Shown: piece by piece, positions 1 through 64,000 of the stretch
How the letters are laid out: each line of letters opens with the position of its first letter
Position numbering within the stretch: position 1 is the first letter of the stretch
From: an uncultured Pelagibacteraceae bacterium
GTDB lineage: Bacteria > Pseudomonadota > Alphaproteobacteria > Pelagibacterales > Pelagibacteraceae
DNA length: 64,000 bases
NCBI GenBank assembly: GCA_902614055.1
Contig: CACMJX010000001.1
Location: 189,189 to 253,188 of the forward strand
Direction: 5' to 3'
Made by a program: the position numbers and the translations under genes
The notes under the pieces: generated by a model
Seen by the model: the letters and a program-made list of their open reading frames with translations, nothing else
What the model was told of the DNA's origin: nothing
The model's database searches: none

Positions 1-2050
1 TATCTAAGGGGATACCTACCAAACCAATTATTCCCAGAATAAAAAAGGCTGCAATAAAATTTGGTATTACTCCAATCAGTGAAATTTTAATATTTCTAAA
101 AAGTATTAAAAACATAACAAATATTCCAATCATCACAAAACCAAGAGTTAAAATTTGAGATTTAAACAAACTTTGAAGTAGATTATTAAACAATATAAGT
201 ACACCTCCAAGTTTAAACTCATCTTTGCTGATACCTAATTTATTTTCTAAATCAAAATTAATTTGATTAATCAGATCATTTCTTCTTAATCCATCTAAAG
301 AGTCTTTTATTCTTAAACTAATTCGAGCTTCAGAATTTTTTATAGATATATATGGGTCTACTATTTCCTTTTTAATATTATCTGGAATTTTAGTATAGAG
401 AACCCCCATTTCCAAAGTTCCAAGTGCTTTATTATTATTTAATTTTGTTGCAACCTCAATTATTGATGAAAAGGACAAAACTTTACCAACAGCATCAATA
501 TCATCTAAATAATTGTGCACTCTAGTTATTTTATTAATTTTATCTTTAGTAAACCAATACTTATTGTCATTTTCATCCTCATCACCCCAATCATTCTCAC
601 TATCAGTTTCTTCATCCTCATCTTTTGGAAATTTTAAAATTACTTCTAGTGGAGTTGTACCACCCAGTTTTTCATCTATTAACTTCATGCCTTTATAAAT
701 CTCTGTATTTTTATCAAAGTAATTAATGAAACTATTTTCAACTTCTAGTTTTGAGATACCAAATATGCTCAAAAATATAATAATTCCAGTGACACTAAAT
801 ATGTAATTTTTGTTTTTAACTGATAATATTCCCAGATAACTTGTTATCTTAGAGTCATTCTCTTTTGATAGTGCAATATTTGTGTTTTGCACAAAATTTA
901 GCAATGTGGGAAGTAATGTGAACGTAATTACTAATGAGGTTAATAATCCAAAAGTCATCATCCATCCAAAATCAATAATTGGTTTTATTTCACTAAAGAT
1001 TAATGACATAAAAGCACATATCGTTGTTAAGACAGTATAAAATATTGGCCAAATCATTTTTCTTGTAGTCATAATTAAAATTTCAAATTTTTTCTTTCCT
1101 GGAAACTGTTTGTTTAATTGTAAAAATCTAGTACTCATATGAATATTCATTGCCATTGTAAGAATTAACATTAAAGCAATAAAGTTTGATGAAATTACAG
1201 TAACTTTCCATCCAACTAGTCCTAGAAAACCAATCATAAATATAACAGAGAAGAAACAGCTACAAATTGGAATTATTATCCAAATCATTCTTCTGAATAC
1301 ATACCAAAGAGTTAATATGATAAAAAGTAATACTCCAATGCCAAAAGTAACAATATCATTTTTTATAAAAGTCATCATATCATTTGCAATCATTGGAATA
1401 CCTCCAAGATAAATCTGATTATTTTGATTATGATTCTTTATTACTTCTCTAATTTCTAAAATATTTTGATTTCTCTCTTTTTTAACCTTATCTTTAAAAG
1501 CCTCTAATTCTTTCTTTGTTTTTATTTGTTTATCTATTTTATTTGGTTTTATATAAACAATGATACCACTTGTTTTGCCGTCTTCACTAATTACAAAGTT
1601 TTTAAATACAGGACTATTCAAGATTTCTCTAAATCCACGTTCTTTATCTACATTCTCACTTGTTAAAGTTTTAAAATTTTGAATACGTTCAATTAAACTA
1701 TCATCTGTTACTTCTAATAGAGGAATATCTAAAAGTGTTACAACATTGTAAACCCAATCTAGTGATTTTAACTCATTTTTTAATTCAGAGAGGTTTCTAA
1801 TTGACTCATCTGAATTCATTTTGCTTTTTGGAGAGTAGGTGAGAACTAGAAACTCTTTAGCACCATACTTTTCATTAATTTCATTCAAATATATTAGATC
1901 AGGATCATTTTCTAACAATAATGTTTCTGAGCTAGCGTCTAATCGAAAGTCTTTAGAAAAGTAAAAAGCTATAATTAAAACAAATAACAATATTGAAAAA
2001 ATAAGTTTAGGTTTTTCAATAATATTTTTTTGATAAAAATTAGCTAACAT
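1..2050 (-). CDS. MMPL/RND family transporter (runs off the left edge of the window; missing from the ORF track)
   Basis: ATG at 2050; manual translation of the 5' end gives MLANFYQKNIIEKPKLIFSILLFVLIIAFYFSKDFRLDASSETLLLENDPDL..., typical of MMPL proteins; hydrophobic segments follow. Confidence 0.85.
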   Translation of the reverse strand, partial: MLANFYQKNIIEKPKLIFSILLFVLIIAFYFSKDFRLDASSETLLLENDPDLIYLNEINEKYGAKEFLVLTYSPKSKMNSDESIRNLSELKNELKSLDWVYNVVTLLDIPLLEVTDDSLIERIQNFKTLTSENVDKERGFREILNSPVFKNFVISEDGKTSGIIVYIKPNKIDKQIKTKKELEAFKDKVKKERNQNILEIREVIKNHNQNNQIYLGGIPMIANDMMTFIKNDIVTFGIGVLLFIILTLWYVFRRMIWIIIPICSCFFSVIFMIGFLGLVGWKVTVISSNFIALMLILTMAMNIHMSTRFLQLNKQFPGKKKFEILIMTTRKMIWPIFYTVLTTICAFMSLIFSEIKPIIDFGWMMTFGLLTSLVITFTLLPTLLNFVQNTNIALSKENDSKITSYLGILSVKNKNYIFSVTGIIIFLSIFGISKLEVENSFINYFDKNTEIYKGMKLIDEKLGGTTPLEVILKFPKDEDEETDSENDWGDEDENDNKYWFTKDKINKITRVHNYLDDIDAVGKVLSFSSIIEVATKLNNNKALGTLEMGVLYTKIPDNIKKEIVDPYISIKNSEARISLRIKDSLDGLRRNDLINQINFDLENKLGISKDEFKLGGVLILFNNLLQSLFKSQILTLGFVMIGIFVMFLILFRNIKISLIGVIPNFIAAFFILGIIGLVGIPLD

Positions 2051-2075
2051 TCAATATTAGCTCTTATAATTTATA

Positions 2076-3491
2076 TTAATTATTTTGAATATCTTTAAAT
2101 TTGGTAAACATTTCCTCAAATTCAAGCATTATAGTACCAGTTGGTCCATGCCTTTGTTTTAGTATAAGAAGTTCAGCTAAATGTGAAATTTCATTCATTT
2201 TTGCTTGCCATTCTGCGTGTTCAACTGTTGCAGGTCTTGGTTCTTTATTTTTTAAATAATAAGATTCTCTAAATACAAACATCACAACATCTGCATCTTG
2301 TTCTATTGATCCTGATTCTCTTAGATCTGAAAGTAGAGGTTTTTTGTCATCTCTTTGCTCAACTGCTCTAGATAATTGGGAAAGAGCTAATACAGGAACA
2401 GATAATTCTTTAGCTAAGGCTTTAAGTCCCTGTGTTATCTCAGAAATCTCCTGAACTCTCCCTTCCTTAAAATTCGATCCTTTCATTAATTGAATATAAT
2501 CTATCACTATCATATCAAGACCATGAATTCTTTTAATTCTTCTAGATCTGTTGCTCAGTGCAGCAATAGATATAGCTGGTGTTTCGTCAATATACAAAGG
2601 CAGTTCTGCAATATTTTTTGAAGTTTCAATAAACTTATCAAATTGTTCGTCAGTTATTTTTCCTCTTCTAATATCATTAGATTTGATTCTTGATTGTTCA
2701 GCTAAAATTCTTGTAGACAATTGCTCTGAGGACATTTCCAATGAAAAAAAAGCAATACAAGATTTTTCTCCTTTATCTTGAATGTTTTTTGCGGCATGGA
2801 AAGCAATATTTGTTGCGAGAGCTGTTTTACCCATAGATGGTCTACCAGCAATTATTATTAAATCAGATTTATGCATACCACCTAGTCTGTCATCTAAATC
2901 TTTTAGTCCAGATGGCACACCTACAATTCCTTCTTCATTTTTATAGGCATTAGAAGCCATTTCAATAGTCTGTTTCATTGCTTCATCAAATTTAACGAGG
3001 GAAGAGCTGAAAGAGCCTCCTTCGGCTAAATCAAATAATGATTTTTCAAAACTTTCAATTATTTGTTTACCGTCGTTGTTCAAATCATTAAGTTTGGCTG
3101 TATCAATTATGTTATCAGAAATTTTAATAAGTTCTCTCTTTACATATAAATCATAAATCAATTTTGAGTATTCAATGCTTTGTCTGGAAGATGTTGAAAA
3201 CTTTGTAATTTTGACGAGGTATTCAGGAATATTTAACTCATCTTTTTCGTTTTCAAAATAATTTTTTAAAGTAATTGGGTTTGCCAGCATTCCCTTAGAA
3301 ATTAACTTATCTATAGCACTAAATATTTTTTGGTGCATTGGATCATAGAAATTCTCACTCTTAATTAGTAAACTAATTTCATCAAAGATATCATTAGCAA
3401 GCAATATAGACCCAATAACTGATTGTTCAGCCTCAATATTATTAGGAAGTTCTTCAATTTTATTTTTAACTAAATTAAATGGTTGAGACAC
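2076..3491 (-). CDS. dnaB: Replicative DNA helicase
   Basis: P.NIEAEQSVIG N-terminus, AGRPSMGKT Walker A, FSLEMS, IDYIQLM, LSDLRESGSIEQDAD; GTG start. Confidence 0.98.
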   Translation of the reverse strand: MSQPFNLVKNKIEELPNNIEAEQSVIGSILLANDIFDEISLLIKSENFYDPMHQKIFSAIDKLISKGMLANPITLKNYFENEKDELNIPEYLVKITKFSTSSRQSIEYSKLIYDLYVKRELIKISDNIIDTAKLNDLNNDGKQIIESFEKSLFDLAEGGSFSSSLVKFDEAMKQTIEMASNAYKNEEGIVGVPSGLKDLDDRLGGMHKSDLIIIAGRPSMGKTALATNIAFHAAKNIQDKGEKSCIAFFSLEMSSEQLSTRILAEQSRIKSNDIRRGKITDEQFDKFIETSKNIAELPLYIDETPAISIAALSNRSRRIKRIHGLDMIVIDYIQLMKGSNFKEGRVQEISEITQGLKALAKELSVPVLALSQLSRAVEQRDDKKPLLSDLRESGSIEQDADVVMFVFRESYYLKNKEPRPATVEHAEWQAKMNEISHLAELLILKQRHGPTGTIMLEFEEMFTKFKDIQNN

Positions 3492-3539
3492 TTGCTAAAC
3501 TTATATCCTGTAAAAAATTATTCAATTTCTTAATTGTGT

Positions 3540-3558
3540 TGGGGAAAATTATGTATAA
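3540..3558 (-). promoter_or_regulatory. Two tandem DnaA-box-like 9-mers upstream of dnaB
   Basis: Minus-strand TTATACATA (3550-3558) and TTTTCCCCA (3540-3548), each 1 mismatch from TTWTNCACA. Confidence 0.35.
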
Positions 3559-4017
3559 TTACTTTGCTTCTTCTTGAGCAACGGCTTTAATTACAATCTG
3601 TGTTTGAACTTCTGGGTGTAAGTTAATTAATACGTCGAAATCACCGATTGATTTGATTTCTTTAGAAGGTTGAATTAATGATGGGTTTACTTTGACTTGT
3701 TCTTTTTCTTCCAAGATTTTAGAAATTTCTGTTGGTTTTATAGATCCATAGAGCTCTTTATTTTCTGTGCTCAGTTTCTTTATTTCATATTGCTTGTTTT
3801 TAATTTTTTCATTTATTACTTTCGCTTCTTTTTTTCTTTCTTCATCTTTTTTGCTTAGATCTTGCTTAATTTTTTCTACTTCTTTTATATTTTTAGTAGA
3901 TGCAAAAAGAGCTTTTTTATTTGATATAAGATAATTCCTAGCAAAGCCTCTTTTAACATCAATTATTTCTCCGATTGACCCAACTTTTCTTACATTTTCT
4001 AATAGTATAACTTTCAT
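3559..4017 (-). CDS. rplI: 50S ribosomal protein L9
   Basis: MKVILLE..VKRGFARNYL, LYGSI; rpsF-rpsR-rplI order. Confidence 0.98.
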   Translation of the reverse strand: MKVILLENVRKVGSIGEIIDVKRGFARNYLISNKKALFASTKNIKEVEKIKQDLSKKDEERKKEAKVINEKIKNKQYEIKKLSTENKELYGSIKPTEISKILEEKEQVKVNPSLIQPSKEIKSIGDFDVLINLHPEVQTQIVIKAVAQEEAK

Positions 4018-4018
4018 T

Positions 4019-4288
4019 TTATAATAGTGCTAGATTTCTAGCTCTTTTAATTGATATAGATAATTCTCTTTGTTTTTTTAAACTTACCGAAGTTATTCTT
4101 GAAGGCAAGATTTTACCGTTTTCAGATACATATCTTTTCAATAATTTCAAATTTTTATAATCAACTATTGGAGCTCCTTTTCCAGAAAGAGGACATTTTT
4201 TTTTAAATTTATACTTTTGATTTTGGAATATACTTAATTTCGCAAAGTTGCTTTGTTTTGGTTTTTTTTTATTATTTCTCTTTTTCAT
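4019..4288 (-). CDS. rpsR: 30S ribosomal protein S18
   Basis: [44 protein letters not shown]. Confidence 0.98.
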
Positions 4289-4294
4289 GAATAT

Positions 4295-4639
4295 TTATTT
4301 ATTTGAAAATTCTTTTTCGTCGTTCTTTTTGAAATAATCTGAATCTAAATCAAACTTTTTAACCTTAATTGTTAAATGTCTTAGCAAATTTTTATCAATT
4401 CTTTCATTTTTCTCCAGCTCAGAAACAATTTTTCCATTTCCTTTGATTTTAAAGTGAATATAGTTTCCTTTTTTATTTTTCTTAATTATGTATGAAAGAT
4501 TCATTAGACCCCAATTTTCAAGTTTTACTATGTCTCCTTTATTTTTCTCAATAATTTTGGAATACTTCTCCTCGATTTGTTTAAGTTGAGAAGGGCTAAT
4601 GTCTTGTCTTGTTATTATTGTATGTTCGTATAAGTTCAT
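4295..4639 (-). CDS. rpsF: 30S ribosomal protein S6
   Basis: YEHTII.RQD, ENWGLMNLSY.IKKNKKGNY. Confidence 0.97.
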   Translation of the reverse strand: MNLYEHTIITRQDISPSQLKQIEEKYSKIIEKNKGDIVKLENWGLMNLSYIIKKNKKGNYIHFKIKGNGKIVSELEKNERIDKNLLRHLTIKVKKFDLDSDYFKKNDEKEFSNK

Positions 4640-4723
4640 AATAATTCTTTTAAAAAAGAGAGGATATACTATTATAATTTTTTAATTACAATACAAAAAA
4701 TAAGGTTTTTACTTATATTTTCT

Positions 4724-5653
4724 ATGTTTTCCGTTTTATTTCCTGGACAAGGTTCTCAATCAGTGGGAATGGCTAAAGATTTATACGACAATTTTCAATA
4801 CATAAAAGACCTTTTCAATGAAGCTGACGACACGCTTAACATGTCAATTAGTAGATTGATTTTTGAAGGACCAAAAGAAGAATTAAATGAAACTGAGAAT
4901 ACTCAACCTGCTATCTTTCTAGTTAGCTATGCGATTTTTAAAGCAATTAAAAATGAGACTTCATTTAACATTAGTAAGGCAAGTTTTTTTGCGGGACACT
5001 CTTTAGGGGAATATTCAGCCTTAGCTTGCTCTAATGTAATAAACTTTAAGGATACAATTAAACTTTTAAAAATAAGAGGTAATGCAATGCAAAATGCTGT
5101 ACCAAAAAATGAAGGAGGCATGGTTGCTGTATTAGGCGAAGATATAAATGATATTAAGAAAATTATAGAAAATAATAGAAATAAATTTCATTGTTTTTTA
5201 GCTAACGATAATACAAATGGCCAAGTTGTAATAAGTGGAAAAAAGGATGATCTAAATGGTTTCATGGCTGAATTAAAAAAATTGAAAATAAAAAATATCA
5301 TGTTACCTGTTTCAGCCCCTTTTCATTGTATGTTGATGAGTCCAGCTACTCAAATTATGAACAATAAGCTTAAAGAAATTAAATTTTTAGAACCAAATAA
5401 TAAGATTGTTTCAAACGTCACAGCTCAACCATCTGAGAACCCAGAAAATATTAAAAATCTTTTAATTGAACAAATAGAAAAGCCAGTTAGATGGCGAGAA
5501 AGTATTATAAACATGATAAACCATGGTAATAAAAAATTTATTGAAATTGGCCCTGGAAAAGTTCTATCAGGGCTTGCAAAAAGAATTGATAGAAATATTG
5601 AATTATTTCAAGTAAACAATATTGAAGATCTAAACAACCTAGATAATTTATGA
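4724..5653 (+). CDS. fabD: Malonyl-CoA:ACP transacylase
   Basis: FPGQGSQ, GHSLGEY, VSAPFH, EIGPGKVL. Confidence 0.98.
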   Translation: MFSVLFPGQGSQSVGMAKDLYDNFQYIKDLFNEADDTLNMSISRLIFEGPKEELNETENTQPAIFLVSYAIFKAIKNETSFNISKASFFAGHSLGEYSALACSNVINFKDTIKLLKIRGNAMQNAVPKNEGGMVAVLGEDINDIKKIIENNRNKFHCFLANDNTNGQVVISGKKDDLNGFMAELKKLKIKNIMLPVSAPFHCMLMSPATQIMNNKLKEIKFLEPNNKIVSNVTAQPSENPENIKNLLIEQIEKPVRWRESIINMINHGNKKFIEIGPGKVLSGLAKRIDRNIELFQVNNIEDLNNLDNL

Positions 5654-6387
5654 TTGATTTAAAAAATTTAAATATAATTTTAACTGGTGCCACAGGTGTT
5701 ATTGGAAATTCTATTCTAGACAAACTTATTTCTGCAGGATCAACAGTTATAGCGACAGGCACAAATGAAAAAAAATTGAAATTAATTCAAGAGAAATACA
5801 AAAATTTAAATGTGATGAAGTTTGATTTATCTGATCATAAAAATATTGATAAATTTGTTGAGGATTGTAGTTCAATTTTATCAAATAAAATCGATGTTTT
5901 AATAAATAACGCAGGAATTACTCATGATAATTTATCAATAAAAATGAGAGAAGATGAGTGGAAAAGAGTTATTGATATTAATTTAACTTCAACATTTTTG
6001 ATAAGTAAAAATGTAATTAGAAAAATGATAAGATCTAAAACTGGAAAAATAATAAATATCACCTCAGTTGTTGGTCATTCGGGAAATATTGGCCAAGCAA
6101 ATTATGCTGCTTCAAAGGCAGGTATTATAGCAATGTCTAAAAGTTTAGCTTTAGAATATGGTAAAAAAAATATAACAATTAATTCTGTATCTCCAGGCTT
6201 CATATTGTCAGAAATGACAAATAAAATAAGCGAAGACCATACAGAATTGTTAAAATCAAGGATATCGCTTAATAAATTTGGCAAACCAGAGGATGTGGCA
6301 AATACAGTTATTTTTTTAAGTTCTAATCTTGCAGATTATATAACTGGAGAAACTATACATGTTAATGGAGGAATGTATTTTAGTTGA
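5650..6387 (+). CDS. fabG: 3-oxoacyl-ACP reductase
   Basis: SDR motifs TGATGVIG, NNAGIT, YAASK; lies between fabD and acpP. Confidence 0.95.
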   Translation: MIDLKNLNIILTGATGVIGNSILDKLISAGSTVIATGTNEKKLKLIQEKYKNLNVMKFDLSDHKNIDKFVEDCSSILSNKIDVLINNAGITHDNLSIKMREDEWKRVIDINLTSTFLISKNVIRKMIRSKTGKIINITSVVGHSGNIGQANYAASKAGIIAMSKSLALEYGKKNITINSVSPGFILSEMTNKISEDHTELLKSRISLNKFGKPEDVANTVIFLSSNLADYITGETIHVNGGMYFS

Positions 6388-6427
6388 CAAAGTTTATAAA
6401 ATATTTATTAACAAATTAACTAAAGGA
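6384..6427 (+). promoter_or_regulatory. Possible internal sigma70 promoter and ribosome-binding site for acpP
   Basis: Perfect TTGACA at 6384-6389 overlapping the fabG stop, an AT-rich -10-like region near 6406 and AAGGA before the acpP start. Confidence 0.4.
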
Positions 6428-6432
6428 ACAAA

Positions 6433-6672
6433 ATGTCAGATGATATTTCAAGTAAGGTAAAAAAAATAGTAGCCGATCACCTAGGTATAGATGAGGCAAA
6501 AGTTAATGAGGAATCAAGTTTCATAGATGACCTTGGTGCAGATAGTTTAGATACAGTCGAGTTAGTAATGGCTTTCGAGGAAGAGTTTGGATCTGAAATA
6601 TCTGATAGTGATGCTGAAAAAATTTTAACTGTTGGGGATGCAGTAAAATTTATTGAGAACAAAGCTAACTAA
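6433..6672 (+). CDS. acpP: Acyl carrier protein
   Basis: [20 protein letters not shown] phosphopantetheine motif. Confidence 0.99.
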
Positions 6673-6684
6673 TTTTTTACATAA

Positions 6685-7320
6685 ATGGCCGAGAGAAAAG
6701 CTGGGATAATCGTTATATTATCATCTCCTTCAGGCGCAGGCAAAACGACGTTAGTAAAGAAAATTTCCTCTAGAAATAATTTCAAGATATCTATTTCACA
6801 TACTACTAGAAAACCAAGAATTAATGAAAAAGATGGGAAACATTATTTTTTTGTTAAAGATAAAGAATTTAAAAAACTCATAAAACAAAAAAAATTTTTA
6901 GAATATGCAAAAGTTTTTAAAAATTATTATGGCTCCCTTAAAGAAAATGTTGTGGAGAAACTTGAAAAAAGTGAAAATGTAATTTTTGATATAGATTGGC
7001 AGGGAACTCAGCAGATTAAAAATATTAAATTAAAATATAAAATAATAACTATTTTTATTCTTCCACCATCTAAAGAAGAACTATTTAAAAGATTATTAAA
7101 AAGAGATAAAAAAGATCAAAGAATTGCAAGTGAGCGAATGAAACAATTTAAGACAGACATCACTCATTGGAAAGATTATGATTATACAGTAATCAATGAT
7201 AAAATTGAAAAATGTTATAAACAAATAATGAGTTTTATAGCAAACCAAACAACAAATAAAAAAAAATCAAAATATAATAAGCAACGTATAAAAAATCATT
7301 TAAAAAAATTGTTAAATTAA
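6685..7320 (+). CDS. gmk: Guanylate kinase
   Basis: [31 protein letters not shown]. Confidence 0.97.
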
Positions 7321-8100
7321 AGTCTCATATATTTCACAAATTTTGTAATAGGTAATATTATTTAGATTTTGAGGTCTTAGAGTAAGGTCTAAATTTAAAT
7401 TATTTGAAATTTCTTCGTAGTTTTTAAATAAAAATTTAAAAGGTTTTTTAATCATTTTACGTCTTTGGCTAAAAAAAATATTAGTCACATGTTCTAGGTT
7501 TTTTGTATCTTTTAAATTATAATAATTTTTTTTAGGAGTAAAAACCAACAATGTACTCTTTACCTTTGGAACTGGTTTAAAACTCCTAGGTTCTATGTCG
7601 ATAATCTTATTGATGTTCATTTTCCAGTTAGATAATATTGATAGTCTTCCATAATTTTTAGTATTAGTTTCTGCTATTATTCTATCTGCAACTTCTTTTT
7701 GGAACATGAGTATGAATTTTTTGCAGAAACTATCTAAATTTTTAATTCTTATCCACTTAGCTAATATTTGTGTTGAAATATTATATGGAAGATTTCCAAA
7801 TATAATTAGTTTATCTTTAGAATATTTTTCGTATTCAAATTTCATCATATCTGCATTAAATAAATTTATTTTGTCTCCAAACTTTTTGTTTAAATACATT
7901 GCTAATCTTTGATCTTTTTCTATTACAAAAAGTTTTTTTGGTGATTTTTCTAATATTTTTTCTGTGAGATTACCAGTGCCTGCACCAACTTCTAAAATTA
8001 AATCATTGTGATCAATTTTTCCAAGGTCAGCAATAATTTTTAATATTTTATTATCATTGAGAAAATTTTGTCCCAAACTTTTCTTTGCAATAAAAGTCAT
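7312..8100 (-). CDS. rsmA: 16S rRNA adenine dimethyltransferase KsgA
   Basis: [32 protein letters not shown]. Confidence 0.97.
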
Positions 8101-9062
8101 TTAATTTTGTTGATGAAATCTAAAGCATAAAAAATTGACGAGGGATCAGATTTATTCTTTCCAATCATTTCAATGTTTGGACCATGATCAGGTGTTATTT
8201 TGATAAAAGGTAAACCAATTGTTATATTAATTGCATTAAATTTAAATAAAGTTTTTACTGGCGTCAGTACTTGATCATGATACATGCCAATTACTACATC
8301 AAACTTTCTAATATTTTTATCTAAAAAAAAAGTATCAGCAGCTATTGGACCATAAATATTAATTTTATTCTTTAATAAATATTTTACAGCTGGAATGATT
8401 TGTTTTTTCTCTTCACTAATTTTGTCTACACTTTCACAATGTGGATTTAAACCTAAAACAGCAATTTTTGGTTTTTTTCCTATTTTTAATTTATAAAAAT
8501 CATTTATCTTTGTAACATTATTTATAATTCTTGATTTTTTGACAAAATTTGAAACTCTATTTATTGGTATGTGAGTAGTTAAAGGTGAGACAGCAAGTTT
8601 CTTATTGTAAATTAACATTACAGGATTTTTAGAATTTGTTTTTTTTGCAACATATTCTGTTATTCCAAGAAATTTTTTTTTTAAAAAGTTCTCTTTAGAT
8701 ATTGGTCCGTTTATCAATACCATCTTTTTATTTTTCTTAATAATTTTTAAAGCTAGCTTAAAACAATCATCTATGTATTTATTTGATTTATTTGAAATAT
8801 TTGTAAATGCTTCATTAAATTTATAATTAACATTTATTATATTAATTTTTTTTCTTAAAGCGTGATTTACATCTAAGATTTTATTTAATTTATTTTTATA
8901 TTTAAGAAACTTTATTTGTTCATTTAATAAATCAAAACTTCCAATTAAAATTATCTTACTATTTATATTTTTAAAATTTTTTGAATTAAAATATTTCAAT
9001 AAAATTTCAGAAAATGTTGAATTTGGCTCTCCTAATATAATTAAAATTTTTTTAATATTCAT
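8097..9062 (-). CDS. pdxA: 4-hydroxythreonine-4-phosphate dehydrogenase
   Basis: GLNPHC, GP.AADTFF, MYHDQ, TPDHG; surA-pdxA-rsmA order. Confidence 0.93.
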   Translation of the reverse strand: MNIKKILIILGEPNSTFSEILLKYFNSKNFKNINSKIILIGSFDLLNEQIKFLKYKNKLNKILDVNHALRKKINIINVNYKFNEAFTNISNKSNKYIDDCFKLALKIIKKNKKMVLINGPISKENFLKKKFLGITEYVAKKTNSKNPVMLIYNKKLAVSPLTTHIPINRVSNFVKKSRIINNVTKINDFYKLKIGKKPKIAVLGLNPHCESVDKISEEKKQIIPAVKYLLKNKINIYGPIAADTFFLDKNIRKFDVVIGMYHDQVLTPVKTLFKFNAINITIGLPFIKITPDHGPNIEMIGKNKSDPSSIFYALDFINKIK

Positions 9063-9984
9063 TTATTTCAATATTTTTTTTTAATTTTTTATAAAAAATT
9101 GTTGAAAAAATACTTAATTGACTGTTCATTTCTTTATTAATGAGTTTATCCAACTCATTATCAATATTAATATTTTGTTTTATTTGTTTTTTATTATTTA
9201 CTTTTATTAAAATATATCCATTCTGAATTTCTATAGGTTCAGTAATTTGGTTTACCCCTAATTTTCTAATTTTTTCATTAATTTTTTTTGAGATTTGAAT
9301 TTCATTAATCCATCCAATCAAGCCACCATTTTTTGATGAACTTGAAATACTATAAATGGTAGCAGTATTTTCAAATCCTACTTCCTTTATACTTTTATTA
9401 ATTTCTAATAATTTTTTATCAAAAGATACGCTGAAGTCTTTTGATAAAACTATTTCTGACAAGTTATATGAAAATTTTTTTTTGTTATTATTAAATTTTA
9501 TTATTATATTTTCTTTTAATTCTTCTTTATTGATAACTACATTATCTTTATATTTATCATAAATTAACTTATTCCATAAAGTTTCAATTAGTAATTTTTC
9601 TTTAACTATAAAATAATTTAAGTCTTTATCTTTCAAAATTTTTTTAAAGTCTTCCACACTGCTTATATTTCTCTTCTTAATTAACTGTTTTTCTATTTTG
9701 TTTACTAACTGATTATTATTATTAAAATCAAAAATTTTCTTTAATTCTATTTTTTTTACAATTTCAGCTATCAAAGAGTTTTTAGCTAAATCTTCTATCT
9801 TAGATTTTTCTAATTCTATTAATTTTGGATTTAAGAATAAAAGATATTTTTTTTCATTTTCAACATCTAAATTAGTAATTATTTCATTATTTATTTTAAC
9901 CTTTATTTTTATTGAATCTCCAAATGAAAACTGAACAAATGTTAAAATAAAAATGAAAAAAATTATTATTTTAATTTTACTCAT
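9052..9984 (-). CDS. surA: SurA-like periplasmic chaperone/PPIase
   Basis: Signal peptide, INNEIITN.D, parvulin-like SSKNGGLIGW; lptD-surA-pdxA order. Confidence 0.8.
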   Translation of the reverse strand: MSKIKIIIFFIFILTFVQFSFGDSIKIKVKINNEIITNLDVENEKKYLLFLNPKLIELEKSKIEDLAKNSLIAEIVKKIELKKIFDFNNNNQLVNKIEKQLIKKRNISSVEDFKKILKDKDLNYFIVKEKLLIETLWNKLIYDKYKDNVVINKEELKENIIIKFNNNKKKFSYNLSEIVLSKDFSVSFDKKLLEINKSIKEVGFENTATIYSISSSSKNGGLIGWINEIQISKKINEKIRKLGVNQITEPIEIQNGYILIKVNNKKQIKQNINIDNELDKLINKEMNSQLSIFSTIFYKKLKKNIEINEY

Positions 9985-12380
9985 TAATTGTCAAAAATAG
10001 TATTTGCTGATCCCCTGATATCTGCAAAAGGTATAAATCGTATTAAAAAAAATAAACTTTCGTCTGGAACCAAGCTACCATCTCTAAAAAACTTTTTTTC
10101 GTATTCAAATGAAGCTGATAAGCAATCTGTATTATATTTGTAAGCAAGTTTATAGAACTGTGTAAAATCATCTTTTAGATCTTTTGTAGTACCAAATTTA
10201 AGTGAGTGTTCTTTATTTAATTCTATTTGAGTACTATTTTTTAGTATTTCTGAATTTCCAAGTTCGTGATTTTCGGTAATATAATCAAAAGTTGTAACTA
10301 CCTTGTTACTACCAAATCTAGCACTAATTGCATCATAATTCGAAAAATCTAAATCTCTATCATAGGAAAAATTATAATTTAGCCGTAATTTATCCTCAAA
10401 TTTATAGAATATATCTCCAACAATATCAGATCTTGTTTGACTAAGTTTTGACTTGTTTGGCAAAGCTTCATTTTTTTTATCTTTAAATATATTTCCTATA
10501 TTTAAGCCAAACACTTTTTCATTGCTAAAATTTTGTTTTTCGAATTCTAAACCAAGTGTTATAGATTTACCTTTCTCAACCATATCACTTCTACCTATCC
10601 TATTTGGTGAAAAAATACTGCTATAATCCATTTTTGATCCTGTAGATGAGATATTTTTACCGTTAGTTGGGCTAAATCTTAGCTGAGCAACTGGTTTTAA
10701 AAAATTATTTCCTTCCGAAAGTTTTTTTCTTAATGGAAACTCTGTTTTAAGTAAAAATGTTCCAAAAATTTCATGATCATTTTTACCTTCATATACAGAT
10801 GAGTTTTTTGAATAAGTATTAAAATTTTTTAATAAAAAACTATAATCAGTAACAAGTCCATTTGATGAGAAAAAATCATAGGATTCAAAATTAAAGTCAT
10901 TATTAATCTTAGTTTCGTGAATATTAGTATTATAAACTTTTTGAAAACCTGATGACAAGAACTTGAATTGACCTTTATAATTTTCATCTAAATCAATATT
11001 TTTTTTAAAATTGAAATCTGGAAATATATACTGATACTTATCGCTGTCTGCTTTTGACAAATCTTCATAAATTCTTAAAGCACTGGTAATATTTGTATTC
11101 TCGTCAAATTCTTTGTTAATTCTGAAATGAGAAGTTAATAAACTATCACTATCTATAATTGGTGTATAACTTTTTATATCATGTATTTTTAAATAATTAT
11201 CATTAGTGACATTTTGGACTTTAAGTTCATAATTTGTCTTATCATCAAACTTACCATTTAAATCTGCAAAAAAATGTGAACTTGTATTATTATTATTTCT
11301 ATTTAGACTGAAATCTGTTTTTAGATCTGAACTTTTAAAAGCCTCCCTATATTCAGCATGAATAATTAAATCGTTGTCCGCATAAATTCTTGGCTTAAAT
11401 GTAAGATCTTTTGAATTTGACAGACTGTAAAAGTAAGGAATTGTTATTGATGATCCTAAATTATCTGACCCTTTATAAAAAGGATTCAGAAATCCAGATT
11501 TTCTTTTAACTGAAGGGTCTGGATGATTAAAATATGGCATATAAAAAACCTTTTTATCAAAAACTTTAAGCCAAGACTTTTCATACTCAAATAACTTTTT
11601 AACCTTATTGTGTGTAAATAATTTACTTTGCAACTCCCAACCTCTACAATTTTTATTTTCTTTACTACATGTGCTAAAAGCAGTTTTGTAAATCTTGGTA
11701 CTGTCATTATCAGAGATTACACTTTTCCCTTTTAATATTGGGTCATTTTCACTATTACCAAAAAACGAGTCTTCAAACTCTACTAGTACTTCTTTACCAA
11801 GAATTTCATTGCTATTTAATCTAATTTTACTCTCTTTAAAGAAGTATTTGTTAAGATTTTTATCTGTTACAACAACCTCTTTAGAAAAAATAATTTCAGG
11901 GACCAGTTCAAAAACTAAACCTCTTCTAAATAAAAAACTATTTAAATTTTTATCGTTAACACTTGTATATTTATTACTTGATATTTTATTCAAATTCCTA
12001 TCATAGAGAACATCAATTGAATTTATCTCATAATCATTTTCACTTTTAATAAATGTTTCGTTTTTTGAGAATATTGTGTTGTCTACCTCATTATAAATTA
12101 TTTTGTTGCTTTCAATATACATATTATTTTCATTATCAAAGTATTTGACATCATCTATAACTATTAGTTCAGAATTTATTTTGTCATAAATAAATTTATC
12201 ACCTTCTATAATTAAATTACTCGAGGGTATTTTTGCCTGTCCTTTTGTTGCAAAAATCATATTTCCATTTTCTTCAATTTTTATATTATTTGAGTCGAAG
12301 AGAATAGTTTCTGCTTTCAAGTTTGAGCTTAAAAATATCAGAACAAATGTTATAAAATTTATAAAAAGTTTATTTTTCAT
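9984..12380 (-). CDS. lptD: LPS-assembly outer membrane protein LptD
   Basis: FSTC, PYFNHPDPSVKRKSGFL.P, C-terminal YNTDCL; position in the lptFG-lptD-surA operon. Confidence 0.92.
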   Translation of the reverse strand: MKNKLFINFITFVLIFLSSNLKAETILFDSNNIKIEENGNMIFATKGQAKIPSSNLIIEGDKFIYDKINSELIVIDDVKYFDNENNMYIESNKIIYNEVDNTIFSKNETFIKSENDYEINSIDVLYDRNLNKISSNKYTSVNDKNLNSFLFRRGLVFELVPEIIFSKEVVVTDKNLNKYFFKESKIRLNSNEILGKEVLVEFEDSFFGNSENDPILKGKSVISDNDSTKIYKTAFSTCSKENKNCRGWELQSKLFTHNKVKKLFEYEKSWLKVFDKKVFYMPYFNHPDPSVKRKSGFLNPFYKGSDNLGSSITIPYFYSLSNSKDLTFKPRIYADNDLIIHAEYREAFKSSDLKTDFSLNRNNNNTSSHFFADLNGKFDDKTNYELKVQNVTNDNYLKIHDIKSYTPIIDSDSLLTSHFRINKEFDENTNITSALRIYEDLSKADSDKYQYIFPDFNFKKNIDLDENYKGQFKFLSSGFQKVYNTNIHETKINNDFNFESYDFFSSNGLVTDYSFLLKNFNTYSKNSSVYEGKNDHEIFGTFLLKTEFPLRKKLSEGNNFLKPVAQLRFSPTNGKNISSTGSKMDYSSIFSPNRIGRSDMVEKGKSITLGLEFEKQNFSNEKVFGLNIGNIFKDKKNEALPNKSKLSQTRSDIVGDIFYKFEDKLRLNYNFSYDRDLDFSNYDAISARFGSNKVVTTFDYITENHELGNSEILKNSTQIELNKEHSLKFGTTKDLKDDFTQFYKLAYKYNTDCLSASFEYEKKFFRDGSLVPDESLFFLIRFIPFADIRGSANTIFDN

Positions 12381-13458
12381 TGAGCTTAGTTAGTCCTAAA
12401 GAGCATATTAAAAAAATTAATATTTGAGGTAACCATACCGAAGCTTCTACCGGCAATGTTTCATTTTTTCCAAATATAATTGAAAAATAATTGACATAGT
12501 AAAAAATAACTGAAACTAACACCCCTATTACGATTAAGAAGAATTTTGATTTTACAAAATTTAGTTTAAACATTAGCAAAGCACCTATTATTGTAGTAAG
12601 TGTAAGGTAAAAGGGTATACTATATATTTTGTTAATTTGAAGCTTAACCTCAGTTGCAGAATATCCAATAGCCTCATAGTTTTTTTTTAGTTTATTAAGT
12701 TGCAAAATATTTAATGAATCTAAATTTGAGAATAAATTAGATATTATTTTTCCATTAAAATTGGACATATAATTATAATTTTCTAAGGTTTCACTTTTTT
12801 TGTCTTTTGAGTAAATCTTTACATTAGTAAGTACCCAGTTTTTTCGTATTATATTTGCTTTGTCTGAGATAATAGTATTTGTTAATTTATAATTCTTATC
12901 TAGCTCGATTATTTCAACATTTTCTAAATTGTTTAATTTATAAGTTTTAGCGTTTATTATAAAAATTTTCGTACCACTTTTATTTTTTTCCTTAATCCAC
13001 AAACCATCCTCATTTACAACTGCTAAATGATCTCCATCATTTGAGTATTTATATTTCATACTCAAGTATAAACTTTTTAAATTTGCAGAAAATGAATAGT
13101 AAACAAAAATCAGCAATACTCCAACGAACAAAGAAACTATCGAAATTATAAAAGTAATTTTGAAATTATTTACACCATTACTTCGAAGTAACTCAATTTC
13201 TTCATTTTCATAAAGATTAATAAAAAAGAACATGACACCTAATAAAAATATAAAAGGGAGAATTTCAAATATAATCGAGGGTACGTTCAATATAGTTAAA
13301 ATTATTGGATAATATAGCTCATTCTCTTTATCCTCAAAATATTTAATTTCTTCAAAAATGTTTAAAAAAAAACTTAAGAAAACAAATACTATAAGAATTA
13401 TTAAAATATTTTTTAAGAAAAGTTTCGTCAAATAATTTTCATAACGTTTTAATATCAT
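12370..13458 (-). CDS. lptG: LPS export ABC permease LptG
   Basis: YjgP/YjgQ topology, ENEEIELLRSNG, WLP near the C-terminus; second gene of the pair. Confidence 0.85.
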   Translation of the reverse strand: MILKRYENYLTKLFLKNILIILIVFVFLSFFLNIFEEIKYFEDKENELYYPIILTILNVPSIIFEILPFIFLLGVMFFFINLYENEEIELLRSNGVNNFKITFIISIVSLFVGVLLIFVYYSFSANLKSLYLSMKYKYSNDGDHLAVVNEDGLWIKEKNKSGTKIFIINAKTYKLNNLENVEIIELDKNYKLTNTIISDKANIIRKNWVLTNVKIYSKDKKSETLENYNYMSNFNGKIISNLFSNLDSLNILQLNKLKKNYEAIGYSATEVKLQINKIYSIPFYLTLTTIIGALLMFKLNFVKSKFFLIVIGVLVSVIFYYVNYFSIIFGKNETLPVEASVWLPQILIFLICSLGLTKLNEK

Positions 13459-14603
13459 AGATAATTTAATTTAAATTTAGTAAAAATAAGTAATAAAATA
13501 TAATATAAAATTACTAATATTATTGGTAAAAATAATATTAAATATAAAATATTCATAGAATTTAAAAAAAATTTTAAACTAAGCTGTGATAAAATAATTA
13601 CAGAAATTCCTATTAAAAAAAGATTTAGTTTATGAAACTTCATAAAATATTTTGATCTCGGCTCAATAACTAAACTTGAAGCTATAAGAGAAATTATAAG
13701 GGTATAAAATGGAAGCACAGATCTTTTATATAATTCCTCGCTCAAGGACTTAACTGTTCTGCCATTACATGTTTCACTATCTGGTTTATTTATTCTTTCA
13801 TCTTTATTGAATTTTTTATTTTGAAAAATTTCTTTAAGACATAAAAACATTTGTATTGAATCTAATTCTTGAACTTTAGTACGTGTAATTGTTTTTGTTG
13901 AAAATTCTGATAAATCATAGTCAGTTTCAGAAAAGTTTAAAGTGAAAGCGTTATCTTTATTGATATTTGTTATTCCACCATTGAATAATCTTAAAATATA
14001 TTTATTGTCTTTTTTTATAATTCTACCATTTTCAGCAACAATGATCTTTGATTTATTTGAGTCAATATTTTCATTAATATAAACTTTATTAAGTTTTCCA
14101 TCTTTTTTATATTCTTCTACAAAAATTGTAAGATTTTTCATAACATTTATAAATTTTTTTTCTGAGATTAATTTAGGTAAAAAATCTATATTAGACTCTT
14201 TTATATAAAGTCTTCCTAAGTTTTGGGATTTTGGAACAATAAATAAATTTAAAGTTAACTGTATAATTAAAAATAGTAATGAAAACATTAATATAAAATT
14301 TATAAACTTGATTTTTTGAATTCCATTATTCCAGAATACAAGTAATTCATTGGAGTTATTGTATTTATTAATCACATAAAAAATTGATATAAAAAATACA
14401 AAAACTATAATTTTACTAAATATCTTTGGTAAATTTAGTGAAACATAGTAAAAATAAATTTTTAAACTATGCCCATCATCAGACACCAGGTCTAAAAGGT
14501 TGACAGCCTGAATTATCCATACGATAAAAGTAATACTAAAAGACGCTATTAAAAAGAAATTAAGAATATCGAGAGAAAATTTACGAAATATTAATTTATT
14601 CAT
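13455..14603 (-). CDS. lptF: LPS export ABC permease LptF
   Basis: YjgP/YjgQ family, SNELLVFWNNG; divergent from pepA as is conserved. Confidence 0.85.
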   Translation of the reverse strand: MNKLIFRKFSLDILNFFLIASFSITFIVWIIQAVNLLDLVSDDGHSLKIYFYYVSLNLPKIFSKIIVFVFFISIFYVINKYNNSNELLVFWNNGIQKIKFINFILMFSLLFLIIQLTLNLFIVPKSQNLGRLYIKESNIDFLPKLISEKKFINVMKNLTIFVEEYKKDGKLNKVYINENIDSNKSKIIVAENGRIIKKDNKYILRLFNGGITNINKDNAFTLNFSETDYDLSEFSTKTITRTKVQELDSIQMFLCLKEIFQNKKFNKDERINKPDSETCNGRTVKSLSEELYKRSVLPFYTLIISLIASSLVIEPRSKYFMKFHKLNLFLIGISVIILSQLSLKFFLNSMNILYLILFLPIILVILYYILLLIFTKFKLNYL

Positions 14604-14660
14604 TGAAATTTATGTTTTTATAAATATACAACATTATCTGATAAATATTTCAAAAAAATA

Positions 14661-16094
14661 ATGCTAAATTTAAATTTTGTTAACAAAGTCCCAAAAATCG
14701 CAAAGGATAATGAGATTATTCTTCTAACTCAAAAAGTTAAAAAAAGTAAAGAGATTAAAGAATTAACAAAATCAGTCTTTTCAAATAAACTTTTCTTAGA
14801 ACAAAATTTCCTTATGAAAGATTATAATAACAAAAGTTACATTTTAGTAAATTGCACGAAGTCAAAAGTTTCATTAGATTTTGAAAAACTTGGTTCGAAA
14901 CTATTTGTTTTTTTAAAGGAAAATAAAAAAGAGCATTCATTTATAAACGTAGAAAATAATTTTTTCACTAATGCACAATTAGAAAAGTTTCTTCATGGAG
15001 CACAGCTTAAGTCTTATAATTTTAATCTTTATAAAACAGATAAGAAAAAAAAAGATAATATAAATTTAAGCGTTGTTGGCAGTAATATTAAACAAAAAAA
15101 TATATTAAGAAATAAATTAAATGCTCTTTTGGAAGGAGTTTTTCTTACTAGAGATTTAGTATCTGAACCTGGAAATATTTTGCACCCAGATGAATACGCA
15201 AAGAGAATCATTAAATTAAGAAAGTTTGGATTGAAAGTTACAATTTATGACCAAAAGAGATTAAAAAAATTAGGTTTTAACGCATTGCTCGGTGTCGGAC
15301 AAGGAAGTATCAGAGGTTCTTATATGGCAACTATTGAGTGGAATGGAAATAAAAATAAATCAAAACCTTTAGCCTTCGTTGGTAAAGGTGTTTGTTTTGA
15401 TACTGGTGGGATTTCACTCAAACCTGCAAAATTTATGGAAGATATGACATATGATATGGCGGGTTCAGCAACAGTAGTAGGTCTTATGAAAACTTTAGCT
15501 TTAAGAAAATCTAAAATTAATGCAGTTGGGGTTGTTGGATTAGTTGAAAATATGCCTGGAGCAAATGCACAAAGACCTGGAGATATAGTAAAATCTTACA
15601 GCGGACAAACAATCGAAGTTTTAAATACAGATGCTGAGGGAAGACTAGTTTTAGCAGATGCACTTACATATACTGAGGAGAAATTTAAGCCAAGTCTAAT
15701 TATTGACTTAGCGACATTAACTGGAGCAATAATTGTAGCGCTTGGATCTGAATACGCTGGTCTATGGTCAAATAATAAAAAATTGTCGAAACAACTTTTT
15801 GATGCTGGTGAAAAAGTTGAGGAAAAGGTGTGGGAAATGCCTCTTCACGAAAATTATAATAAGTTAATGAATTCAAATAATGCTGACATGCAAAATATCA
15901 ATTATGTTGGAGGAGCTGGGTCTACAACCGCAGCACAATTTTTACAAAGATTTATAATTAATAAAACACCCTGGGCACATTTAGATATTGCTGGAATGGC
16001 TTTTTCTAAATATGCTGGAGCACTGAATTCTGGAGGTGCGACTGGATATGGAGTTAGGTTACTAAATAAATTTATAGAGGAGAATTATGAGTAA
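14661..16094 (+). CDS. pepA: Leucyl aminopeptidase (M17)
   Basis: VGKGVCFDTGG, DMAG, NTDAEGRLVLAD, WAHLDIAG. Confidence 0.98.
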   Translation: MLNLNFVNKVPKIAKDNEIILLTQKVKKSKEIKELTKSVFSNKLFLEQNFLMKDYNNKSYILVNCTKSKVSLDFEKLGSKLFVFLKENKKEHSFINVENNFFTNAQLEKFLHGAQLKSYNFNLYKTDKKKKDNINLSVVGSNIKQKNILRNKLNALLEGVFLTRDLVSEPGNILHPDEYAKRIIKLRKFGLKVTIYDQKRLKKLGFNALLGVGQGSIRGSYMATIEWNGNKNKSKPLAFVGKGVCFDTGGISLKPAKFMEDMTYDMAGSATVVGLMKTLALRKSKINAVGVVGLVENMPGANAQRPGDIVKSYSGQTIEVLNTDAEGRLVLADALTYTEEKFKPSLIIDLATLTGAIIVALGSEYAGLWSNNKKLSKQLFDAGEKVEEKVWEMPLHENYNKLMNSNNADMQNINYVGGAGSTTAAQFLQRFIINKTPWAHLDIAGMAFSKYAGALNSGGATGYGVRLLNKFIEENYE

Positions 16095-16497
16095 TATTGA
16101 ACAAACTTTATCAATAATTAAGCCAGATGCTGTTGAAAGAAATTTGCAAGATCAGATTAAAAATGAATTTAGAAATAATGGATTTGAAATTTTAAAGGAA
16201 AAAAAAATTCATATTTCTAAAGAAGAAGCTGAAAAGTTTTATAAAGTTCATGAGTCTAAACCATTTTATAATGATTTATGTGCTTACTTATCTTCTGGAC
16301 CAATTGTTGTAATGAGTCTTCAAAAAGATAACGCAGTTTTAGAAAATAGAAAATTAATGGGAGCGACTAACCCTAAAGATGCAGAAGAAGGAACAATTCG
16401 AAAAAAATATGGTATCTCAATTGATAAAAATTCTGTTCATGGATCAGATAGTGTTGAAAACGCAAATAAAGAGTTAGATTTTTTTTTTAAAGATTAG
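16087..16497 (+). CDS. ndk: Nucleoside-diphosphate kinase
   Basis: TLSIIKPDAV, SGP, NSVHGSDS. Confidence 0.98.
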   Translation: MSNIEQTLSIIKPDAVERNLQDQIKNEFRNNGFEILKEKKIHISKEEAEKFYKVHESKPFYNDLCAYLSSGPIVVMSLQKDNAVLENRKLMGATNPKDAEEGTIRKKYGISIDKNSVHGSDSVENANKELDFFFKD

Positions 16498-17059
16498 TTA
16501 AAAACTTATCAACAGCTTTTGGATAAATCTCATGTTCAATTTTAAGTACTTTCTTTTCCAAACTTCTTACATCATCTGATTTAAGGATTTTTACCTTCTT
16601 TTGTAGAATAACTTTACCTGAATCTAATTTTTCTGTTACTTTATGAATTGATGCTCCTGCAAATCGATCCTTATTTTTAATTGCTCTCTCATGTGTATTT
16701 AATCCTTTATACTTAGGCAAAAGCGATGGATGAATATTTAATATTGGCTTAGAAAATTTTTTTATGAAATTACCTGATAAGATTTTCATAAATCCAGCCA
16801 AACAAACTAAATCTATATTATATTTCTTTAGTAATTTAAGTGATTTATTTTCAAAATTTGATTTATTTTTAATTCCATAAATCTTTATTTTAGATCTAGA
16901 TGCATATTTTAGTCCCTCAGCATCTTCATTGTTTGAAATAACTAATATTATTTTAATTAAAGAATTTTTTTTTTTTGAGTGTTTTATTAAAGATTTTAAG
17001 TTACTACCTCTACCACTAATAAACACAGCAGTATTTTTTTTACCAGGATATTGTTCCAC
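16487..17059 (-). CDS. purN: Phosphoribosylglycinamide formyltransferase
   Basis: ISGRGSNL, LAGFMKIL, NIHPSLLP. Confidence 0.97.
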   Translation of the reverse strand: MEQYPGKKNTAVFISGRGSNLKSLIKHSKKKNSLIKIILVISNNEDAEGLKYASRSKIKIYGIKNKSNFENKSLKLLKKYNIDLVCLAGFMKILSGNFIKKFSKPILNIHPSLLPKYKGLNTHERAIKNKDRFAGASIHKVTEKLDSGKVILQKKVKILKSDDVRSLEKKVLKIEHEIYPKAVDKFLTNL

Positions 17060-18062
17060 TTAATTTTACTCTTTTTGAACTTTTAACTATTTTTCCAATT
17101 ATATAGGGTTTAAATTTTTTTCCAAAATATTTATTGACTGAATTTAAATTTCTAGGATTTGTAACTAAACAAAAACCTACACCACAATTAAAGGTCTTTA
17201 ACATTTCTTTCTCACTTACACCCATTTTATGTAACCATGTAAAAATTTTTAATGTTTTGACTTTATTCAGATCTATTTTAGCACATAAATTTTTTGGTAT
17301 TATTCTTTGAATATTATCCACTAAGCCTCCACCAGTTATGTTTGCACATCCATTTATTAAATTTTTTTCATTAATAAGAGATAATTCTTTTACATAAATT
17401 TTAGTTGGTTTAATTAATTCGTCTTTGAGAAATTTGCTTATTTTAAAATTTATTTTTTTTTTTTTTAAGAGATATCTCACTAAGGAATAACCGTTAGAGT
17501 GAAGTCCATTAGAAGGCACAGCTAAAATAATATCATTATTTCTAATTTTTTTATTGAGTATTTTTTTCTTTTCAACAAGACCAACAGCAAAACCCGCTAT
17601 ATCAAATTTCCCTTTAGTATAGGTTCCTGGCATTTCAGCTGTCTCCCCACCAACTAATTTGCAGCCCGCAATATCGCATCCTTTAATAATACCTTTAACT
17701 AAGTCTTTTAATTTACTTAAATTAATTTTGCTAATCGAAATGTAATCTAAGAACAAATAAGGTTTCGCTCCTTGAACGATCAAATCATTTACACACATCG
17801 CAACAAGATCTATTCCAATTGTATCAAATTTATTTAGATCATTTGCAATTTCAATTTTTGTTCCAACTCCATCAGTACTAGTAACAATGTGAGGGTCTTT
17901 AAGTTGTCTGGGTATTGGAGAGATTGCTCCAAAGCCTCCTATATTCTTAAAATCACCACTTTTACTTGATTTTCTTGCTAACGAACTTATGAATTTAACA
18001 AAACTATCTGCTTTTGGAATATTAACTCCACTCTTACTGTATGTTAATTTATTTGATGCCAT
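17040..18062 (-). CDS. purM: AIR synthetase
   Basis: TDGVGTK, DLVAMCVND, GGETAEMP, GLHSNGYS. Confidence 0.98.
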   Translation of the reverse strand: MASNKLTYSKSGVNIPKADSFVKFISSLARKSSKSGDFKNIGGFGAISPIPRQLKDPHIVTSTDGVGTKIEIANDLNKFDTIGIDLVAMCVNDLIVQGAKPYLFLDYISISKINLSKLKDLVKGIIKGCDIAGCKLVGGETAEMPGTYTKGKFDIAGFAVGLVEKKKILNKKIRNNDIILAVPSNGLHSNGYSLVRYLLKKKKINFKISKFLKDELIKPTKIYVKELSLINEKNLINGCANITGGGLVDNIQRIIPKNLCAKIDLNKVKTLKIFTWLHKMGVSEKEMLKTFNCGVGFCLVTNPRNLNSVNKYFGKKFKPYIIGKIVKSSKRVKLSGTISW

Positions 18063-18073
18063 ATAACAAAGTT

Positions 18074-19150
18074 ATGTATTTTTTTAAAAAAAATATATCA
18101 AGTTGTTTATATATTTTTTTCATATTTTTAACCTTTAATTTTATAGAGTTTTCCACAAAACAGGTACTTGCTAAAACTTTTGTTGTTTCAAAAATTGAAG
18201 TTGAGGAAAAATATAATCTTAATTTTAATAAACTTAAAGTTATTGATAGAGGCTTTAAAAAAGCATTTGAAGATATCTCTCAAATGATTCTTGAGAGAAA
18301 AGATCTCGATAAAATTAAAAACACGCCAATAAATGATATTAAAAAATTAATTGAAAATTTTTCAATACTGGATGAAAAATTTATAAATCAAAAATATAAA
18401 AGTATTATGGAAGTAGAATTTAATAGAAAAAAATTAATTAAATTCTTAGATTCTAAAAATATAACTATTTCATTACCTAAAAAAATAGATGTTTTTTTAA
18501 TACCAGTTCTAGTTGATTTAGAAACAAATAATTTGAACTATTTAAGTGAAAACATTTTTGCAAAGAATTGGCAAAGTATCCAAAAAAATCATTTTCAAAT
18601 TACTTATATTATGCCAAACGAGGATGTAGAAGACTATTTAAGTATAAAAAAAAACTTACAAGATATTGAAAATTATGATTTCAAAGAAATATTGAACAAA
18701 TATTTTTCTGAAAATTTTATAATAATGATAATTTTTAAAAGAAAAAATAATATTAAATTTTATTCAAAAATTAATTTTGATGATAAATTTGAAATATTAA
18801 GTAAAAATTTTAAAGATAAAAATATAAAAAATCAAATAGAATTAAATTCAATGATACTTAATATTAAAAACGAATACGAAGATAATTGGAAATCTATTAA
18901 TAAAATGAGTCCATCTACATCTGTTCCTATCCGATTATCAGTAGAGTCAAATAATACAGAAAAATCATTAAAATTAGAAAAAGCTTTAGGTAATTTAGAT
19001 TTTGTTAATAGCTATAATATTGAGAAGTTTGATAGTAAAATGATTGTATATAAAGTTAATTACGGCAGTAGCCCAAAAAGATTTTTAAAAGATATTATGT
19101 CTTATGGGATTAATATTGACACTTCTTCGACTAACTGGAAAATAGAATGA
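18074..19150 (+). CDS. Exported hypothetical protein (DUF2066-like by position)
   Basis: N-terminal hydrophobic/signal segment; conserved alphaproteobacterial slot between purM and hda; start moved to ATG 18074 to avoid overlap with purM. Confidence 0.6.
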   Translation: MYFFKKNISSCLYIFFIFLTFNFIEFSTKQVLAKTFVVSKIEVEEKYNLNFNKLKVIDRGFKKAFEDISQMILERKDLDKIKNTPINDIKKLIENFSILDEKFINQKYKSIMEVEFNRKKLIKFLDSKNITISLPKKIDVFLIPVLVDLETNNLNYLSENIFAKNWQSIQKNHFQITYIMPNEDVEDYLSIKKNLQDIENYDFKEILNKYFSENFIIMIIFKRKNNIKFYSKINFDDKFEILSKNFKDKNIKNQIELNSMILNIKNEYEDNWKSINKMSPSTSVPIRLSVESNNTEKSLKLEKALGNLDFVNSYNIEKFDSKMIVYKVNYGSSPKRFLKDIMSYGINIDTSSTNWKIE

Positions 19151-19803
19151 GTGAATTAAATCAATTACTTCTAGACTTTGATTATAAAACTAATTTTAAT
19201 GAACATGATTTTTATTTATCGAAAAGTAATTCTAATGCATTTAATTTGATTAATAGATGGCCTGACTGGGATAAAAAAATATTAAATATATCAGGTGAAA
19301 AATTCTCTGGAAAAAGTCACCTAGCAAATATCTTTAAATTAAAATCTAAAGCATTTTTAGTTAAGGGAAATAAGATCGATAATTCAATTTTTAAAAGTAT
19401 TAAATTACATGAAAGTATAATTGTTGATGATTTTGAAGAATGTAATCAGGAGGAAATACTTTATTCAATTTTTAATCTAATAGATCAGGACAGTAAGTAT
19501 ATGTTAATAAATTCATTAAAACCAATAAACGAAATTAAATACAGACTTCCTGATTTAACCTCAAGATCAAAAAATTGTCTTTACGCTGAAATTGAAAATC
19601 CAGATGATGAATTACTTTTTGCTATAATTTTAAAGAATTTTTCAGATCGCCAGATTAAAATCGAAAAAAAAATAATAAATTTCATAATTGGTAGAATTGA
19701 CAGATCTTATAGAAAAATCGATGAATTTATATATAAGATTGACGAGTTAAGTTTAAAAAAAAAAAAACCAATTAATTTTAAAACTATAAAAGAAATTTTG
19801 TAA
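19147..19803 (+). CDS. hda: Hda/DnaA ATPase-domain protein
   Basis: QLLLDF clamp-binding-like N-terminus, [23 protein letters not shown]. Confidence 0.85.
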
Positions 19804-19804
19804 A

Positions 19805-21589
19805 TTGAATAAATATAGAACTCATACCTGCGGGGAATTAACCAAGTCACATAAAGAAATGGAAATTTCTTTATCTGGTTGGATTAACAAAAAAAGAGAC
19901 CATGGAAATCTTTTATTTATAGACTTAAGAGATAATTTTGGAATTACTCAATGCGTTATAGACAAAAGTAATGAAATTTTTAAGAAAATTGAAAAACTTT
20001 CTTTGGAAACAGTAATTAAAATTACGGGAATGGTTATTGAGAGATCAAATGAAACAATAAATAAAAATATTTCTACTGGCGAAATAGAAGTCAAAATTAA
20101 TAATATTGATATTCTTGGGGAAACTAAAGAATTACCAATGCCAGTTTTTTCAGATCAAGAATATGCTGAGGAAATAAGACTAAAGTATAGATTTTTAGAT
20201 TTAAGACGCAAAAAAATACATCAAAATATTATCTTAAGATCAAAAGTAATCTCATTTATTAGAAATGAGATGCAAAAACTTGGTTTCTTAGAATTCCAAA
20301 CTCCTATTTTAACTTCATCTAGCCCAGAAGGAGCAAGAGATTTTCTTGTACCTAGTAGATTAAATCCTGGAAAATTTTATGCTTTACCACAAGCTCCTCA
20401 ACAATTTAAGCAACTAATAATGGTTTCTGGGTTTGACAAATATTTTCAAATAGCACCTTGTTTCAGAGATGAAGATGCCAGAGCAGATAGAAGTCCAGGA
20501 GAATTTTATCAATTAGACGTTGAAATGTCTTTTGTTGAACAAGAGGATGTCTTTGGAGTAATTGAAACTTTATTTTTAAAATTATTTAAAACATTCAGCA
20601 ATAAGAAAATTCTTCATAAAAAGTTTCCAAGGATTACCTATGAGGATGCAATGCTGAAATATGGTTCAGATAAACCAGATTTAAGAAATCCTTTAGAAAT
20701 TTCAGATTTAACAATTATTTTTGAAAGAGAAGATGTGAAATTTGATATTTTTAAAAAACTGGTAAAAAATGGCTCATTAGTTAGGGCAATAGTTACCAAA
20801 AATACAAAGGATAAACCAAGAAGTTTCTTTGATGGTGTTGATAGATGGGCAAAAGAGCAAGGTTCTTCTGGTCTAGCTTATTTTTCATTAGAAAAAGATG
20901 ATAAAACTTATGCAAAAGGACCAATTGGAAAATTTTTTTCAGAGAACGCTTTATTAGAAATCATGAAACTAACAAATGCGAATATAGGTGATACAGTATT
21001 TTTTTCTTGTGGAAAAAAAAATGACGTAGAAAAAATATTAAGTGTTGCGAGAAATAAAATAGCTGAAGATTTAGATTTAATTGATAATGAAATATTCTCA
21101 TTTTGTTGGATTATTGACTATCCAATGTATGAGATTGATGAAAATACTAAAAAATTAAAATTTAGTCATAATCCATTCTCAATGCCTCAAGGTGAAATAA
21201 ATAAATTAGATTTATCTAATCCTTTAAATATTAAAGCCTATCAGTATGATATTGTTTGCAATGGAATTGAGTTATCATCAGGTGCAATTAGAAACCATGT
21301 TCCTGAATTAATGTATAAATTATTTGAAATTGCCGGGTATTCAAAAAATGATGTTAATAGTAAATTTAGTGGAATGATAAATGCTTTAAGCTATGGAGCT
21401 CCACCTCATGGAGGTATAGCGCCAGGTATTGATAGGATTGTAATGCTTTTAGCGAATGAAAAAAATATTAGAGAGATTACTATGTTTCCAATGAATCAAA
21501 ATGCTCAAGATTTAATGATGAATGCACCATCTGAAATTTCTGAGTATCAATTAAAAGAGCTGAATTTGTTATTAAAAAAGAAAAGTTAA
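19805..21589 (+). CDS. aspS: Aspartate-tRNA ligase (probably non-discriminating)
   Basis: [36 protein letters not shown]; TTG start. Confidence 0.98.
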
Positions 21590-22414
21590 TTATTTTTTCC
21601 CTTTAAGATTAATTTTTATATCTGACAGATCAACTAATTTCTTTTTATAATTACTTCTTACAAATCCTTTGCTTGTGATATCTTTTACCAATTTTAAGAA
21701 TTGAGTTTTATCTTCATTATTTTCATCCGTGCCAGTTTCATCCAAAGTTTCAGATCCTCCAATAGATGGTGTATGAGCTAGATCTTCTCTATTAAGATAT
21801 GATATTGCTAATTCTCTGAATATATAATCTAATATTGACGTTGCACTTAAAATTCTGTCATTCCCAAATACCTTTCCTGAAGGTTCAAATTTTGTATCTA
21901 CAAAGGCATTAACAAATTCGTCTAAAGGAACTCCATACTGCAATCCAAGTGAAACAGCTATAGCAAAGTTGTTCATTGTCGCTTTTACTAGCTCACCTTC
22001 TTTACTTGTATCAATAAATATTTCTCCTATTTTTCCATCTTCGTATTCACCTGTGTGTAGATATACTTTATGATCACCAATTGATGCTTTTTGGATATAT
22101 CCTTTTCTTCTGTCTGGCATACTAAATCTTTTACCATTCTTATCTTTAATGTTTTGAGCAAACGTTTCTTGGTTAATTTTAAGGCTATTTTTTTGCTGAG
22201 TTTGAGGAAGCTCTTTTTCAACAACATTTATCTTATTTTTTTCAATTTTTTCTAAATTTTTAGTTTTTCTATTATCCAGTTTTACGTCCAGGATCTCAAA
22301 TTTACCATCGTCTCTTTTCTCTATATTTTGTATGTTTTTTTCGTCTATATCATCTAGGTAATGACTTACTTTAAAACTACAGGTGTAATACGTTTCTACT
22401 AAATATTTTGCCAT
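21590..22414 (-). CDS. Stand-alone C-terminal (TSCPD/NrdJb-like) domain of class II ribonucleotide reductase with an unrecognised N-terminus
   Basis: [68 protein letters not shown] match the alphaproteobacterial NrdJ C-terminal region; catalytic domain absent. Confidence 0.85.
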
Positions 22415-22530
22415 TGAATTTCCTTATTTATTTATAAAATTGAATCTTAAAGTTATAAAGTATATAAAAATTTGAAATTTTAGTCTAATTTATTTTCTAC
22501 AATTTTAAATTGAAATAAAATTAAACATTT

Positions 22531-22890
22531 ATGTTGACAGTATTTAAACAAATTTTTACCTGGTGGAATCAACAGACGTTTGGAACTAGATTACAAATAT
22601 TTTTTTCAGGAAAATTAGTTGGGGAAGATAAAAATGGGAATAAATACTATGAAAGCAAATCAGGAAGAAGATGGGTAGTTTATAATGGAGAAGTTGAGGC
22701 ATCAAAAATACCCAATGAGTGGTATTCATGGATGCATTATATGAATAATCAAATAGAGAACAATCATGACTTAAAAAAATATCCCTGGCAAAAAGAGCAT
22801 TTATCGAATCAAACTGGTTCTACCAACTCCTATCACCCAAAAAAATTTAATCGTGAAATTAAAAAAAAATATAAAAGCTGGAAAAATTAA
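22531..22890 (+). CDS. NDUFA12 family (complex I accessory) protein
   Basis: VGED.NGNKYY, RRWVVY, EASKIP.EW.SWMH. Confidence 0.92.
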   Translation: MLTVFKQIFTWWNQQTFGTRLQIFFSGKLVGEDKNGNKYYESKSGRRWVVYNGEVEASKIPNEWYSWMHYMNNQIENNHDLKKYPWQKEHLSNQTGSTNSYHPKKFNREIKKKYKSWKN

Positions 22891-23257
22891 TTTTTTTTTT
22901 TTAACAGCTTTTTTTATAATTAAATCAAATTTTTCTCTTGCTGATACAATGCCAAAAAGTGAGATGATAGCTGAATTAAGTGTTCTTGATAAAGTAAGTT
23001 CAAAAAACACAAATATTAAAATAAAAGTTGGAGAAGAATTTTCTTTTCAAAATCTGAGTATAAAAGTTTTAAAATGTTACAATTCTACATTTGATGATGA
23101 CCCTGAAGTTACAGCATATATTCAAGTTAAAGATGTCTCAATGAATAAAAATGATAAAGTATTTGTTTTTAACGATTGGACTTTTGCTTCAAGTCCATCG
23201 ATAAGACCTTTTGATCATCCAGTATATGATGTTTGGCTAAAAAAGTGCTATGATTAA
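22853..23257 (+). CDS. DUF2155 domain exported protein
   Basis: LDKVS, C...., VFNDWTFASSPS...FDHPVYDVWL..C. Confidence 0.85.
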   Translation: MKLKKNIKAGKINFFFLTAFFIIKSNFSLADTMPKSEMIAELSVLDKVSSKNTNIKIKVGEEFSFQNLSIKVLKCYNSTFDDDPEVTAYIQVKDVSMNKNDKVFVFNDWTFASSPSIRPFDHPVYDVWLKKCYD

Positions 23258-24591
23258 ATAACTTTTTCATTATCAAGCCAACTAACATTGAAATCAGAAT
23301 TTAAAAATTTTTTGTTATTAAGTAAAACTTTATGAAGTTCAATCGTTGTAGTAATTCCTTCAATTACAAATTCATCTAATGATCTTAACATTCTTTGAAT
23401 AGCTTCTTCTCTATTTCTTCCATGTGTAATAACTTTACAAACCATGCTATCGTAAAAAGGTGTAATTTTATATCCTTGGTATATCGATCCATCAACTCTT
23501 GTTCTAAAGCCGGAAGGTTGATGACACATACCTATTTTACCTGGTGAAGGTTGAAAATTATTACTCGGATCCTCAGCATTAATTCTACACTCGATAGCAT
23601 GACCTCTTGGGTTCACATCATTCTGCTTCAGTGCTGTATCTCCTGAAAAAGCTATCCATATTTGCTCTTTTATTATGTCAATTCCTGTTACCATCTCCGT
23701 TACTGGATGTTCAACTTGTACCCTAGTATTCATCTCTAAAAAGTAGAATTTTCCATCTTCATATATAAATTCGACAGTTCCAGCACCTTCATATTTAATT
23801 TTGCTAACCATACTAACTGTTTTCTCAAACAAATCTTTTCTAACTGCATCATCTAAAACAGGACTTGGAGTTTCTTCTATAAGTTTTTGATGCCTTCTTT
23901 GAACAGAACAATCTCTCTCATGCAAATGCACTGTTCTATTTTTACCCGACAGCACCTGAACTTCTATATGTCTTGGATTTTGGAAAAATTTTTCAATATA
24001 AACTTCATCATTATTAAAAAATTTTTTTGCTTCTTGTTTCGCAGTTAAAAAAAGACCCTCAAATTCCTCTTGCTTATTGACAATTTTCATTCCTTTTCCA
24101 CCACCACCACCTGATGCTTTAATTAAAACAGGAAAGCCTATATTATCACAGATTTTTTTTGCTTCTTCCAAATCTTTAATTCCACCATCTGATCCTTCTA
24201 TAACAGGAAGCCCATATTCTTTTGCAACTTTTTTTGCTTGAATCTTGTCTCCCATCATTTTAATTAAATCAGACGAAGGACCTATAAATTTTATATTATT
24301 TTCTTCTAATATTTTTGCAAATTCATAGTTCTCTGATAAAAAACCATATCCAGGATGCACAGCTTCTGCTCCCGTGAGTTCAATGGCTGACATAATAGCA
24401 GGAATATTTAAATAGCTTAACGATGGTTGATGAGGACCTACACAAACACTTTCATCAGCTAATCTTACGTGCATTCCATCTCTATCCACGTCTGAATGAA
24501 TAGCCACTGTAGCAATACCCCATTCTTTACAAGCTCTTATAACACGTACAGCTATCTCACCTCTATTCGCTATTAGTATTTTTTTAAACAT
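23254..24591 (-). CDS. accC: Biotin carboxylase
   Basis: ILIANRGEIA, HPGYGFLSEN, ERDCSVQRRHQK, EMNTRVQVEHPVTE. Confidence 0.98.
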   Translation of the reverse strand: MFKKILIANRGEIAVRVIRACKEWGIATVAIHSDVDRDGMHVRLADESVCVGPHQPSLSYLNIPAIMSAIELTGAEAVHPGYGFLSENYEFAKILEENNIKFIGPSSDLIKMMGDKIQAKKVAKEYGLPVIEGSDGGIKDLEEAKKICDNIGFPVLIKASGGGGGKGMKIVNKQEEFEGLFLTAKQEAKKFFNNDEVYIEKFFQNPRHIEVQVLSGKNRTVHLHERDCSVQRRHQKLIEETPSPVLDDAVRKDLFEKTVSMVSKIKYEGAGTVEFIYEDGKFYFLEMNTRVQVEHPVTEMVTGIDIIKEQIWIAFSGDTALKQNDVNPRGHAIECRINAEDPSNNFQPSPGKIGMCHQPSGFRTRVDGSIYQGYKITPFYDSMVCKVITHGRNREEAIQRMLRSLDEFVIEGITTTIELHKVLLNNKKFLNSDFNVSWLDNEKVI

Positions 24592-24595
24592 TAAT

Positions 24596-25018
24596 TTAGT
24601 CTAATGTTGCAATTGTCTGACCAAACTCAACAGGCTGACCATCCTCAACACTAATTTCTTTAACAATTCCATCTGTTGGGCTTGGCACATGATTCATAGT
24701 TTTCATTGCCTCAACTATCATAATTGTATCACCTTTTTTAATTTTTTGACCTATCTCTATAAATTTTTTACCGCCTGGCTCTGGAGCGAGATAAGCTGTA
24801 CCAATTATAGGTGATGTAATTTTTTTAGAGTTATTAATTGAAACCTCTTCTTTAATAACCTTCTTTTTGTTATCGGGTACTACAGCATCAATATTTTTTG
24901 ATATTCTAGATTTTGAGACTTTAACCTTAATGTCTTTTTCAGTATACTCTATTTCCGTAAGATTGAATTCCTCCAAATAATCATTTAACTCTTTAATAAT
25001 ATTTTTGTTAATTTTCAT
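24596..25018 (-). CDS. accB: Biotin carboxyl carrier protein
   Basis: EAMKT biotinylation site, SPIIGT. Confidence 0.97.
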   Translation of the reverse strand: MKINKNIIKELNDYLEEFNLTEIEYTEKDIKVKVSKSRISKNIDAVVPDNKKKVIKEEVSINNSKKITSPIIGTAYLAPEPGGKKFIEIGQKIKKGDTIMIVEAMKTMNHVPSPTDGIVKEISVEDGQPVEFGQTIATLD

Positions 25019-25451
25019 TTTTTAAGATTTCATGCATAGAGTTTATGGCTAAAATATAGCCATTTATTCCTAAACCACAAATTATACCAGTAACAACTGC
25101 GCTTATAAGTGACTTATGCCTAAAATCCTCTCTTTTATAAATATTTGATATATGAAGTTCTATAATAGGTTTTTTAAAAATACTTAAGGCATCTCTAATA
25201 GCTACCGATGTATGACTGTATCCAGCAGCATTTATTATGATTCCATCGTGTGTTTTGCGAGCATCTTGAATAATATTTACAATATCTCCTTCAACATTTG
25301 ATTGTTTGATTTCTATATCAATATCAAAATCTTTTGCACTTTTTAGACAAATTTCTTCAAGATATTTATAGTCTTTGCTACCATATTGAGTTTGTTCTCT
25401 TTCACCTAATAGATTAAGATTTGGGCCATTAATAATTAATAATTTAGTCAT
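25008..25451 (-). CDS. aroQ: Type II 3-dehydroquinate dehydratase
   Basis: INGPNLNLLG.RE, INAAGYSHTS.AIRDA, ELHISN. Confidence 0.97.
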   Translation of the reverse strand: MTKLLIINGPNLNLLGEREQTQYGSKDYKYLEEICLKSAKDFDIDIEIKQSNVEGDIVNIIQDARKTHDGIIINAAGYSHTSVAIRDALSIFKKPIIELHISNIYKREDFRHKSLISAVVTGIICGLGINGYILAINSMHEILKNEN

Positions 25452-25467
25452 TAAAACTTTATATTAT

Positions 25468-25686
25468 ATGAATAAAAAAAATAAAATAAAAATAACAGTC
25501 AATGGTAAGCTTTTGACCGTAAGTTTTAAATTTTCTTTAAAAAATCTAATTGGAAAGCTAAAAACTCCAATTAACAAAGTAGCAATAGAATTAAATGAAG
25601 AAATAGTTGATAAAAAAAAATTAAATAAAATTTTTTTAAAAAATAAAGATAAAATAGAAATTGTACATTTTATAGGTGGAGGTTGA
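25468..25686 (+). CDS. thiS: Sulfur carrier protein ThiS
   Basis: Ubiquitin-like, ends IEIVHFIGGG; immediately upstream of thiG. Confidence 0.95.
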   Translation: MNKKNKIKITVNGKLLTVSFKFSLKNLIGKLKTPINKVAIELNEEIVDKKKLNKIFLKNKDKIEIVHFIGGG

Positions 25687-26459
25687 TGAAATTAGATTTT
25701 TTGAAAATTGCAAATAAGAAATTTAAATCCAGACTTATCGTTGGAACAGGAAAGTATAAGAACATGCAAGAGTGTGCAAAAGCAATAAAAATTTCTGGAG
25801 CTGAAATAGTTACAGTTGCAGTTAGAAGGGTAAATATATCAGATAGATCTAAACCTTTGTTGATGGATTATATTAATCCAAAAAAAATAATGTATCTTCC
25901 GAATACAGCTGGATGTTTTACATCAAATGATGCTTTAAGGACATTAAGACTTGCCAGAGAAATTGGAGGTTGGAAAATAGTAAAATTAGAAGTTTTAGGA
26001 GACAAAAAAAATTTATTTCCAGATATGATTGAAACTCTAAAATCTACTGAAGTTTTAACAAAAGAAGGCTTTAAGGTAATGGTTTATTGCAATGACGATC
26101 CACTAATGTGTAAGAGATTAGAAAATTCTGGAGCTTCAGCTATCATGCCACTTGCAGCACCAATTGGATCAGGTCTTGGTATCCAAAATAAAACAAATAT
26201 AAAAATTTTAAGATATCAAACAAAAGTCCCTTTGATAATTGATGCTGGAATAGGCCAAGCTTCAGATGCAGTAGAAGCTATGGAGATGGGTTGTGATGCA
26301 GTGTTAATAAATACAGCAATAGCTAAAGCAAAAAAACCTTTTCAAATGGCAGAGGCAATGAAATATGCAGTAATATCAGGTAGAAAATCTTTTTTATCTG
26401 GAAGGATTATGCCTAATTTTCTTGGATCACCTTCAACCACAAAAAAAGGGCTAATTTAA
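25686..26459 (+). CDS. thiG: Thiazole synthase
   Basis: SRLIVGTGKY, LPNTAGC, KLEV, MPL.APIGSG.G; ATG at 25686 overlaps the thiS stop. Confidence 0.98.
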   Translation: MKLDFLKIANKKFKSRLIVGTGKYKNMQECAKAIKISGAEIVTVAVRRVNISDRSKPLLMDYINPKKIMYLPNTAGCFTSNDALRTLRLAREIGGWKIVKLEVLGDKKNLFPDMIETLKSTEVLTKEGFKVMVYCNDDPLMCKRLENSGASAIMPLAAPIGSGLGIQNKTNIKILRYQTKVPLIIDAGIGQASDAVEAMEMGCDAVLINTAIAKAKKPFQMAEAMKYAVISGRKSFLSGRIMPNFLGSPSTTKKGLI

Positions 26460-28220
26460 ATTTTTTTTAAAATTTTTTCTTTTTTTAAATTTTTTTCTTT
26501 TAAACCCTGTTTTTTTTTCTTTTTTTAAATCTAAATTTTTATCTAGCTTTTCCTCAGAAATCTTTTGCAAATTTTCAACTTTATCAACTTTGTCCAATGA
26601 TTTGCCTGATTTTGATTTAAACTCAATATTATAATCTTGTAAACCTAGGTCTTGGCCAAGACTAAGATTAATTTTAACCTTATTTTTCTTTTTAAAATAA
26701 TCTAAATCTTCAGAAAAATATCTTTCAATAAAACTTAGAATTTTTTCATTAATATATACATCTACAATTTTAGCATTTGTTTCAAATATTTTTATTTCAA
26801 TAAGTTTAATTATTTTTAATGCCAAGGTTTCGTTTGTTAGTTTAATTGACCATTTAATATTACTCTCTCTTAATCTTTGTCTAGACATTTCAAGTAAACC
26901 AAAATTACTAATTCTCCCAATTTGTATTCTTGCTCTATCATTTCTACATCTTTCCTTTAGTTTTCTTTCTACTTGTTTTCTATTATTGAAGCTAAGCATA
27001 TCAATAAAATCAATTATGATTAAACCTGACAAATCTCTAATTTTTATTTGTCTTGCTATCTCCTCTGCTGCTTCAAGGTTAGTATCTAATGCTGTGCTTT
27101 CGACATTTTTCTGTTTGATTGATTTGCCTGAATTGATATCTATAGATACCAATGCTTCTGTTGGATTTATAACAAGATAACCACCAGAACTAAGCTTTAC
27201 TTCTGTTTTAAAAATTTCAAAAAGTTTTTTTTCGATATTCTCTTTAAAAAATAATGGAATTTTTTCTCTAAATTTTTTTACTTTTTTTAATTGTTTAGGC
27301 ATCATGATTTTCATGTAATTTTTAGCTTTTTGATAACCCTCATTACCCTCAACTATGATGTTCTGTGTTTCGTCATCGTACATATCTCGTATACTTCTTT
27401 TAATTATATCACTTTCTTGATGAATTAATGAAGGAGCAATAGAATTTAATGCATTGTCTTTTATAGAGTTCCAAATTGTAATTAAATTTTTAAGATCACC
27501 ATCTATTTCGTTTTTGGTTTTATTTGATCCAGCAGTTCTAACTATGATACCCATCTCTTTTGGAATCTCAATCTCATTTAATATTTTTCTTATTTTCTTT
27601 CTATCAACAGGATTAAAAATTTTTCTTGATATTCCACCACCTTTTGCGGTATTAGGCATTAAAACAATATACTTTCCAGCGATACTTATAAATGTGCTTA
27701 GAGCTGCTCCCTTAAAACCTCTTTCATCTTTTAATACTTGTACCAATATAACTTGATTAGGTTTTATTACTTCTTGTATTTTGTATCTCTTAGATGGAAA
27801 TTTTTTTTCATTATTTATTTTTTCTTTATTTTCATCTTCTAATTTTTCAACTGGATCATTTAATTTAACCTCTTCGTTACCTTCTAAAATTTGATTTTCA
27901 CTATTTTCACTTTCTTTAGAAAGTTCTTCTCTTACTTTTTCCTCTTCTTCTTTTATTTTTTCTAAATCACTTTGAGGTAGTTGATAGTAATCTGATTGAA
28001 TATCATTAAATGATAAAAAACCATGTCTATCTCTTCCAAAATCAACAAATGCTGCTTGGAGTGAGGGTTCTATTCTGCTTACTTTTCCTAAATAAATATT
28101 ATTTTTTATTAATGTGTTGTTTATACTTTCATATTCATAGTCTTCAATATGATTATCTTTTTTAAGAACAACTCTTGTTTCATTTGGATGCGATGCATCA
28201 ATGTATAAATTTTTTGACAT
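26451..28220 (-). CDS. rne: Ribonuclease E (short form)
   Basis: NIYLGKV.RIEPSLQAAFVDFG, GAALST.IS.AG, SIDINSG, IDFIDM, FGLLEMSRQR; acidic S1-domain insert typical of alphaproteobacteria. Confidence 0.93.
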   Translation of the reverse strand: MSKNLYIDASHPNETRVVLKKDNHIEDYEYESINNTLIKNNIYLGKVSRIEPSLQAAFVDFGRDRHGFLSFNDIQSDYYQLPQSDLEKIKEEEEKVREELSKESENSENQILEGNEEVKLNDPVEKLEDENKEKINNEKKFPSKRYKIQEVIKPNQVILVQVLKDERGFKGAALSTFISIAGKYIVLMPNTAKGGGISRKIFNPVDRKKIRKILNEIEIPKEMGIIVRTAGSNKTKNEIDGDLKNLITIWNSIKDNALNSIAPSLIHQESDIIKRSIRDMYDDETQNIIVEGNEGYQKAKNYMKIMMPKQLKKVKKFREKIPLFFKENIEKKLFEIFKTEVKLSSGGYLVINPTEALVSIDINSGKSIKQKNVESTALDTNLEAAEEIARQIKIRDLSGLIIIDFIDMLSFNNRKQVERKLKERCRNDRARIQIGRISNFGLLEMSRQRLRESNIKWSIKLTNETLALKIIKLIEIKIFETNAKIVDVYINEKILSFIERYFSEDLDYFKKKNKVKINLSLGQDLGLQDYNIEFKSKSGKSLDKVDKVENLQKISEEKLDKNLDLKKEKKTGFKRKKFKKRKNFKKNLN

Positions 28221-28301
28221 AAATTTTGATTATTTTTCATTAGTTTGTTTTTTAATTCGGTGCCTTAACTTTAACAAATTCAATCAATAATTTAAACTAA
28301 A

Positions 28302-30641
28302 ATGAGCAATTTAATAAAAAAACTGCTACTTGTTTTTACTGTATTCTCTATAGTTAGCTTTATTGCAATTTTTTCATTGCTTTGGACTTATTCAAATAAA
28401 TTGCCAGATTATAAGTTTTTAAAAAATTATAAACCGCCTGTATCTAGTAAAGTATATTCAGGCGAGGGTGTATTAATTAGTGATTTTTCCTCTGAAAAAA
28501 GAATATTTGTTCCTTTTAATGCCATACCAAAAAAAATAATCTATTCATTTTTATCTTCAGAGGATAAGAATTTTTTTAAGCACCCGGGTGTTGATGCCAA
28601 AGGGGTATTAAGAGCAATTAAAAATAATATTTTTAATTTAATAAAGTCAAATAGACTGGAGGGTGCTTCCACGATTACTCAACAGGTTGCAAAAAATTTT
28701 CTCTTATCCAATGAGGTAAGTTTAGATAGAAAGATAAAAGAAGCTATTCTAGCTTTTAGAATTGAAAGAGCTTTAACAAAAGAAAGAATTTTAGAACTTT
28801 ATTTAAATCAAATATATTTAGGTGAAGGCTCTTACGGTATTGCATCTGCTAGTCTTAGATATTTTGACAAACCAATTGGTGAGTTAAATTATTCAGAATC
28901 TGCTTTACTGGCCGCATTACCTAAAGCCCCTAGTAAATATAACCCGTATAAAAATAAAGAATTAGCAACTTATAGAAGAAACCTAGTAATCAAAAATCTT
29001 TATGAAAATAATTATATCTCCAAAAAAAAATATAATAAATTAATTAATTCAGAAATTAATCTAAAAAAGAGAAAAAGAATTTTTATAGAAGATACAAGAT
29101 ATTTTGTAGAGGATATAAGAAAAAAAGTAATTCAAGATTATGGATATGATAAAGTTCATAAACAGGGATTTAATATAAAAAGTCCAATTAATTTAGAACT
29201 TCAAAATTTAGCTTCAGAGTCATTACGAAAAGGATTATTAGAGTATGATAAGAGAAAAGGATGGCGTGGACCTTTAGATAACAGAGAGAATAAAGATTGG
29301 AACAAAAATTTAGATAAGTTTGATTTAGAGAAAACTATTGATTGGGAAATAGCAATTGTAAAAAGAATAGATAAATTTGAGACTGTAATTCAAACTTCAA
29401 AAAACGAAAATGGTGTTATAAATTATGAGGATATAAATTGGACAAGAAAAAATTTTGATCAAATTTTTAAAATAAATGATTTAATTTATGTAAAAAAAAT
29501 TTCTGATGGAATTTTTAGCTTGAGGCAATTACCAAATGTCAATGGTGGAATAGTTGTTATGGATCCTTATAGTGGAAGAGTCTTAGCAATGGCAGGAGGA
29601 TTTAGTTTTAAAAAAAGTGAATTTAATAGAGTATCACAAGCAAAAAGACAGCCTGGATCTGCCTTTAAACCTTTTATATATGCTTTAGCATTAGAAAATA
29701 ATTATACACCTTCCTCTCTAATTTTAGATGCACCAATCGTTCTTGATCAAGGAGAAGACCTCAAAATGTGGAAACCTGAAAATTATGGTAAAAAATTTTA
29801 TGGTCTGTCTACATTGAGAACTGGTGTTGAAAAGTCTAGAAACTTAATGACAGTTAGAATATCACAGGATTTAGGAATAGATAAAATAATCAACTTTTCA
29901 AAAAAACTGAATATTTATGATAATCCTGAAGAATTGTTATCAGTGTCTTTAGGATCTGCAGAAACCACATTATTAGATATTACGAGCGCCTACTGTTCAT
30001 TTGTAAATGGTGGAAAGTTGGTCACACCAATTATAATTGATAGAATTCAGGATAGTGAAGGTAATACTATTTTTAATAACGAAAAAAGATATTGTGAAAA
30101 TTGCGATCAAATTTCTTTTGAGGGTAATAATATTCCAGTAGTAAAAAGTAACTTCAAGCAAATCTTTTCTCCACAAACTGCTTATCAAATGACCTCAATA
30201 CTTGAAGGTGCAATACAAAGAGGAACTGGAAAGAGACTACGAGATTTAAATTTACAAATTGCTGGAAAAACAGGAACAACTAATAACAACACCGATACAT
30301 GGTTCATAGGATTTACATCTAATTTAGTAGTTGGGGTTTTTGTTGGATATGACTCTCCAAAAAAACTTGGAAAATATGAAACTGGATCTAAAACAGCACT
30401 GCCAATATTCAAAGAATTTATAAAAAACGCAGTTAATATTTATGAGGCTAGACCTTTTAAAATATCAAAAGGAATTAAAATGATGGTAATAGATGCTGAA
30501 ACTGGAGAAAAAGCAGATTTTGGCTCAAATAAAACAATTATTGAGTCTTATAAGAAAGAAAAATTTGAAAATCAGACATTTATTAGTAATGATAAATATA
30601 AATCTGATATTTATAAAAAAAATATTTTAAAATTTTATTAA
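28302..30641 (+). CDS. mrcA: Penicillin-binding protein 1A
   Basis: Glycosyltransferase motifs EDKNFF.H.G and GASTITQQVAKN; transpeptidase motifs S.FK (PGSAFKP), SRN, KTG. Confidence 0.96.
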   Translation: MSNLIKKLLLVFTVFSIVSFIAIFSLLWTYSNKLPDYKFLKNYKPPVSSKVYSGEGVLISDFSSEKRIFVPFNAIPKKIIYSFLSSEDKNFFKHPGVDAKGVLRAIKNNIFNLIKSNRLEGASTITQQVAKNFLLSNEVSLDRKIKEAILAFRIERALTKERILELYLNQIYLGEGSYGIASASLRYFDKPIGELNYSESALLAALPKAPSKYNPYKNKELATYRRNLVIKNLYENNYISKKKYNKLINSEINLKKRKRIFIEDTRYFVEDIRKKVIQDYGYDKVHKQGFNIKSPINLELQNLASESLRKGLLEYDKRKGWRGPLDNRENKDWNKNLDKFDLEKTIDWEIAIVKRIDKFETVIQTSKNENGVINYEDINWTRKNFDQIFKINDLIYVKKISDGIFSLRQLPNVNGGIVVMDPYSGRVLAMAGGFSFKKSEFNRVSQAKRQPGSAFKPFIYALALENNYTPSSLILDAPIVLDQGEDLKMWKPENYGKKFYGLSTLRTGVEKSRNLMTVRISQDLGIDKIINFSKKLNIYDNPEELLSVSLGSAETTLLDITSAYCSFVNGGKLVTPIIIDRIQDSEGNTIFNNEKRYCENCDQISFEGNNIPVVKSNFKQIFSPQTAYQMTSILEGAIQRGTGKRLRDLNLQIAGKTGTTNNNTDTWFIGFTSNLVVGVFVGYDSPKKLGKYETGSKTALPIFKEFIKNAVNIYEARPFKISKGIKMMVIDAETGEKADFGSNKTIIESYKKEKFENQTFISNDKYKSDIYKKNILKFY

Positions 30642-31739
30642 TGGAACAGGAAATAGATAAATTTAAATCTGAAGTGATAAAGATAAATCAAAGAGTCAAG
30701 GAGTTTCTTTGAAACACAAAATATAGAGACAAAAAGAAATAAATTAAATGTCATTGTAGAAGATCCAAAATTTTGGAATGATAGAAAACAAGCTGAAAAA
30801 ATATTAAAGGAAAAAAAAGGTTACGATAATTTATTAGACTCTCACAAACAATCAGAGAAAGAGATTAATGAGCTATATGATATTTTTCAATTAGCTAGGG
30901 AAGAAAATGATAAACAACTAGTTCAAGAAACTTTAAAAAAATTTTCAAATCTAAAAAAAGAATTTAAAAAATTAGAAATTAAATGTTTTCTTTCTAATGA
31001 AAACGATATTTTAGATAGTTATTTAGAATTTCATGCAGGAGCAGGTGGCACCGAAAGTCAAGATTGGGCAGCAATGTTAAGAAGAATGTATATGAAATGG
31101 GCAGCTGTTCGAGATTACAAAGTAGAATTAATTAGCGAACATAAAGGAGAAGAAGCAGGAATAAAATCCTCAGTAATAAAAATCTCTGGAGAATACATTT
31201 ATGGCTTTTTAAAATCAGAGTCTGGGATACATCGTTTAGTTAGAATTTCACCTTTTGACTCAGGGGCTAGAAGACATACCAGTTTCGCAAGTGTTTGGGT
31301 TTATCCAGTAATTAGCGAGGATATAGATATAGAGATTTTAGATAAAGATTTAAGAATAGATACTTATAGATCAAGTGGAGCAGGTGGACAGCATGTAAAT
31401 ACAACAGATAGTGCTGTAAGAATTACCCATATTCCAAGTAAAATTGTTGTTCAATGTCAAAATGAAAGATCTCAACACAAAAATAAGGAAACATGTATGA
31501 ATATGCTTAAAGCGAGGCTCTATGAGTATGAAATCCAAAAAAGAAAAAAAGAGAGCGAAAATATTGAAAATTCAAAATCTGAAATTGGTTGGGGACATCA
31601 AATTAGATCATATGTGTTACATCCTTATAGATTGGTTAAAGATAACAGAACAAATTATGAGAACTCTAATCCAGATAAAGTTTTAGATGGTGAGATCGAT
31701 GATTTTTTAGAAAATTCTTTATATAAAATAAATGCGTAA
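30641..31739 (+). CDS. prfB: Peptide chain release factor 2, made by a programmed +1 frameshift (join 30641..30709, 30711..31739; about 365 aa)
   Basis: 23-codon first ORF ends CTT TGA; the +1 frame continues ETQNIE..PKFWND.. in frame with the tracked ORF carrying the SPF and GGQ motifs. Confidence 0.96.
30698..30713 (+). promoter_or_regulatory. prfB +1 ribosomal frameshift cassette
   Basis: AAGGAG (internal Shine-Dalgarno) - TTT - CTT TGA A. Confidence 0.93.
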
Positions 31740-34704
31740 AACTATTTTAATTATAATTTCAATAACTTTAACAGTCTTATTTTTTTCTCTAATTTATTTA
31801 AGCACTTATGGTGTGAAGACAGATAATTTTAATACATTTATAAATACCAAAATTAAGGAATATAATTCTAGATTAAATCTTAAACTTGATGTTGTCTTTA
31901 TTAAGTTAAATCTGATTCAAGGTTCTATAAATATTAATACCAAAGATGCAATCTTAATTGCTGAAAATAACGAAATTAAAATTTTAAATACAGATATAAA
32001 TTTAAATATTATAAAATTCATAAAAAAAGAAAACTCAATTAAAAATATAAAGATAAAATCATCAGAAAATTCTATAAAAAGAGTTACATCTTTATTAAAC
32101 ACTTTAAACTTCGACCTATCTAGATATATACTTTATAGCCAAATCAAAAAAGGGTTAATTAATTTTAATCTAGAGGCCGAATTTGATTCTATAAATCAAA
32201 AACTATATTCATATAGTCTTTCTGGTTCTATTAAAGAAGCAAAATTTAATTTATTAGGCTATGAGAGTATTGATGGAATAAATTTAGATTTTGATACTAA
32301 AGATAAATTGACAAAAATTTCAAATTTAAACTTTAGATACCAAAATTTAAATTTTGTATCAGAAAGTATTGAAATTAATGCTGAAAAGCCAGACTTGTTT
32401 TCTATAAAAGGAGATATAGAAAATTCTAAAGCATTAATAAATCCGAATGTATTATTTAAATTAGCAAATATCAAACAGGATTTTTTATCTAATATAGATA
32501 TTCCAATTACGAGTAAAAGTTTTTTTTCATTTAGGTTGAGTAAATTTAAAAAATTCGAAAATATAAAAATTGACTCAATTATAAATTTTGATGAAATATA
32601 CTTGTCTAAAAACTACAAAAATTTAATTTTTCTTAAAGATGGTACAATCAACTCTAAGTATGAAAATAAGCAATTTAATGCAGATTTAAGATCAAATTTC
32701 GTATTTACTAATAACTTAAAATCAAAAAATAATTATAAAAACAATAAATTAAAATTGTTTTTAAAAAGTAAAAATAATAAAAAAATCAAAATATATGGAA
32801 ATATTAGTAATAAAAAAACACTTTTAGATACCAAAATTCTTTTAAATTTTTTAGGATTAGATGACAATCTAATAGCTGATGAAAGTGTAAATATTGAAAC
32901 AGATAATCAATTCAAATTTGAAATTAATAAGAATAAAGTAGAAAATTACCTCATAAATTCAAAAATTGATTTTGATAAATTAAAGCTCAATAAAAAAATC
33001 CAAGATGATCTATATTTAAAAAATATAAAAACCAAATTAACTTTTGGTGATGAGATATTAAAGATAAATTTGAATAGTAATTATTCATTTTTAAATGAAA
33101 ACTATAATAATGAGTTAGACAATAATATTTTTAATTTAAAATTAGTTAACAATAGATCAAATATCAGCGATGTAGAAATCTTTTTAAAGTCTAAAAACAA
33201 TAATATTAATACAAGAGAATTTAAAAAATATTTTAAAGTTCAAGAAAGTTTAGTAGAAGATCAATTTATCAATATAGACTCTAATTTTTTGATTAATTTT
33301 TCCATTGATGATAAATTAAATATAAATAAACTTGACGTAACTTCAGATTTAAATGTTGATAGTCTAGATGTTAATTTTAAATCTAATCTTCTAAAAAAAT
33401 ATTTTGAAAATTATGAAAATAAAATATCTATCAGGGATTCAAATCTATCATTTAATTACTCAAATGATATAATTAATTTACAATTAGATGGAAAATATTT
33501 ATTAAATAAAAAAAAAGATAATTTTTTAATTAAATTTGAAGGAAACGAAAATAATTTTGAATTTTATTCATTACTGAATTTAGAAAAAAATATTTTAAAC
33601 TTAAGAGATATTCAATATTATAAAAAAAATAATATACCTGCAAAATTAGAAATTTTATTTAATAAATCAAAAAAAGGTTTTGACTTAAAAAAAATTAGCT
33701 TTAATGAAAATCAGAATTATATTTTAGCTCAAAATTTACATATTTCTCCAGACTTTAAGATAAAAAGTGTAGATGAAATTGACGTAAATTTTATAAATAC
33801 TAGTGGAATTTTAAACAACTTCAAAATTAAAAAAAATTTAAATAAGTATAATTTTATTGGAGGCCAAATTGATGGTGAACAATTAGTTGATAGACTATTG
33901 AAAAGAAATAAAAATAATAAAATCTACAAATTATTTCACAATATTAATACTTCATTGATATTGAACATAGATAAAATATATCTAGAAAAAGATACCTACC
34001 TTAAGAAATTTATAGGTGAATTTGATATAAAGGGAAATAAGTTATTCTTAGCCAAGGCTAATGCAATCTTAGAAAATAACAAAAAATTTTCTTATTCTTA
34101 TCGAACAACAATCAAAAATGAGAAAATTACAAATATATTCATTGAAGGACCAAAACCATTTATTAATAATTACAAATTTATTAAAGGTTTTGACGAAGGC
34201 GAATTAAAATTAAATTCTATGAAGATTGATAAAACTTCAAGATCAAATTTAAAAATTACTAATTTTAAAGTTAAAGAAGTTCCAGTTTTAGCAAAAATAC
34301 TGACTCTTGCATCTTTGCAGGGAATTGCTGATCTTTTAACAGGAGAAGGAATAAGATTTGATGAATTTGAAATGGATTTTAAGACAAAAAATAATCTAAC
34401 ACAAATCGATGAGCTTTACGCTCTTGGACCAGCTATTTCAATTATGATGGAAGGCTACATTGAGAAAGACAGAGTAACAAGTTTAAGAGGAACTTTAGTA
34501 CCTGCAACAACAATTAATAAAACAATATCCAAAATTCCTTTACTTGGTAACATCTTAGTTGGCAGTAAAACAGGCGAAGGTGTGTTTGGTGTTAGCTTTA
34601 AAATTAAGGGACCACCAAATAATTTAAAAAGTTCAGTTAATCCAATAAAAACTTTAACACCCAGGTTTATTACTAGGACGCTAGAAATTATTAAAGGTAA
34701 TTAA
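31732..34704 (+). CDS. AsmA-like/YhdP-type bridge-like lipid transfer protein
   Basis: N-terminal TM anchor, long beta-strand-patterned body, C-terminal LRGTLVPA..IN..ISKIPLLG.IL.G..GEGVFG..F.IKG....VNP..TLTP.F; next to tyrS. Confidence 0.8.
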   Translation: MRKTILIIISITLTVLFFSLIYLSTYGVKTDNFNTFINTKIKEYNSRLNLKLDVVFIKLNLIQGSININTKDAILIAENNEIKILNTDINLNIIKFIKKENSIKNIKIKSSENSIKRVTSLLNTLNFDLSRYILYSQIKKGLINFNLEAEFDSINQKLYSYSLSGSIKEAKFNLLGYESIDGINLDFDTKDKLTKISNLNFRYQNLNFVSESIEINAEKPDLFSIKGDIENSKALINPNVLFKLANIKQDFLSNIDIPITSKSFFSFRLSKFKKFENIKIDSIINFDEIYLSKNYKNLIFLKDGTINSKYENKQFNADLRSNFVFTNNLKSKNNYKNNKLKLFLKSKNNKKIKIYGNISNKKTLLDTKILLNFLGLDDNLIADESVNIETDNQFKFEINKNKVENYLINSKIDFDKLKLNKKIQDDLYLKNIKTKLTFGDEILKINLNSNYSFLNENYNNELDNNIFNLKLVNNRSNISDVEIFLKSKNNNINTREFKKYFKVQESLVEDQFINIDSNFLINFSIDDKLNINKLDVTSDLNVDSLDVNFKSNLLKKYFENYENKISIRDSNLSFNYSNDIINLQLDGKYLLNKKKDNFLIKFEGNENNFEFYSLLNLEKNILNLRDIQYYKKNNIPAKLEILFNKSKKGFDLKKISFNENQNYILAQNLHISPDFKIKSVDEIDVNFINTSGILNNFKIKKNLNKYNFIGGQIDGEQLVDRLLKRNKNNKIYKLFHNINTSLILNIDKIYLEKDTYLKKFIGEFDIKGNKLFLAKANAILENNKKFSYSYRTTIKNEKITNIFIEGPKPFINNYKFIKGFDEGELKLNSMKIDKTSRSNLKITNFKVKEVPVLAKILTLASLQGIADLLTGEGIRFDEFEMDFKTKNNLTQIDELYALGPAISIMMEGYIEKDRVTSLRGTLVPATTINKTISKIPLLGNILVGSKTGEGVFGVSFKIKGPPNNLKSSVNPIKTLTPRFITRTLEIIKGN

Positions 34705-35924
34705 ACTATAATTTTAAAGTGTTTCTTCTTTCCTATAGACAACTTTACAAAACCTTTGTCAGAGAGCAAGATTGGGTCAACAATATATTTTTCATCCTGT
34801 ATATTTATATTATCTATTTTAACAGCGTTTGACTTAATTAATCTTCTTATTTCAGATTTTGAAATATCTTTATTAACAAATGAAATAAGCTCTATAATAT
34901 TTTTCTTTAGAATGTCATTTTTTACTTTGATTCCTGGGAGATTTTCACCAGAAGAGTTTTCTTTGAAGGTATTTCTAGCAAGTTTTGCTGACTTTTCAGC
35001 TTCTTTTTTCCCATGAAGCATTTCTGTTGCATTATTGGCGAGTAAAATTTTTAATTCATTGATATTTTTATCTTTTAAATTATTTATTTCTTCTAAAGAT
35101 AAATCAGTGAACATTTTTAGAAACTTTAATACATCACGATCATCCGTGTTTCTCCAAAACTGCCAATAATCATATGGTGATAGCATGTCTTTATTGAGCC
35201 ATATTGCTCCTTTTTCAGTTTTGCCCATTTTAGCACCTGAGGCTAAAGTTATAAGAGGAGTAGTTAAACCATATACGTGATTTCCAGATTCTCTTTTAAT
35301 TAGCTCAACTCCATTTACTATATTGCCCCATTGATCTGATCCGCCAATTTGTAAACAACACTCGTTTGATTTATTAAGCTCATAAAAATCATATGCTTGT
35401 AGAATCATATAGTTAAATTCCATGAAACTTAATGATTGTTCTCTTTCTAATCTTAATTTTACACTATCAAATGTTAACATTTTATTGATTGTAAAATGTC
35501 TTCCTATATCTCTTAAAAAATCTATATAGTTAAGTTTGCTTAACCATTTATAATTATTAACAAATAAAGGTTTTAATTTTGGATTATTTGTTTTTAGGAA
35601 AATTTTAAAAACTTTTTTTATATTGTTAATATTACTCTCTATCTGTTTTTCAGATAATATTTTTCTAGTTTCTTCTTTTCCAGATGGATCTCCTATTCTT
35701 GTTGTTCCTCCACCTAAAAGGACAATTGGTCTATGACCATGTCTTTGTAAAAGCCTAAGACACATTATTTGTAATAAACTACCTACATGAAGACTGGGAG
35801 CAGTACTATCAAATCCAATATAAGCATTAGCGCTTTCTTTATTTAATAAATTTGATAATTCCAATTCATTGGTACATTGATAATAGTATCCTCTATCTTT
35901 AAATTCTTTTAAAAAATTATTCAT
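34701..35924 (-). CDS. tyrS: Tyrosine-tRNA ligase
   Basis: YIGFD.TAPSLHVG, QIGGSDQWGN, KMGKT, C-terminal S4 domain. Confidence 0.98.
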   Translation of the reverse strand: MNNFLKEFKDRGYYYQCTNELELSNLLNKESANAYIGFDSTAPSLHVGSLLQIMCLRLLQRHGHRPIVLLGGGTTRIGDPSGKEETRKILSEKQIESNINNIKKVFKIFLKTNNPKLKPLFVNNYKWLSKLNYIDFLRDIGRHFTINKMLTFDSVKLRLEREQSLSFMEFNYMILQAYDFYELNKSNECCLQIGGSDQWGNIVNGVELIKRESGNHVYGLTTPLITLASGAKMGKTEKGAIWLNKDMLSPYDYWQFWRNTDDRDVLKFLKMFTDLSLEEINNLKDKNINELKILLANNATEMLHGKKEAEKSAKLARNTFKENSSGENLPGIKVKNDILKKNIIELISFVNKDISKSEIRRLIKSNAVKIDNINIQDEKYIVDPILLSDKGFVKLSIGKKKHFKIIV

Positions 35925-35971
35925 AGGTCTATAGTCTTACAATATACATATTTTAATAAAAAAAAATAAGA

Positions 35972-37066
35972 ATGGAAAAAAATTTATCGGCACTTGGGTT
36001 TATGAGTGGCACATCTGGTGATGGTGTAGACTCGTCAGTTATAAGCTCTAATGGTAAAGACAGTATTATTATCAAATATAATAGATTTGATACTTATCCA
36101 TCAAAGATTTCAAATAAAATTCATAGAGTAAAAGAAACCATTTCAAAAATGCAAGATCTGCTAAAATATTCCTCTAATATTGAGGAATTAGAAAGAGAAA
36201 TCACAGACTTCCATGTCGATATTGCTATTAAAATATCCAAACACATTAATTATGATCTTATAGGTTTTCATGGTCATACAATTTATCATAATGCAGAAGA
36301 GAAAATTTCTAAGCAAATTGGTTTAGGTAATAGTTTATCAGGAAAAACTAATAAAACTGTAGTTTATGATTTCAGACAAAACGATATCAAAAACGGTGGT
36401 GATGGAGCACCTTTGGCTCCAATTTACCACCTTGCACTTATAAAAACCTTATTAAAAGAAAGTAAAGTTAAAATCCCTATTTCAATATTAAACATTGGGG
36501 GTATAGCAAACATAACTGAAATTGATAAAGATTTAAAAATATCAAGTAGAGATATCGGACCAGGAAATTGCTTAATTGATAAGTGGATGAGAAAAAATTC
36601 TAACAAAGCTTATGATAAGGATGGAAATTTTGCAATGAAAGGAAAAATAGACAAATTTATTTTTGATCAATACATGGAAAATTATTTTTATAGTAAAATT
36701 AATTCTAGGAGATCCCTGGATATAAATGATTTTGATATTTCCTTTGCAAAAGGTCTTTCCTTAGAAAATGGAACAACTACAATTACTGATTTAACATCTG
36801 AATTATTATCAAAAAAAATCGGAAAAAATAATATTTATGTTTGTGGTGGTGGTCGAAAAAATAAATACTTAATTAATTCACTGAAAAATAAAATTAAAAA
36901 TAAAGTTTCCTCAATTGATAATTTAAGTATTGACGGTGACTTTGTAGAGTCGCAAGCATTTGCATTCCTTGCAATTAGATCTTACTTAGGTCTGCCTATT
37001 TCATTTCCATCTACCACTAATTGTAAAATACCAACAGTTGGTGGTACTATTATTAAAAATTCTTAA
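35972..37066 (+). CDS. anmK: Anhydro-N-acetylmuramic acid kinase
   Basis: GFMSGTSGDG, GFHGHT, DFRQ.D..GG.GAPL, NIGGIAN, ESQAFA. Confidence 0.95.
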   Translation: MEKNLSALGFMSGTSGDGVDSSVISSNGKDSIIIKYNRFDTYPSKISNKIHRVKETISKMQDLLKYSSNIEELEREITDFHVDIAIKISKHINYDLIGFHGHTIYHNAEEKISKQIGLGNSLSGKTNKTVVYDFRQNDIKNGGDGAPLAPIYHLALIKTLLKESKVKIPISILNIGGIANITEIDKDLKISSRDIGPGNCLIDKWMRKNSNKAYDKDGNFAMKGKIDKFIFDQYMENYFYSKINSRRSLDINDFDISFAKGLSLENGTTTITDLTSELLSKKIGKNNIYVCGGGRKNKYLINSLKNKIKNKVSSIDNLSIDGDFVESQAFAFLAIRSYLGLPISFPSTTNCKIPTVGGTIIKNS

Positions 37067-37732
37067 TTAATATAAAGCAGTTTCTTTCTTTATGTATTTA
37101 TTAAGGGATTTAATTAAGGCTAAATCACTTTTAGAGAAAAAATGGTTTGCATCTTGAACAGCCTCAAATTCAACTTTAATACCTTTTTGTTCGCTAAGTC
37201 TTTTATTTAAATCATTCATATGTTCTATAGGAACTAGCTCATCTTTTTTTCCATAAATCATCGTACCAGATGTAGGACATGGTGATAAAAAAGAAAAATC
37301 ATAAACGTTAGGTTGAGGTGAGACAACAACGAACCTATTTATTTCAGGTCTTCTCATTAGTAATTGCATTGCTATCAAAGATCCAAAAGAAAAACCGGAA
37401 ATCCAACATTGAGAGTTATCAAAGTTTTCCCTCTCTAACCAATCTAAGGCAGCTGCTGCATCTGCGAGTTCTCCTTGCCCATTATCAAACTCACCATCGC
37501 TTTTTCCAACACCCCTAAAATTTACTCTACAAACTGAAAAATCATTATCGACAAATGTTTGAAATATATCGACAACTATCTTATTGTTCATTGTCCCACC
37601 GTACTGAGGATGAGGATGTAAAACTAATGCAATTGGTGAAGTATTTTTTTTACTTTTAAAGTATTTAGCTTCTAGTCTTCCGGCTGGACCTGGTATAAAT
37701 ATTTCTACAATTTTATTATCTACTGATGCCAT
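37067..37732 (-). CDS. Alpha/beta hydrolase (conserved next to iscR)
   Basis: GPAGRLE, HPHPQYGGTM, NFRGVG.S.G, GFSFG, HFF. Confidence 0.92.
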   Translation of the reverse strand: MASVDNKIVEIFIPGPAGRLEAKYFKSKKNTSPIALVLHPHPQYGGTMNNKIVVDIFQTFVDNDFSVCRVNFRGVGKSDGEFDNGQGELADAAAALDWLERENFDNSQCWISGFSFGSLIAMQLLMRRPEINRFVVVSPQPNVYDFSFLSPCPTSGTMIYGKKDELVPIEHMNDLNKRLSEQKGIKVEFEAVQDANHFFSKSDLALIKSLNKYIKKETALY

Positions 37733-37810
37733 TGATTATTAATCTCAAAAAAAGATAAGGTTTTTTCTATCAAAATTAAGTGACAAAATGCAAGTTTTTA
37801 AATAGCAATT

Positions 37811-37835
37811 AATCTTGACTAAAATAGTCGGGTAT
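37811..37835 (+). promoter_or_regulatory. IscR type-1 operator overlapping the -35 element of the iscR-suf promoter
   Basis: AATCTTGACTAAAATAGTCGGGTAT matches 23/25 positions of the recalled consensus ATASYYGACTRwwwYAGTCRRSTAT; contains TTGACT. Confidence 0.85.
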
Positions 37836-37862
37836 ATATAAGACCCGTAAATTGCGGAAAAT

Positions 37863-38285
37863 ATGAAATTATCAAGTAAAGGTAGATACGCTGTAATGGC
37901 TTTAGCGGATCTAGCAAAATTTAATTTAAAAGAGCCAGTATCTTTAAGAGACATATCTTTAAGACAGGGTATATCACTTGTTTACTTGGAACAGCTCTTT
38001 TCAAAATTAAAAAAAAAGCAAATTGTTACAAGCGTCAGAGGTAATAAAGGTGGTTATGTATTATCAAAACAAGCTTCTGAGATAAAAATTTCAGATGTGT
38101 TTATTGCTGTCGACGAAAAAGTAAAAACAGTTGGGTGTGAAAAGCATTCAGAGAGCGGGTGTAATGGTAAATCTTCTAAATGTATTACCCATGATTTATG
38201 GGATGAGCTAGAAGATTATATAAATAACTTTTTTCAGCAAAAAACATTAAGTGATTTAATTAATAAGAGAACATTAAATGGATAA
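37863..38285 (+). CDS. iscR: Rrf2-family Fe-S cluster regulator IscR
   Basis: [23 protein letters not shown]-x7-C-x6-C..H cluster ligands. Confidence 0.93.
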
Positions 38286-39720
38286 CAGACAAAAAGAAAT
38301 TGATAATTTAAAAGATTATAAGTACGGTTTTACAACTGATATTGAAAATACAAGAGCGCCTAAAGGATTAAATGAAGATGTGATAAAATTTATCTCTAAT
38401 GTTAAAAAAGAACCACAATGGATGCTTGATTTTAGATTAAAAGCATATGAAAGATTTAAACAGTTAAAAGAACCTGATTGGCAAAAACCAAAATATCCAA
38501 AAATAGATTACCAAGACATATATTATTATTCAGCTCCTAAAAGTATGAAAGATAAACCAAAAAACTTGGATGATTTAGACCCTAAACTTTTAGAAACTTA
38601 CAAAAAATTAGGTATACCACTACAAGAGCAAAAAAGACTTAATGGGATAGCAGTTGATGCAGTATTTGACTCCGTTTCTGTTGCAACAACATTTAGAGAA
38701 GAACTTACAAAACAGGGAATTATTTTTTGTCCAATTTCAGAAGCTATACAAAATCATCCTGAATTAGTTAAAAAATATTTAGGTTCAGTTATACCAGTCA
38801 CTGACCATTTCTTTGCAACTCTAAACTCTGCAGTTTTTACTGATGGATCATTTGCTTACATACCCGAAGGTGTACGCTGCCCAATGGAGCTTTCAACATA
38901 TTTTAGAATAAATGCATCTAACACAGGTCAGTTTGAAAGAACATTAATTGTTGCTGATAAGGGAAGCTATGTGAGTTATTTAGAAGGTTGTACTGCTCCA
39001 ATGCGAGATGAAAACCAATTACATGCTGCAAATGTTGAATTAGTTGCATTAGATAATGCTGAGATAAAATATTCTACAGTTCAGAATTGGTATCCTGGTG
39101 ATAAAGATGGAAAAGGTGGAATTTATAATTTTGTTACTAAGCGTGGTTTGTGCAAAGGAAAGAATTCAAAAATTTCATGGACCCAAGTTGAAACTGGTTC
39201 GGCTATTACTTGGAAATATCCAAGTTGTATTTTAAAAGGCGATAATTCTGTTGGCGAATTTTACTCAATAGCGATTACAAACAACCATCAAAAAGCAGAT
39301 ACTGGTACTAAAATGATACATTTAGGAAAAAATACTAAAAGTAAAATAATATCAAAGGGTATTAGCGCTGGTCACTCAGATATGACTTATAGAGGGTTAG
39401 TTGATATCTCATCAAAAGCGTCTAATTCCAATAATTATACTCAATGTGACTCTTTATTAATGGGCAACAAATGTGGGGCGCATACAGTTCCATATATTAA
39501 AAATAAAAACTCAGAATCCAATATTGCTCATGAGGCAACAACATCGAAAATTAGTGAAGAGCAATTACATTACTGTCAACAGAGAGGTTTGAGTGCTGAG
39601 GAGGCAGTAGGGTTAATTGTTAATGGATTTTGTAAAGAAGTATTACAACAATTACCAATGGAATTTGCCGTAGAAGCTCAAAAACTAGTTGGTATAAGCT
39701 TAGAAGGTAGTGTTGGTTAA
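38278..39720 (+). CDS. sufB: Fe-S cluster scaffold SufB
   Basis: [44 protein letters not shown]. Confidence 0.98.
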
Positions 39721-40454
39721 TGTTAAAAATAAATAAATTAAACGCAAAAATTGATAGCAAAGAAATTTTAAAGGAATTTTCTCTAAATATTAATCCTGGG
39801 GAGGTTCATGCTATTATGGGACCAAATGGATCTGGTAAAAGTACACTATCAAATATTTTATCAGGTAAGAAAGGATATGAAGTTTCAGGAGAAGTACTTT
39901 TTGAGGAAAAAGATCTGTTTGAACTTGAAACTGAGGAAAGAGCTCATAAAGGTATTTTTCTTGCCTTCCAATATCCATTAGAAATTCCAGGTGTTAATAC
40001 AAATATATTCCTAAAGACGTCATTAAACGCAGTGAGGAAAGCAAGAGGTGAGAAAGAGCTTGATGCTATAGAATTTTTAAAATTAGTGAAAGAAAAATCC
40101 AAAGAACTTAAATTTGATGAAGAAAAATTAAATAGGCAACTAAATGTTGGTTTTTCAGGTGGAGAGAAAAAGAAAAATGAAATTTTGCAAATGTCATTAT
40201 TAGCTCCTAAGTTATCAATATTAGATGAAACAGACTCAGGCTTAGATATTGATGCACTTAAAATTGTAGCTGATGGAGTAAATACATTAAGGGATAATAA
40301 AAATTCGTTTTTAATAATTACACATTACCAAAGATTACTTGATTATATCAAACCAGATTTTGTCCATGTTTTAATGGACGGAAAAATTATAAAATCTGGC
40401 GGTGCAGAATTAGCTTTGGAATTAGAAAAAAAGGGGTATGAAAATTTTCATTAG
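39720..40454 (+). CDS. sufC: Fe-S assembly ATPase SufC
   Basis: MGPNGSGKST, FSGGEKKKNE, LDETDSGLDIDAL. Confidence 0.98.
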   Translation: MLKINKLNAKIDSKEILKEFSLNINPGEVHAIMGPNGSGKSTLSNILSGKKGYEVSGEVLFEEKDLFELETEERAHKGIFLAFQYPLEIPGVNTNIFLKTSLNAVRKARGEKELDAIEFLKLVKEKSKELKFDEEKLNRQLNVGFSGGEKKKNEILQMSLLAPKLSILDETDSGLDIDALKIVADGVNTLRDNKNSFLIITHYQRLLDYIKPDFVHVLMDGKIIKSGGAELALELEKKGYENFH

Positions 40455-41702
40455 ATGAAAGAGCAATTACAAAAAGATTTTGATAATACTATTAAAAATT
40501 TAACTTTATCTCAAAAAGATATTGAAATTAAAAAATTTTATTTAGATAATTTTATTAATAAAGGTTTTCCAAACAGACGAGAAGAAGACTGGAAATTTTC
40601 TGATCTTAACCAAATAATAAAAAAAAATATTGGAGAGTTAAGCTTTTATAGTGACTATGCATCTACAAATAAAGTCGATACTTCTGCATTTGTAGATGGT
40701 CTAGAGCATAACAAAATAGTATTTATTAATGGAAGAATAGAAAAAATTGATTTTGATTATGAAAAAAAAGACCAAATAGAAATAATTGATCAGTCAGAAA
40801 CTATCAATAAATTCAATAATAATAGCTCTTTATCTGACTTAAATAGTGCTTTTACCAATAAGTCTTTTAAAATAGTGGTAAAAAAGGGTTATCAATTAAC
40901 AAAACCTCTTATTATCTATCACACAACCAACTCTAAAATCTGGTCTAAAAATATTAATTTAAGATTAAATTTTGAATTATATGAAAATAGTTCCCTAAGA
41001 TTAATTGATTTGTTTAGGGACACTTCAGAAAAAAATTTCTTAAATATTTTTTACAACTTTGATTTAAAAGAAAATTCTATTTTAAAAAATTACAAAGTAG
41101 ATAAATTTGAAAATAAAAATATTAAGTATGCCTTCAATAATATTGAGCAAGATAAAAATAGTATCTCTGAAACGTTCATTTTATCCTCGGGGTCAAATTT
41201 TTGTAAGAATGAAATTAACTGTAATTTAAATGGAGAATATTCATCAGCTTTTGTAAATGGTATTTTCTCTATAAATAATAATAAGCACCATGAAATTAGA
41301 ACAATTATTAATCACTTAAAAGAAAATACAAAAAGCTATCAACTTATAAAAAGTGTTTTAGAAGATAGTTCTAGAGCAGTATATCAAGGAAAAATATTTG
41401 TTAATTCTAAAGCACAGAAAACTGATGGTTATCAACTGAGTAAAGCTATATTGTTAAATAAAGACTCTGAGTTCAATGCTAAACCAGAGTTAGAAATTTA
41501 TGCAGATGACGTTAAATGTTCACATGGTTCTGCATCTGGTAGTCTCAATGAGGAATCGATATTTTATTTAATGTCAAGGGGATTAAATTATCAACAGTCG
41601 AGAGAACTTTTGATAAATGGTTTTCTATTAGACGTTGTTGAAAAAATTACTGACCCTGAAGTAAAAAACTTAATTAAAAATATGATTGGAATCAAGGAAT
41701 GA
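40455..41702 (+). CDS. sufD: Fe-S assembly protein SufD
   Basis: FP..EEDWKF, KPELEIYADDVKCSHG. Confidence 0.95.
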   Translation: MKEQLQKDFDNTIKNLTLSQKDIEIKKFYLDNFINKGFPNRREEDWKFSDLNQIIKKNIGELSFYSDYASTNKVDTSAFVDGLEHNKIVFINGRIEKIDFDYEKKDQIEIIDQSETINKFNNNSSLSDLNSAFTNKSFKIVVKKGYQLTKPLIIYHTTNSKIWSKNINLRLNFELYENSSLRLIDLFRDTSEKNFLNIFYNFDLKENSILKNYKVDKFENKNIKYAFNNIEQDKNSISETFILSSGSNFCKNEINCNLNGEYSSAFVNGIFSINNNKHHEIRTIINHLKENTKSYQLIKSVLEDSSRAVYQGKIFVNSKAQKTDGYQLSKAILLNKDSEFNAKPELEIYADDVKCSHGSASGSLNEESIFYLMSRGLNYQQSRELLINGFLLDVVEKITDPEVKNLIKNMIGIKE

Positions 41703-42919
41703 AAATAGAGAACATTAAAGATGAGTTTCCAATATTTGATGAAAAAATTCAAAATAACGATTTAGTTTATTTAGATAGCGCTAACTCATCACAAAAACCA
41801 AAAGTTGTAGCTGATAAAATAAATGAATTTTATACTAAACAATTTTCAAATGTTGGAAGAAGTGTTCATTATTTAGCAGTTGCAGCAACAAACTTATATG
41901 AAAACACCAGGTCCTCTGTGCAAAAATACATTAATGCTAAAGATAAAAATGAAATAGTTTTTACCAAAGGAGCAACTGAAGCATTAAATTTAGTAGCCAA
42001 TACTCTAGGGCAAAAATACCTGAATGAGGGAGATGAAATTTTAATTACAGAGCTTGAGCATCATTCAAATTACGTGCCTTGGCACTTCTTAAGAAAATCA
42101 AAAAATATTAAAATTAACTTTGCAGAGGTAAATGATGATGGAGACATTTCTCTAGAGGATATTGAAAAAAAAATAACTTCTAAGACTAAAGTAATTGCCA
42201 TTACTCATCTATCTAACGTTACTGGGGCGATATTGCCTGTTAAAGAAATAACAGATCTTGCCCACTCAAAGGGAATAATAGTTGTCATTGATGGTTGTCA
42301 GGGAGCTCCTCATCTTAAATTGGATATGCAAGACTTAGATTGTGATTTTTATGCAATATCATGCCATAAAATGTATGGGCCTACTGGACTTGGTGTTTTA
42401 TATGGTAAAAAGAAGTGGTTAGAAGAACTGCCACCCTATCAAGGTGGAGGTGGAATGATTAGAGAAGTCAAAAAAGATAAAATATCTTACGGTGATTTAC
42501 CAAATAAATATGAGGCTGGTACCATGGCTACAGCTCAAGTTATTGCATTTGATCAGTCAATTAAGTTTATGGAGAGTATTGGTATAGAGAATATAATGAA
42601 ACATGAAGCTGATTTAGTTGAGTATGGTCAAGAGCTACTACAAAAAAATAATTCTGTTAAGTTAATTGGTAGTCCAAAAAACAAAGGGGGAGTTTTATCC
42701 TTCACATTGGAGGGTGTTCATCCACATGATATTGCCACAATTCTTGATGAAGACGGAGTTGCAATAAGAGCAGGTCATCATTGCTGTCAAATATTACATG
42801 ACAAATTAAATATACCTGCTAGTGCAAGAGCGTCAGTTGGAATTTATAATACTAAAGATGACTTAGATAAGTTAAATGACTCTATTAATAACTGTAAAAA
42901 AATATTTAATTTAAAATGA
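41699..42919 (+). CDS. sufS: Cysteine desulfurase SufS
   Basis: YLDSA.SSQKP, EHHSN, HKMYGPTG, RAGHHC. Confidence 0.97.
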   Translation: MKIENIKDEFPIFDEKIQNNDLVYLDSANSSQKPKVVADKINEFYTKQFSNVGRSVHYLAVAATNLYENTRSSVQKYINAKDKNEIVFTKGATEALNLVANTLGQKYLNEGDEILITELEHHSNYVPWHFLRKSKNIKINFAEVNDDGDISLEDIEKKITSKTKVIAITHLSNVTGAILPVKEITDLAHSKGIIVVIDGCQGAPHLKLDMQDLDCDFYAISCHKMYGPTGLGVLYGKKKWLEELPPYQGGGGMIREVKKDKISYGDLPNKYEAGTMATAQVIAFDQSIKFMESIGIENIMKHEADLVEYGQELLQKNNSVKLIGSPKNKGGVLSFTLEGVHPHDIATILDEDGVAIRAGHHCCQILHDKLNIPASARASVGIYNTKDDLDKLNDSINNCKKIFNLK

Positions 42920-43380
42920 ACTTAAAAGAACTTTATCAAGAAATTATTTTAGAGCATGGAAAAAATCCAAGGAATCTTGGAAAAGTACATGAGTTTAATA
43001 AAGATGCAAAAGGTCATAACCCTTTATGTGGAGACAATGTTCATGTTTATCTTAAATTAAATGGACAAAAAATAGTTGAGGATATTTCATTTGAGGGAAG
43101 TGGATGTGCTATTTCAATGGCATCGGCTTCAATCATGACAGATTTAATTAAAGGCAAAAATGAACACGAGGCTAAAGAGATAGTTGAAGACTTTTTAGGA
43201 ATGATAAAAGAAAATCCAGACTTAAAATCAGAGTACTTAAAAGATGACGAAAAAACTAAATTAATGTGTTTATCTGGTGTCAAACAATATCCAATGAGAG
43301 TAAAGTGCGCAACATTATCGTGGCATACTCTTACATCTGCAATGGATAACTCAAAGGAAATCACTAATACAGAGTCTTAA
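42916..43380 (+). CDS. sufU: SufU-type (NifU-family) Fe-S assembly/sulfur-transfer protein
   Basis: LYQEIIL.H.K.P.N, NPLCGD, GCAISMASAS, RVKCATL; has the SufU-type insertion and lacks the IscU LPPVK motif. Confidence 0.88.
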   Translation: MNLKELYQEIILEHGKNPRNLGKVHEFNKDAKGHNPLCGDNVHVYLKLNGQKIVEDISFEGSGCAISMASASIMTDLIKGKNEHEAKEIVEDFLGMIKENPDLKSEYLKDDEKTKLMCLSGVKQYPMRVKCATLSWHTLTSAMDNSKEITNTES

Positions 43381-43384
43381 CTTT

Positions 43385-43681
43385 ATGGAATTAAAAGAAA
43401 AAGTAATTGAAGAAATAAAAAAAATTTACGATCCTGAGATACCAGTAAATATTTATGAACTTGGATTAATTTATGATATTAATGTAGATGGAAAAAATAT
43501 CGGTGTAAAAATGACACTTACTACTCCAAATTGTCCAGTGGCCGAAAGTTTGCCTAAAGAAGTTAAAGATAGTATTATGCAATTAGAAGAAGTTAATAAA
43601 GTAGATTTAGATTTAGTTTGGGAGCCACCATGGGATAAATCTATGATGTCAGAGGCAGCAAAATTGGAATTAAACTTATGA
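43385..43681 (+). CDS. sufT: DUF59/SufT Fe-S assembly protein
   Basis: DPEIPVNIYELGLIY, MTLTTPNCP, W.PPW. Confidence 0.9.
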   Translation: MELKEKVIEEIKKIYDPEIPVNIYELGLIYDINVDGKNIGVKMTLTTPNCPVAESLPKEVKDSIMQLEEVNKVDLDLVWEPPWDKSMMSEAAKLELNL

Positions 43682-44013
43682 CGAAACAAGTTATATCATT
43701 AAGCGATCAAGCAGCAGACAGGATAAAAGAAATTATGTCATCCGCTGATAATGACTCTATTGGTGTTAGAGTTGGAGTAAAATCAGGGGGATGCGCAGGA
43801 ATGTCTTATATTATGGAATATACAAAAGAGATAAATCCTAATGATGAAGTTATTGAGGATAAAGGGGTAAAAGTATTCATTGATCCAGCCGCTGTAATGT
43901 ATCTTTTTGGGACTGAAATGGATTATAAAAAGGAACAATTTTCTTCCCAATTTGTGTTTAACAACCCAAATGAAACTGAAAGGTGCGGTTGTGGAGAGTC
44001 TTTTAAAGTTTAA
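43678..44013 (+). CDS. sufA: A-type Fe-S carrier (SufA/IscA)
   Basis: GGCAGMSY, NPN...CGCGESF. Confidence 0.93.
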   Translation: MTKQVISLSDQAADRIKEIMSSADNDSIGVRVGVKSGGCAGMSYIMEYTKEINPNDEVIEDKGVKVFIDPAAVMYLFGTEMDYKKEQFSSQFVFNNPNETERCGCGESFKV

Positions 44014-44017
44014 TTAA

Positions 44018-44155
44018 TTATTGGTAATAGGAAATAAACCAATACTGTCCTCTTTTATTCATAGAATAGGTTTTATTTTTTCTACGCTTTGGTTTTCTAA
44101 TTTCATGTTTTTTGTAACCTATAATATTCTTTAGTGTTGTAATAATTTTAGTCAT
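44018..44155 (-). CDS. Uncalled 45-aa basic small protein downstream of glnA
   Basis: Manual translation MTKIITTLKNIIGYKKHEIRKPKRRKNKTYSMNKRGQYWFISYYQ*; fills most of a 230-bp gap and stops 4 nt from the sufA stop. Confidence 0.55.
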   Translation of the reverse strand: MTKIITTLKNIIGYKKHEIRKPKRRKNKTYSMNKRGQYWFISYYQ

Positions 44156-44194
44156 TCTATCTGATAACAAAATTGGATGAAATTAGTATTCTAA

Positions 44195-44231
44195 TATGGG
44201 AATACCTGCTATTACTTCAGGTAATCCCATA
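44195..44231 (-). terminator. Stem-loop 3' of glnA (terminator, stabiliser or processing element)
   Basis: TATGGGA-A-TACCTG / 9-nt loop / CAGGTA-A-TCCCATA, 13 paired positions; no clear U-tract in the glnA direction. Confidence 0.55.
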
Positions 44232-44243
44232 AAATTAAGCTTT

Positions 44244-45650
44244 TTAACAGCTATAATACATGTCGAATTCAATAGGGTGCGGCGTATGTTCAAAATTATG
44301 AATTTCTTCATATTTAAGTTCAATGTACGCATCTATTTGATCATCAGTAAATACGTTGCCTTTAGTTAAAAAGCCTCTATCTTTGTTTAATGATTCCATT
44401 GCTTCTCTTAAAGAACCGCAAACAGTAGGTACTTTTTTAACTTGCTTTTCTGATAAAGCATAAAGATCTTTGTCAAACGATTTACCTGGATCAATTTTAT
44501 TTTTTATACCGTCAATTCCAGCCATAAGCATAGAAGCAAATGTTAAATACGGATTTCCAGATGCATCTGGGAATCTTATTTCACATCTTGCACCCTTTTT
44601 ACTTAATGTGATTGGAATTCTGCATGAAGCCGATCTATTTCTGGCAGAGTACGCAAGCAAAACTGGAGCCTCAAATCCTGGTATTAATCTCTTATAACTA
44701 TTTGTAGTAGCATTAGCAAATGCATTAATAGCTTTTGCATGTTTTAATACGCCACCAATATAATATAAAGCGGTTTGAGATAATCCAGCATATTTGTTTC
44801 CAGAAAATACAGGAGTTTTCCCTTTCCAAATTGATTGGTGAGTGTGCATTCCTGAACCATTATCTCCTTTAACTGGCTTAGGCATAAAAGTTGCAGTTTT
44901 ACCAAAAGAGTGAGAAACCATTTGAACTACGTATTTGTAAAGTTGGACGTTGTCTGCTTGATTAACCAAGGTTCCAAATAACATTCCAAGTTCATGTTGA
45001 CTAGGAGCAACTTCATGGTGATGTTTCTCTACGGTAATTCCAACATCTCTTAGTCCTTTAAGATATTCACCCCTCATGTCTTGAGCGCTATCTACTGGTG
45101 GTACGGGAAAATATCCTCCTTTTACACCTGGTCTGTGACCCATGTTGCCATTTTCATAAGATTTTCCAGAATTATAAGGACCTTCTGTGCTATCAATTGA
45201 AAAACTTGTTTCATTCATATCGTTTTTAATTCTTACATCATCAAAAACGAAAAACTCAGGCTCTGGCCCAAAATAAGCTGTATCACCTATACCTGTTTTC
45301 TTTAAATAAGCCTCAGCTTTTTTTGCAATTCCTCTTGGATCTCTTTCGTAGGGATCTCTCTTAACTGCATCTAAAATATCACAAAATAAAATTAAAGTAT
45401 TATGAGATGTATAAGGATCTATTACTTTTCTACTTAAATCAGGCTTTAATATCATGTCAGACTCATTAATTGCTTTCCATCCTGCAATTGAAGATCCATC
45501 AAAAAATACACCATCATTTAGCATTCCTTCATCTACGATAGTTGTATCCATTGTTAAATGTTGAAGTTTACCCCTTGGGTCCGTGAATCTGAGATCCACA
45601 AACTCAATATTCTTAGACTTCATTAATTTTAGTACATCCTTAGCGCTCAT
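44244..45650 (-). CDS. glnA: Type I glutamine synthetase
   Basis: VDLRFTD, FDGSSI.GW, EKHHHEVA, ATFMPKP..GDNGSGMH, PGFEAP, NRSASCRIP; AGGAGA ribosome-binding site. Confidence 0.99.
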   Translation of the reverse strand: MSAKDVLKLMKSKNIEFVDLRFTDPRGKLQHLTMDTTIVDEGMLNDGVFFDGSSIAGWKAINESDMILKPDLSRKVIDPYTSHNTLILFCDILDAVKRDPYERDPRGIAKKAEAYLKKTGIGDTAYFGPEPEFFVFDDVRIKNDMNETSFSIDSTEGPYNSGKSYENGNMGHRPGVKGGYFPVPPVDSAQDMRGEYLKGLRDVGITVEKHHHEVAPSQHELGMLFGTLVNQADNVQLYKYVVQMVSHSFGKTATFMPKPVKGDNGSGMHTHQSIWKGKTPVFSGNKYAGLSQTALYYIGGVLKHAKAINAFANATTNSYKRLIPGFEAPVLLAYSARNRSASCRIPITLSKKGARCEIRFPDASGNPYLTFASMLMAGIDGIKNKIDPGKSFDKDLYALSEKQVKKVPTVCGSLREAMESLNKDRGFLTKGNVFTDDQIDAYIELKYEEIHNFEHTPHPIEFDMYYSC

Positions 45651-45672
45651 ATTATCTCCTATAATTTTTTAA

Positions 45673-45693
45673 TTTTCTTATCAGTTAAGAAAA
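45673..45693. promoter_or_regulatory. Perfect inverted repeat upstream of glnA
   Basis: TTTTCTTA-TCAGT-TAAGAAAA, 23-43 nt upstream of the glnA start. Confidence 0.4.
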
Positions 45694-45791
45694 GATAAAT
45701 AATGCCTATTAAATAGATATCACTTATGCTTTTTTTACATGTATATTAACCTTAAAAAATTAGAATTTTCAATCAATCCTAAGTTGCAATA

Positions 45792-46271
45792 ATGAGTTTA
45801 TTTAATAAAGAACCAGTTAAAAGAGCTGAAAAAGCATTAAAAGAATTCGATGAGACTTTATCAGTCACAGAATTAGAAAACACAGCAAGAACAGCCGTTG
45901 ATGCAGCAAAATCCTTAAATTGTGAAGTAGGTGCAATTGTTAAAAGCTTACTTTTTAAAAATGGTGATAATTTTTTTTTATGTTTAGTCTCAGGTGACAA
46001 AAGATGCTCATTAAACAAATTAAAAAAGTTTTTTAATAGTAAAGATTTAAGTATGGCATCACCTAATGATGTGAAAGAACAAACTGGATATACAATTGGA
46101 GGAGTATCTCCAATAGGACACACTAAAAGCTTGCAGATATTAGTTGATAGTTCTTTGAACAGATACAAAGATTTATTTGCAGCAGCAGGACATCCAAACT
46201 GTATTTTTAAAATTAATTTTGATGATCTTATTAAAATAACAAATGGATCAATAGAAGATATAATTGAATGA
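45792..46271 (+). CDS. YbaK/EbsC family aminoacyl-tRNA deacylase
   Basis: TARTAVDAA..L.C.VGAIVKSL, TGYTIGGVSP.G, AAAG.P. Confidence 0.9.
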   Translation: MSLFNKEPVKRAEKALKEFDETLSVTELENTARTAVDAAKSLNCEVGAIVKSLLFKNGDNFFLCLVSGDKRCSLNKLKKFFNSKDLSMASPNDVKEQTGYTIGGVSPIGHTKSLQILVDSSLNRYKDLFAAAGHPNCIFKINFDDLIKITNGSIEDIIE

Positions 46272-47161
46272 AATCTCAAAACGCTACTGATTATTTCATT
46301 CTTACTTTTTTAGCTTTACTTTGGGCTTCAGCCTTTTTTAATATTAAAATTGCAACATATTCTTATGGACCAATAACCATAACTTTTTTAAGAATTTTTT
46401 TTGGTATGATACCATTATTGTTACTTTGTTATTTTAAAAATATAAAAATTGAAGCGTTTTCTAATGATTGGAAATGGTTTGCAGCAATTGGTATCATTAA
46501 CTTAGTAATACCTTTTTTCCTAATAGCATACGGGGTTCAGAAAGTTCAAAGTAACTTAGCAGCAATTTTAATGTCAACTACACCTATAAGTGCAACAATA
46601 CTTGCACATTTCTTTGTAGAAGGAGAAAAAATAAACATAATAAAAATATTTGGAATAGTATTAGGTTTTTCAGGAATTGTTTATTTATTCTCAGAAAATT
46701 TACTTATAAATAACGAAAATTTATTTTCTGCTCTTATGATTCTATTGGGATCCACTTTTTATGTAATTGGAGGAATTTTAACATTGAAAATAAGTAATAA
46801 GAAAAATGAAAATGTAACTGCATCAATTCTTATTTGGGGAGCTATAATTGCTTGTCCAATATCACTAATAATTGAGCAACCATGGAATTATAATCCATCA
46901 TTAGACTCCACATTATCTTTGATTTATCTTGGTATTTTTCCAACAGGAATTGCATGGTTATTAAGATTTATGATTTTAAAGAAAAATGGCTTAGTTTTCC
47001 AAAGTCAGGTAGCTTATCTAATACCGATTTTTGGTGTTATTTTAGGATTTATTTTCCTAAACGAATTAGTAACATCTAAAATCTTAATTGCCCTATGTGC
47101 TGTTGTCTTAGGAATTTATTTTGTAAAAAAGGCAGGAGATAAAAAAATTCAGAGTATATAA
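46268..47161 (+). CDS. DMT/EamA family transporter
   Basis: About 10 TM helices, LWASAF, two EamA repeats, YL.PIFGV.LG. Confidence 0.9.
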   Translation: MKSQNATDYFILTFLALLWASAFFNIKIATYSYGPITITFLRIFFGMIPLLLLCYFKNIKIEAFSNDWKWFAAIGIINLVIPFFLIAYGVQKVQSNLAAILMSTTPISATILAHFFVEGEKINIIKIFGIVLGFSGIVYLFSENLLINNENLFSALMILLGSTFYVIGGILTLKISNKKNENVTASILIWGAIIACPISLIIEQPWNYNPSLDSTLSLIYLGIFPTGIAWLLRFMILKKNGLVFQSQVAYLIPIFGVILGFIFLNELVTSKILIALCAVVLGIYFVKKAGDKKIQSI

Positions 47162-47173
47162 AAATAAATAATT

Positions 47174-48190
47174 CTAATTTATTTTTAATTTTTCAAATTT
47201 TTTTGATTTAACTGATTTTTGTGCAGCTTCAGCTAAAATTATAGACTTTCTTCCATCTTCAAAAACCCCTCTGGGTTTGATATTTTTTTTGCAAAAGTTT
47301 GCAAGATCAGATAGTTGCAACCTAAAAGCTTCTGCATATCTTTCTATAAAAAAATGAAGGAGAGGGGATTTATTATTTGTCGAATTTTTTAAAAAGAGAT
47401 TCGTTTCTGTATCTCTTTTATTATCTGATATCATCATTCCTTTTGTTCCAAAAAGCTCAACTCTTTGGTCATAACCAAAACTACAATGTCTCGAATTAGT
47501 TATAATGCATTGCACTCCTTTTTTTGACTTAAGCACTGTAGTAGCAAGTTCATAGTCTTTTATTTTATTAAATCTTTGGTCTGATATGTTACTGCCAGTA
47601 GCAAATACTGATATAAATTCATCTGAACCCAAGTAGTATCTTGCCAAATCAAAATCATGTATCATCATATCTTTAAAAATTCCTCCAGAACTTTTTAAAT
47701 AAGATAACGAAGGAGGAGCAGGGTCGCGACTAGTAATAATAATTTTCTCTAGTTTACCTATTTTATTTTTCAATAAATTCTTTTTAAGTAAATTATGTCC
47801 AGGATCATATCTTCTATTAAATCCTATTTGAACTTTAGGATTAAGTTTTTTAATTTTTGTTAAAGATGAATTAATTTTTTTTAAATTTAAATCTAGTGGT
47901 TTTTCACAAAATATTACTTTTTTATATTTTACACCTTTTTCAATAAATTTTAAATGTGTAGAAGTAGAAGAGGCTATAAAAATACATCTAATTTCATTAT
48001 CTTTAAAAGCTATATCTGGATTATTTATTGAAATAGCATTAAATCTTTTTGAAATTTTGTTTAATAAATTTTTATTTAAATCAAAAACATATTTTAAATC
48101 AAATTCACTATTTTTTCTTAAATTATCAGCATGCATCTGGCCAATTCTACCAAGACCAAACAGAGCAGTTTTTATTTTATTTTTACCCAT
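47174..48190 (-). CDS. iolG: myo-inositol 2-dehydrogenase (IolG/IdhA)
   Basis: G.GRIG..H, CEKP, GFNRRYDP, TSRDPAPP, SGGIFKDMMIHDFD, NSR...GYDQRVE; start moved to ATG 48190. Confidence 0.9.
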   Translation of the reverse strand: MGKNKIKTALFGLGRIGQMHADNLRKNSEFDLKYVFDLNKNLLNKISKRFNAISINNPDIAFKDNEIRCIFIASSTSTHLKFIEKGVKYKKVIFCEKPLDLNLKKINSSLTKIKKLNPKVQIGFNRRYDPGHNLLKKNLLKNKIGKLEKIIITSRDPAPPSLSYLKSSGGIFKDMMIHDFDLARYYLGSDEFISVFATGSNISDQRFNKIKDYELATTVLKSKKGVQCIITNSRHCSFGYDQRVELFGTKGMMISDNKRDTETNLFLKNSTNNKSPLLHFFIERYAEAFRLQLSDLANFCKKNIKPRGVFEDGRKSIILAEAAQKSVKSKKFEKLKIN

Positions 48191-49317
48191 CTTTTTTTTC
48201 TGTTTGAAACTTTGCATGCTTCAATAAATTTTGCAGTTTCCAGTCCTTCGTCTTCATTGGGGTAAAAATACCTTTTTTTTGCATTATTTTTCAAAGAATT
48301 TGCAAATTCACGATAAATATTTGCAAATGCATCCAAATAACCTTCAGGATGACCAAATTTTAATCTAGAAAATTTTTTAGACAATTCAGCATTAAAAAAA
48401 CCTCTTTCAATAAATTTTACTGCACCTTTAGATGGATTAAGTTTTAAATAGTTTGGATCGTTTTGAACCCATTCCAAACTTCCTTTTGTTCCAAAAATTC
48501 TTATTCGTAATCCATAAACTCCACCTCTAGCCATCACACTTGTCCAAAACATTCCTTTAGCTCCATTATTAAAATTGATCATTACTTGAGCATTGTTGTC
48601 CATTTTAACTTTATTTGAAACTTGTTTAATATCTGCAAAAATAGTTTCACCTTTTAAACCTGATATATAAGTTGCCATATGATATGCATGTGAGCCAATT
48701 TCGTTTAAGACCGCTGAAGCTCCAACAATATTTTTATCTATTTTCCATTTAAACTTTTTCTTTGCATTTTTTTGTGAAATACTCTCTCCATCTGACCAAT
48801 CCTGAACGTATTCAACGTTTACGTATTCAACTTTTCCAATTTTACCTTTTTCAACCAATACTTTCGCCTCTCTAACCATAGGATAAGCAGAGTAATTGTG
48901 TGTCAAAGCATACTTAATTATTTTATTTGATTTTATTTTTTTAAATAATTTTTTAGCTTGAGTAAGATTTCCAGCAAATGGTTTATCAGAAATTACATGT
49001 ATATTTTTATCAATAAATTTTTCTGCAATAATTTGGTGACTTGAAGGAGGTGTCATTATTGCTACAACATTAATACCATCTTTTCTTGCCGCTTCTCTTT
49101 CAGCCATTTCTCTAAAATTTGAATAGCATCTCTCTTTTAAAATACCTAGGCTTTGACCAAAGCTTTTAGATAGTTTTGAATTTCTCGAAAAAACACCAGC
49201 AACTATCTCATATTGATTATCAAATCTTGATGAAATTCTATGAACATGACCAATCCAAGATTTTGGACCACCTCCAACTACGCCAAGCTGAATTTTTTTT
49301 CCTTTAATTAATCTCAT
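48172..49317 (-). CDS. Gfo/Idh/MocA family NAD(P)-dependent sugar/cyclitol oxidoreductase
   Basis: LGVVGGG..WIG.VHR, SDKP, THNY.AYPMVR, EIGSHA, GHPEGY..AFANIY; start moved to ATG 49317. Confidence 0.88.
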   Translation of the reverse strand: MRLIKGKKIQLGVVGGGPKSWIGHVHRISSRFDNQYEIVAGVFSRNSKLSKSFGQSLGILKERCYSNFREMAEREAARKDGINVVAIMTPPSSHQIIAEKFIDKNIHVISDKPFAGNLTQAKKLFKKIKSNKIIKYALTHNYSAYPMVREAKVLVEKGKIGKVEYVNVEYVQDWSDGESISQKNAKKKFKWKIDKNIVGASAVLNEIGSHAYHMATYISGLKGETIFADIKQVSNKVKMDNNAQVMINFNNGAKGMFWTSVMARGGVYGLRIRIFGTKGSLEWVQNDPNYLKLNPSKGAVKFIERGFFNAELSKKFSRLKFGHPEGYLDAFANIYREFANSLKNNAKKRYFYPNEDEGLETAKFIEACKVSNRKKRWVKIK

Positions 49318-49348
49318 GATTAAATATATCTTAACAAATAAAAAATTT

Positions 49349-50251
49349 ATGTCAGTAAAATTAGGTATAGCACCAATTGCTTGGAGTAATGATGACATGC
49401 CTGAGCTAGGCGGAGATACTCCTCTAGAACAATGTTTGTCAGAGGCAAGTCAGGCTGGATTTGTTGGGATTGAGTCAGGTGGTAAATTCCCAAAAACATC
49501 TGAGGAATTATTACCAAAATTAGAAAAGTATAACTTAAAATTATGTTCTGGTTGGTATAGCGGAAATCTAAGAAAAAATTCTGTTGAACAAGAAAAAAAT
49601 TTAATTCAAGACCAACTTAAATTATTTAAAGATTGTGAAGCTCCATGTATCGTTTTTGCTGAAGTTTTTGGTTCAATACAGGGTGATCCAACAAAAAAAC
49701 TTTCCAATAGACCAAAGATGACGGACCAAGAATGGAAAGATTATTGTACAAAAATTTCTGAGCTTGCAAAGTATCTTGAAGATGAAGGTATGCCTTTAGC
49801 TTATCACCATCATATGGGTACAGTAATAGAAACAGAAGAAGAAACTATTAGATTACTAGAAAACACAGATGATAGTGTAAAATTAACTTTAGATACTGGT
49901 CATATGTTATTTGCTAAGGGAAACTCAATTAATATAATTAATAAATTTAAAGAAAGAGTAATTCACATACACTGCAAAGATATTAGAGAAGAAGTATTAA
50001 AAAAAGCCCTTTCTGAAGATTTGAGTTTTAGGGAAGCTTTTTTAGAAGGTGCTTTTACGGTACCTGGCGATGGGTGTATCGACTACAAACCTCTGTTTGA
50101 TATTCTAAAAAAAAATAATTATCAAGGTTGGCTTGTGGTAGAGGCTGAACAAGATCCTAAAAAAGCTAATCCACTTGAATACGCTATCAAGGGTTACAAA
50201 TATATTACTGATACTTTAAAGAAATCAAATTTAGAGATTAATAATCTATAA
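49349..50251 (+). CDS. iolE: myo-inosose-2 dehydratase
   Basis: GIAPIAWSNDDMPELGG, YHHHMGT, DTGH, HCKD, FTVPGDG, VEAEQDP; start moved to ATG 49349. Confidence 0.96.
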   Translation: MSVKLGIAPIAWSNDDMPELGGDTPLEQCLSEASQAGFVGIESGGKFPKTSEELLPKLEKYNLKLCSGWYSGNLRKNSVEQEKNLIQDQLKLFKDCEAPCIVFAEVFGSIQGDPTKKLSNRPKMTDQEWKDYCTKISELAKYLEDEGMPLAYHHHMGTVIETEEETIRLLENTDDSVKLTLDTGHMLFAKGNSINIINKFKERVIHIHCKDIREEVLKKALSEDLSFREAFLEGAFTVPGDGCIDYKPLFDILKKNNYQGWLVVEAEQDPKKANPLEYAIKGYKYITDTLKKSNLEINNL

Positions 50252-51202
50252 TTTTACTTTTTTACTGTCTTCAAGTTTACCATCAAAAAAATCAAAAATA
50301 TTTTGAATAGTTTCTTTTGCCATTCTTGTCATGCATTCCTCAGTAAATGCTGCAGCGTGAGGACTAAGGAAAACTTTGTCATTTTTTAATAAAGGATTAT
50401 CAGCCTCTGGAGGCTCTACCTCAAATACATCAATTCCTGCTCCAAAAATCAAATTTTCATTCAATGCCCTATCTAAATCTTTTTCATTTATAATACCGCC
50501 TCTTGCAGCATTTATGATGATGCAGTTTTTTTTCATCGTTTTTAAAAGTTCGTAATTTATAATATTTTTAGTTTGATCAGTTAAAGGTATATGGAGTGAG
50601 ACAGCATCCATACCTTTAATAGCCTCTGATAAATCTTCAACTTTTTTACCACCCATTTTGCTTATTGTTTCTGAATCTACAAATGGATCGTAAACAAAAA
50701 CGTTCATTTCAAACCCTAAACATCTTTTAATCAACACTTTTCCTATTCTTCCAAATCCAGCAATAAGAATGTTTTTATCCCAAATCTCTATAGTTTTTGG
50801 TAATTTATTTCGTTCAGTAAATTTTCCACTTTTGACTGAATGGTCATACATACTCTTTCTTTTTGAGATACTTAAAAGCATGAAAAGAACATGTTCTGCA
50901 ACTGCCACAGCATTTGCTGTTGCGGTTATTGCTACGTCGATGTTTCCTTTTTTACAGCTATTTAAATCAATATTATCGTAACCAACTCCATGTCTTGAAA
51001 TTATTTTAAGGTTTTTTGCATTTTCAATTGCCTCAGCAGGTAATATAGATGTTCTTAAAGAAACTGCATCTGCATCTACAATTTTTTGTTTCACATTTTC
51101 AACACTTAAATCTTCAACAACCTCGTAACTATAGTCGCTATTACTTTTTAATAATTCCATACCTTTTTCATGAATAGGTTGGACAATGAGAATTTTTTTC
51201 AT
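50246..51202 (-). CDS. D-2-hydroxyacid dehydrogenase (short SerA-like, no ACT domain)
   Basis: RHGVGYDN, GFGRIG, NAARGG, DVF..EP, SPH.AA. Confidence 0.88.
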   Translation of the reverse strand: MKKILIVQPIHEKGMELLKSNSDYSYEVVEDLSVENVKQKIVDADAVSLRTSILPAEAIENAKNLKIISRHGVGYDNIDLNSCKKGNIDVAITATANAVAVAEHVLFMLLSISKRKSMYDHSVKSGKFTERNKLPKTIEIWDKNILIAGFGRIGKVLIKRCLGFEMNVFVYDPFVDSETISKMGGKKVEDLSEAIKGMDAVSLHIPLTDQTKNIINYELLKTMKKNCIIINAARGGIINEKDLDRALNENLIFGAGIDVFEVEPPEADNPLLKNDKVFLSPHAAAFTEECMTRMAKETIQNIFDFFDGKLEDSKKVKL

Positions 51203-51216
51203 AATTTTAAAAAAAA

Positions 51217-52206
51217 TTATATTAGTCTAGCAAGATCTCTTTTACTATTTCTAAATGTTGGAAGTGGATATTTAAAAGCATACTTTCTTGGAATACATTT
51301 ATTCTTTGCCTTTTCCCACAAAGCAATCCATTGCTTATAGTTGTGGATAGTAATATTTTTTTTATTTTTACTTCTTACATAAAAATTGGGCAAAGGTTTC
51401 CTACCAGATGGGGTTCCAGCTCTATTGTATCTTAAATCAGCGCTAATTCTAAAATCATTGGATCTATTAGGCAATGAACAGTGAATGGAGTGTTTGTGCA
51501 AAATAATAATATCGCCAACATTAGCCTCCAGAAAAACTGGCTTGTAATTATTAAGTAGTTTACTATCTTTTATTTCTACCTGACCTCTATATCCTGATAT
51601 ATGATTCAATAGTCCCAATTTATTAATTTCTTTTACTGTAATCATGCATCCATTTTTTTTAGTAGTTTTAGTAAATGGAATCCAAACAGTTACCATATCA
51701 GTTAATCTTTGTCCCAACGATGATAATACTGCTGCATCCTGATGCCATGGAGTTCTGCCTGAGAGACCATCGTGAACAGAATGTTTAGGTAATTTATTTT
51801 CGGGTTGTTTAATTCTTGTATTTTGAACTGGATTTGAAAGAATTTCTGGCCCTAATAATTTTTCAACTACATCCAAGATTTTTTTGTGATTAATTAAATT
51901 CCATAAAGATTGAGATGCAAAATAATCACTATCTTTCTTCACGTGATCTCTTGGAAGTCTAGTATTAAAATATTGATCAAGATCATAAATTCTTAGTTTT
52001 GAAATGTATGTGTATTTTTTTCTAAAGCTATATTTAAAAATTTTTTCTTTCATATGCACAGGAGCAAATTTATGAACTAAATTGTCCATTACATATTCCA
52101 TGTCATTTAAAATTGGTTTTAAATCTTTGTTGAAATTAAGAACATTTCTTACTCTTAGGAAGCCATCTCTATCTAAAATACTCTTTAATTTACTCTTAAT
52201 TTGCAT
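51217..52206 (-). CDS. PhyH-family Fe(II)/2-oxoglutarate dioxygenase
   Basis: TPWHQD, WIPF....NGCM, GD....H...H.S.PNRS...R...DLRY. Confidence 0.88.
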   Translation of the reverse strand: MQIKSKLKSILDRDGFLRVRNVLNFNKDLKPILNDMEYVMDNLVHKFAPVHMKEKIFKYSFRKKYTYISKLRIYDLDQYFNTRLPRDHVKKDSDYFASQSLWNLINHKKILDVVEKLLGPEILSNPVQNTRIKQPENKLPKHSVHDGLSGRTPWHQDAAVLSSLGQRLTDMVTVWIPFTKTTKKNGCMITVKEINKLGLLNHISGYRGQVEIKDSKLLNNYKPVFLEANVGDIIILHKHSIHCSLPNRSNDFRISADLRYNRAGTPSGRKPLPNFYVRSKNKKNITIHNYKQWIALWEKAKNKCIPRKYAFKYPLPTFRNSKRDLARLI

Positions 52207-52211
52207 AGTTA

Positions 52212-53072
52212 TTAATATTTTAGCAAATAATTCGAATCATGAAAAGATGTAAGCATTCTTTTTTTCGTCGCAACAATATGTGGATGATATTCAAAATTTT
52301 TATATTTCCATATCACTGGCTTGTTAAGAGCATAACTTCCATAAATAAAAAATCTTTTTGGACAGTTTTTTTCCTTAAATCTATTTACTCCGTGATAAGA
52401 ATTTGGAGTAGATTTAAAGAAAATTACACTTCCCTGTTTTGGTGTGAATTCCTTTAATTTATCAAGTTCATTAATCTTAGGAAACCTTCTAAAGCTTTTT
52501 CTAAGGTTTTTGTTTACTTTTTTCTTATATAAAGTAAGTGATCCTCCATTTTTTTTTGGTATATTGGTTAAATAGATCAAAAAATTATATAGCCTATTCA
52601 CATCATCTCTATGTGGTCTCAATCTATATCCTCCTTTAGATACTGAGAAATCAATATCTAAATTTAAATTTGGGTTTTTATAATCTTTACCTAGTAGTTT
52701 TTTTAGCTCTTTGGAATTTACTTTTCTTTTTAGTGTATATTTTTTTTTATTAAATTTTTTTGGTTTAAACAAACTTTCCCAGGTATTTGCCTTAAATTCT
52801 GTTTTAAATTTTTTATCAATTTTTTTATAAAAGGATTTTGTATTGAAAGTAGCAAAAAGTTTTTTTGAGATTTTAGAACTTGAGATATATTTGTTGAAAT
52901 TTTTTGATCCTTTATTAATCCTGCTTCTGCCACCCATAATCATATCATCAAAACTTTTTGAATTAGTTATTTCTTCAATTAAAGAATTACACACTTTTTT
53001 ACTGATTATTTGTTCTCCAACAATAACCGGGAAGTTTGATTTAATTTTTTTTAGTTTACTAATTTTCAGCAT
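52212..53072 (-). CDS. Fe(II)/2-oxoglutarate oxygenase (prolyl-hydroxylase-like)
   Basis: H-x-D (PHRDD), LIYL, GGSL.L, SYHGV, distal R..IY. Confidence 0.8.
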   Translation of the reverse strand: MLKISKLKKIKSNFPVIVGEQIISKKVCNSLIEEITNSKSFDDMIMGGRSRINKGSKNFNKYISSSKISKKLFATFNTKSFYKKIDKKFKTEFKANTWESLFKPKKFNKKKYTLKRKVNSKELKKLLGKDYKNPNLNLDIDFSVSKGGYRLRPHRDDVNRLYNFLIYLTNIPKKNGGSLTLYKKKVNKNLRKSFRRFPKINELDKLKEFTPKQGSVIFFKSTPNSYHGVNRFKEKNCPKRFFIYGSYALNKPVIWKYKNFEYHPHIVATKKRMLTSFHDSNYLLKY

Positions 53073-54017
53073 TTAGCTGTACATGCCCTCTTTTACTTTA
53101 ATCATTTTGTACATAAGGTCATTTAATGGTGTGGCTATTCCATGTTTTTTTCCTATTTTAGACACGGCGCCACTTATGAAATCAATTTCAGTTTTTCTTT
53201 TATAAAGCACATCAAAAGCCATTGAAGACTTATTTGTTTGTTTTGAATCAACAATTTTATTAAACATAAATAAACACTCATCTTCAGAAACATTAACACC
53301 ATCTGCTAAAGCAACGTCTCTTGTTTCTAAAATTATCTCTTTACCTAAACTTCTAGAAACGTCGTTGGCATTATTATTTATGTAAAGATCGGTATGATGT
53401 AGATCAAAAATAGCTGAAAGTGGGCCTATTGCGGTTAAAGCAAAAAGTTTCATCCATTTTCTTTTTTTTACATCCTCAGCTGCAATCATTTCTAAATTAT
53501 GAGCAGTAAATGTGTCTGCAATTTCAGTTATTCTATCTGAAATCCCACCATCATATTCTCCAATCCAAGAGGGTAGAGCGGCATGATTCATAATATGACC
53601 AGGGCCTAAGATATTAGATGCTTGAGTTGTTGTCCCCCCAATTACTTTTTCATCGCCAACAATACTTTTAATTATAGCTTCATGTCCAATTCCATTTTGA
53701 AAAGACATAAAAACTGTTTTATCGTTAATAATGTTTTTAATACTTTTTAAGGCAGGCTCTAGAGCTGTTGCTTTACACATGACTATCACAGCATCAACTT
53801 TTCCAATTGTAGAGGGATCCGATGTTGCTGGTACTTTTATAAATCTATCACCACCATGACCATTCATCTTTAGACCATTTTTATTTATTTCATCAACATG
53901 CTCTTTCCAAACATCAATGAGCGTTACATTTAGACCTTTTTCTGCTAGTAAGCCTCCAAATAGACAACCCATTGCCCCTGCACCAAGAACTGCAACTTTT
54001 AGATCTTTATTATTCAT
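53073..54017 (-). CDS. Ketopantoate reductase (PanE/ApbA) family protein
   Basis: GAGAMG, CKA, QNGIG, W.KL, SSM..D....TEID.I.G. Confidence 0.85.
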   Translation of the reverse strand: MNNKDLKVAVLGAGAMGCLFGGLLAEKGLNVTLIDVWKEHVDEINKNGLKMNGHGGDRFIKVPATSDPSTIGKVDAVIVMCKATALEPALKSIKNIINDKTVFMSFQNGIGHEAIIKSIVGDEKVIGGTTTQASNILGPGHIMNHAALPSWIGEYDGGISDRITEIADTFTAHNLEMIAAEDVKKRKWMKLFALTAIGPLSAIFDLHHTDLYINNNANDVSRSLGKEIILETRDVALADGVNVSEDECLFMFNKIVDSKQTNKSSMAFDVLYKRKTEIDFISGAVSKIGKKHGIATPLNDLMYKMIKVKEGMYS

Positions 54018-54036
54018 TTTTAAAGTCGAAATATAT

Positions 54037-54069
54037 TTATGTAAAAAAATTATGCAATATATTATGTAA
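54037..54069. repeat. Three direct repeats TTATG(T/C)AA in the divergent panE-like/DUF1907 promoter region
   Basis: TTATGTAA at 54037, TTATGCAA at 54050, TTATGTAA at 54062. Confidence 0.4.
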
Positions 54070-54080
54070 CTAATTTATTT

Positions 54081-55049
54081 ATGGAATTAAAAATAGAAAA
54101 AGGAATTTTCAAAAAATTTAAGTTAGAAGAAATATCAAACGCATTAGAAAAAGGTCTGTCAAAGAATTATGACAGTGTAAAAGCAGAAGTAATTGATTGT
54201 CCAAATTTAAGAAACTGGGATTGTCCGTCTGAAGGCATGAGTGGTAACCAAAGGATAATCGATGTTGGAGGGGAGCCTTACATGCATGATCCTAAATATC
54301 TTGGAACAGAATTTGATTATTTTGAAATCTCTAAAATGATTGGATCAGAAAGATCGTACGCACTTGGCGCAGGATCTGGTGCAATGTCTTGCCTGGATGG
54401 ACACAGTGGAGAATTGGTTATAAATGAAAATTTTATTACAAAAGAAAATAAATCTTTAATTGCTAGGGTAGGAAAAGATAAAGAATGTATAGTAGAGGAC
54501 TATACTGCAAGCAAACATGGCGGGCTGGGTAATGTTTATTATTCAGATGGTGTTAAAGGAAAAGTTATATGTTTAAAGATAAAAAAAAGAATTGGAAAAC
54601 AAGGTTCATTACCTCAATCAATAAGAGCAGTACTTTCAGAAAATCTTAAAATTGGGAATAAAGATCATATTGCTCTTGCTGGTGTATTTAGAGTTTTGAA
54701 TGGAAAAATAAGATCACATGTACAACCAGATTATAAGGATATAAAACATGAATATTATGACCCACAATTGATGAAATGCACAAAAGATTTTCTACAATTT
54801 TATGAGCCTGTTGGACCAAAATTACAATGCTATACTGTTTTATGGACTGGTGATCCAACGGGAGGAGAATTAAATTTAAGAGAGTCCGGTGAGCATACTC
54901 ACTTTCACTCATATGAGCATAAGAATGATGCTGGACATTATCATTTTGACGTTTCACCAGATGAAATTGAATATGAAGGGTACTTTAATATTGCACAAGA
55001 AGTATATAGAGTGAATAATATCTATAAAGAATTAAAAAATATAAAATGA
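54081..55049 (+). CDS. DUF1907 / PTD012 (C11orf54-like) Zn-dependent protein
   Basis: N-terminal LEEI..ALEKGL..NY..V...VIDCPNL...G..RIIDVGG.PY and C-terminal EHTHFHS....GHYHFD..PD..EY.GYF resemble the recalled human C11orf54 motifs. Confidence 0.88.
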   Translation: MELKIEKGIFKKFKLEEISNALEKGLSKNYDSVKAEVIDCPNLRNWDCPSEGMSGNQRIIDVGGEPYMHDPKYLGTEFDYFEISKMIGSERSYALGAGSGAMSCLDGHSGELVINENFITKENKSLIARVGKDKECIVEDYTASKHGGLGNVYYSDGVKGKVICLKIKKRIGKQGSLPQSIRAVLSENLKIGNKDHIALAGVFRVLNGKIRSHVQPDYKDIKHEYYDPQLMKCTKDFLQFYEPVGPKLQCYTVLWTGDPTGGELNLRESGEHTHFHSYEHKNDAGHYHFDVSPDEIEYEGYFNIAQEVYRVNNIYKELKNIK

Positions 55050-55861
55050 AAAAGATTTATACTTGGGCCGCTCAACCTGCCAACAGAACACTTACAGTTG
55101 ATGATCTTAAAAAAGCTAAAGGAAAAAAAAAATTTACTCAAGTCACAGCTAATACAATAGATGAAGCTGAGGCCGCAGAGAAGGCTGGGTTTGACATGAT
55201 AATCTGCAATGCTTTTAATGTGAAACATGTGAGAGAGGGATCAAAAAATCTATTTTTAACTGCTGCGTTAGTATTAAATAAGTTTGTCACTTCGGAAGAT
55301 ATCATGAGAGGAGCGTTTGAAGCCCTAGAAAATGGAGCTGATGCTGTAATGACACCTAGAAGTATGAAGATAATAGAAATGCTGGCTAATGAGGATGTTC
55401 CAGTTATGGGACATCTTGGTTTAGTTCCAAGAAAATCTACTTGGATTGGTGGTTTAAGAGCAGTAGGAAAAAATAGTGAAGAGGCACATGAACTTTTTTT
55501 AAAATTTAAAAGTTTAGAAGATGCAGGAGCTTTTTCTGCCGAATGTGAGGTTATCCCAGAAAATGTAATGGGAGAAATCTCAAAAAGAACGAATATAGTT
55601 ACAGTATCTTTAGGTTCAGGAAAGAAAGCTGACGTAATGTATCTGTTCATGGAAGACATATGTGGAGATACTTTAAATCCTCCAAGACATTCAAAAGCTT
55701 ATGGAAATTTATTAAAATTAAAAAATGAAATAAAAGTTGAGAGAGTTCGAGCTCTTAAGGCATTCAAAAAAGATTCAATGGCAGGAAAATTTCCAGGAAA
55801 AAAACAATCTTCAAATTTAAATAAAAAAGAGTTCGAGTCTTTTCTTGATAAGCTTGATTAA
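55046..55861 (+). CDS. Divergent PanB-like (ketopantoate hydroxymethyltransferase fold) protein
   Basis: VPVMGHLGLVP, GG.RAVGK, LEDAGAF..ECEVIP, LGSG..AD retained; GDS, DMPF and K.EG motifs missing. Confidence 0.8.
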   Translation: MKKIYTWAAQPANRTLTVDDLKKAKGKKKFTQVTANTIDEAEAAEKAGFDMIICNAFNVKHVREGSKNLFLTAALVLNKFVTSEDIMRGAFEALENGADAVMTPRSMKIIEMLANEDVPVMGHLGLVPRKSTWIGGLRAVGKNSEEAHELFLKFKSLEDAGAFSAECEVIPENVMGEISKRTNIVTVSLGSGKKADVMYLFMEDICGDTLNPPRHSKAYGNLLKLKNEIKVERVRALKAFKKDSMAGKFPGKKQSSNLNKKEFESFLDKLD

Positions 55862-56649
55862 TAAGTTTCAGATTCTTTTTTGCTTATTGAGCCTTTCATT
55901 TTTTCAACAATTGCTTTAGCACCTGCGCTCATTGCTCTTTGATCTGCACCAATAGTTACAAAGTTAAAACCTTTATCGATCATTTTTTGTGCGTACTCTG
56001 GTGTTCCATTATGAATTCCTGCAAAGATATTATTTTTTTTGGCATGCTCTAATATTCTTAATATTTCTGAATAAGCTTTTGTATCTTCTGCTCTGTCAAA
56101 CCCAGGCTTTTCTCCTATTGCTAAACTTAAGTCAGCTGGACCAATATATATTCCATCTACGCCATCTGTTGACATAATCTCATCTAATTTATCTAATGAC
56201 TCTTTTGTTTCAATCATAGCTAATTTTAAAATTTCATCATTTGCATGGTCGGCATAATCAGCTCCACCATAAATCAATCCTCTAACAGGACCAAAACTTC
56301 TATATCCTCTTGGGGGATACATACAAGCTTGAACAAATCTTTCCGCCTCTTCTTTGTTACTTACCATTGGACATATAATTCCATAACAACCAGCGTCTAA
56401 AATTTTCATTATTTGGCCTGGTTCATTCCAATTTACTCTAGCAAGAGGAGTTACATCAGTTGATGAAATTGTTTGAAGCATAGGAAGTGCATTTGTGTAA
56501 TCAACAAGTCCATGTTGCATATCTACAGTTAGAGAGTCCCAACCTTGATGCGCCATAACTTCTGCTGATACAGTGCTTGGTATTTGTAACCAACCATTTA
56601 CAACAGGCTTACCATCAGCCATCATTTGTTTGACTTTATTTTTTCTCAT
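55858..56649 (-). CDS. HpcH/HpaI class II pyruvate aldolase
   Basis: VDMQHG, ARV, LDAG..GIICPMV, YPPRG.RSFGP, MIET, IGPADL. Confidence 0.92.
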   Translation of the reverse strand: MRKNKVKQMMADGKPVVNGWLQIPSTVSAEVMAHQGWDSLTVDMQHGLVDYTNALPMLQTISSTDVTPLARVNWNEPGQIMKILDAGCYGIICPMVSNKEEAERFVQACMYPPRGYRSFGPVRGLIYGGADYADHANDEILKLAMIETKESLDKLDEIMSTDGVDGIYIGPADLSLAIGEKPGFDRAEDTKAYSEILRILEHAKKNNIFAGIHNGTPEYAQKMIDKGFNFVTIGADQRAMSAGAKAIVEKMKGSISKKESETY

Positions 56650-58091
56650 TAATAATTGAGACCGAAGTGAGTGTACTTTACGTTCAAATAATCTTTGATA
56701 GCCATTGAACCACCTTCTCTTCCATAACCTGTTTGTTTTATTCCTCCAAAAGGTACTTCAGCAAATGCAATTGTTGGATGGTTCACTGCGCATGTTCCAG
56801 TTTCCATTTTTTCTGAGACTTTGTGTGCTTTTTCTAAAGAATTTGTGTAAATATAGCTTGCTAAACCAAGGTCATTGTCATTTGCTCTTTCCACAACTTC
56901 ATCTGTGTCTTTAAAAGTAAGCAATGGAACTAAAGGTCCAAAGGGCTCTTCTTTAGCAATTGTAAAATTATCTTTAACATTGTCAAAAACAGTTGGTTCA
57001 TAGAAATATCCTTTATTAAAACCAGCTGGTCTCTTCCCCCCACATAAAACCGTTGCTCCCTCACTTTTAGTTTTTTCTACTAATGCCTCTATTTCATTTA
57101 ATCTTTTTTCTGTAGTTAAAGGTCCTAGAATTGTATCTTCATCCATTCCGTTACCAACTTTCAGTTTAGTAACCTTTTCAACTAATTTTTTAGCAAATTC
57201 ATCTTTTTTACTTTCATGAATATAAAATCTTGCTGGTGATATACAAACTTGACCATTATTTCTAAATTTAGCAGTAATTGCCATGTCGGTTACCTTGTTA
57301 ATATCTACGTCGTCAAAAACAATGAAAGGTGAATGGCCACTTAATTCCATTGTAACTCTTTGGACTTTTTCAGCAGCTTGTTTTAAAATTAGTTTTCCAA
57401 CTCTTGTTGAACCAGTAATAGAAACTTTTTTCACTATATCAGATGATATTAATTGAGATGAGATTTTAGCTGGATCACCAGATAATAAATTTACTACTCC
57501 TGGAGGAACGCCCGCATCATTTATAATATTCATAAGTTCCATTACACTACCTGGAGTAATTACATCAGGCTTACAAATTACTGAGCATCCTGCAGCTAAA
57601 GCAGTGGAAATTTTTCTTGAGGATAAAACTATTGGAAAGTTCCATGGTATTAATCCAGCAACAACTCCAACAGGTTCATATTTTACATACATTCTTGTAT
57701 GTTCAAATCTACTTTCAACTATCTGACCATAAATTCTTTTTGTTTCCTCAGAGTTCCACTCAAAAATATCTGCAGCTCCTCCAACTTCCCCTTTTGCTTC
57801 TGATAGTGGCTTTCCAACTTCTAATGTTAACCACTTAGCCAAAACATCAGTTCTCTCTCTCATAAGATCGGCAATTTTTCTTATAATTTTTGATCTTTGC
57901 CAAGGTGGAGTATTTCTCCAAACTTCAAGACCTTTTTCTGCAGACTTAAGTGCTTTGTTTACATCTTCTTCACCTGCTTTAGATGCCTTACCTAAAACTT
58001 CTTCTGTTGCAGGATTTAAAACATCATAAGTTTCATTATTTTGTGATGCTTGCCATTTGCCATCAATGAATTGTCCAAATTTGCTATACAT
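56649..58091 (-). CDS. NAD(P)-dependent semialdehyde dehydrogenase (succinate/alpha-ketoglutarate semialdehyde type)
   Basis: PWNFP, TGST.VG, MEL.GH.P, KFRNNGQVCISP, EEPFGP, PFGG.K.TG.GREGG. Confidence 0.9.
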   Translation of the reverse strand: MYSKFGQFIDGKWQASQNNETYDVLNPATEEVLGKASKAGEEDVNKALKSAEKGLEVWRNTPPWQRSKIIRKIADLMRERTDVLAKWLTLEVGKPLSEAKGEVGGAADIFEWNSEETKRIYGQIVESRFEHTRMYVKYEPVGVVAGLIPWNFPIVLSSRKISTALAAGCSVICKPDVITPGSVMELMNIINDAGVPPGVVNLLSGDPAKISSQLISSDIVKKVSITGSTRVGKLILKQAAEKVQRVTMELSGHSPFIVFDDVDINKVTDMAITAKFRNNGQVCISPARFYIHESKKDEFAKKLVEKVTKLKVGNGMDEDTILGPLTTEKRLNEIEALVEKTKSEGATVLCGGKRPAGFNKGYFYEPTVFDNVKDNFTIAKEEPFGPLVPLLTFKDTDEVVERANDNDLGLASYIYTNSLEKAHKVSEKMETGTCAVNHPTIAFAEVPFGGIKQTGYGREGGSMAIKDYLNVKYTHFGLNY

Positions 58092-58146
58092 AATTTTTAT
58101 TTTGTGGTTTATTAGTTGAATATTTGAAGAGAATATAACTAGAAAA

Positions 58147-59991
58147 ATGAGAAAAATAAAGCTTACTTGCGCACATGCCTTAGTTAAACACTTAATTGCA
58201 CAGAAAATCTATATAGATGGTAAGGTTGAACCTTTATTCCCAGGAGCTTTTGGTATTTTTGGACATGGAAATGTAGCATGTATTGGGCAAGCTTTAGAGG
58301 AAAATAAAGATAAACTTCCAACATTTAGAGGTCATCATGAACAAAATATGGCTTTAACAGGCATTGCTTTTTCAAGAGCAAAAAGAAGAAAGCAAATTTT
58401 TATTGCAACAAGTTCGGTTGGACCAGGATCTACAAATCTAGTTACAGCATCAGCAGTAGCGATGAGTAATAGATTGCCAATTTTATTTTTACCTGGAGAT
58501 ACTTATGCAAATAGAATGCCAGATCCAGTTTTGCAACAGGTTGAACACTTTTCAAATCCAGGAATGACAGCTAACGACTCATTTAAACCAGTTACAAAAT
58601 ATTTTGATAGAATTACAAGACCAGAGCAAATATTACAGTCACTTCCTCAAGCAATTCAAACCATGTTAGATCCAGCAGATTGTGGTCCTGCGTGTTTATC
58701 TTTATGCCAAGATGTACAAGGAGAAACATTTGAATATCCCGAAGAATTCTTTAAAGAAAGAGTTCACAATATTAGAAGACCCAAGCCAGATGATTTTCAA
58801 ATTAAACAAGCTGTTGTAAGAATTAAGAATTCCAAAAACCCAATTATAATTTCAGGTGGAGGGGTATTTTATTCTGACGCCATGGAAGAGTTAAGCAATT
58901 TTGCAGTTAAACATAATATACCAGTAACTCAAACAGTTATGGGATACTCAACAATGAAAAGAGATCATTCTCATTTTGTAGGACCAATAGGAGGACTTGG
59001 AGGAAAGGCTGCAAATAATTTAGCTAAAGAAACTGATTTAGCAATTTGTATTGGTACAAAATTAGCTGACTTTACAACTGGATCATGGGCGAATTTTGAA
59101 AATCCTCAATTTAAGTTAGTTTCAATTAATATTGCTAGACATGATGCTAATAAACATTTAGCAGACGCAGTTATTGGAGATGCAAAAGTATCATTAATAG
59201 AATTATCAAATGCACTTGGAGATTGGAGATCATCTGATAATTGGCATAAAAAATCACAAGATGAGCTTAGGTCTTGGAATGAATATGTAGATAAAGAGAG
59301 TGGTCCAACTAATCAAGATTTACCAAGTTATGCTCACGCTGTTGGAGCAATTTATAGGAATTCAGATCCAACTGATATAGCTGTTACAGCAGCAGGAGGT
59401 TTGGTCGGAGAAGTTGTTCAAGTTTGGCGGCCAAAAGAGTTAAATACACATGAGACAGAGTGGGGATTTAGTTGCATGAGTTATGAAATTTCCGGTGCTC
59501 TTGGAATTAAAATGGCAAACCCAGATAAAGATGTCATTGCATTTGTAGGAGATGGTTCATATTTATTAAACAATTCAGACATATATTCTTCAGTATTAAC
59601 GAATAACAAATTAATAATTATCGTGTGTGATAATGGAGGTCATGCTGTTATAAATAGACTTCAATTGTTCAAGGGTGGAAAAGAATTTAATTGTTTATTT
59701 AATTCATCAAATGTTCAAGATTTAAAAGAAGTTAATTTTGCTCAACATGCTGCAAGTATGGGTGCAAAATCAGAACATGTTTCTAGTATTTCAGAATTAG
59801 AAGAAGCATTTAAAAGAGCTAAGCAGTCAGAAATCACTTATGTCATTTCAATCAAAACACATAGTTATGAATGGCTTGAGGGATCTGCTTATTGGGAAAG
59901 TCCTACGCTTGAAATACCAACATCAAAAGAAAATGAAGAAGCATTAAAACTCCATAAAGAAGGAAAATCAAAACAGAGACAAGGTGTTTAA
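58147..59991 (+). CDS. iolD: ThDP-dependent 3D-(3,5/4)-trihydroxycyclohexane-1,2-dione acylhydrolase
   Basis: FGIFGHGNV, PDPVLQQVE, YFDRITRPEQ, E.GFSCM.YEI.G, GDGSYL, INRLQ. Confidence 0.96.
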   Translation: MRKIKLTCAHALVKHLIAQKIYIDGKVEPLFPGAFGIFGHGNVACIGQALEENKDKLPTFRGHHEQNMALTGIAFSRAKRRKQIFIATSSVGPGSTNLVTASAVAMSNRLPILFLPGDTYANRMPDPVLQQVEHFSNPGMTANDSFKPVTKYFDRITRPEQILQSLPQAIQTMLDPADCGPACLSLCQDVQGETFEYPEEFFKERVHNIRRPKPDDFQIKQAVVRIKNSKNPIIISGGGVFYSDAMEELSNFAVKHNIPVTQTVMGYSTMKRDHSHFVGPIGGLGGKAANNLAKETDLAICIGTKLADFTTGSWANFENPQFKLVSINIARHDANKHLADAVIGDAKVSLIELSNALGDWRSSDNWHKKSQDELRSWNEYVDKESGPTNQDLPSYAHAVGAIYRNSDPTDIAVTAAGGLVGEVVQVWRPKELNTHETEWGFSCMSYEISGALGIKMANPDKDVIAFVGDGSYLLNNSDIYSSVLTNNKLIIIVCDNGGHAVINRLQLFKGGKEFNCLFNSSNVQDLKEVNFAQHAASMGAKSEHVSSISELEEAFKRAKQSEITYVISIKTHSYEWLEGSAYWESPTLEIPTSKENEEALKLHKEGKSKQRQGV

Positions 59992-60000
59992 AAACTTTTT

Positions 60001-61158
60001 ATGAATAAGGTTTTTAAAATTGGTTTAATAGGTTGTGGACATATCGCTGAAACATATTTTAGAGCTGAAAAATATTTCAATAATATTAAAATTGTTAAAT
60101 GTGCAGATATTAATTTGAAAGCTGCAAAACGTTGTGCATTAAACTATGGAATAAAATTTTTAACTGTAAATGAACTGCTAAAAGATAAAGAGGTTGAAAT
60201 TATTTTAAACCTTACAATTCCAAAAGCGCATTATTCAATATCTAAAAATGCTTTAACAAATGGAAAACATGTATACTCTGAAAAGCCATTAGCAATAAAT
60301 TTAAAAGATGGAAAAGATTTAATAAATTTATCAAAGAAAAAAAAATTATATTTAGGTAATGCTCCTGATACATTTTTGGGTGGTGGAATTCAAAAATCAA
60401 AAGAACTAGTTGAAAAAAACATAATTGGAAAAATTAAATTAGGCAATGCAGTTTTTGCTTTTCCTGGCATTGAGTCTTATCACCCAAACCCTGAACCTTG
60501 GTTTGCAAAAAATGAGGGAGGTCCCGTTATTGATATGGGACCGTATTATATTACTGCTTTAGTAAATCTGTTAGGACCTGCAAAAAAAGTAACTAGCACC
60601 ATCATTCAAGGACAAAAATATAGGACAATTGGAATAGGACCAAAAAAAGGAAAAAAATTTAAAGTAGAATGTCCAACTACTTATTTATCTACAATTACTT
60701 TTAAAAATAACTCCGTTATAAGATTAACATTATCATTTGATGTAATAGCTCATCAAAGAAACCACATTGAATTATATGGAGAAAAGGGTTCAATTATTGT
60801 TCCTGACCCAAATATGTTCGGTGGATCAGTGTTAACCTGTAATAAATTAGGTGAAAATTGGAAAGAATATAAGACTACAAAAATGCCTTTGGGACGTATT
60901 AATATTAGAACACAAAGTTCTAGAGCTAACGAAGCACCAACTAATGCAAACTACCGAGGAGCAGGATTATCTGAAATGGCATATTCAATTGAGAATAAAA
61001 AAAAACATTTATGTAATGGTGAGATATCTTTACATGTATTAGAAATTATAACTTCTATTATGAAAGCAGCAAAATCTGGAACATCTGTGTCAATTAATAC
61101 AAACTGTGCAAAACCAAAAAAGTTTTTAGAAATAGATGCAAAGAATTTACTTAAATAA
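60001..61158 (+). CDS. Gfo/Idh/MocA family oxidoreductase
   Basis: IGCG.I...Y, NLTIP.AH, SEKP, APDTFLG, GGP..DMGPYY, PDPN.FGG. Confidence 0.9.
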   Translation: MNKVFKIGLIGCGHIAETYFRAEKYFNNIKIVKCADINLKAAKRCALNYGIKFLTVNELLKDKEVEIILNLTIPKAHYSISKNALTNGKHVYSEKPLAINLKDGKDLINLSKKKKLYLGNAPDTFLGGGIQKSKELVEKNIIGKIKLGNAVFAFPGIESYHPNPEPWFAKNEGGPVIDMGPYYITALVNLLGPAKKVTSTIIQGQKYRTIGIGPKKGKKFKVECPTTYLSTITFKNNSVIRLTLSFDVIAHQRNHIELYGEKGSIIVPDPNMFGGSVLTCNKLGENWKEYKTTKMPLGRINIRTQSSRANEAPTNANYRGAGLSEMAYSIENKKKHLCNGEISLHVLEIITSIMKAAKSGTSVSINTNCAKPKKFLEIDAKNLLK

Positions 61159-61165
61159 ATTGACA

Positions 61166-62188
61166 GTGAAGAAACATATAGTTATTTCTGATCCATTTCC
61201 AAGAAGATTAGATTTAATTTTTTCAAAAAAAAAACTTAAGGAATTAAAATCAAAATACAAAATAATATCAGCTCCTAAGTTAAATAAAAAAGATTTTTAT
61301 GAAAAAAATATTCATAAAGCTACTTTTATAATGGGTCAACCAGATCTGGATAAAAATCTTTTGTCAAAAGCTTCTAAGTTGAAATGTATTATAAATGTCG
61401 AAAGTAATTTTATAGATAATATTGACTATGATTATTGCTTCAAAAAAAAAATTGATGTCATCGCTACATCACCTGTTTTTGCAAAGCCTGTTGCTGAAAT
61501 AGCCTTAGGTATGACTTTGTCTATTTTAAGAAATATTCATAATGCTCATATTGATTTTGTAAAAGGTAAAGAAAAATATGGTTTAAAGAGTAATTTGAAT
61601 GCTTCCCTATTGGCAAATAAAAAAATTGGTTTACTTGGTTTTGGAGATTTGGCTAAGGCACTTTACCCATTACTGCTACCATTTACAAAAAATATAAATG
61701 TTTATGACCCCTGGGTCCCAAATAAAATAATTAAAAAAGCTGGATTTAAGTCTATTAATTTAAATAAAATGTTTAGTGATTGTGAGATTATTTATGTTCT
61801 AGCAACTATCACAACTAAAAACAAAAACTTAATAAACAAAAAATTATTAAATAAAATGAAACCTAAATCAGTTTTTGTTTTAATGAGTAGAGCAGCAATC
61901 GTTAATTTTGTGGACCTAAAAAAAAGAATTAAAAAGGGAGATATATATGTCGCAACAGATGTATTTCCTGAAGAACCTGTAAAAAAAAATGATCCAATTA
62001 GAAAGCTTAAAAATATATTGTTTTCAGCTCATAGAGCTGGAGCTTTAGAACAGGCTTTTTTTGATATGGGCGACATTGTTCTAAAAGATATGAACTTAAT
62101 TTTAAAAAAAATGCCTCCAAAATTCTGCAAAAGGGCTCAAAGAAAAACGGTAAATCTGTTAGCCTCAAAACCTGTTGCAATTAACTGA
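61166..62188 (+). CDS. D-2-hydroxyacid dehydrogenase family protein
   Basis: DP.PR..DLIF, VAE.ALG, GFGDL, YDPW, catalytic R/E/H in SRAA, DVFPEEP, SAHRAG; start is GTG 61166 or ATG 61136. Confidence 0.85.
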   Translation: MKKHIVISDPFPRRLDLIFSKKKLKELKSKYKIISAPKLNKKDFYEKNIHKATFIMGQPDLDKNLLSKASKLKCIINVESNFIDNIDYDYCFKKKIDVIATSPVFAKPVAEIALGMTLSILRNIHNAHIDFVKGKEKYGLKSNLNASLLANKKIGLLGFGDLAKALYPLLLPFTKNINVYDPWVPNKIIKKAGFKSINLNKMFSDCEIIYVLATITTKNKNLINKKLLNKMKPKSVFVLMSRAAIVNFVDLKKRIKKGDIYVATDVFPEEPVKKNDPIRKLKNILFSAHRAGALEQAFFDMGDIVLKDMNLILKKMPPKFCKRAQRKTVNLLASKPVAIN

Positions 62189-62210
62189 TTTTTTTATATT
62201 TTCTTCACTT

Positions 62211-62960
62211 ATGTCATCGATTAATCAATTACTTCTAGAAGCAAAAAGTGTAACAAAATACTTTGGAACGATAACAGCTCTAGAGAATGTCAATTTAAAG
62301 ATACATGCAGGAGAATGTCTTGGTGTTGTGGGTGATAATGGAGCTGGCAAATCAACTTTAATGAAGGTTTTATCAGGGCTATACAAACCAAGTGCAGGCT
62401 CATTATTCTTTGATGGTAAAGAGAAGATTTTAGAAAGCCCTAAAGACTCTCAAAATTTAGGTCTAGAAATGGTTTATCAAGACTTGGCATTAGCTGGAAA
62501 TCTTCCAATAGGTGAAAATATTTTTTTAGGACGTGAACCAACTAAAAATCTTGGACTACTTAAATTTCTAGATTATAAAAAAATTAAAGAACTTACTGAT
62601 GCGCATCTTGGTAAATTAAAAATTAATGTCAAAAGTGCTGATCAAAAAGTAGAAGAACTTTCAGGTGGTCAAAGGCAAGCAGTTGCAATTGCAAGATCAA
62701 CAGCATTTAATGCTAAAGTTGTAATAATGGATGAACCAACTGCTGCACTTGCAATTAAAGAAGTTGGTAAAGTTTTAGACCTTATAAATAGTTTAAAACA
62801 AACAGGTGTTGGAGTAATAGTTATTAGTCATAGAATGGATGATATTTTTGCCGTGTGTGATCGTGTGATGGCCTTATTCCAAGGAACAAATTTTGCAGAA
62901 TCTGAATTATCTAAAACTTCAAGAGATGAAGTAATAGGTTGGATTATGGGTAAAAAATAA
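62211..62960 (+). CDS. Sugar ABC transporter ATP-binding protein (CUT2, single domain)
   Basis: GDNGAGKST, VYQDLAL, LSGGQRQAVAIAR, MDEPTAAL; start moved to ATG 62211. Confidence 0.93.
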   Translation: MSSINQLLLEAKSVTKYFGTITALENVNLKIHAGECLGVVGDNGAGKSTLMKVLSGLYKPSAGSLFFDGKEKILESPKDSQNLGLEMVYQDLALAGNLPIGENIFLGREPTKNLGLLKFLDYKKIKELTDAHLGKLKINVKSADQKVEELSGGQRQAVAIARSTAFNAKVVIMDEPTAALAIKEVGKVLDLINSLKQTGVGVIVISHRMDDIFAVCDRVMALFQGTNFAESELSKTSRDEVIGWIMGKK

Positions 62961-62962
62961 TT

Positions 62963-63976
62963 ATGGAAAATAAAGATCAAGAAAAAAATTCACTGTATTT
63001 AAAAATAATGCCATACCTTGAAAAGTATGGAATATTATTACTACTGGTAATAATGATTGTAGTAATGCACTTCCTTCAGCCAGATGTTTTCTTGTCTTGG
63101 AGAAATGTTACCAATGTATTCAAACAAATTTCTTGGCAATCGATGTTAGCATTAGGTGTGTTTATGGTCATAGTCACAGCAGGGATTGATCTATCGGTTG
63201 GATCAATAATGATGTTGTCGTTAATGATTCTTGCAATAGTTGCTAAAGCAGGGGCGCCTTGGTACATAGTTGTAATAACGCCTTTGATTGCAGGATTTCT
63301 ATGTGGTCTATTTAATGGATTAGGAATAACCCTACTGAGGATGCCTCATCCTTTCATAATGACTTTAGGAACATTGTATATCTTTAGAGGTACAGGAAAT
63401 TTAATTTCAGGTGGAACGCCAATAAGTGGTTTTACAGACGAAGTTAGATATCTTGGTCATGGACGGATTGATTTAACTTGGCTTGGTTTAGAAAAATCAC
63501 AATATTTACCAGTCAGTTTAGTTCTCATTGCAATTGTTTATATAATTTTTTGGATATTTATGAATAAAACTCGAACAGGAAAATGGATTTATGCAATTGG
63601 AGGAAATCCTAATGCTGCAAGAGCCTCTGGAATAAACGTTAATAAAATTCTTGTAATAGTTTACTCACTTTGTGGGTTTTTATCTGGAATTGGAGCACTT
63701 ATTTTAGCTGGACGAACAGACTCTGGATATCCAAACGCTGGATTACAATCTGAGTTAGATGCAATAGCAGCATGCATTATTGGTGGAGCGAGTTTTTTTG
63801 GAGGAAGAGGTACAGTTCTTGGAGTTTTTGCAGGTGTAATGATCATGGGTATTTTAAGAAATGGTCTTAATTTGATGGATGTAAGTTCATTTTGGCAACA
63901 GGTTCTAATCGGATCCATTATAGTATTAGCGGTATATATCGACGTTCTTAGAAGAGATCTTGGGACAAGAAAATAG
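62963..63976 (+). CDS. Sugar ABC transporter permease (RbsC-like)
   Basis: GIDLSVGS, PFIMTLG, YAIGGN..AA.ASG, ELDAIAA..IGG. Confidence 0.95.
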   Translation: MENKDQEKNSLYLKIMPYLEKYGILLLLVIMIVVMHFLQPDVFLSWRNVTNVFKQISWQSMLALGVFMVIVTAGIDLSVGSIMMLSLMILAIVAKAGAPWYIVVITPLIAGFLCGLFNGLGITLLRMPHPFIMTLGTLYIFRGTGNLISGGTPISGFTDEVRYLGHGRIDLTWLGLEKSQYLPVSLVLIAIVYIIFWIFMNKTRTGKWIYAIGGNPNAARASGINVNKILVIVYSLCGFLSGIGALILAGRTDSGYPNAGLQSELDAIAACIIGGASFFGGRGTVLGVFAGVMIMGILRNGLNLMDVSSFWQQVLIGSIIVLAVYIDVLRRDLGTRK

Positions 63977-64000
63977 CACACTTAATAGTTGTAATTGAAA

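Follow-up and report, generated by a model that had tools for sequence, protein, structure and literature searches.

The window analyzed here, a stretch of 64,000 nucleotides from an uncultured Pelagibacteraceae genome, carries eight intact open reading frames at positions 50246 to 58091, flanked by the inositol catabolism genes iolE and iolD. Their Pfam families match those named in the original prediction, which had taken them for one enzyme cassette. The locus, with the eight genes assigned to modules A and B as argued below, reads as follows:

47174..48217, minus strand: IolG-like inositol dehydrogenase of the upper pathway (TIGR04380, 344 bits, slightly below the cut-off of 355)
48172..49398, minus strand: accessory Gfo/Idh/MocA dehydrogenase, present in 6 of 26 SAR11 iolD loci; the actual start is probably near 49317
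49316..50251, plus strand: IolE, myo-inosose-2 dehydratase (TIGR04379, 414 bits, cut-off 290)
50246..51202, minus strand: module A D-2-hydroxyacid dehydrogenase, 2HADH (PF00389/PF02826, 2-Hacid_dh)
51217..52206, minus strand: module B PhyH-family Fe(II)/2OG dioxygenase (Pfam PhyH)
52212..53072, minus strand: module B 2OG-Fe(II) oxygenase (Pfam 2OG-FeII_Oxy_3)
53073..54017, minus strand: module B PanE/ApbA-family oxidoreductase (Pfam ApbA; above the TIGR00745 subfamily cut-off, below the PanE equivalogs)
54081..55049, plus strand: module B DUF1907 protein (PF08925)
55046..55861, plus strand: module B PanB-fold paralogue (Pfam Pantoate_transf)
55858..56649, minus strand: module A class II HpcH aldolase, SwHKA-like subfamily (Pfam HpcH_HpaI)
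56649..58091, minus strand: module A SSADH/alpha-KGSA-dehydrogenase-like aldehyde dehydrogenase, aldH (Pfam Aldedh)
58147..59991, plus strand: IolD of the aldolase-linked subfamily (TIGR04377, 785 bits, cut-off 715; subfamily by tree and diagnostic columns)
60001..61158, plus strand: Gfo/Idh/MocA dehydrogenase 3' of iolD, present in 26 of 26 SAR11 loci

The eight genes form three blocks on alternating strands, panE-2OG-phyH-2HADH (minus), DUF1907-panB (plus) and aldH-hpcH (minus), and hence are not one operon; strand layout and synteny in relatives together rule out a single eight-gene transcription unit. In relatives, the block resolves into a three-gene core and a five-gene insert, and in genomes without the insert 2HADH directly follows hpcH. 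We are confident that the eight genes represent two modules, A (aldH, hpcH and 2HADH) and B (the remaining five genes). The idea of one cassette or pathway finds no support, in view of these blocks and of the patchy occurrence and separate location of module B described below. The iolD and aldH genes are divergently oriented with 55 bp between them, and a scan for promoters and terminators gave 73 against 75.2 expected, no more than chance. Four seawater RNA libraries (three studies) yielded contigs that span 28 to 30 of the 30 bins of positions 50000 to 60000; such contigs show neither strand nor level and come with no silent control, so they are given no weight here.

No match above cut-off to IolB (PF04962), DUF2090 or IolC was found in the window's genome, which is 78% complete, and neither iolB nor iolC lies just outside the window. 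The expectation that the lower pathway would be missing stood for these two but not for IolA, since an unlinked IolA/MmsA-type enzyme is encoded at C10:7370-8803 (TIGR01722, 706 bits, above cut-off). IolD is present in 146 of 301 Pelagibacteraceae genomes, always as a single copy; IolB gave one weak, partial match with one stop among the 301, and IolC, with or without DUF2090, gave none in 80 iolD-positive genomes at E 1e-40. Controls from known genomes gave matches in these searches. Nor were IolB and IolC found in DUF1907-negative genomes, where mutual exclusion would have placed them. About half of the sampled species of SAR11, a family unmatched in abundance among marine bacteria, carry the ring-opening genes without the textbook finishing genes.

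At 26 SAR11 iolD loci, hand-picked from five genera, aldH is linked to iolD in all 26, hpcH in 25 and 2HADH in 23; module B genes occur at seven and panB at three. Among 80 iolD-negative SAR11 genomes, a close aldolase orthologue was found in four and a close 2HADH orthologue in two, both fragmented, and two of these cases lie at contig ends. One iolD-negative genome assembled as a single contig (G140) retains the aldolase within another cluster, and at one iolD locus (L069) the aldolase is absent. The aldH gene is also found in 63 of 80 iolD-negative genomes at at least 67% identity, and its copies from iolD-positive and iolD-negative genomes interleave in a quick IQ-TREE phylogeny with few outgroups, where no iol-specific clade was found. 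AldH must therefore have another job as well and is not inositol-specific in SAR11. A ROK kinase gene lies within 20 of the 26 loci and, in several genera, 3' of the iolG-ABC genes. The binding protein adjoining iolG in relatives has PDB 4RU1, whose ligand we take to be myo-inositol, as its closest solved match; no match to it was found in the window's genome.

The operon of module A with iolD/iolE recurs in other Alpha- and Gammaproteobacteria, where aldH-aldolase-2HADH lies beside iolD/iolE on plasmids of Rhizobium (two cases), Shinella, Qingshengfaniella, Acidiphilium, Pantoea and Paracoccus. The predicted linkage to iol genes across SAR11 and other bacteria is thus borne out for these three genes but not for module B, which is unlinked in two genera. 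In a set of 80 metagenome loci centered on aldolase homologues, iolD/E is present in 23, with both dehydrogenases in 19 of the 23 and iolB/C in none; 54 of 60 class-level aldolase loci lack any iol gene. Paracoccus alcaliphilus retains the canonical genes in the same cluster as module A, G371 has a second, iolC-linked iolD, and G370 has iolB. A pyruvate carboxylase gene lies inside the module A operon of R. daejeonense, and the outside clusters repeatedly have desaturase-like genes, SDRs, additional TIM barrels and PhyH proteins nearby; the PhyH of Pantoea, a cut fragment, has no similarity to that of the window. Neither the aldolase nor the 2HADH of SAR11 clusters with its Rhizobium-type counterpart. 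Two alphaproteobacteria carry a parallel arrangement in the order iolD-Gfo-IlvD dehydratase-lactonase-SDR-aldolase; one of them also has mmsA, and the 9 to 10.5 kb fetched contain neither aldH nor 2HADH. This arrangement shows the same logic of arriving at a 2-keto acid. Homologues of the window aldolase also occur in glucarate/galactarate clusters, which ties the subfamily to C6 diacids.

The best solved match of the aldolase is the hydroxy-ketoacid aldolase SwHKA from Sphingomonas wittichii (PDB 6R62, E 7e-60, versus about 1e-39 for HpaI), and no equivalog cut-off was reached for HpaI (177 of 369 bits), GarL (149 of 407) or RhmA (114 of 441). The protein keeps W20, Q45, H46, R71, S118, E147 and D173; the metal ligands E147 and D173 are invariant, the catalytic H46 and R71 align to SwHKA H44 and R69, and the equivalent of SwHKA S116 is present. 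Unlike SwHKA, it has Val for R120 and His213 at the F210 site, where SwHKA carries an aromatic residue instead of a conserved Leu. Because non-iol homologues share this His, it does not favor hydroxypyruvate over pyruvate, and residue 213 proved uninformative as a predictor of the donor. SwHKA accepts hydroxypyruvate, and the portion of the article drawn on here does not give its natural substrate (PMC10099721). AldH falls below the GabD cut-offs (TIGR01780, 502 of 646 bits; PRK11241, 469 of 828), and 2HADH has the NAD-binding and Arg/Glu/His motifs.

In a midpoint-rooted FastTree phylogeny of 76 IolD sequences, whose canonical IolD sequences come from neither firmicutes nor gammaproteobacteria and which lacks the majority of the middle-scoring class loci (of 56 places outside the window's genome, 28 were fetched, plus a few), all 17 iolB/C-linked sequences fall on one side and all 36 aldolase-linked ones, together with 12 from SAR11, on the other (SH-like support 100). 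Seven alignment columns are diagnostic of the aldolase-linked clade, several of them falling within ThDP/active-site motifs (C45, A500-V501), versus three in a control contrast. PDB searches with IolD, the Gfo protein 3' of iolD and PhyH returned no close solved relative.

We propose that aldH, 2HADH and the HpcH aldolase likely complete inositol breakdown after IolD without an isomerase or a kinase, and thus free of ATP. From the observed genes, families, catalytic residues, linkage and absence of IolB and IolC, we infer every reaction of this route. IolG, IolE and IolD, to judge by their families, would generate 5-deoxy-D-glucuronate. AldH, or the Gfo enzyme 3' of iolD, would oxidize C1 to give 5-deoxy-D-glucarate, oxidation of the (R)-hydroxyl at C2 by 2HADH would yield 3,4-dihydroxy-2-oxoadipate, and retro-aldol cleavage at C3-C4 would release hydroxypyruvate and malonate semialdehyde, the latter to be converted to acetyl-CoA by the unlinked MmsA. 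The same Gfo enzyme may serve for isomer entry or as the alternative 5-deoxyglucuronate oxidizer. We consider it quite probable that what IolD makes is the substrate of module A; whether module A performs exactly this chemistry on myo-, scyllo- or chiro-inositol we regard as evenly balanced. Counting against the route are the presence of aldH in most iolD-negative genomes, the outside carriers that keep canonical genes, the R. daejeonense pyruvate carboxylase, the failure of the SAR11 aldolase and 2HADH to cluster with the Rhizobium-type ones, the many aldolase loci lacking iol genes, the cases of G140 and L069, the missing 4RU1-like binding protein in the window's genome and the hydroxypyruvate problem taken up next.

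Neither of two glycerate kinase families was found in the complete genome G015, nor one with a single query in the window's genome, and the latter gave no strong match to a class V aminotransferase besides SufS, so hydroxypyruvate has no identified outlet. SAR11 is auxotrophic for glycine/serine, which it must otherwise import. If half of SAR11 species used an ATP-free oxidative inositol route in which the aldolase frees hydroxypyruvate in vivo and, no glycerate kinase having been found, this went on to serine by transamination, which we consider rather unlikely, inositol would supply acetyl-CoA plus glycine/serine, and this aldolase subfamily would have its first physiological role.

Module B (PhyH, 2OG dioxygenase, PanE-like, DUF1907 and degenerate PanB-like proteins) is an insertion, is probably unrelated to the module A pathway and probably serves a different organic acid; replacement of the phosphorylative lower pathway, proposed for the whole cassette, fits aldH-hpcH-2HADH only and not these five genes. 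Of 145 iolD-positive genomes, 66 lack DUF1907, including 4 of the 20 assembled as single contigs, which rules it out as a substitute for IolB/IolC. Two other genera carry the PanE/DUF1907 module elsewhere, with its own ABC transporter; in genus g4, it is unlinked, with a transporter of the branched-chain type, and iolD occurs in only 10 of 14 DUF1907 carriers, the base rate being 22 of 37. Within the genus of the window, 67 genomes have DUF1907 and 65 of these also have iolD, in most cases 3 to 5 kb away. A PanE-like gene lies near DUF1907 in all three genera examined, and many module B copies are accompanied by a MarR-like regulator, which is no more than a lead. The iolD-aldolase clusters outside SAR11 yielded no module B orthologue.

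The facial triads of PhyH (H155-x-D157...H242) and of the 2OG-Fe(II) oxygenase (H154-x-D156...H227) are intact, and HxD...H is invariant in 10 sequences of each. DUF1907 matches PDB 1XCR (E 1.4e-36) with the three Zn histidines and H217 retained, an insertion that follows the R263 equivalent and alters the spacing there, and no C-terminal Asp (D315); it is a predicted Zn beta-keto-acid decarboxylase. It thus shares family, Zn ligands and H217 with human C11orf54/BKGD, the beta-keto-L-gulonate decarboxylase, but differs in the insertion, the missing Asp and its partner, PanE-like here and CRYL1 in humans. In the PanB-like protein, which does not reach the PanB cut-offs, the GDS, ADMP and KLEG motifs of the genome's own PanB are replaced and about 20 residues deleted; these motifs presumably hold the Mg-binding Asp pair and the Lys/Glu residues. 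The canonical panB lies elsewhere in the genome (C1:147578). In G436, the PanB-like neighbor sits within an IS-rich stretch and was set aside; an Atlas search returned nothing further on the PanB-like protein.

Module A and its IolD subfamily could instead serve another cyclitol, a deoxy-, methyl- or stereo-variant, which we think possible but doubtful. From a pentol without a hydroxyl at ring C4, the route would lead to 4-hydroxy-2-oxoadipate, from which the aldolase would release pyruvate and malonate semialdehyde by ordinary pyruvate-aldolase chemistry. The separate IolD clade with its diagnostic columns, the coexistence of module A with iolB/iolC in some outside carriers, the R. daejeonense pyruvate carboxylase, the glycerate kinase searches and the desaturase-like, SDR, TIM-barrel and PhyH neighbors all point this way. 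Against it, SAR11 IolE and IolD exceed the myo-inositol equivalog cut-offs, a sole iolD copy in each carrier fits an abundant substrate, and among marine deoxy-inositols we know of none that is both abundant and of the required pattern. The modified-cyclitol substrate envisaged by the original prediction may stand mainly for module A, via the divergent IolD, and not via the dioxygenases.

The near-universal occurrence of aldH in SAR11 would also suit a looser tie, with aldH a housekeeping gene beside which the island inserted, while unlinked enzymes, such as the ROK kinase with an unrecognized isomerase, or a dehydratase elsewhere, would handle the IolD product. The frequent ROK kinase and the IlvD-, enolase- and UxaA-type dehydratases 10 to 35 kb downstream in the window's genome (and one MR-family enolase in G015) are consistent with this. 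We nevertheless find it unlikely, as the three-gene operon is found again in distantly related bacteria, in whose annotated clusters no ROK kinase appears, the aldolase and 2HADH are lost along with iolD, and G015 encodes just one IlvD, with no dehydratase in the vicinity of iolD. Least probable, in our view, is that all eight genes cooperate, the dioxygenases unmasking O-methyl or sulfated cyclitols and DUF1907/PanE/PanB-like forming a decarboxylating side route from 5-deoxyglucarate. The tight association in the window's genus, the fact that 2HADH closes the panE-2OG-phyH run in the window and the action of the human DUF1907 homologue downstream of myo-inositol according to PMC12337341 (whose main text lacks the word "bacteria") speak for it. 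The many iolD genomes lacking DUF1907, the near-base-rate association in g4 with its unlinked module and transporter, the MarR-like regulator lead, the absence of module B from outside clusters and the missing human C-terminal Asp argue against it. The best explanation overall, which we hold with about equal belief and reserve, is that module A is the inositol ending and the five-gene insert probably serves a different organic acid.

The proposed route shares with canonical myo-inositol catabolism (IolG-IolE-IolD-IolB-IolC-IolJ-IolA) an IolG-like enzyme, IolE, IolD, an MmsA/IolA-type enzyme and malonate semialdehyde as a predicted product, but differs in its separate IolD subfamily and in the SAR11 sample being without IolC and with one weak IolB. 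Non-phosphorylative aldarate catabolism employs a GudD/GarD dehydratase, a GarL-type HpcH aldolase and GarR; it too leads from a C6 diacid over a 2-keto acid to C3 plus C3 by retro-aldol cleavage, with the same aldolase subfamily in such clusters, whereas module A has no dehydratase and its 2-keto group would arise by oxidation, so that the C3 hydroxyl is predicted to be kept. The Thermotoga maritima route, IolG-IolM-IolN-IolO, is likewise non-canonical and based on oxidation steps but bypasses IolE/IolD, which SAR11 retains. Our literature search found no description of this module A variant: inositol appears solely as a medium additive in PMC12789548, and the part of PMC9788770 drawn on here concerns canonical iol genes for pinitol. 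The survey PMC9430895 counts a cluster only with three of iolB/C/D/E and does not mention Pelagibacter in its main text; because of this rule it would miss the SAR11 clusters, calling negative nearly half of the sampled species despite their IolD.

Separately, module B extends the C11orf54 decarboxylase family by a branch in bacteria and offers a PanB-fold protein whose active site has been rebuilt. Surface seawater is dominated by SAR11, and inositols occur commonly among the metabolites of algae; since no iolB/iolC was found beside module A, SAR11 offers a clean case. Should module A prove to be the missing ending, SAR11 would gain an added carbon source, the textbook pathway would have a second branch that rhizobia, Paracoccus and enterobacteria share, and a natural substrate could be named for an aldolase subfamily whose main fame is in biocatalysis.

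The eight open reading frames between iolE and iolD (50246..58091) and the families assigned to them were borne out by ORF and family calls, and profile searches of the window placed IolE and IolD above their NCBIfam cut-offs and IolG slightly below its own. The original prediction treated the eight genes as one cyclitol cassette. The genes are real, but in the window they form three blocks on alternating strands, with divergent gaps of 63 bp (panE/DUF1907) and 55 bp (aldH/iolD), and in relatives they fall into two modules: module A, consisting of an aldehyde dehydrogenase (aldH), an HpcH aldolase (hpcH) and a D-2-hydroxyacid dehydrogenase (2HADH), and module B, consisting of the PhyH, 2OG dioxygenase, PanE-like, DUF1907 and PanB-like genes. 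The window lies on contig C1 of the source genome (G000), which is low in GC, 1.17 Mb in size and 78% complete. The window's aldolase is 90-100% identical to those of Pelagibacteraceae records, which identifies G000 as belonging to SAR11.

We compared 26 SAR11 iolD loci, chosen by hand from five genera, with and without DUF1907, so chosen that counts are not frequencies; all 26 had aldH and a Gfo/Idh/MocA dehydrogenase gene (Gfo) after iolD, 25 had the aldolase, 24 had iolE and 23 had 2HADH, and two misses of iolE and 2HADH fall at stretch ends. Of the module B genes, PhyH, 2OG, panE and DUF1907 occur in 7 loci and panB in 3. The order aldH-hpcH-2HADH is uninterrupted in genomes G015, G055, G093, G139 and G133, and module B, all five genes of it, is interposed between hpcH and 2HADH in the lineage of the window. 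Across an even sample of 301 Pelagibacteraceae genomes, to which the unpublished G124 adds a single count, DUF1907 was found in 86; iolD is present in 79 of 85 DUF1907-bearing relatives, and DUF1907 is missing from 66 of 145 iolD genomes. The two are neighbors in the window's genus. In another SAR11 genus, g4, module B lies away from iolD and is accompanied by a branched-chain-type ABC transporter, and in a further one, g2, panE and DUF1907 flank acyl-CoA ligase, enoyl-CoA hydratase, enolase-family and CitE-like genes.

Within module B, the HxD...H motif is kept in both the PhyH and the 2OG dioxygenase proteins. Compared with human beta-keto-L-gulonate decarboxylase, the DUF1907 protein has the Zn histidines and H217 conserved, but its spacing at R263 differs and the C-terminal Asp is absent. 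The PanB-like protein lacks PanB's metal-site motifs, which bind Mg in PanB, and G000 also encodes a normal panB. We consider it possible, if somewhat doubtful, that module B hydroxylates an imported organic acid, oxidizes it to a keto acid through the PanE-like protein and decarboxylates it in a Zn-dependent manner. A 137-aa gene often following DUF1907 looks MarR-like and is offered as a lead only.

Several other genes accompany these loci. Between 2HADH and iolE, 14 compared SAR11 loci (e.g., L054:17936-18445) encode a protein of 166-170 aa that has a hydrophobic helix at its N terminus and matches no Pfam family; G000 lacks it. In several SAR11 genomes, phyH and 2HADH are also separated by an insert (L043:4680-11581, L046:463-4740) that carries a TRAP transporter, a di-heme cytochrome c peroxidase-family protein, a Gfo and a 2HADH. 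A ROK-family kinase occurs in 20 of the 26 loci (e.g., L051, L053 and L061; in G000 at C1:261633-262535, beyond the window), placed after the iolG-ABC genes in several genera; it may be the kinase, otherwise not found, that acts on a C3 product. The iol genes are followed by a long sugar-acid island, several of whose gene names rest on reading of translations:

Window 61136-63976 and C1:253273-281524: second 2HADH, ribose/allose-type ABC transporter, putative RbsD/RbsK-like, enolase-family and PdxA-like genes
Same span, continued: tripartite transporters, UxaA-/IlvD-like dehydratases, GarR-like, FAH-like and lactonase genes

The members of module A differ in their specificity. Among 80 of the 155 iolD-negative genomes, the aldolase was matched in 20 at E 1e-20, but only 4 of these matches reach at least 78% identity, the others being 28-37% paralogues. 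Of the four close matches, two are on contigs that end at aldH (G153, G173), one is interrupted by stops (G036), and one sits in a different cluster (G140, a single contig). 2HADH was matched in 7 of the 80, closely in G153 and G173 only. The aldehyde dehydrogenase, by contrast, is present at 67% identity or above in 63 of the 80, where its neighbors are garR, FAH, ppc or sugar-transport genes, and in its tree the copies from iolD-positive and iolD-negative genomes are intermixed in one clade. This enzyme belongs to the SAR11 core and cannot be regarded as inositol-specific.

Module A also occurs outside SAR11. Plasmid searches returned 66 records for the aldolase and 241 for IolD, many common to both with matches a few kilobases apart. 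We examined seven annotated stretches, chosen for paired matches or as top IolD matches, with Thalassospira as the canonical control. An aldH-aldolase-2HADH run lies beside iolD/iolE in Rhizobium leguminosarum Vaf-108, Shinella sumterensis, Qingshengfaniella, Pantoea, Acidiphilium and R. daejeonense, and iolB/iolC were not seen in these six stretches; Paracoccus alcaliphilus carries the trio together with iolC/iolB. Among 80 metagenome loci retrieved with the Rhizobium aldolase, 23 had iolD or iolE, 19 of these with both dehydrogenases and none with iolB/C; many of the remaining loci are short. Of three further top plasmid matches to the aldolase, two fell in glucarate/galactarate clusters and the third in an unrelated stretch. 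Linkage to iol genes is confined to a part of this broad aldolase subfamily, since iolD/E lay near only 6 of the best 60 of 86 non-G000 class-level matches (full trio in 4). The cluster on the Vaf-108 plasmid is adjoined by genes of the sterol-desaturase and fatty-acid-desaturase families (L154:240-2399), which we take to resemble the MocD rhizopine demethylase and which hint at an O-methyl cyclitol in that strain. In two 1.4- to 1.6-Mb genomes of other families (G476, G325; loci L349, L350), IolD is 68% identical to the window's and a divergent 2HADH lies next to iolD without adjoining aldH or aldolase, the aldolase homolog being distant in both genomes.

A FastTree phylogeny of 76 IolD sequences, arbitrarily rooted, with SAR11 thinned to 12 of 36 rows and canonical members solely from Alphaproteobacteria, placed all 17 iolB/C-linked copies on one side (21 rows) and all 36 aldolase-linked copies, the 12 SAR11 sequences, the copy from Paracoccus and 6 sequences lacking context on the other (55 rows). 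Seven diagnostic columns are common to SAR11 and aldolase-linked IolD as opposed to canonical IolD, and three to SAR11 and canonical IolD. Because SAR11 copies fall outside the Rhizobium-type clades in the aldolase and 2HADH trees, module A may have undergone repeated reassembly. Alternative arrangements are as follows:

L345:496-9866 (G345) and L346 (G407), alphaproteobacterial: dehydratase version with iolD, Gfo, IlvD/Edd, lactonase, SDR and HpcH aldolase; PhyH and mmsA additionally in L345
L322 and L323:12001-24823, plasmids of Shinella zoogloeoides and Rhizobium sp. NXC24: third arrangement, in the order iolD, epimerase/dehydratase-family, 2HADH, aldolase, ABC transporter, Gfo, divergent iolE, lactonase, iolG, histidinol-dehydrogenase-like

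The dehydratase version would yield pyruvate and malonate semialdehyde rather than hydroxypyruvate. An IlvD/Edd gene also lies beside iolD/iolE in L351 (G492). IolD of the third arrangement is sister to the SAR11 group.

The product of IolD, 5-deoxy-D-glucuronate, is an aldehyde-acid, and HpcH aldolases require a 2-keto acid. As the aldehyde dehydrogenase and the D-2-hydroxyacid dehydrogenase are the sole constant partners of the aldolase, the shortest route would be oxidation of 5-deoxy-D-glucuronate at C1, oxidation at C2 by the D-2-hydroxyacid dehydrogenase and cleavage between C3 and C4 by the aldolase, giving hydroxypyruvate and malonate semialdehyde. By our own CIP reading, C2 has the R configuration, matching what D-specific enzymes require, and sequence comparison found the catalytic motifs intact in all three enzymes. 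The nearest solved structure to the window's aldolase is SwHKA (PDB 6R62), which binds hydroxypyruvate (PMC10099721).

Module A may instead serve a different cyclitol. We keep this reading because no glycerate kinase was found in G015 or G000 and no obvious serine-pyruvate aminotransferase candidate in G000; the aldolase has His at the SwHKA F210 position, which is not diagnostic; canonical genes are retained by G370, G371 and Paracoccus; and pyruvate carboxylase lies within one operon (R. daejeonense). The binding proteins bear on it as well: one resembling PDB entry 4RU1, beside iolG in 16 compared SAR11 loci, was not found in G000, whose adjacent binding protein has a ribose/allose-like orthologue. 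As to the route from 5-deoxy-D-glucuronate, a full-text search of openly available papers, among them PMC12337341, PMC9430895, PMC12789548, PMC10099721 and PMC9788770, found no description of this branch, and an earlier account is possible.

The canonical lower genes iolB, iolC, iolJ and iolA had been noted as missing from the window. In profile searches of the 78%-complete G000, IolB and DUF2090 gave zero matches and IolC none above cut-off, but an MmsA/IolA-type dehydrogenase is encoded on a contig other than C1. With control genomes positive in the IolD, IolB and IolC searches, IolD was matched in 146 of the 301 family genomes, in single copy each time (in 107 of the 205 with a completeness of 90% or more). 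An IolB/KduI-family match occurred in one of the 301, weak, partial, with a TGA stop and unlinked to iolD (G231 C4:107984-108484), and IolC in none of 80 iolD-positive genomes picked out of 145. The gap in the canonical inositol pathway in SAR11 is real. That the cassette replaces the phosphorylative lower pathway is partly supported, by the IolB/IolC gap and by the tie of the module A trio to iolD, but this does not extend to module B.

Follow-up and report, generated by a model that had tools for sequence, protein, structure and literature searches.

The closest described relative of the gene analyzed here is human C11orf54 (PTD012, BKGD). It decarboxylates 3-keto-L-gulonate, with H217 and R263 as essential residues and the C-terminal D315 in a helping role, and in rotifers BKGD is fused to CRYL1 (PMC12337341, available part). 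The original prediction for our locus had given the same function for the human protein, in agreement with the published work. Bacteria are not mentioned in the main text of that paper, as far as it was available. Bacterial DUF1907 proteins have already been noted in print (PMC12435205), and in the accessible part of PMC3597751 DUF1907 appears as a table entry only. The literature on DUF1907, on C11orf54/BKGD, and on SAR11 inositol catabolism yielded no functional description of bacterial members; the SAR11 myo-inositol passage in the available part of PMC12789548 is a medium recipe.

We analyzed a stretch of 64,000 nucleotides from an uncultured Pelagibacteraceae bacterium (contig CACMJX010000001.1), hereafter called the window, in which a DUF1907 gene lies close to inositol genes (Table 1). 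A profile search with the window protein matched Pfam PF08925 (DUF1907) with 196.5 bits against a cut-off of 25, covering positions 1–285 of the 285 in the profile. This bears out the predicted family membership. In a phmmer search, human PTD012 (1XCR) was the sole PDB match (E = 1.4e-36, residues 14–313). The AlphaFold model of the protein (pLDDT 96.9) was compared with solved structures by Foldseek; 1XCR came first (E = 8.4e-31, TM 0.84), followed by acetolactate decarboxylases (TM 0.39–0.47). Thus, the acetolactate-decarboxylase-like fold that had been proposed for the family is recovered in the predicted model. No match to the acetolactate decarboxylase family was obtained in Pfam or NCBIfam, and the Arg/Glu catalytic pair of those enzymes is replaced by His/Arg.

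In the alignment, H272, H274, and H286 correspond to the human zinc ligands H266, H268, and H278 and are invariant in 68 of 68 rows, in agreement with the predicted His cluster. H213 aligns with human H217, and R267, which is shifted by an insertion of two residues, aligns with R263. The insertion separates the catalytic Arg from the first zinc-binding His and belongs to the signature R-x-S-G-E-H-T-H, which marks the branch of the window protein. The C-terminal Asp (human D315) is absent from the window protein, which ends in YKELKNIK. We confirmed at the sequence level that 54081–55049 is an intact Pelagibacter DUF1907 gene with three zinc histidines and both essential catalytic residues. Its GC content (0.32) and GC3 (0.19) equal those of the neighboring genes, which argues against a recent arrival. 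Contigs from four seawater RNA-library runs span the gene, such contigs being no proof of transcription, and the stretch is present in 14 RNA runs from eight studies.

Table 1. Features of the DUF1907 locus in the window
Feature	Position	Strand	Basis and remarks
iolE, myo-inosose-2 dehydratase	49349..50251	+	TIGR04379, 414 bits vs cut-off 290
D-2-hydroxyacid dehydrogenase, host cluster, other insert flank	50246..51202	-	Pfam
PhyH-family dioxygenase, cassette gene	51217..52206	-	Pfam
2OG-Fe(II) oxygenase, cassette gene	52212..53072	-	Pfam; absent from 6 of the L046–L058 loci
PanE/ApbA-like dehydrogenase (partner)	53073..54017	-	Pfam/NCBIfam, residue alignment
AT-rich 63-bp spacer, divergent panE-like/DUF1907	54018..54080	.	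Sequence
DUF1907 (C11orf54/BKGD-family) gene	54081..55049	+	ORF of 322 aa, uninterrupted from ATG to TGA
DUF1907 codons of H213; R267; H272; H274; H286	54717; 54879; 54894; 54900; 54936		
Degenerate PanB-like gene, optional	55046..55861	+	NCBIfam; ATGA overlap with DUF1907
HpcH/HpaI aldolase, host inositol cluster, insert flank	55858..56649	-	Pfam
Aldehyde dehydrogenase, host inositol cluster	56649..58091	-	Pfam
iolD, ring-opening hydrolase	58147..59991	+	TIGR04377, 785 bits vs cut-off 715

Next to DUF1907 lies the gene of a PanE-like dehydrogenase, which was absent from the earlier reading of the locus. Of 110 Pelagibacteraceae loci, 105 have a divergent panE-like gene next to DUF1907; the remaining five are short loci from another genus, and in four long loci from two such other genera the distance is 6–9 kb. 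A promoter scan of the spacer in the window gave a result no better than chance. We surveyed 80 genomes, all at least 90% complete, of which five were included as known positives and the rest taken by list number, and which are kin rather than independent samples. The panE-like orthologue and DUF1907 were both present in the same 33 genomes and both missing from the other 47, one 29% match (G489) aside. Searching metagenomes by PanE motifs gave 80 loci; DUF1907 was present in 26 of them, comprising 11 SAR11-type loci, two fusions, and 13 tandem panE–DUF1907 operons on non-SAR11 contigs with a GC content of 46–67%. The partner occurred without DUF1907 in 27 of the 80, with more than 1.5 kb on both flanks, and one alphaproteobacterial genome (G155) holds three partner copies, none linked to its DUF1907 gene. 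At least 16 proteins, corresponding to 16 of 25 matches to a fusion query, combine DUF1907 and ApbA in one chain (verified by Pfam on six). Their PanE domains are 36–54% identical to the window partner and cluster with the SAR11 partner at a support of 100/97 in a careful 40-row tree. These data show that the steady partner of this DUF1907 branch is a PanE-like dehydrogenase, either adjacent or fused.

The residues K72, N98, K176, N180, S244, and E256 have been described for ketopantoate reductase (PMC3478992, available part). The window partner keeps five of them, as K82 (K72), N108 (N98), K190 (K176), S265 (S244), and E277 (E256). The position of N180 is occupied by Leu194, and by Leu in SAR11, versus Asn in the operon and fused forms. 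In NCBIfam, the partner passes only subfamily models. Asp35 stands at the end of strand 2, where Asp is invariant in 18 of 18 rows, and from this residue the partner is probably NAD-linked.

The original prediction placed DUF1907 inside an inositol cluster. The proximity of iolE and iolD agrees with this, but the direct neighbors are PanE-like and PanB-like genes rather than iol genes, and a nearby iolG-like gene scores 344, below the cut-off of 355. In the window, the block phyH-2OG-panE-DUF1907-panB sits between hpaI and the 2-hydroxyacid dehydrogenase gene. In 13 genomes iolD is present and DUF1907 absent; in the five of these examined at the locus, aldh, hpaI, and the 2-hydroxyacid dehydrogenase gene are contiguous beside iolD, with no insert. 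Thus, the block is an insert and not a core iol step. The PhyH gene occurs in 32 of 32 DUF1907-bearing Pelagibacteraceae versus none of 47 others, and is absent from G155. Across DUF1907 loci, the 2OG gene may be present or absent, and so may the PanB-like gene, which many loci lack. In the PanB-like gene, the E. coli motifs ADLP and VKIEGG, which we take to be the usual metal-binding motifs, are replaced by AALV and VMTPRS. A canonical panB is present elsewhere in five of five genomes, scoring 303–308 bits versus about 110 for the cassette copy.

A few side observations concern the same neighborhood. One genome (G504) has four PanB-family matches, and a GC-rich contig (L185) carries a PanB copy 55% identical to the cassette gene near a PanE-like gene. 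A small ORF of 128–139 aa with no Pfam match follows DUF1907 in many loci (e.g., L116:9084-9470) and is absent from the window; another of 166 aa, likewise with no Pfam match, lies beside iolE (L119:14481-14981). The cassette order is inverted or duplicated in L008 and L014, which are likely single-cell amplification chimeras.

The predicted tie to inositol catabolism was sustained. All 33 DUF1907 carriers possess iolD, compared with 13 of 47 non-carriers, so that 33 of 46 iolD-bearing genomes carry DUF1907; exclusion of the unpublished genome G480 leaves 12 iolD-only genomes among 46 non-carriers and the same conclusions. In 28 of the 33 carriers the association could be mere physical linkage, the genomes being kin, whereas the five carriers with the cassette far from the iol genes still contain both iolD and iolE. 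An independent context is provided by four Woeseia-like loci (L134, L136, L144, and L146), in which a TonB receptor–TRAP–panE–DUF1907 operon is divergent from an RpiR regulator gene and an iolG above the cut-off. Given the IolR motif GGAA-N6-TTCC (PMC2597717, available part), we found 2, 2, 2, and 1 similar boxes, respectively, each with one mismatch, at shuffle p values of 0.007, 0.002, 0.009, and 0.137, the last not above chance. As these regions are related, they count as one case. We conclude that the inositol tie of the cassette is real, as seen in its dependence on iolD.

The inositol clusters themselves deviate from the described pathway. IolB/KduI was found in none of the 80 genomes, with a positive control found in 6 of 14, and IolC above the cut-off in none of five. 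This suggests that SAR11 clusters lacking IolB and IolC encode a kinase-free lower inositol pathway, so far undescribed. In the place of IolB and IolC, these clusters (47174–61158 in the window; L125–L130) contain, besides iolE and iolD, an aldehyde dehydrogenase, an HpaI aldolase, and a D-2-hydroxyacid dehydrogenase.

The rarity of the family in bacteria, also part of the original prediction, was confirmed. PF08925 was detected in 64 of 251 Pelagibacterales genomes sampled, in one of 400 other Alphaproteobacteria (G155), in none of 400 genomes of a phylum sample, and in none of 14 control genomes. The closest relatives of the window protein are from Pelagibacteraceae (all 80 kept out of 206 genome loci), and the hosts outside SAR11, five being named among the 120 matches listed, are Woeseiaceae, Arenicella, and an unplaced gammaproteobacterium. 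In viral contigs, neither DUF1907 nor the fusion was found, but only two distant PanE loci. A DUF1907 piece in L124 was rejected as a shadow frame that disappeared in tblastn. In G155, DUF1907 (L083) lies near a hydantoinase-like pair, an iolG-like gene, and a fatty-acid-desaturase-family gene, which presumably resembles rhizopine MocD.

A carefully built tree of 60 selected rows, with the two insertion columns dropped, places the window protein inside a 33-row branch (support 100/99) and outside the animal-type branch, the latter being defined by a GRD-like C-terminus since the trees do not include the human sequence. The 33-row branch contains SAR11 and other bacteria, PanE fusions (100/99), and PhyH-like fusions; bacteria amount to 19 rows in all, on one side of a 66/85 branch. 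A quick tree of 95 rows gave the same grouping. The root is assumed, and transfer may have gone in either direction. In P0128, P0284, and P0247, a PhyH-like domain is fused to DUF1907, as weak matches (E 0.001–0.008); P0284, from the branch of the window protein, is a EukProt sequence. Two PanE–DUF1907 fusions (L131 and L132) lie on single-gene contigs with non-coding flanks. This transcript-like layout suggests that hosts of the fusion may be protists. Spliced-leader and long poly-A motifs were not found in these two contigs, and introns were not evident in the fragments P0334 and P0335. The gene exchange between bacteria and eukaryotes that had been proposed for the family is plausible.

Further fusions and relatives were encountered on the way. 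P0148 joins DUF1907 to a 3HCDH domain, as in rotifers. The AT-rich, gene-dense contig L141 (24% GC; P0165, P0309, P0311) carries a DUF1907–PanE fusion, next to which lie a DegT-type aminotransferase gene and further genes that seem to concern glycans; the contig is giant-virus-like by impression only and has no match in the viral contigs. A stand-alone 3HCDH gene in L217 (G000:C5) stands in a different context, which looks to us like carnitine catabolism.

Possible substrates were approached through genes linked to the pair and to the partner. TRAP or LIV-type transporters adjoin the DUF1907–partner pair in some loci. Among 31 loci selected around partner relatives lacking DUF1907, the type II dehydroquinate dehydratase AroQ occurs in 11 and the shikimate dehydrogenase AroE in four. 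P0313 and P0314, on megabase contigs, are triple fusions of the partner domain, a histidine phosphatase, and AroB. A LIV transporter of the same family as in the partner-relative loci also flanks DUF1907 in L114–L117, with a binding protein 47–54% and permeases 52–58% identical. By contrast, neither aroQ nor aroE was found in the nine DUF1907-bearing loci compared; aroQ is single copy in five of five carriers, and the housekeeping aroQ of the window (25008–25451) adjoins accB-accC, as named from the sequence. A close PhyH orthologue is missing from the Woeseia-like operons and G155. For the linked TRAP and LIV binding proteins, and likewise for the two dioxygenases, even the nearest solved structures were too remote for a ligand to be suggested. 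The literature found under the name "quinate" did not support this acid as a product of phytoplankton and contained nothing on a link between quinate and dehydropantoate. In their own right, nine loci (L159, L164, L167, L171, L182, L185, L190, L196, and L206) combine a PanE-like gene with AroQ, AroE, CoA transferase, and acyl-CoA dehydrogenase, and also with MaoC, a hydratase, SDRs, an FAH-like gene, and a LIV ABC transporter; this looks like an uncharacterized catabolic pathway for quinate or shikimate.

Our preferred explanation, to which we assign a probability of roughly 0.55, is that DUF1907 decarboxylates a 2-hydroxy-3-oxo acid likely made by the PanE-like partner, and that the pair thereby channels an imported polyhydroxy acid into the inositol pathway with no kinase step. 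The partner would oxidize a hydroxyl group of the imported acid with NAD+. Zinc on the three histidines would then bind the resulting hydroxy-keto acid, CO2 would be released, and the enediolate would be protonated by H213/R267. For the class of substrate, a quinate- or shikimate-like cyclitol carboxylate is a tentative candidate. With such a compound, the two 2OG dioxygenases might hydroxylate the ring CH2 groups beside the carboxyl-bearing carbon, the partner might oxidize one new hydroxyl, forming a tertiary hydroxy-keto acid that resembles acetolactate, and loss of CO2 from this ring acid would yield an inosose for IolE and IolD. A cyclitol would explain the presence of the dioxygenases, acid transporters, and IolR boxes, as well as why IolE/IolD are needed. 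The position at which PanE-family enzymes act is C2 (PMC3478992, available part). Production of a 3-oxo acid therefore requires a new regiochemistry, an isomerization, or a diacid, and the cyclitol substrate asks for oxidation at the beta carbon.

The same property speaks for a different substrate. The partner may oxidize C2 of an acyclic sugar acid or a tartrate-like diacid, the 3-oxo acid being formed by isomerization or already present, and DUF1907 would then decarboxylate it; the inositol tie would reflect shared niche and regulation instead of flux. C2 is the normal PanE position, PanE-type enzymes accept a wide range of 2-oxo acids (bioRxiv 10.1101/2024.01.05.573888, available part), and the substrate of human BKGD is itself acyclic. 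A sequence from 2-oxo to 3-oxo acid to decarboxylation is known for tetronates and for ribonate, with the ribonate decarboxylase unidentified (PMC13753588, available part), and the cassette is separable from the iol genes. Nevertheless, an OtnI/OrnI-type isomerase and a kinase for the product are both absent from the cassette, and this explanation leaves the two dioxygenases, the AroQ/AroE/AroB links, and the presence of iolD in all five unlinked carriers unaccounted for. We regard it as possible but rather doubtful. That DUF1907 is instead a core step of a lower inositol pathway free of IolB and IolC, acting on the product of IolD, would fit the absence of these two enzymes and the iolD of every carrier. 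It is unlikely in view of the 13 of 46 iolD-bearing genomes that lack DUF1907, with contiguous flanks and no insert in the five examined.

The original prediction pointed toward the decarboxylation of 3-keto-L-gulonate, as in the glucuronate–xylulose route of animals, and all essential BKGD residues are indeed present; moreover, the partner might serve as a non-orthologous L-gulonate dehydrogenase. This role was not upheld. A stand-alone CRYL1-type (3HCDH_N) gene is absent from all four near-complete carriers, in which the sole 3HCDH_N match is a frame of 740–750 aa. The window protein lacks the C-terminal Asp, carries the two-residue insertion, and belongs to a branch separate from the animal type. 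MIOX was not found in five genomes, in a search that had no positive control match. Judging from its residues and genomic setting, the window protein is thus probably not a 3-keto-L-gulonate decarboxylase, and the animal-like route is improbable. The Pfam names of both genes flanking DUF1907, PanE and PanB, would fit a block that makes or degrades pantoate. Such a function is very improbable because a canonical panB exists elsewhere in five of five genomes, the cassette copy is degenerate and missing from many loci, and pantoate gives no 3-oxo acid.

Returning to the decarboxylation of a 2-hydroxy-3-oxo acid by the pair, its most far-reaching form is speculative. It would comprise an undescribed route from a quinate/shikimate-type cyclitol carboxylate to an inosose, through 2OG hydroxylation, NAD-linked oxidation of a beta carbon by the PanE-fold enzyme, and Zn-dependent loss of CO2 on the BKGD relative, with neither aromatization nor ATP. 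This route might be common to roughly one SAR11 genome in four, to Woeseia-like gammaproteobacteria, and probably to protists of the sea, and its dehydrogenase–decarboxylase pair might have been exchanged as one unit between SAR11 and lineages of eukaryotic type. If true, the cyclitol route would join hydroaromatic acids to inositol catabolism. The analysis names a small candidate enzyme set for a carbon source of the PF08925-bearing quarter of the sampled Pelagibacterales genomes. It also gives the bacterial branch of this family its first functional lead, the human member itself having been assigned only in 2025. It also pairs this family, by fusion and operon, with a second, unrelated dehydrogenase, PanE-like instead of CRYL1, and brings to light a separate pathway hole in the SAR11 inositol clusters that lack IolB and IolC.

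Compared with the described iol module, the window shares iolE, iolD, and an iolG-like gene, and the Woeseia-like operon shares iolR-iolG and IolR-like boxes. Differences are that IolB was not found in the 80 genomes, nor IolC above the cut-off in five, and that DUF1907 and the PanE-like gene are no part of that module. The Ltn2D/Den2D-OtnI-OtnK-OtnC, Rib2D-OrnI, and ApnO routes (PMC13753588, available part) resemble our proposal in leading from a polyhydroxy acid via a 3-oxo acid to decarboxylation; they employ other folds, the tetronate route is kinase-first, and the window cassette has neither isomerase nor kinase. Alpha-acetolactate decarboxylase (EC 4.1.1.5; 4BT2, 5XNE) has a similar fold, a Zn-His3 site, and a 2-hydroxy-3-oxo acid as substrate for decarboxylation, but is only 10–16% identical and uses Arg and Glu where the window protein and BKGD have His and Arg (PMC12337341, available part). 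Human BKGD is most similar, with a full-length DUF1907 domain, 32% identity in the structural match to the predicted model, the three zinc histidines, and the equivalents of H217 and R263. The window protein differs from it by its separate branch, the R-x-S-G-E-H-T-H insertion, H-x-Q/N-P where BKGD has H-x-M-P, the missing C-terminal Asp, and a bacterial cassette with dioxygenases and a PanE-like partner rather than CRYL1. BKGD, too, works downstream of a dehydrogenase and may be joined to it in one chain, and the CRYL1–BKGD fusion of rotifers (PMC12337341, available part) parallels the PanE–DUF1907 fusion, the two dehydrogenases being unrelated. CRYL1 plus BKGD amounts to a split oxidative decarboxylation, to which we liken the proposed action of the PanE-like partner and DUF1907.
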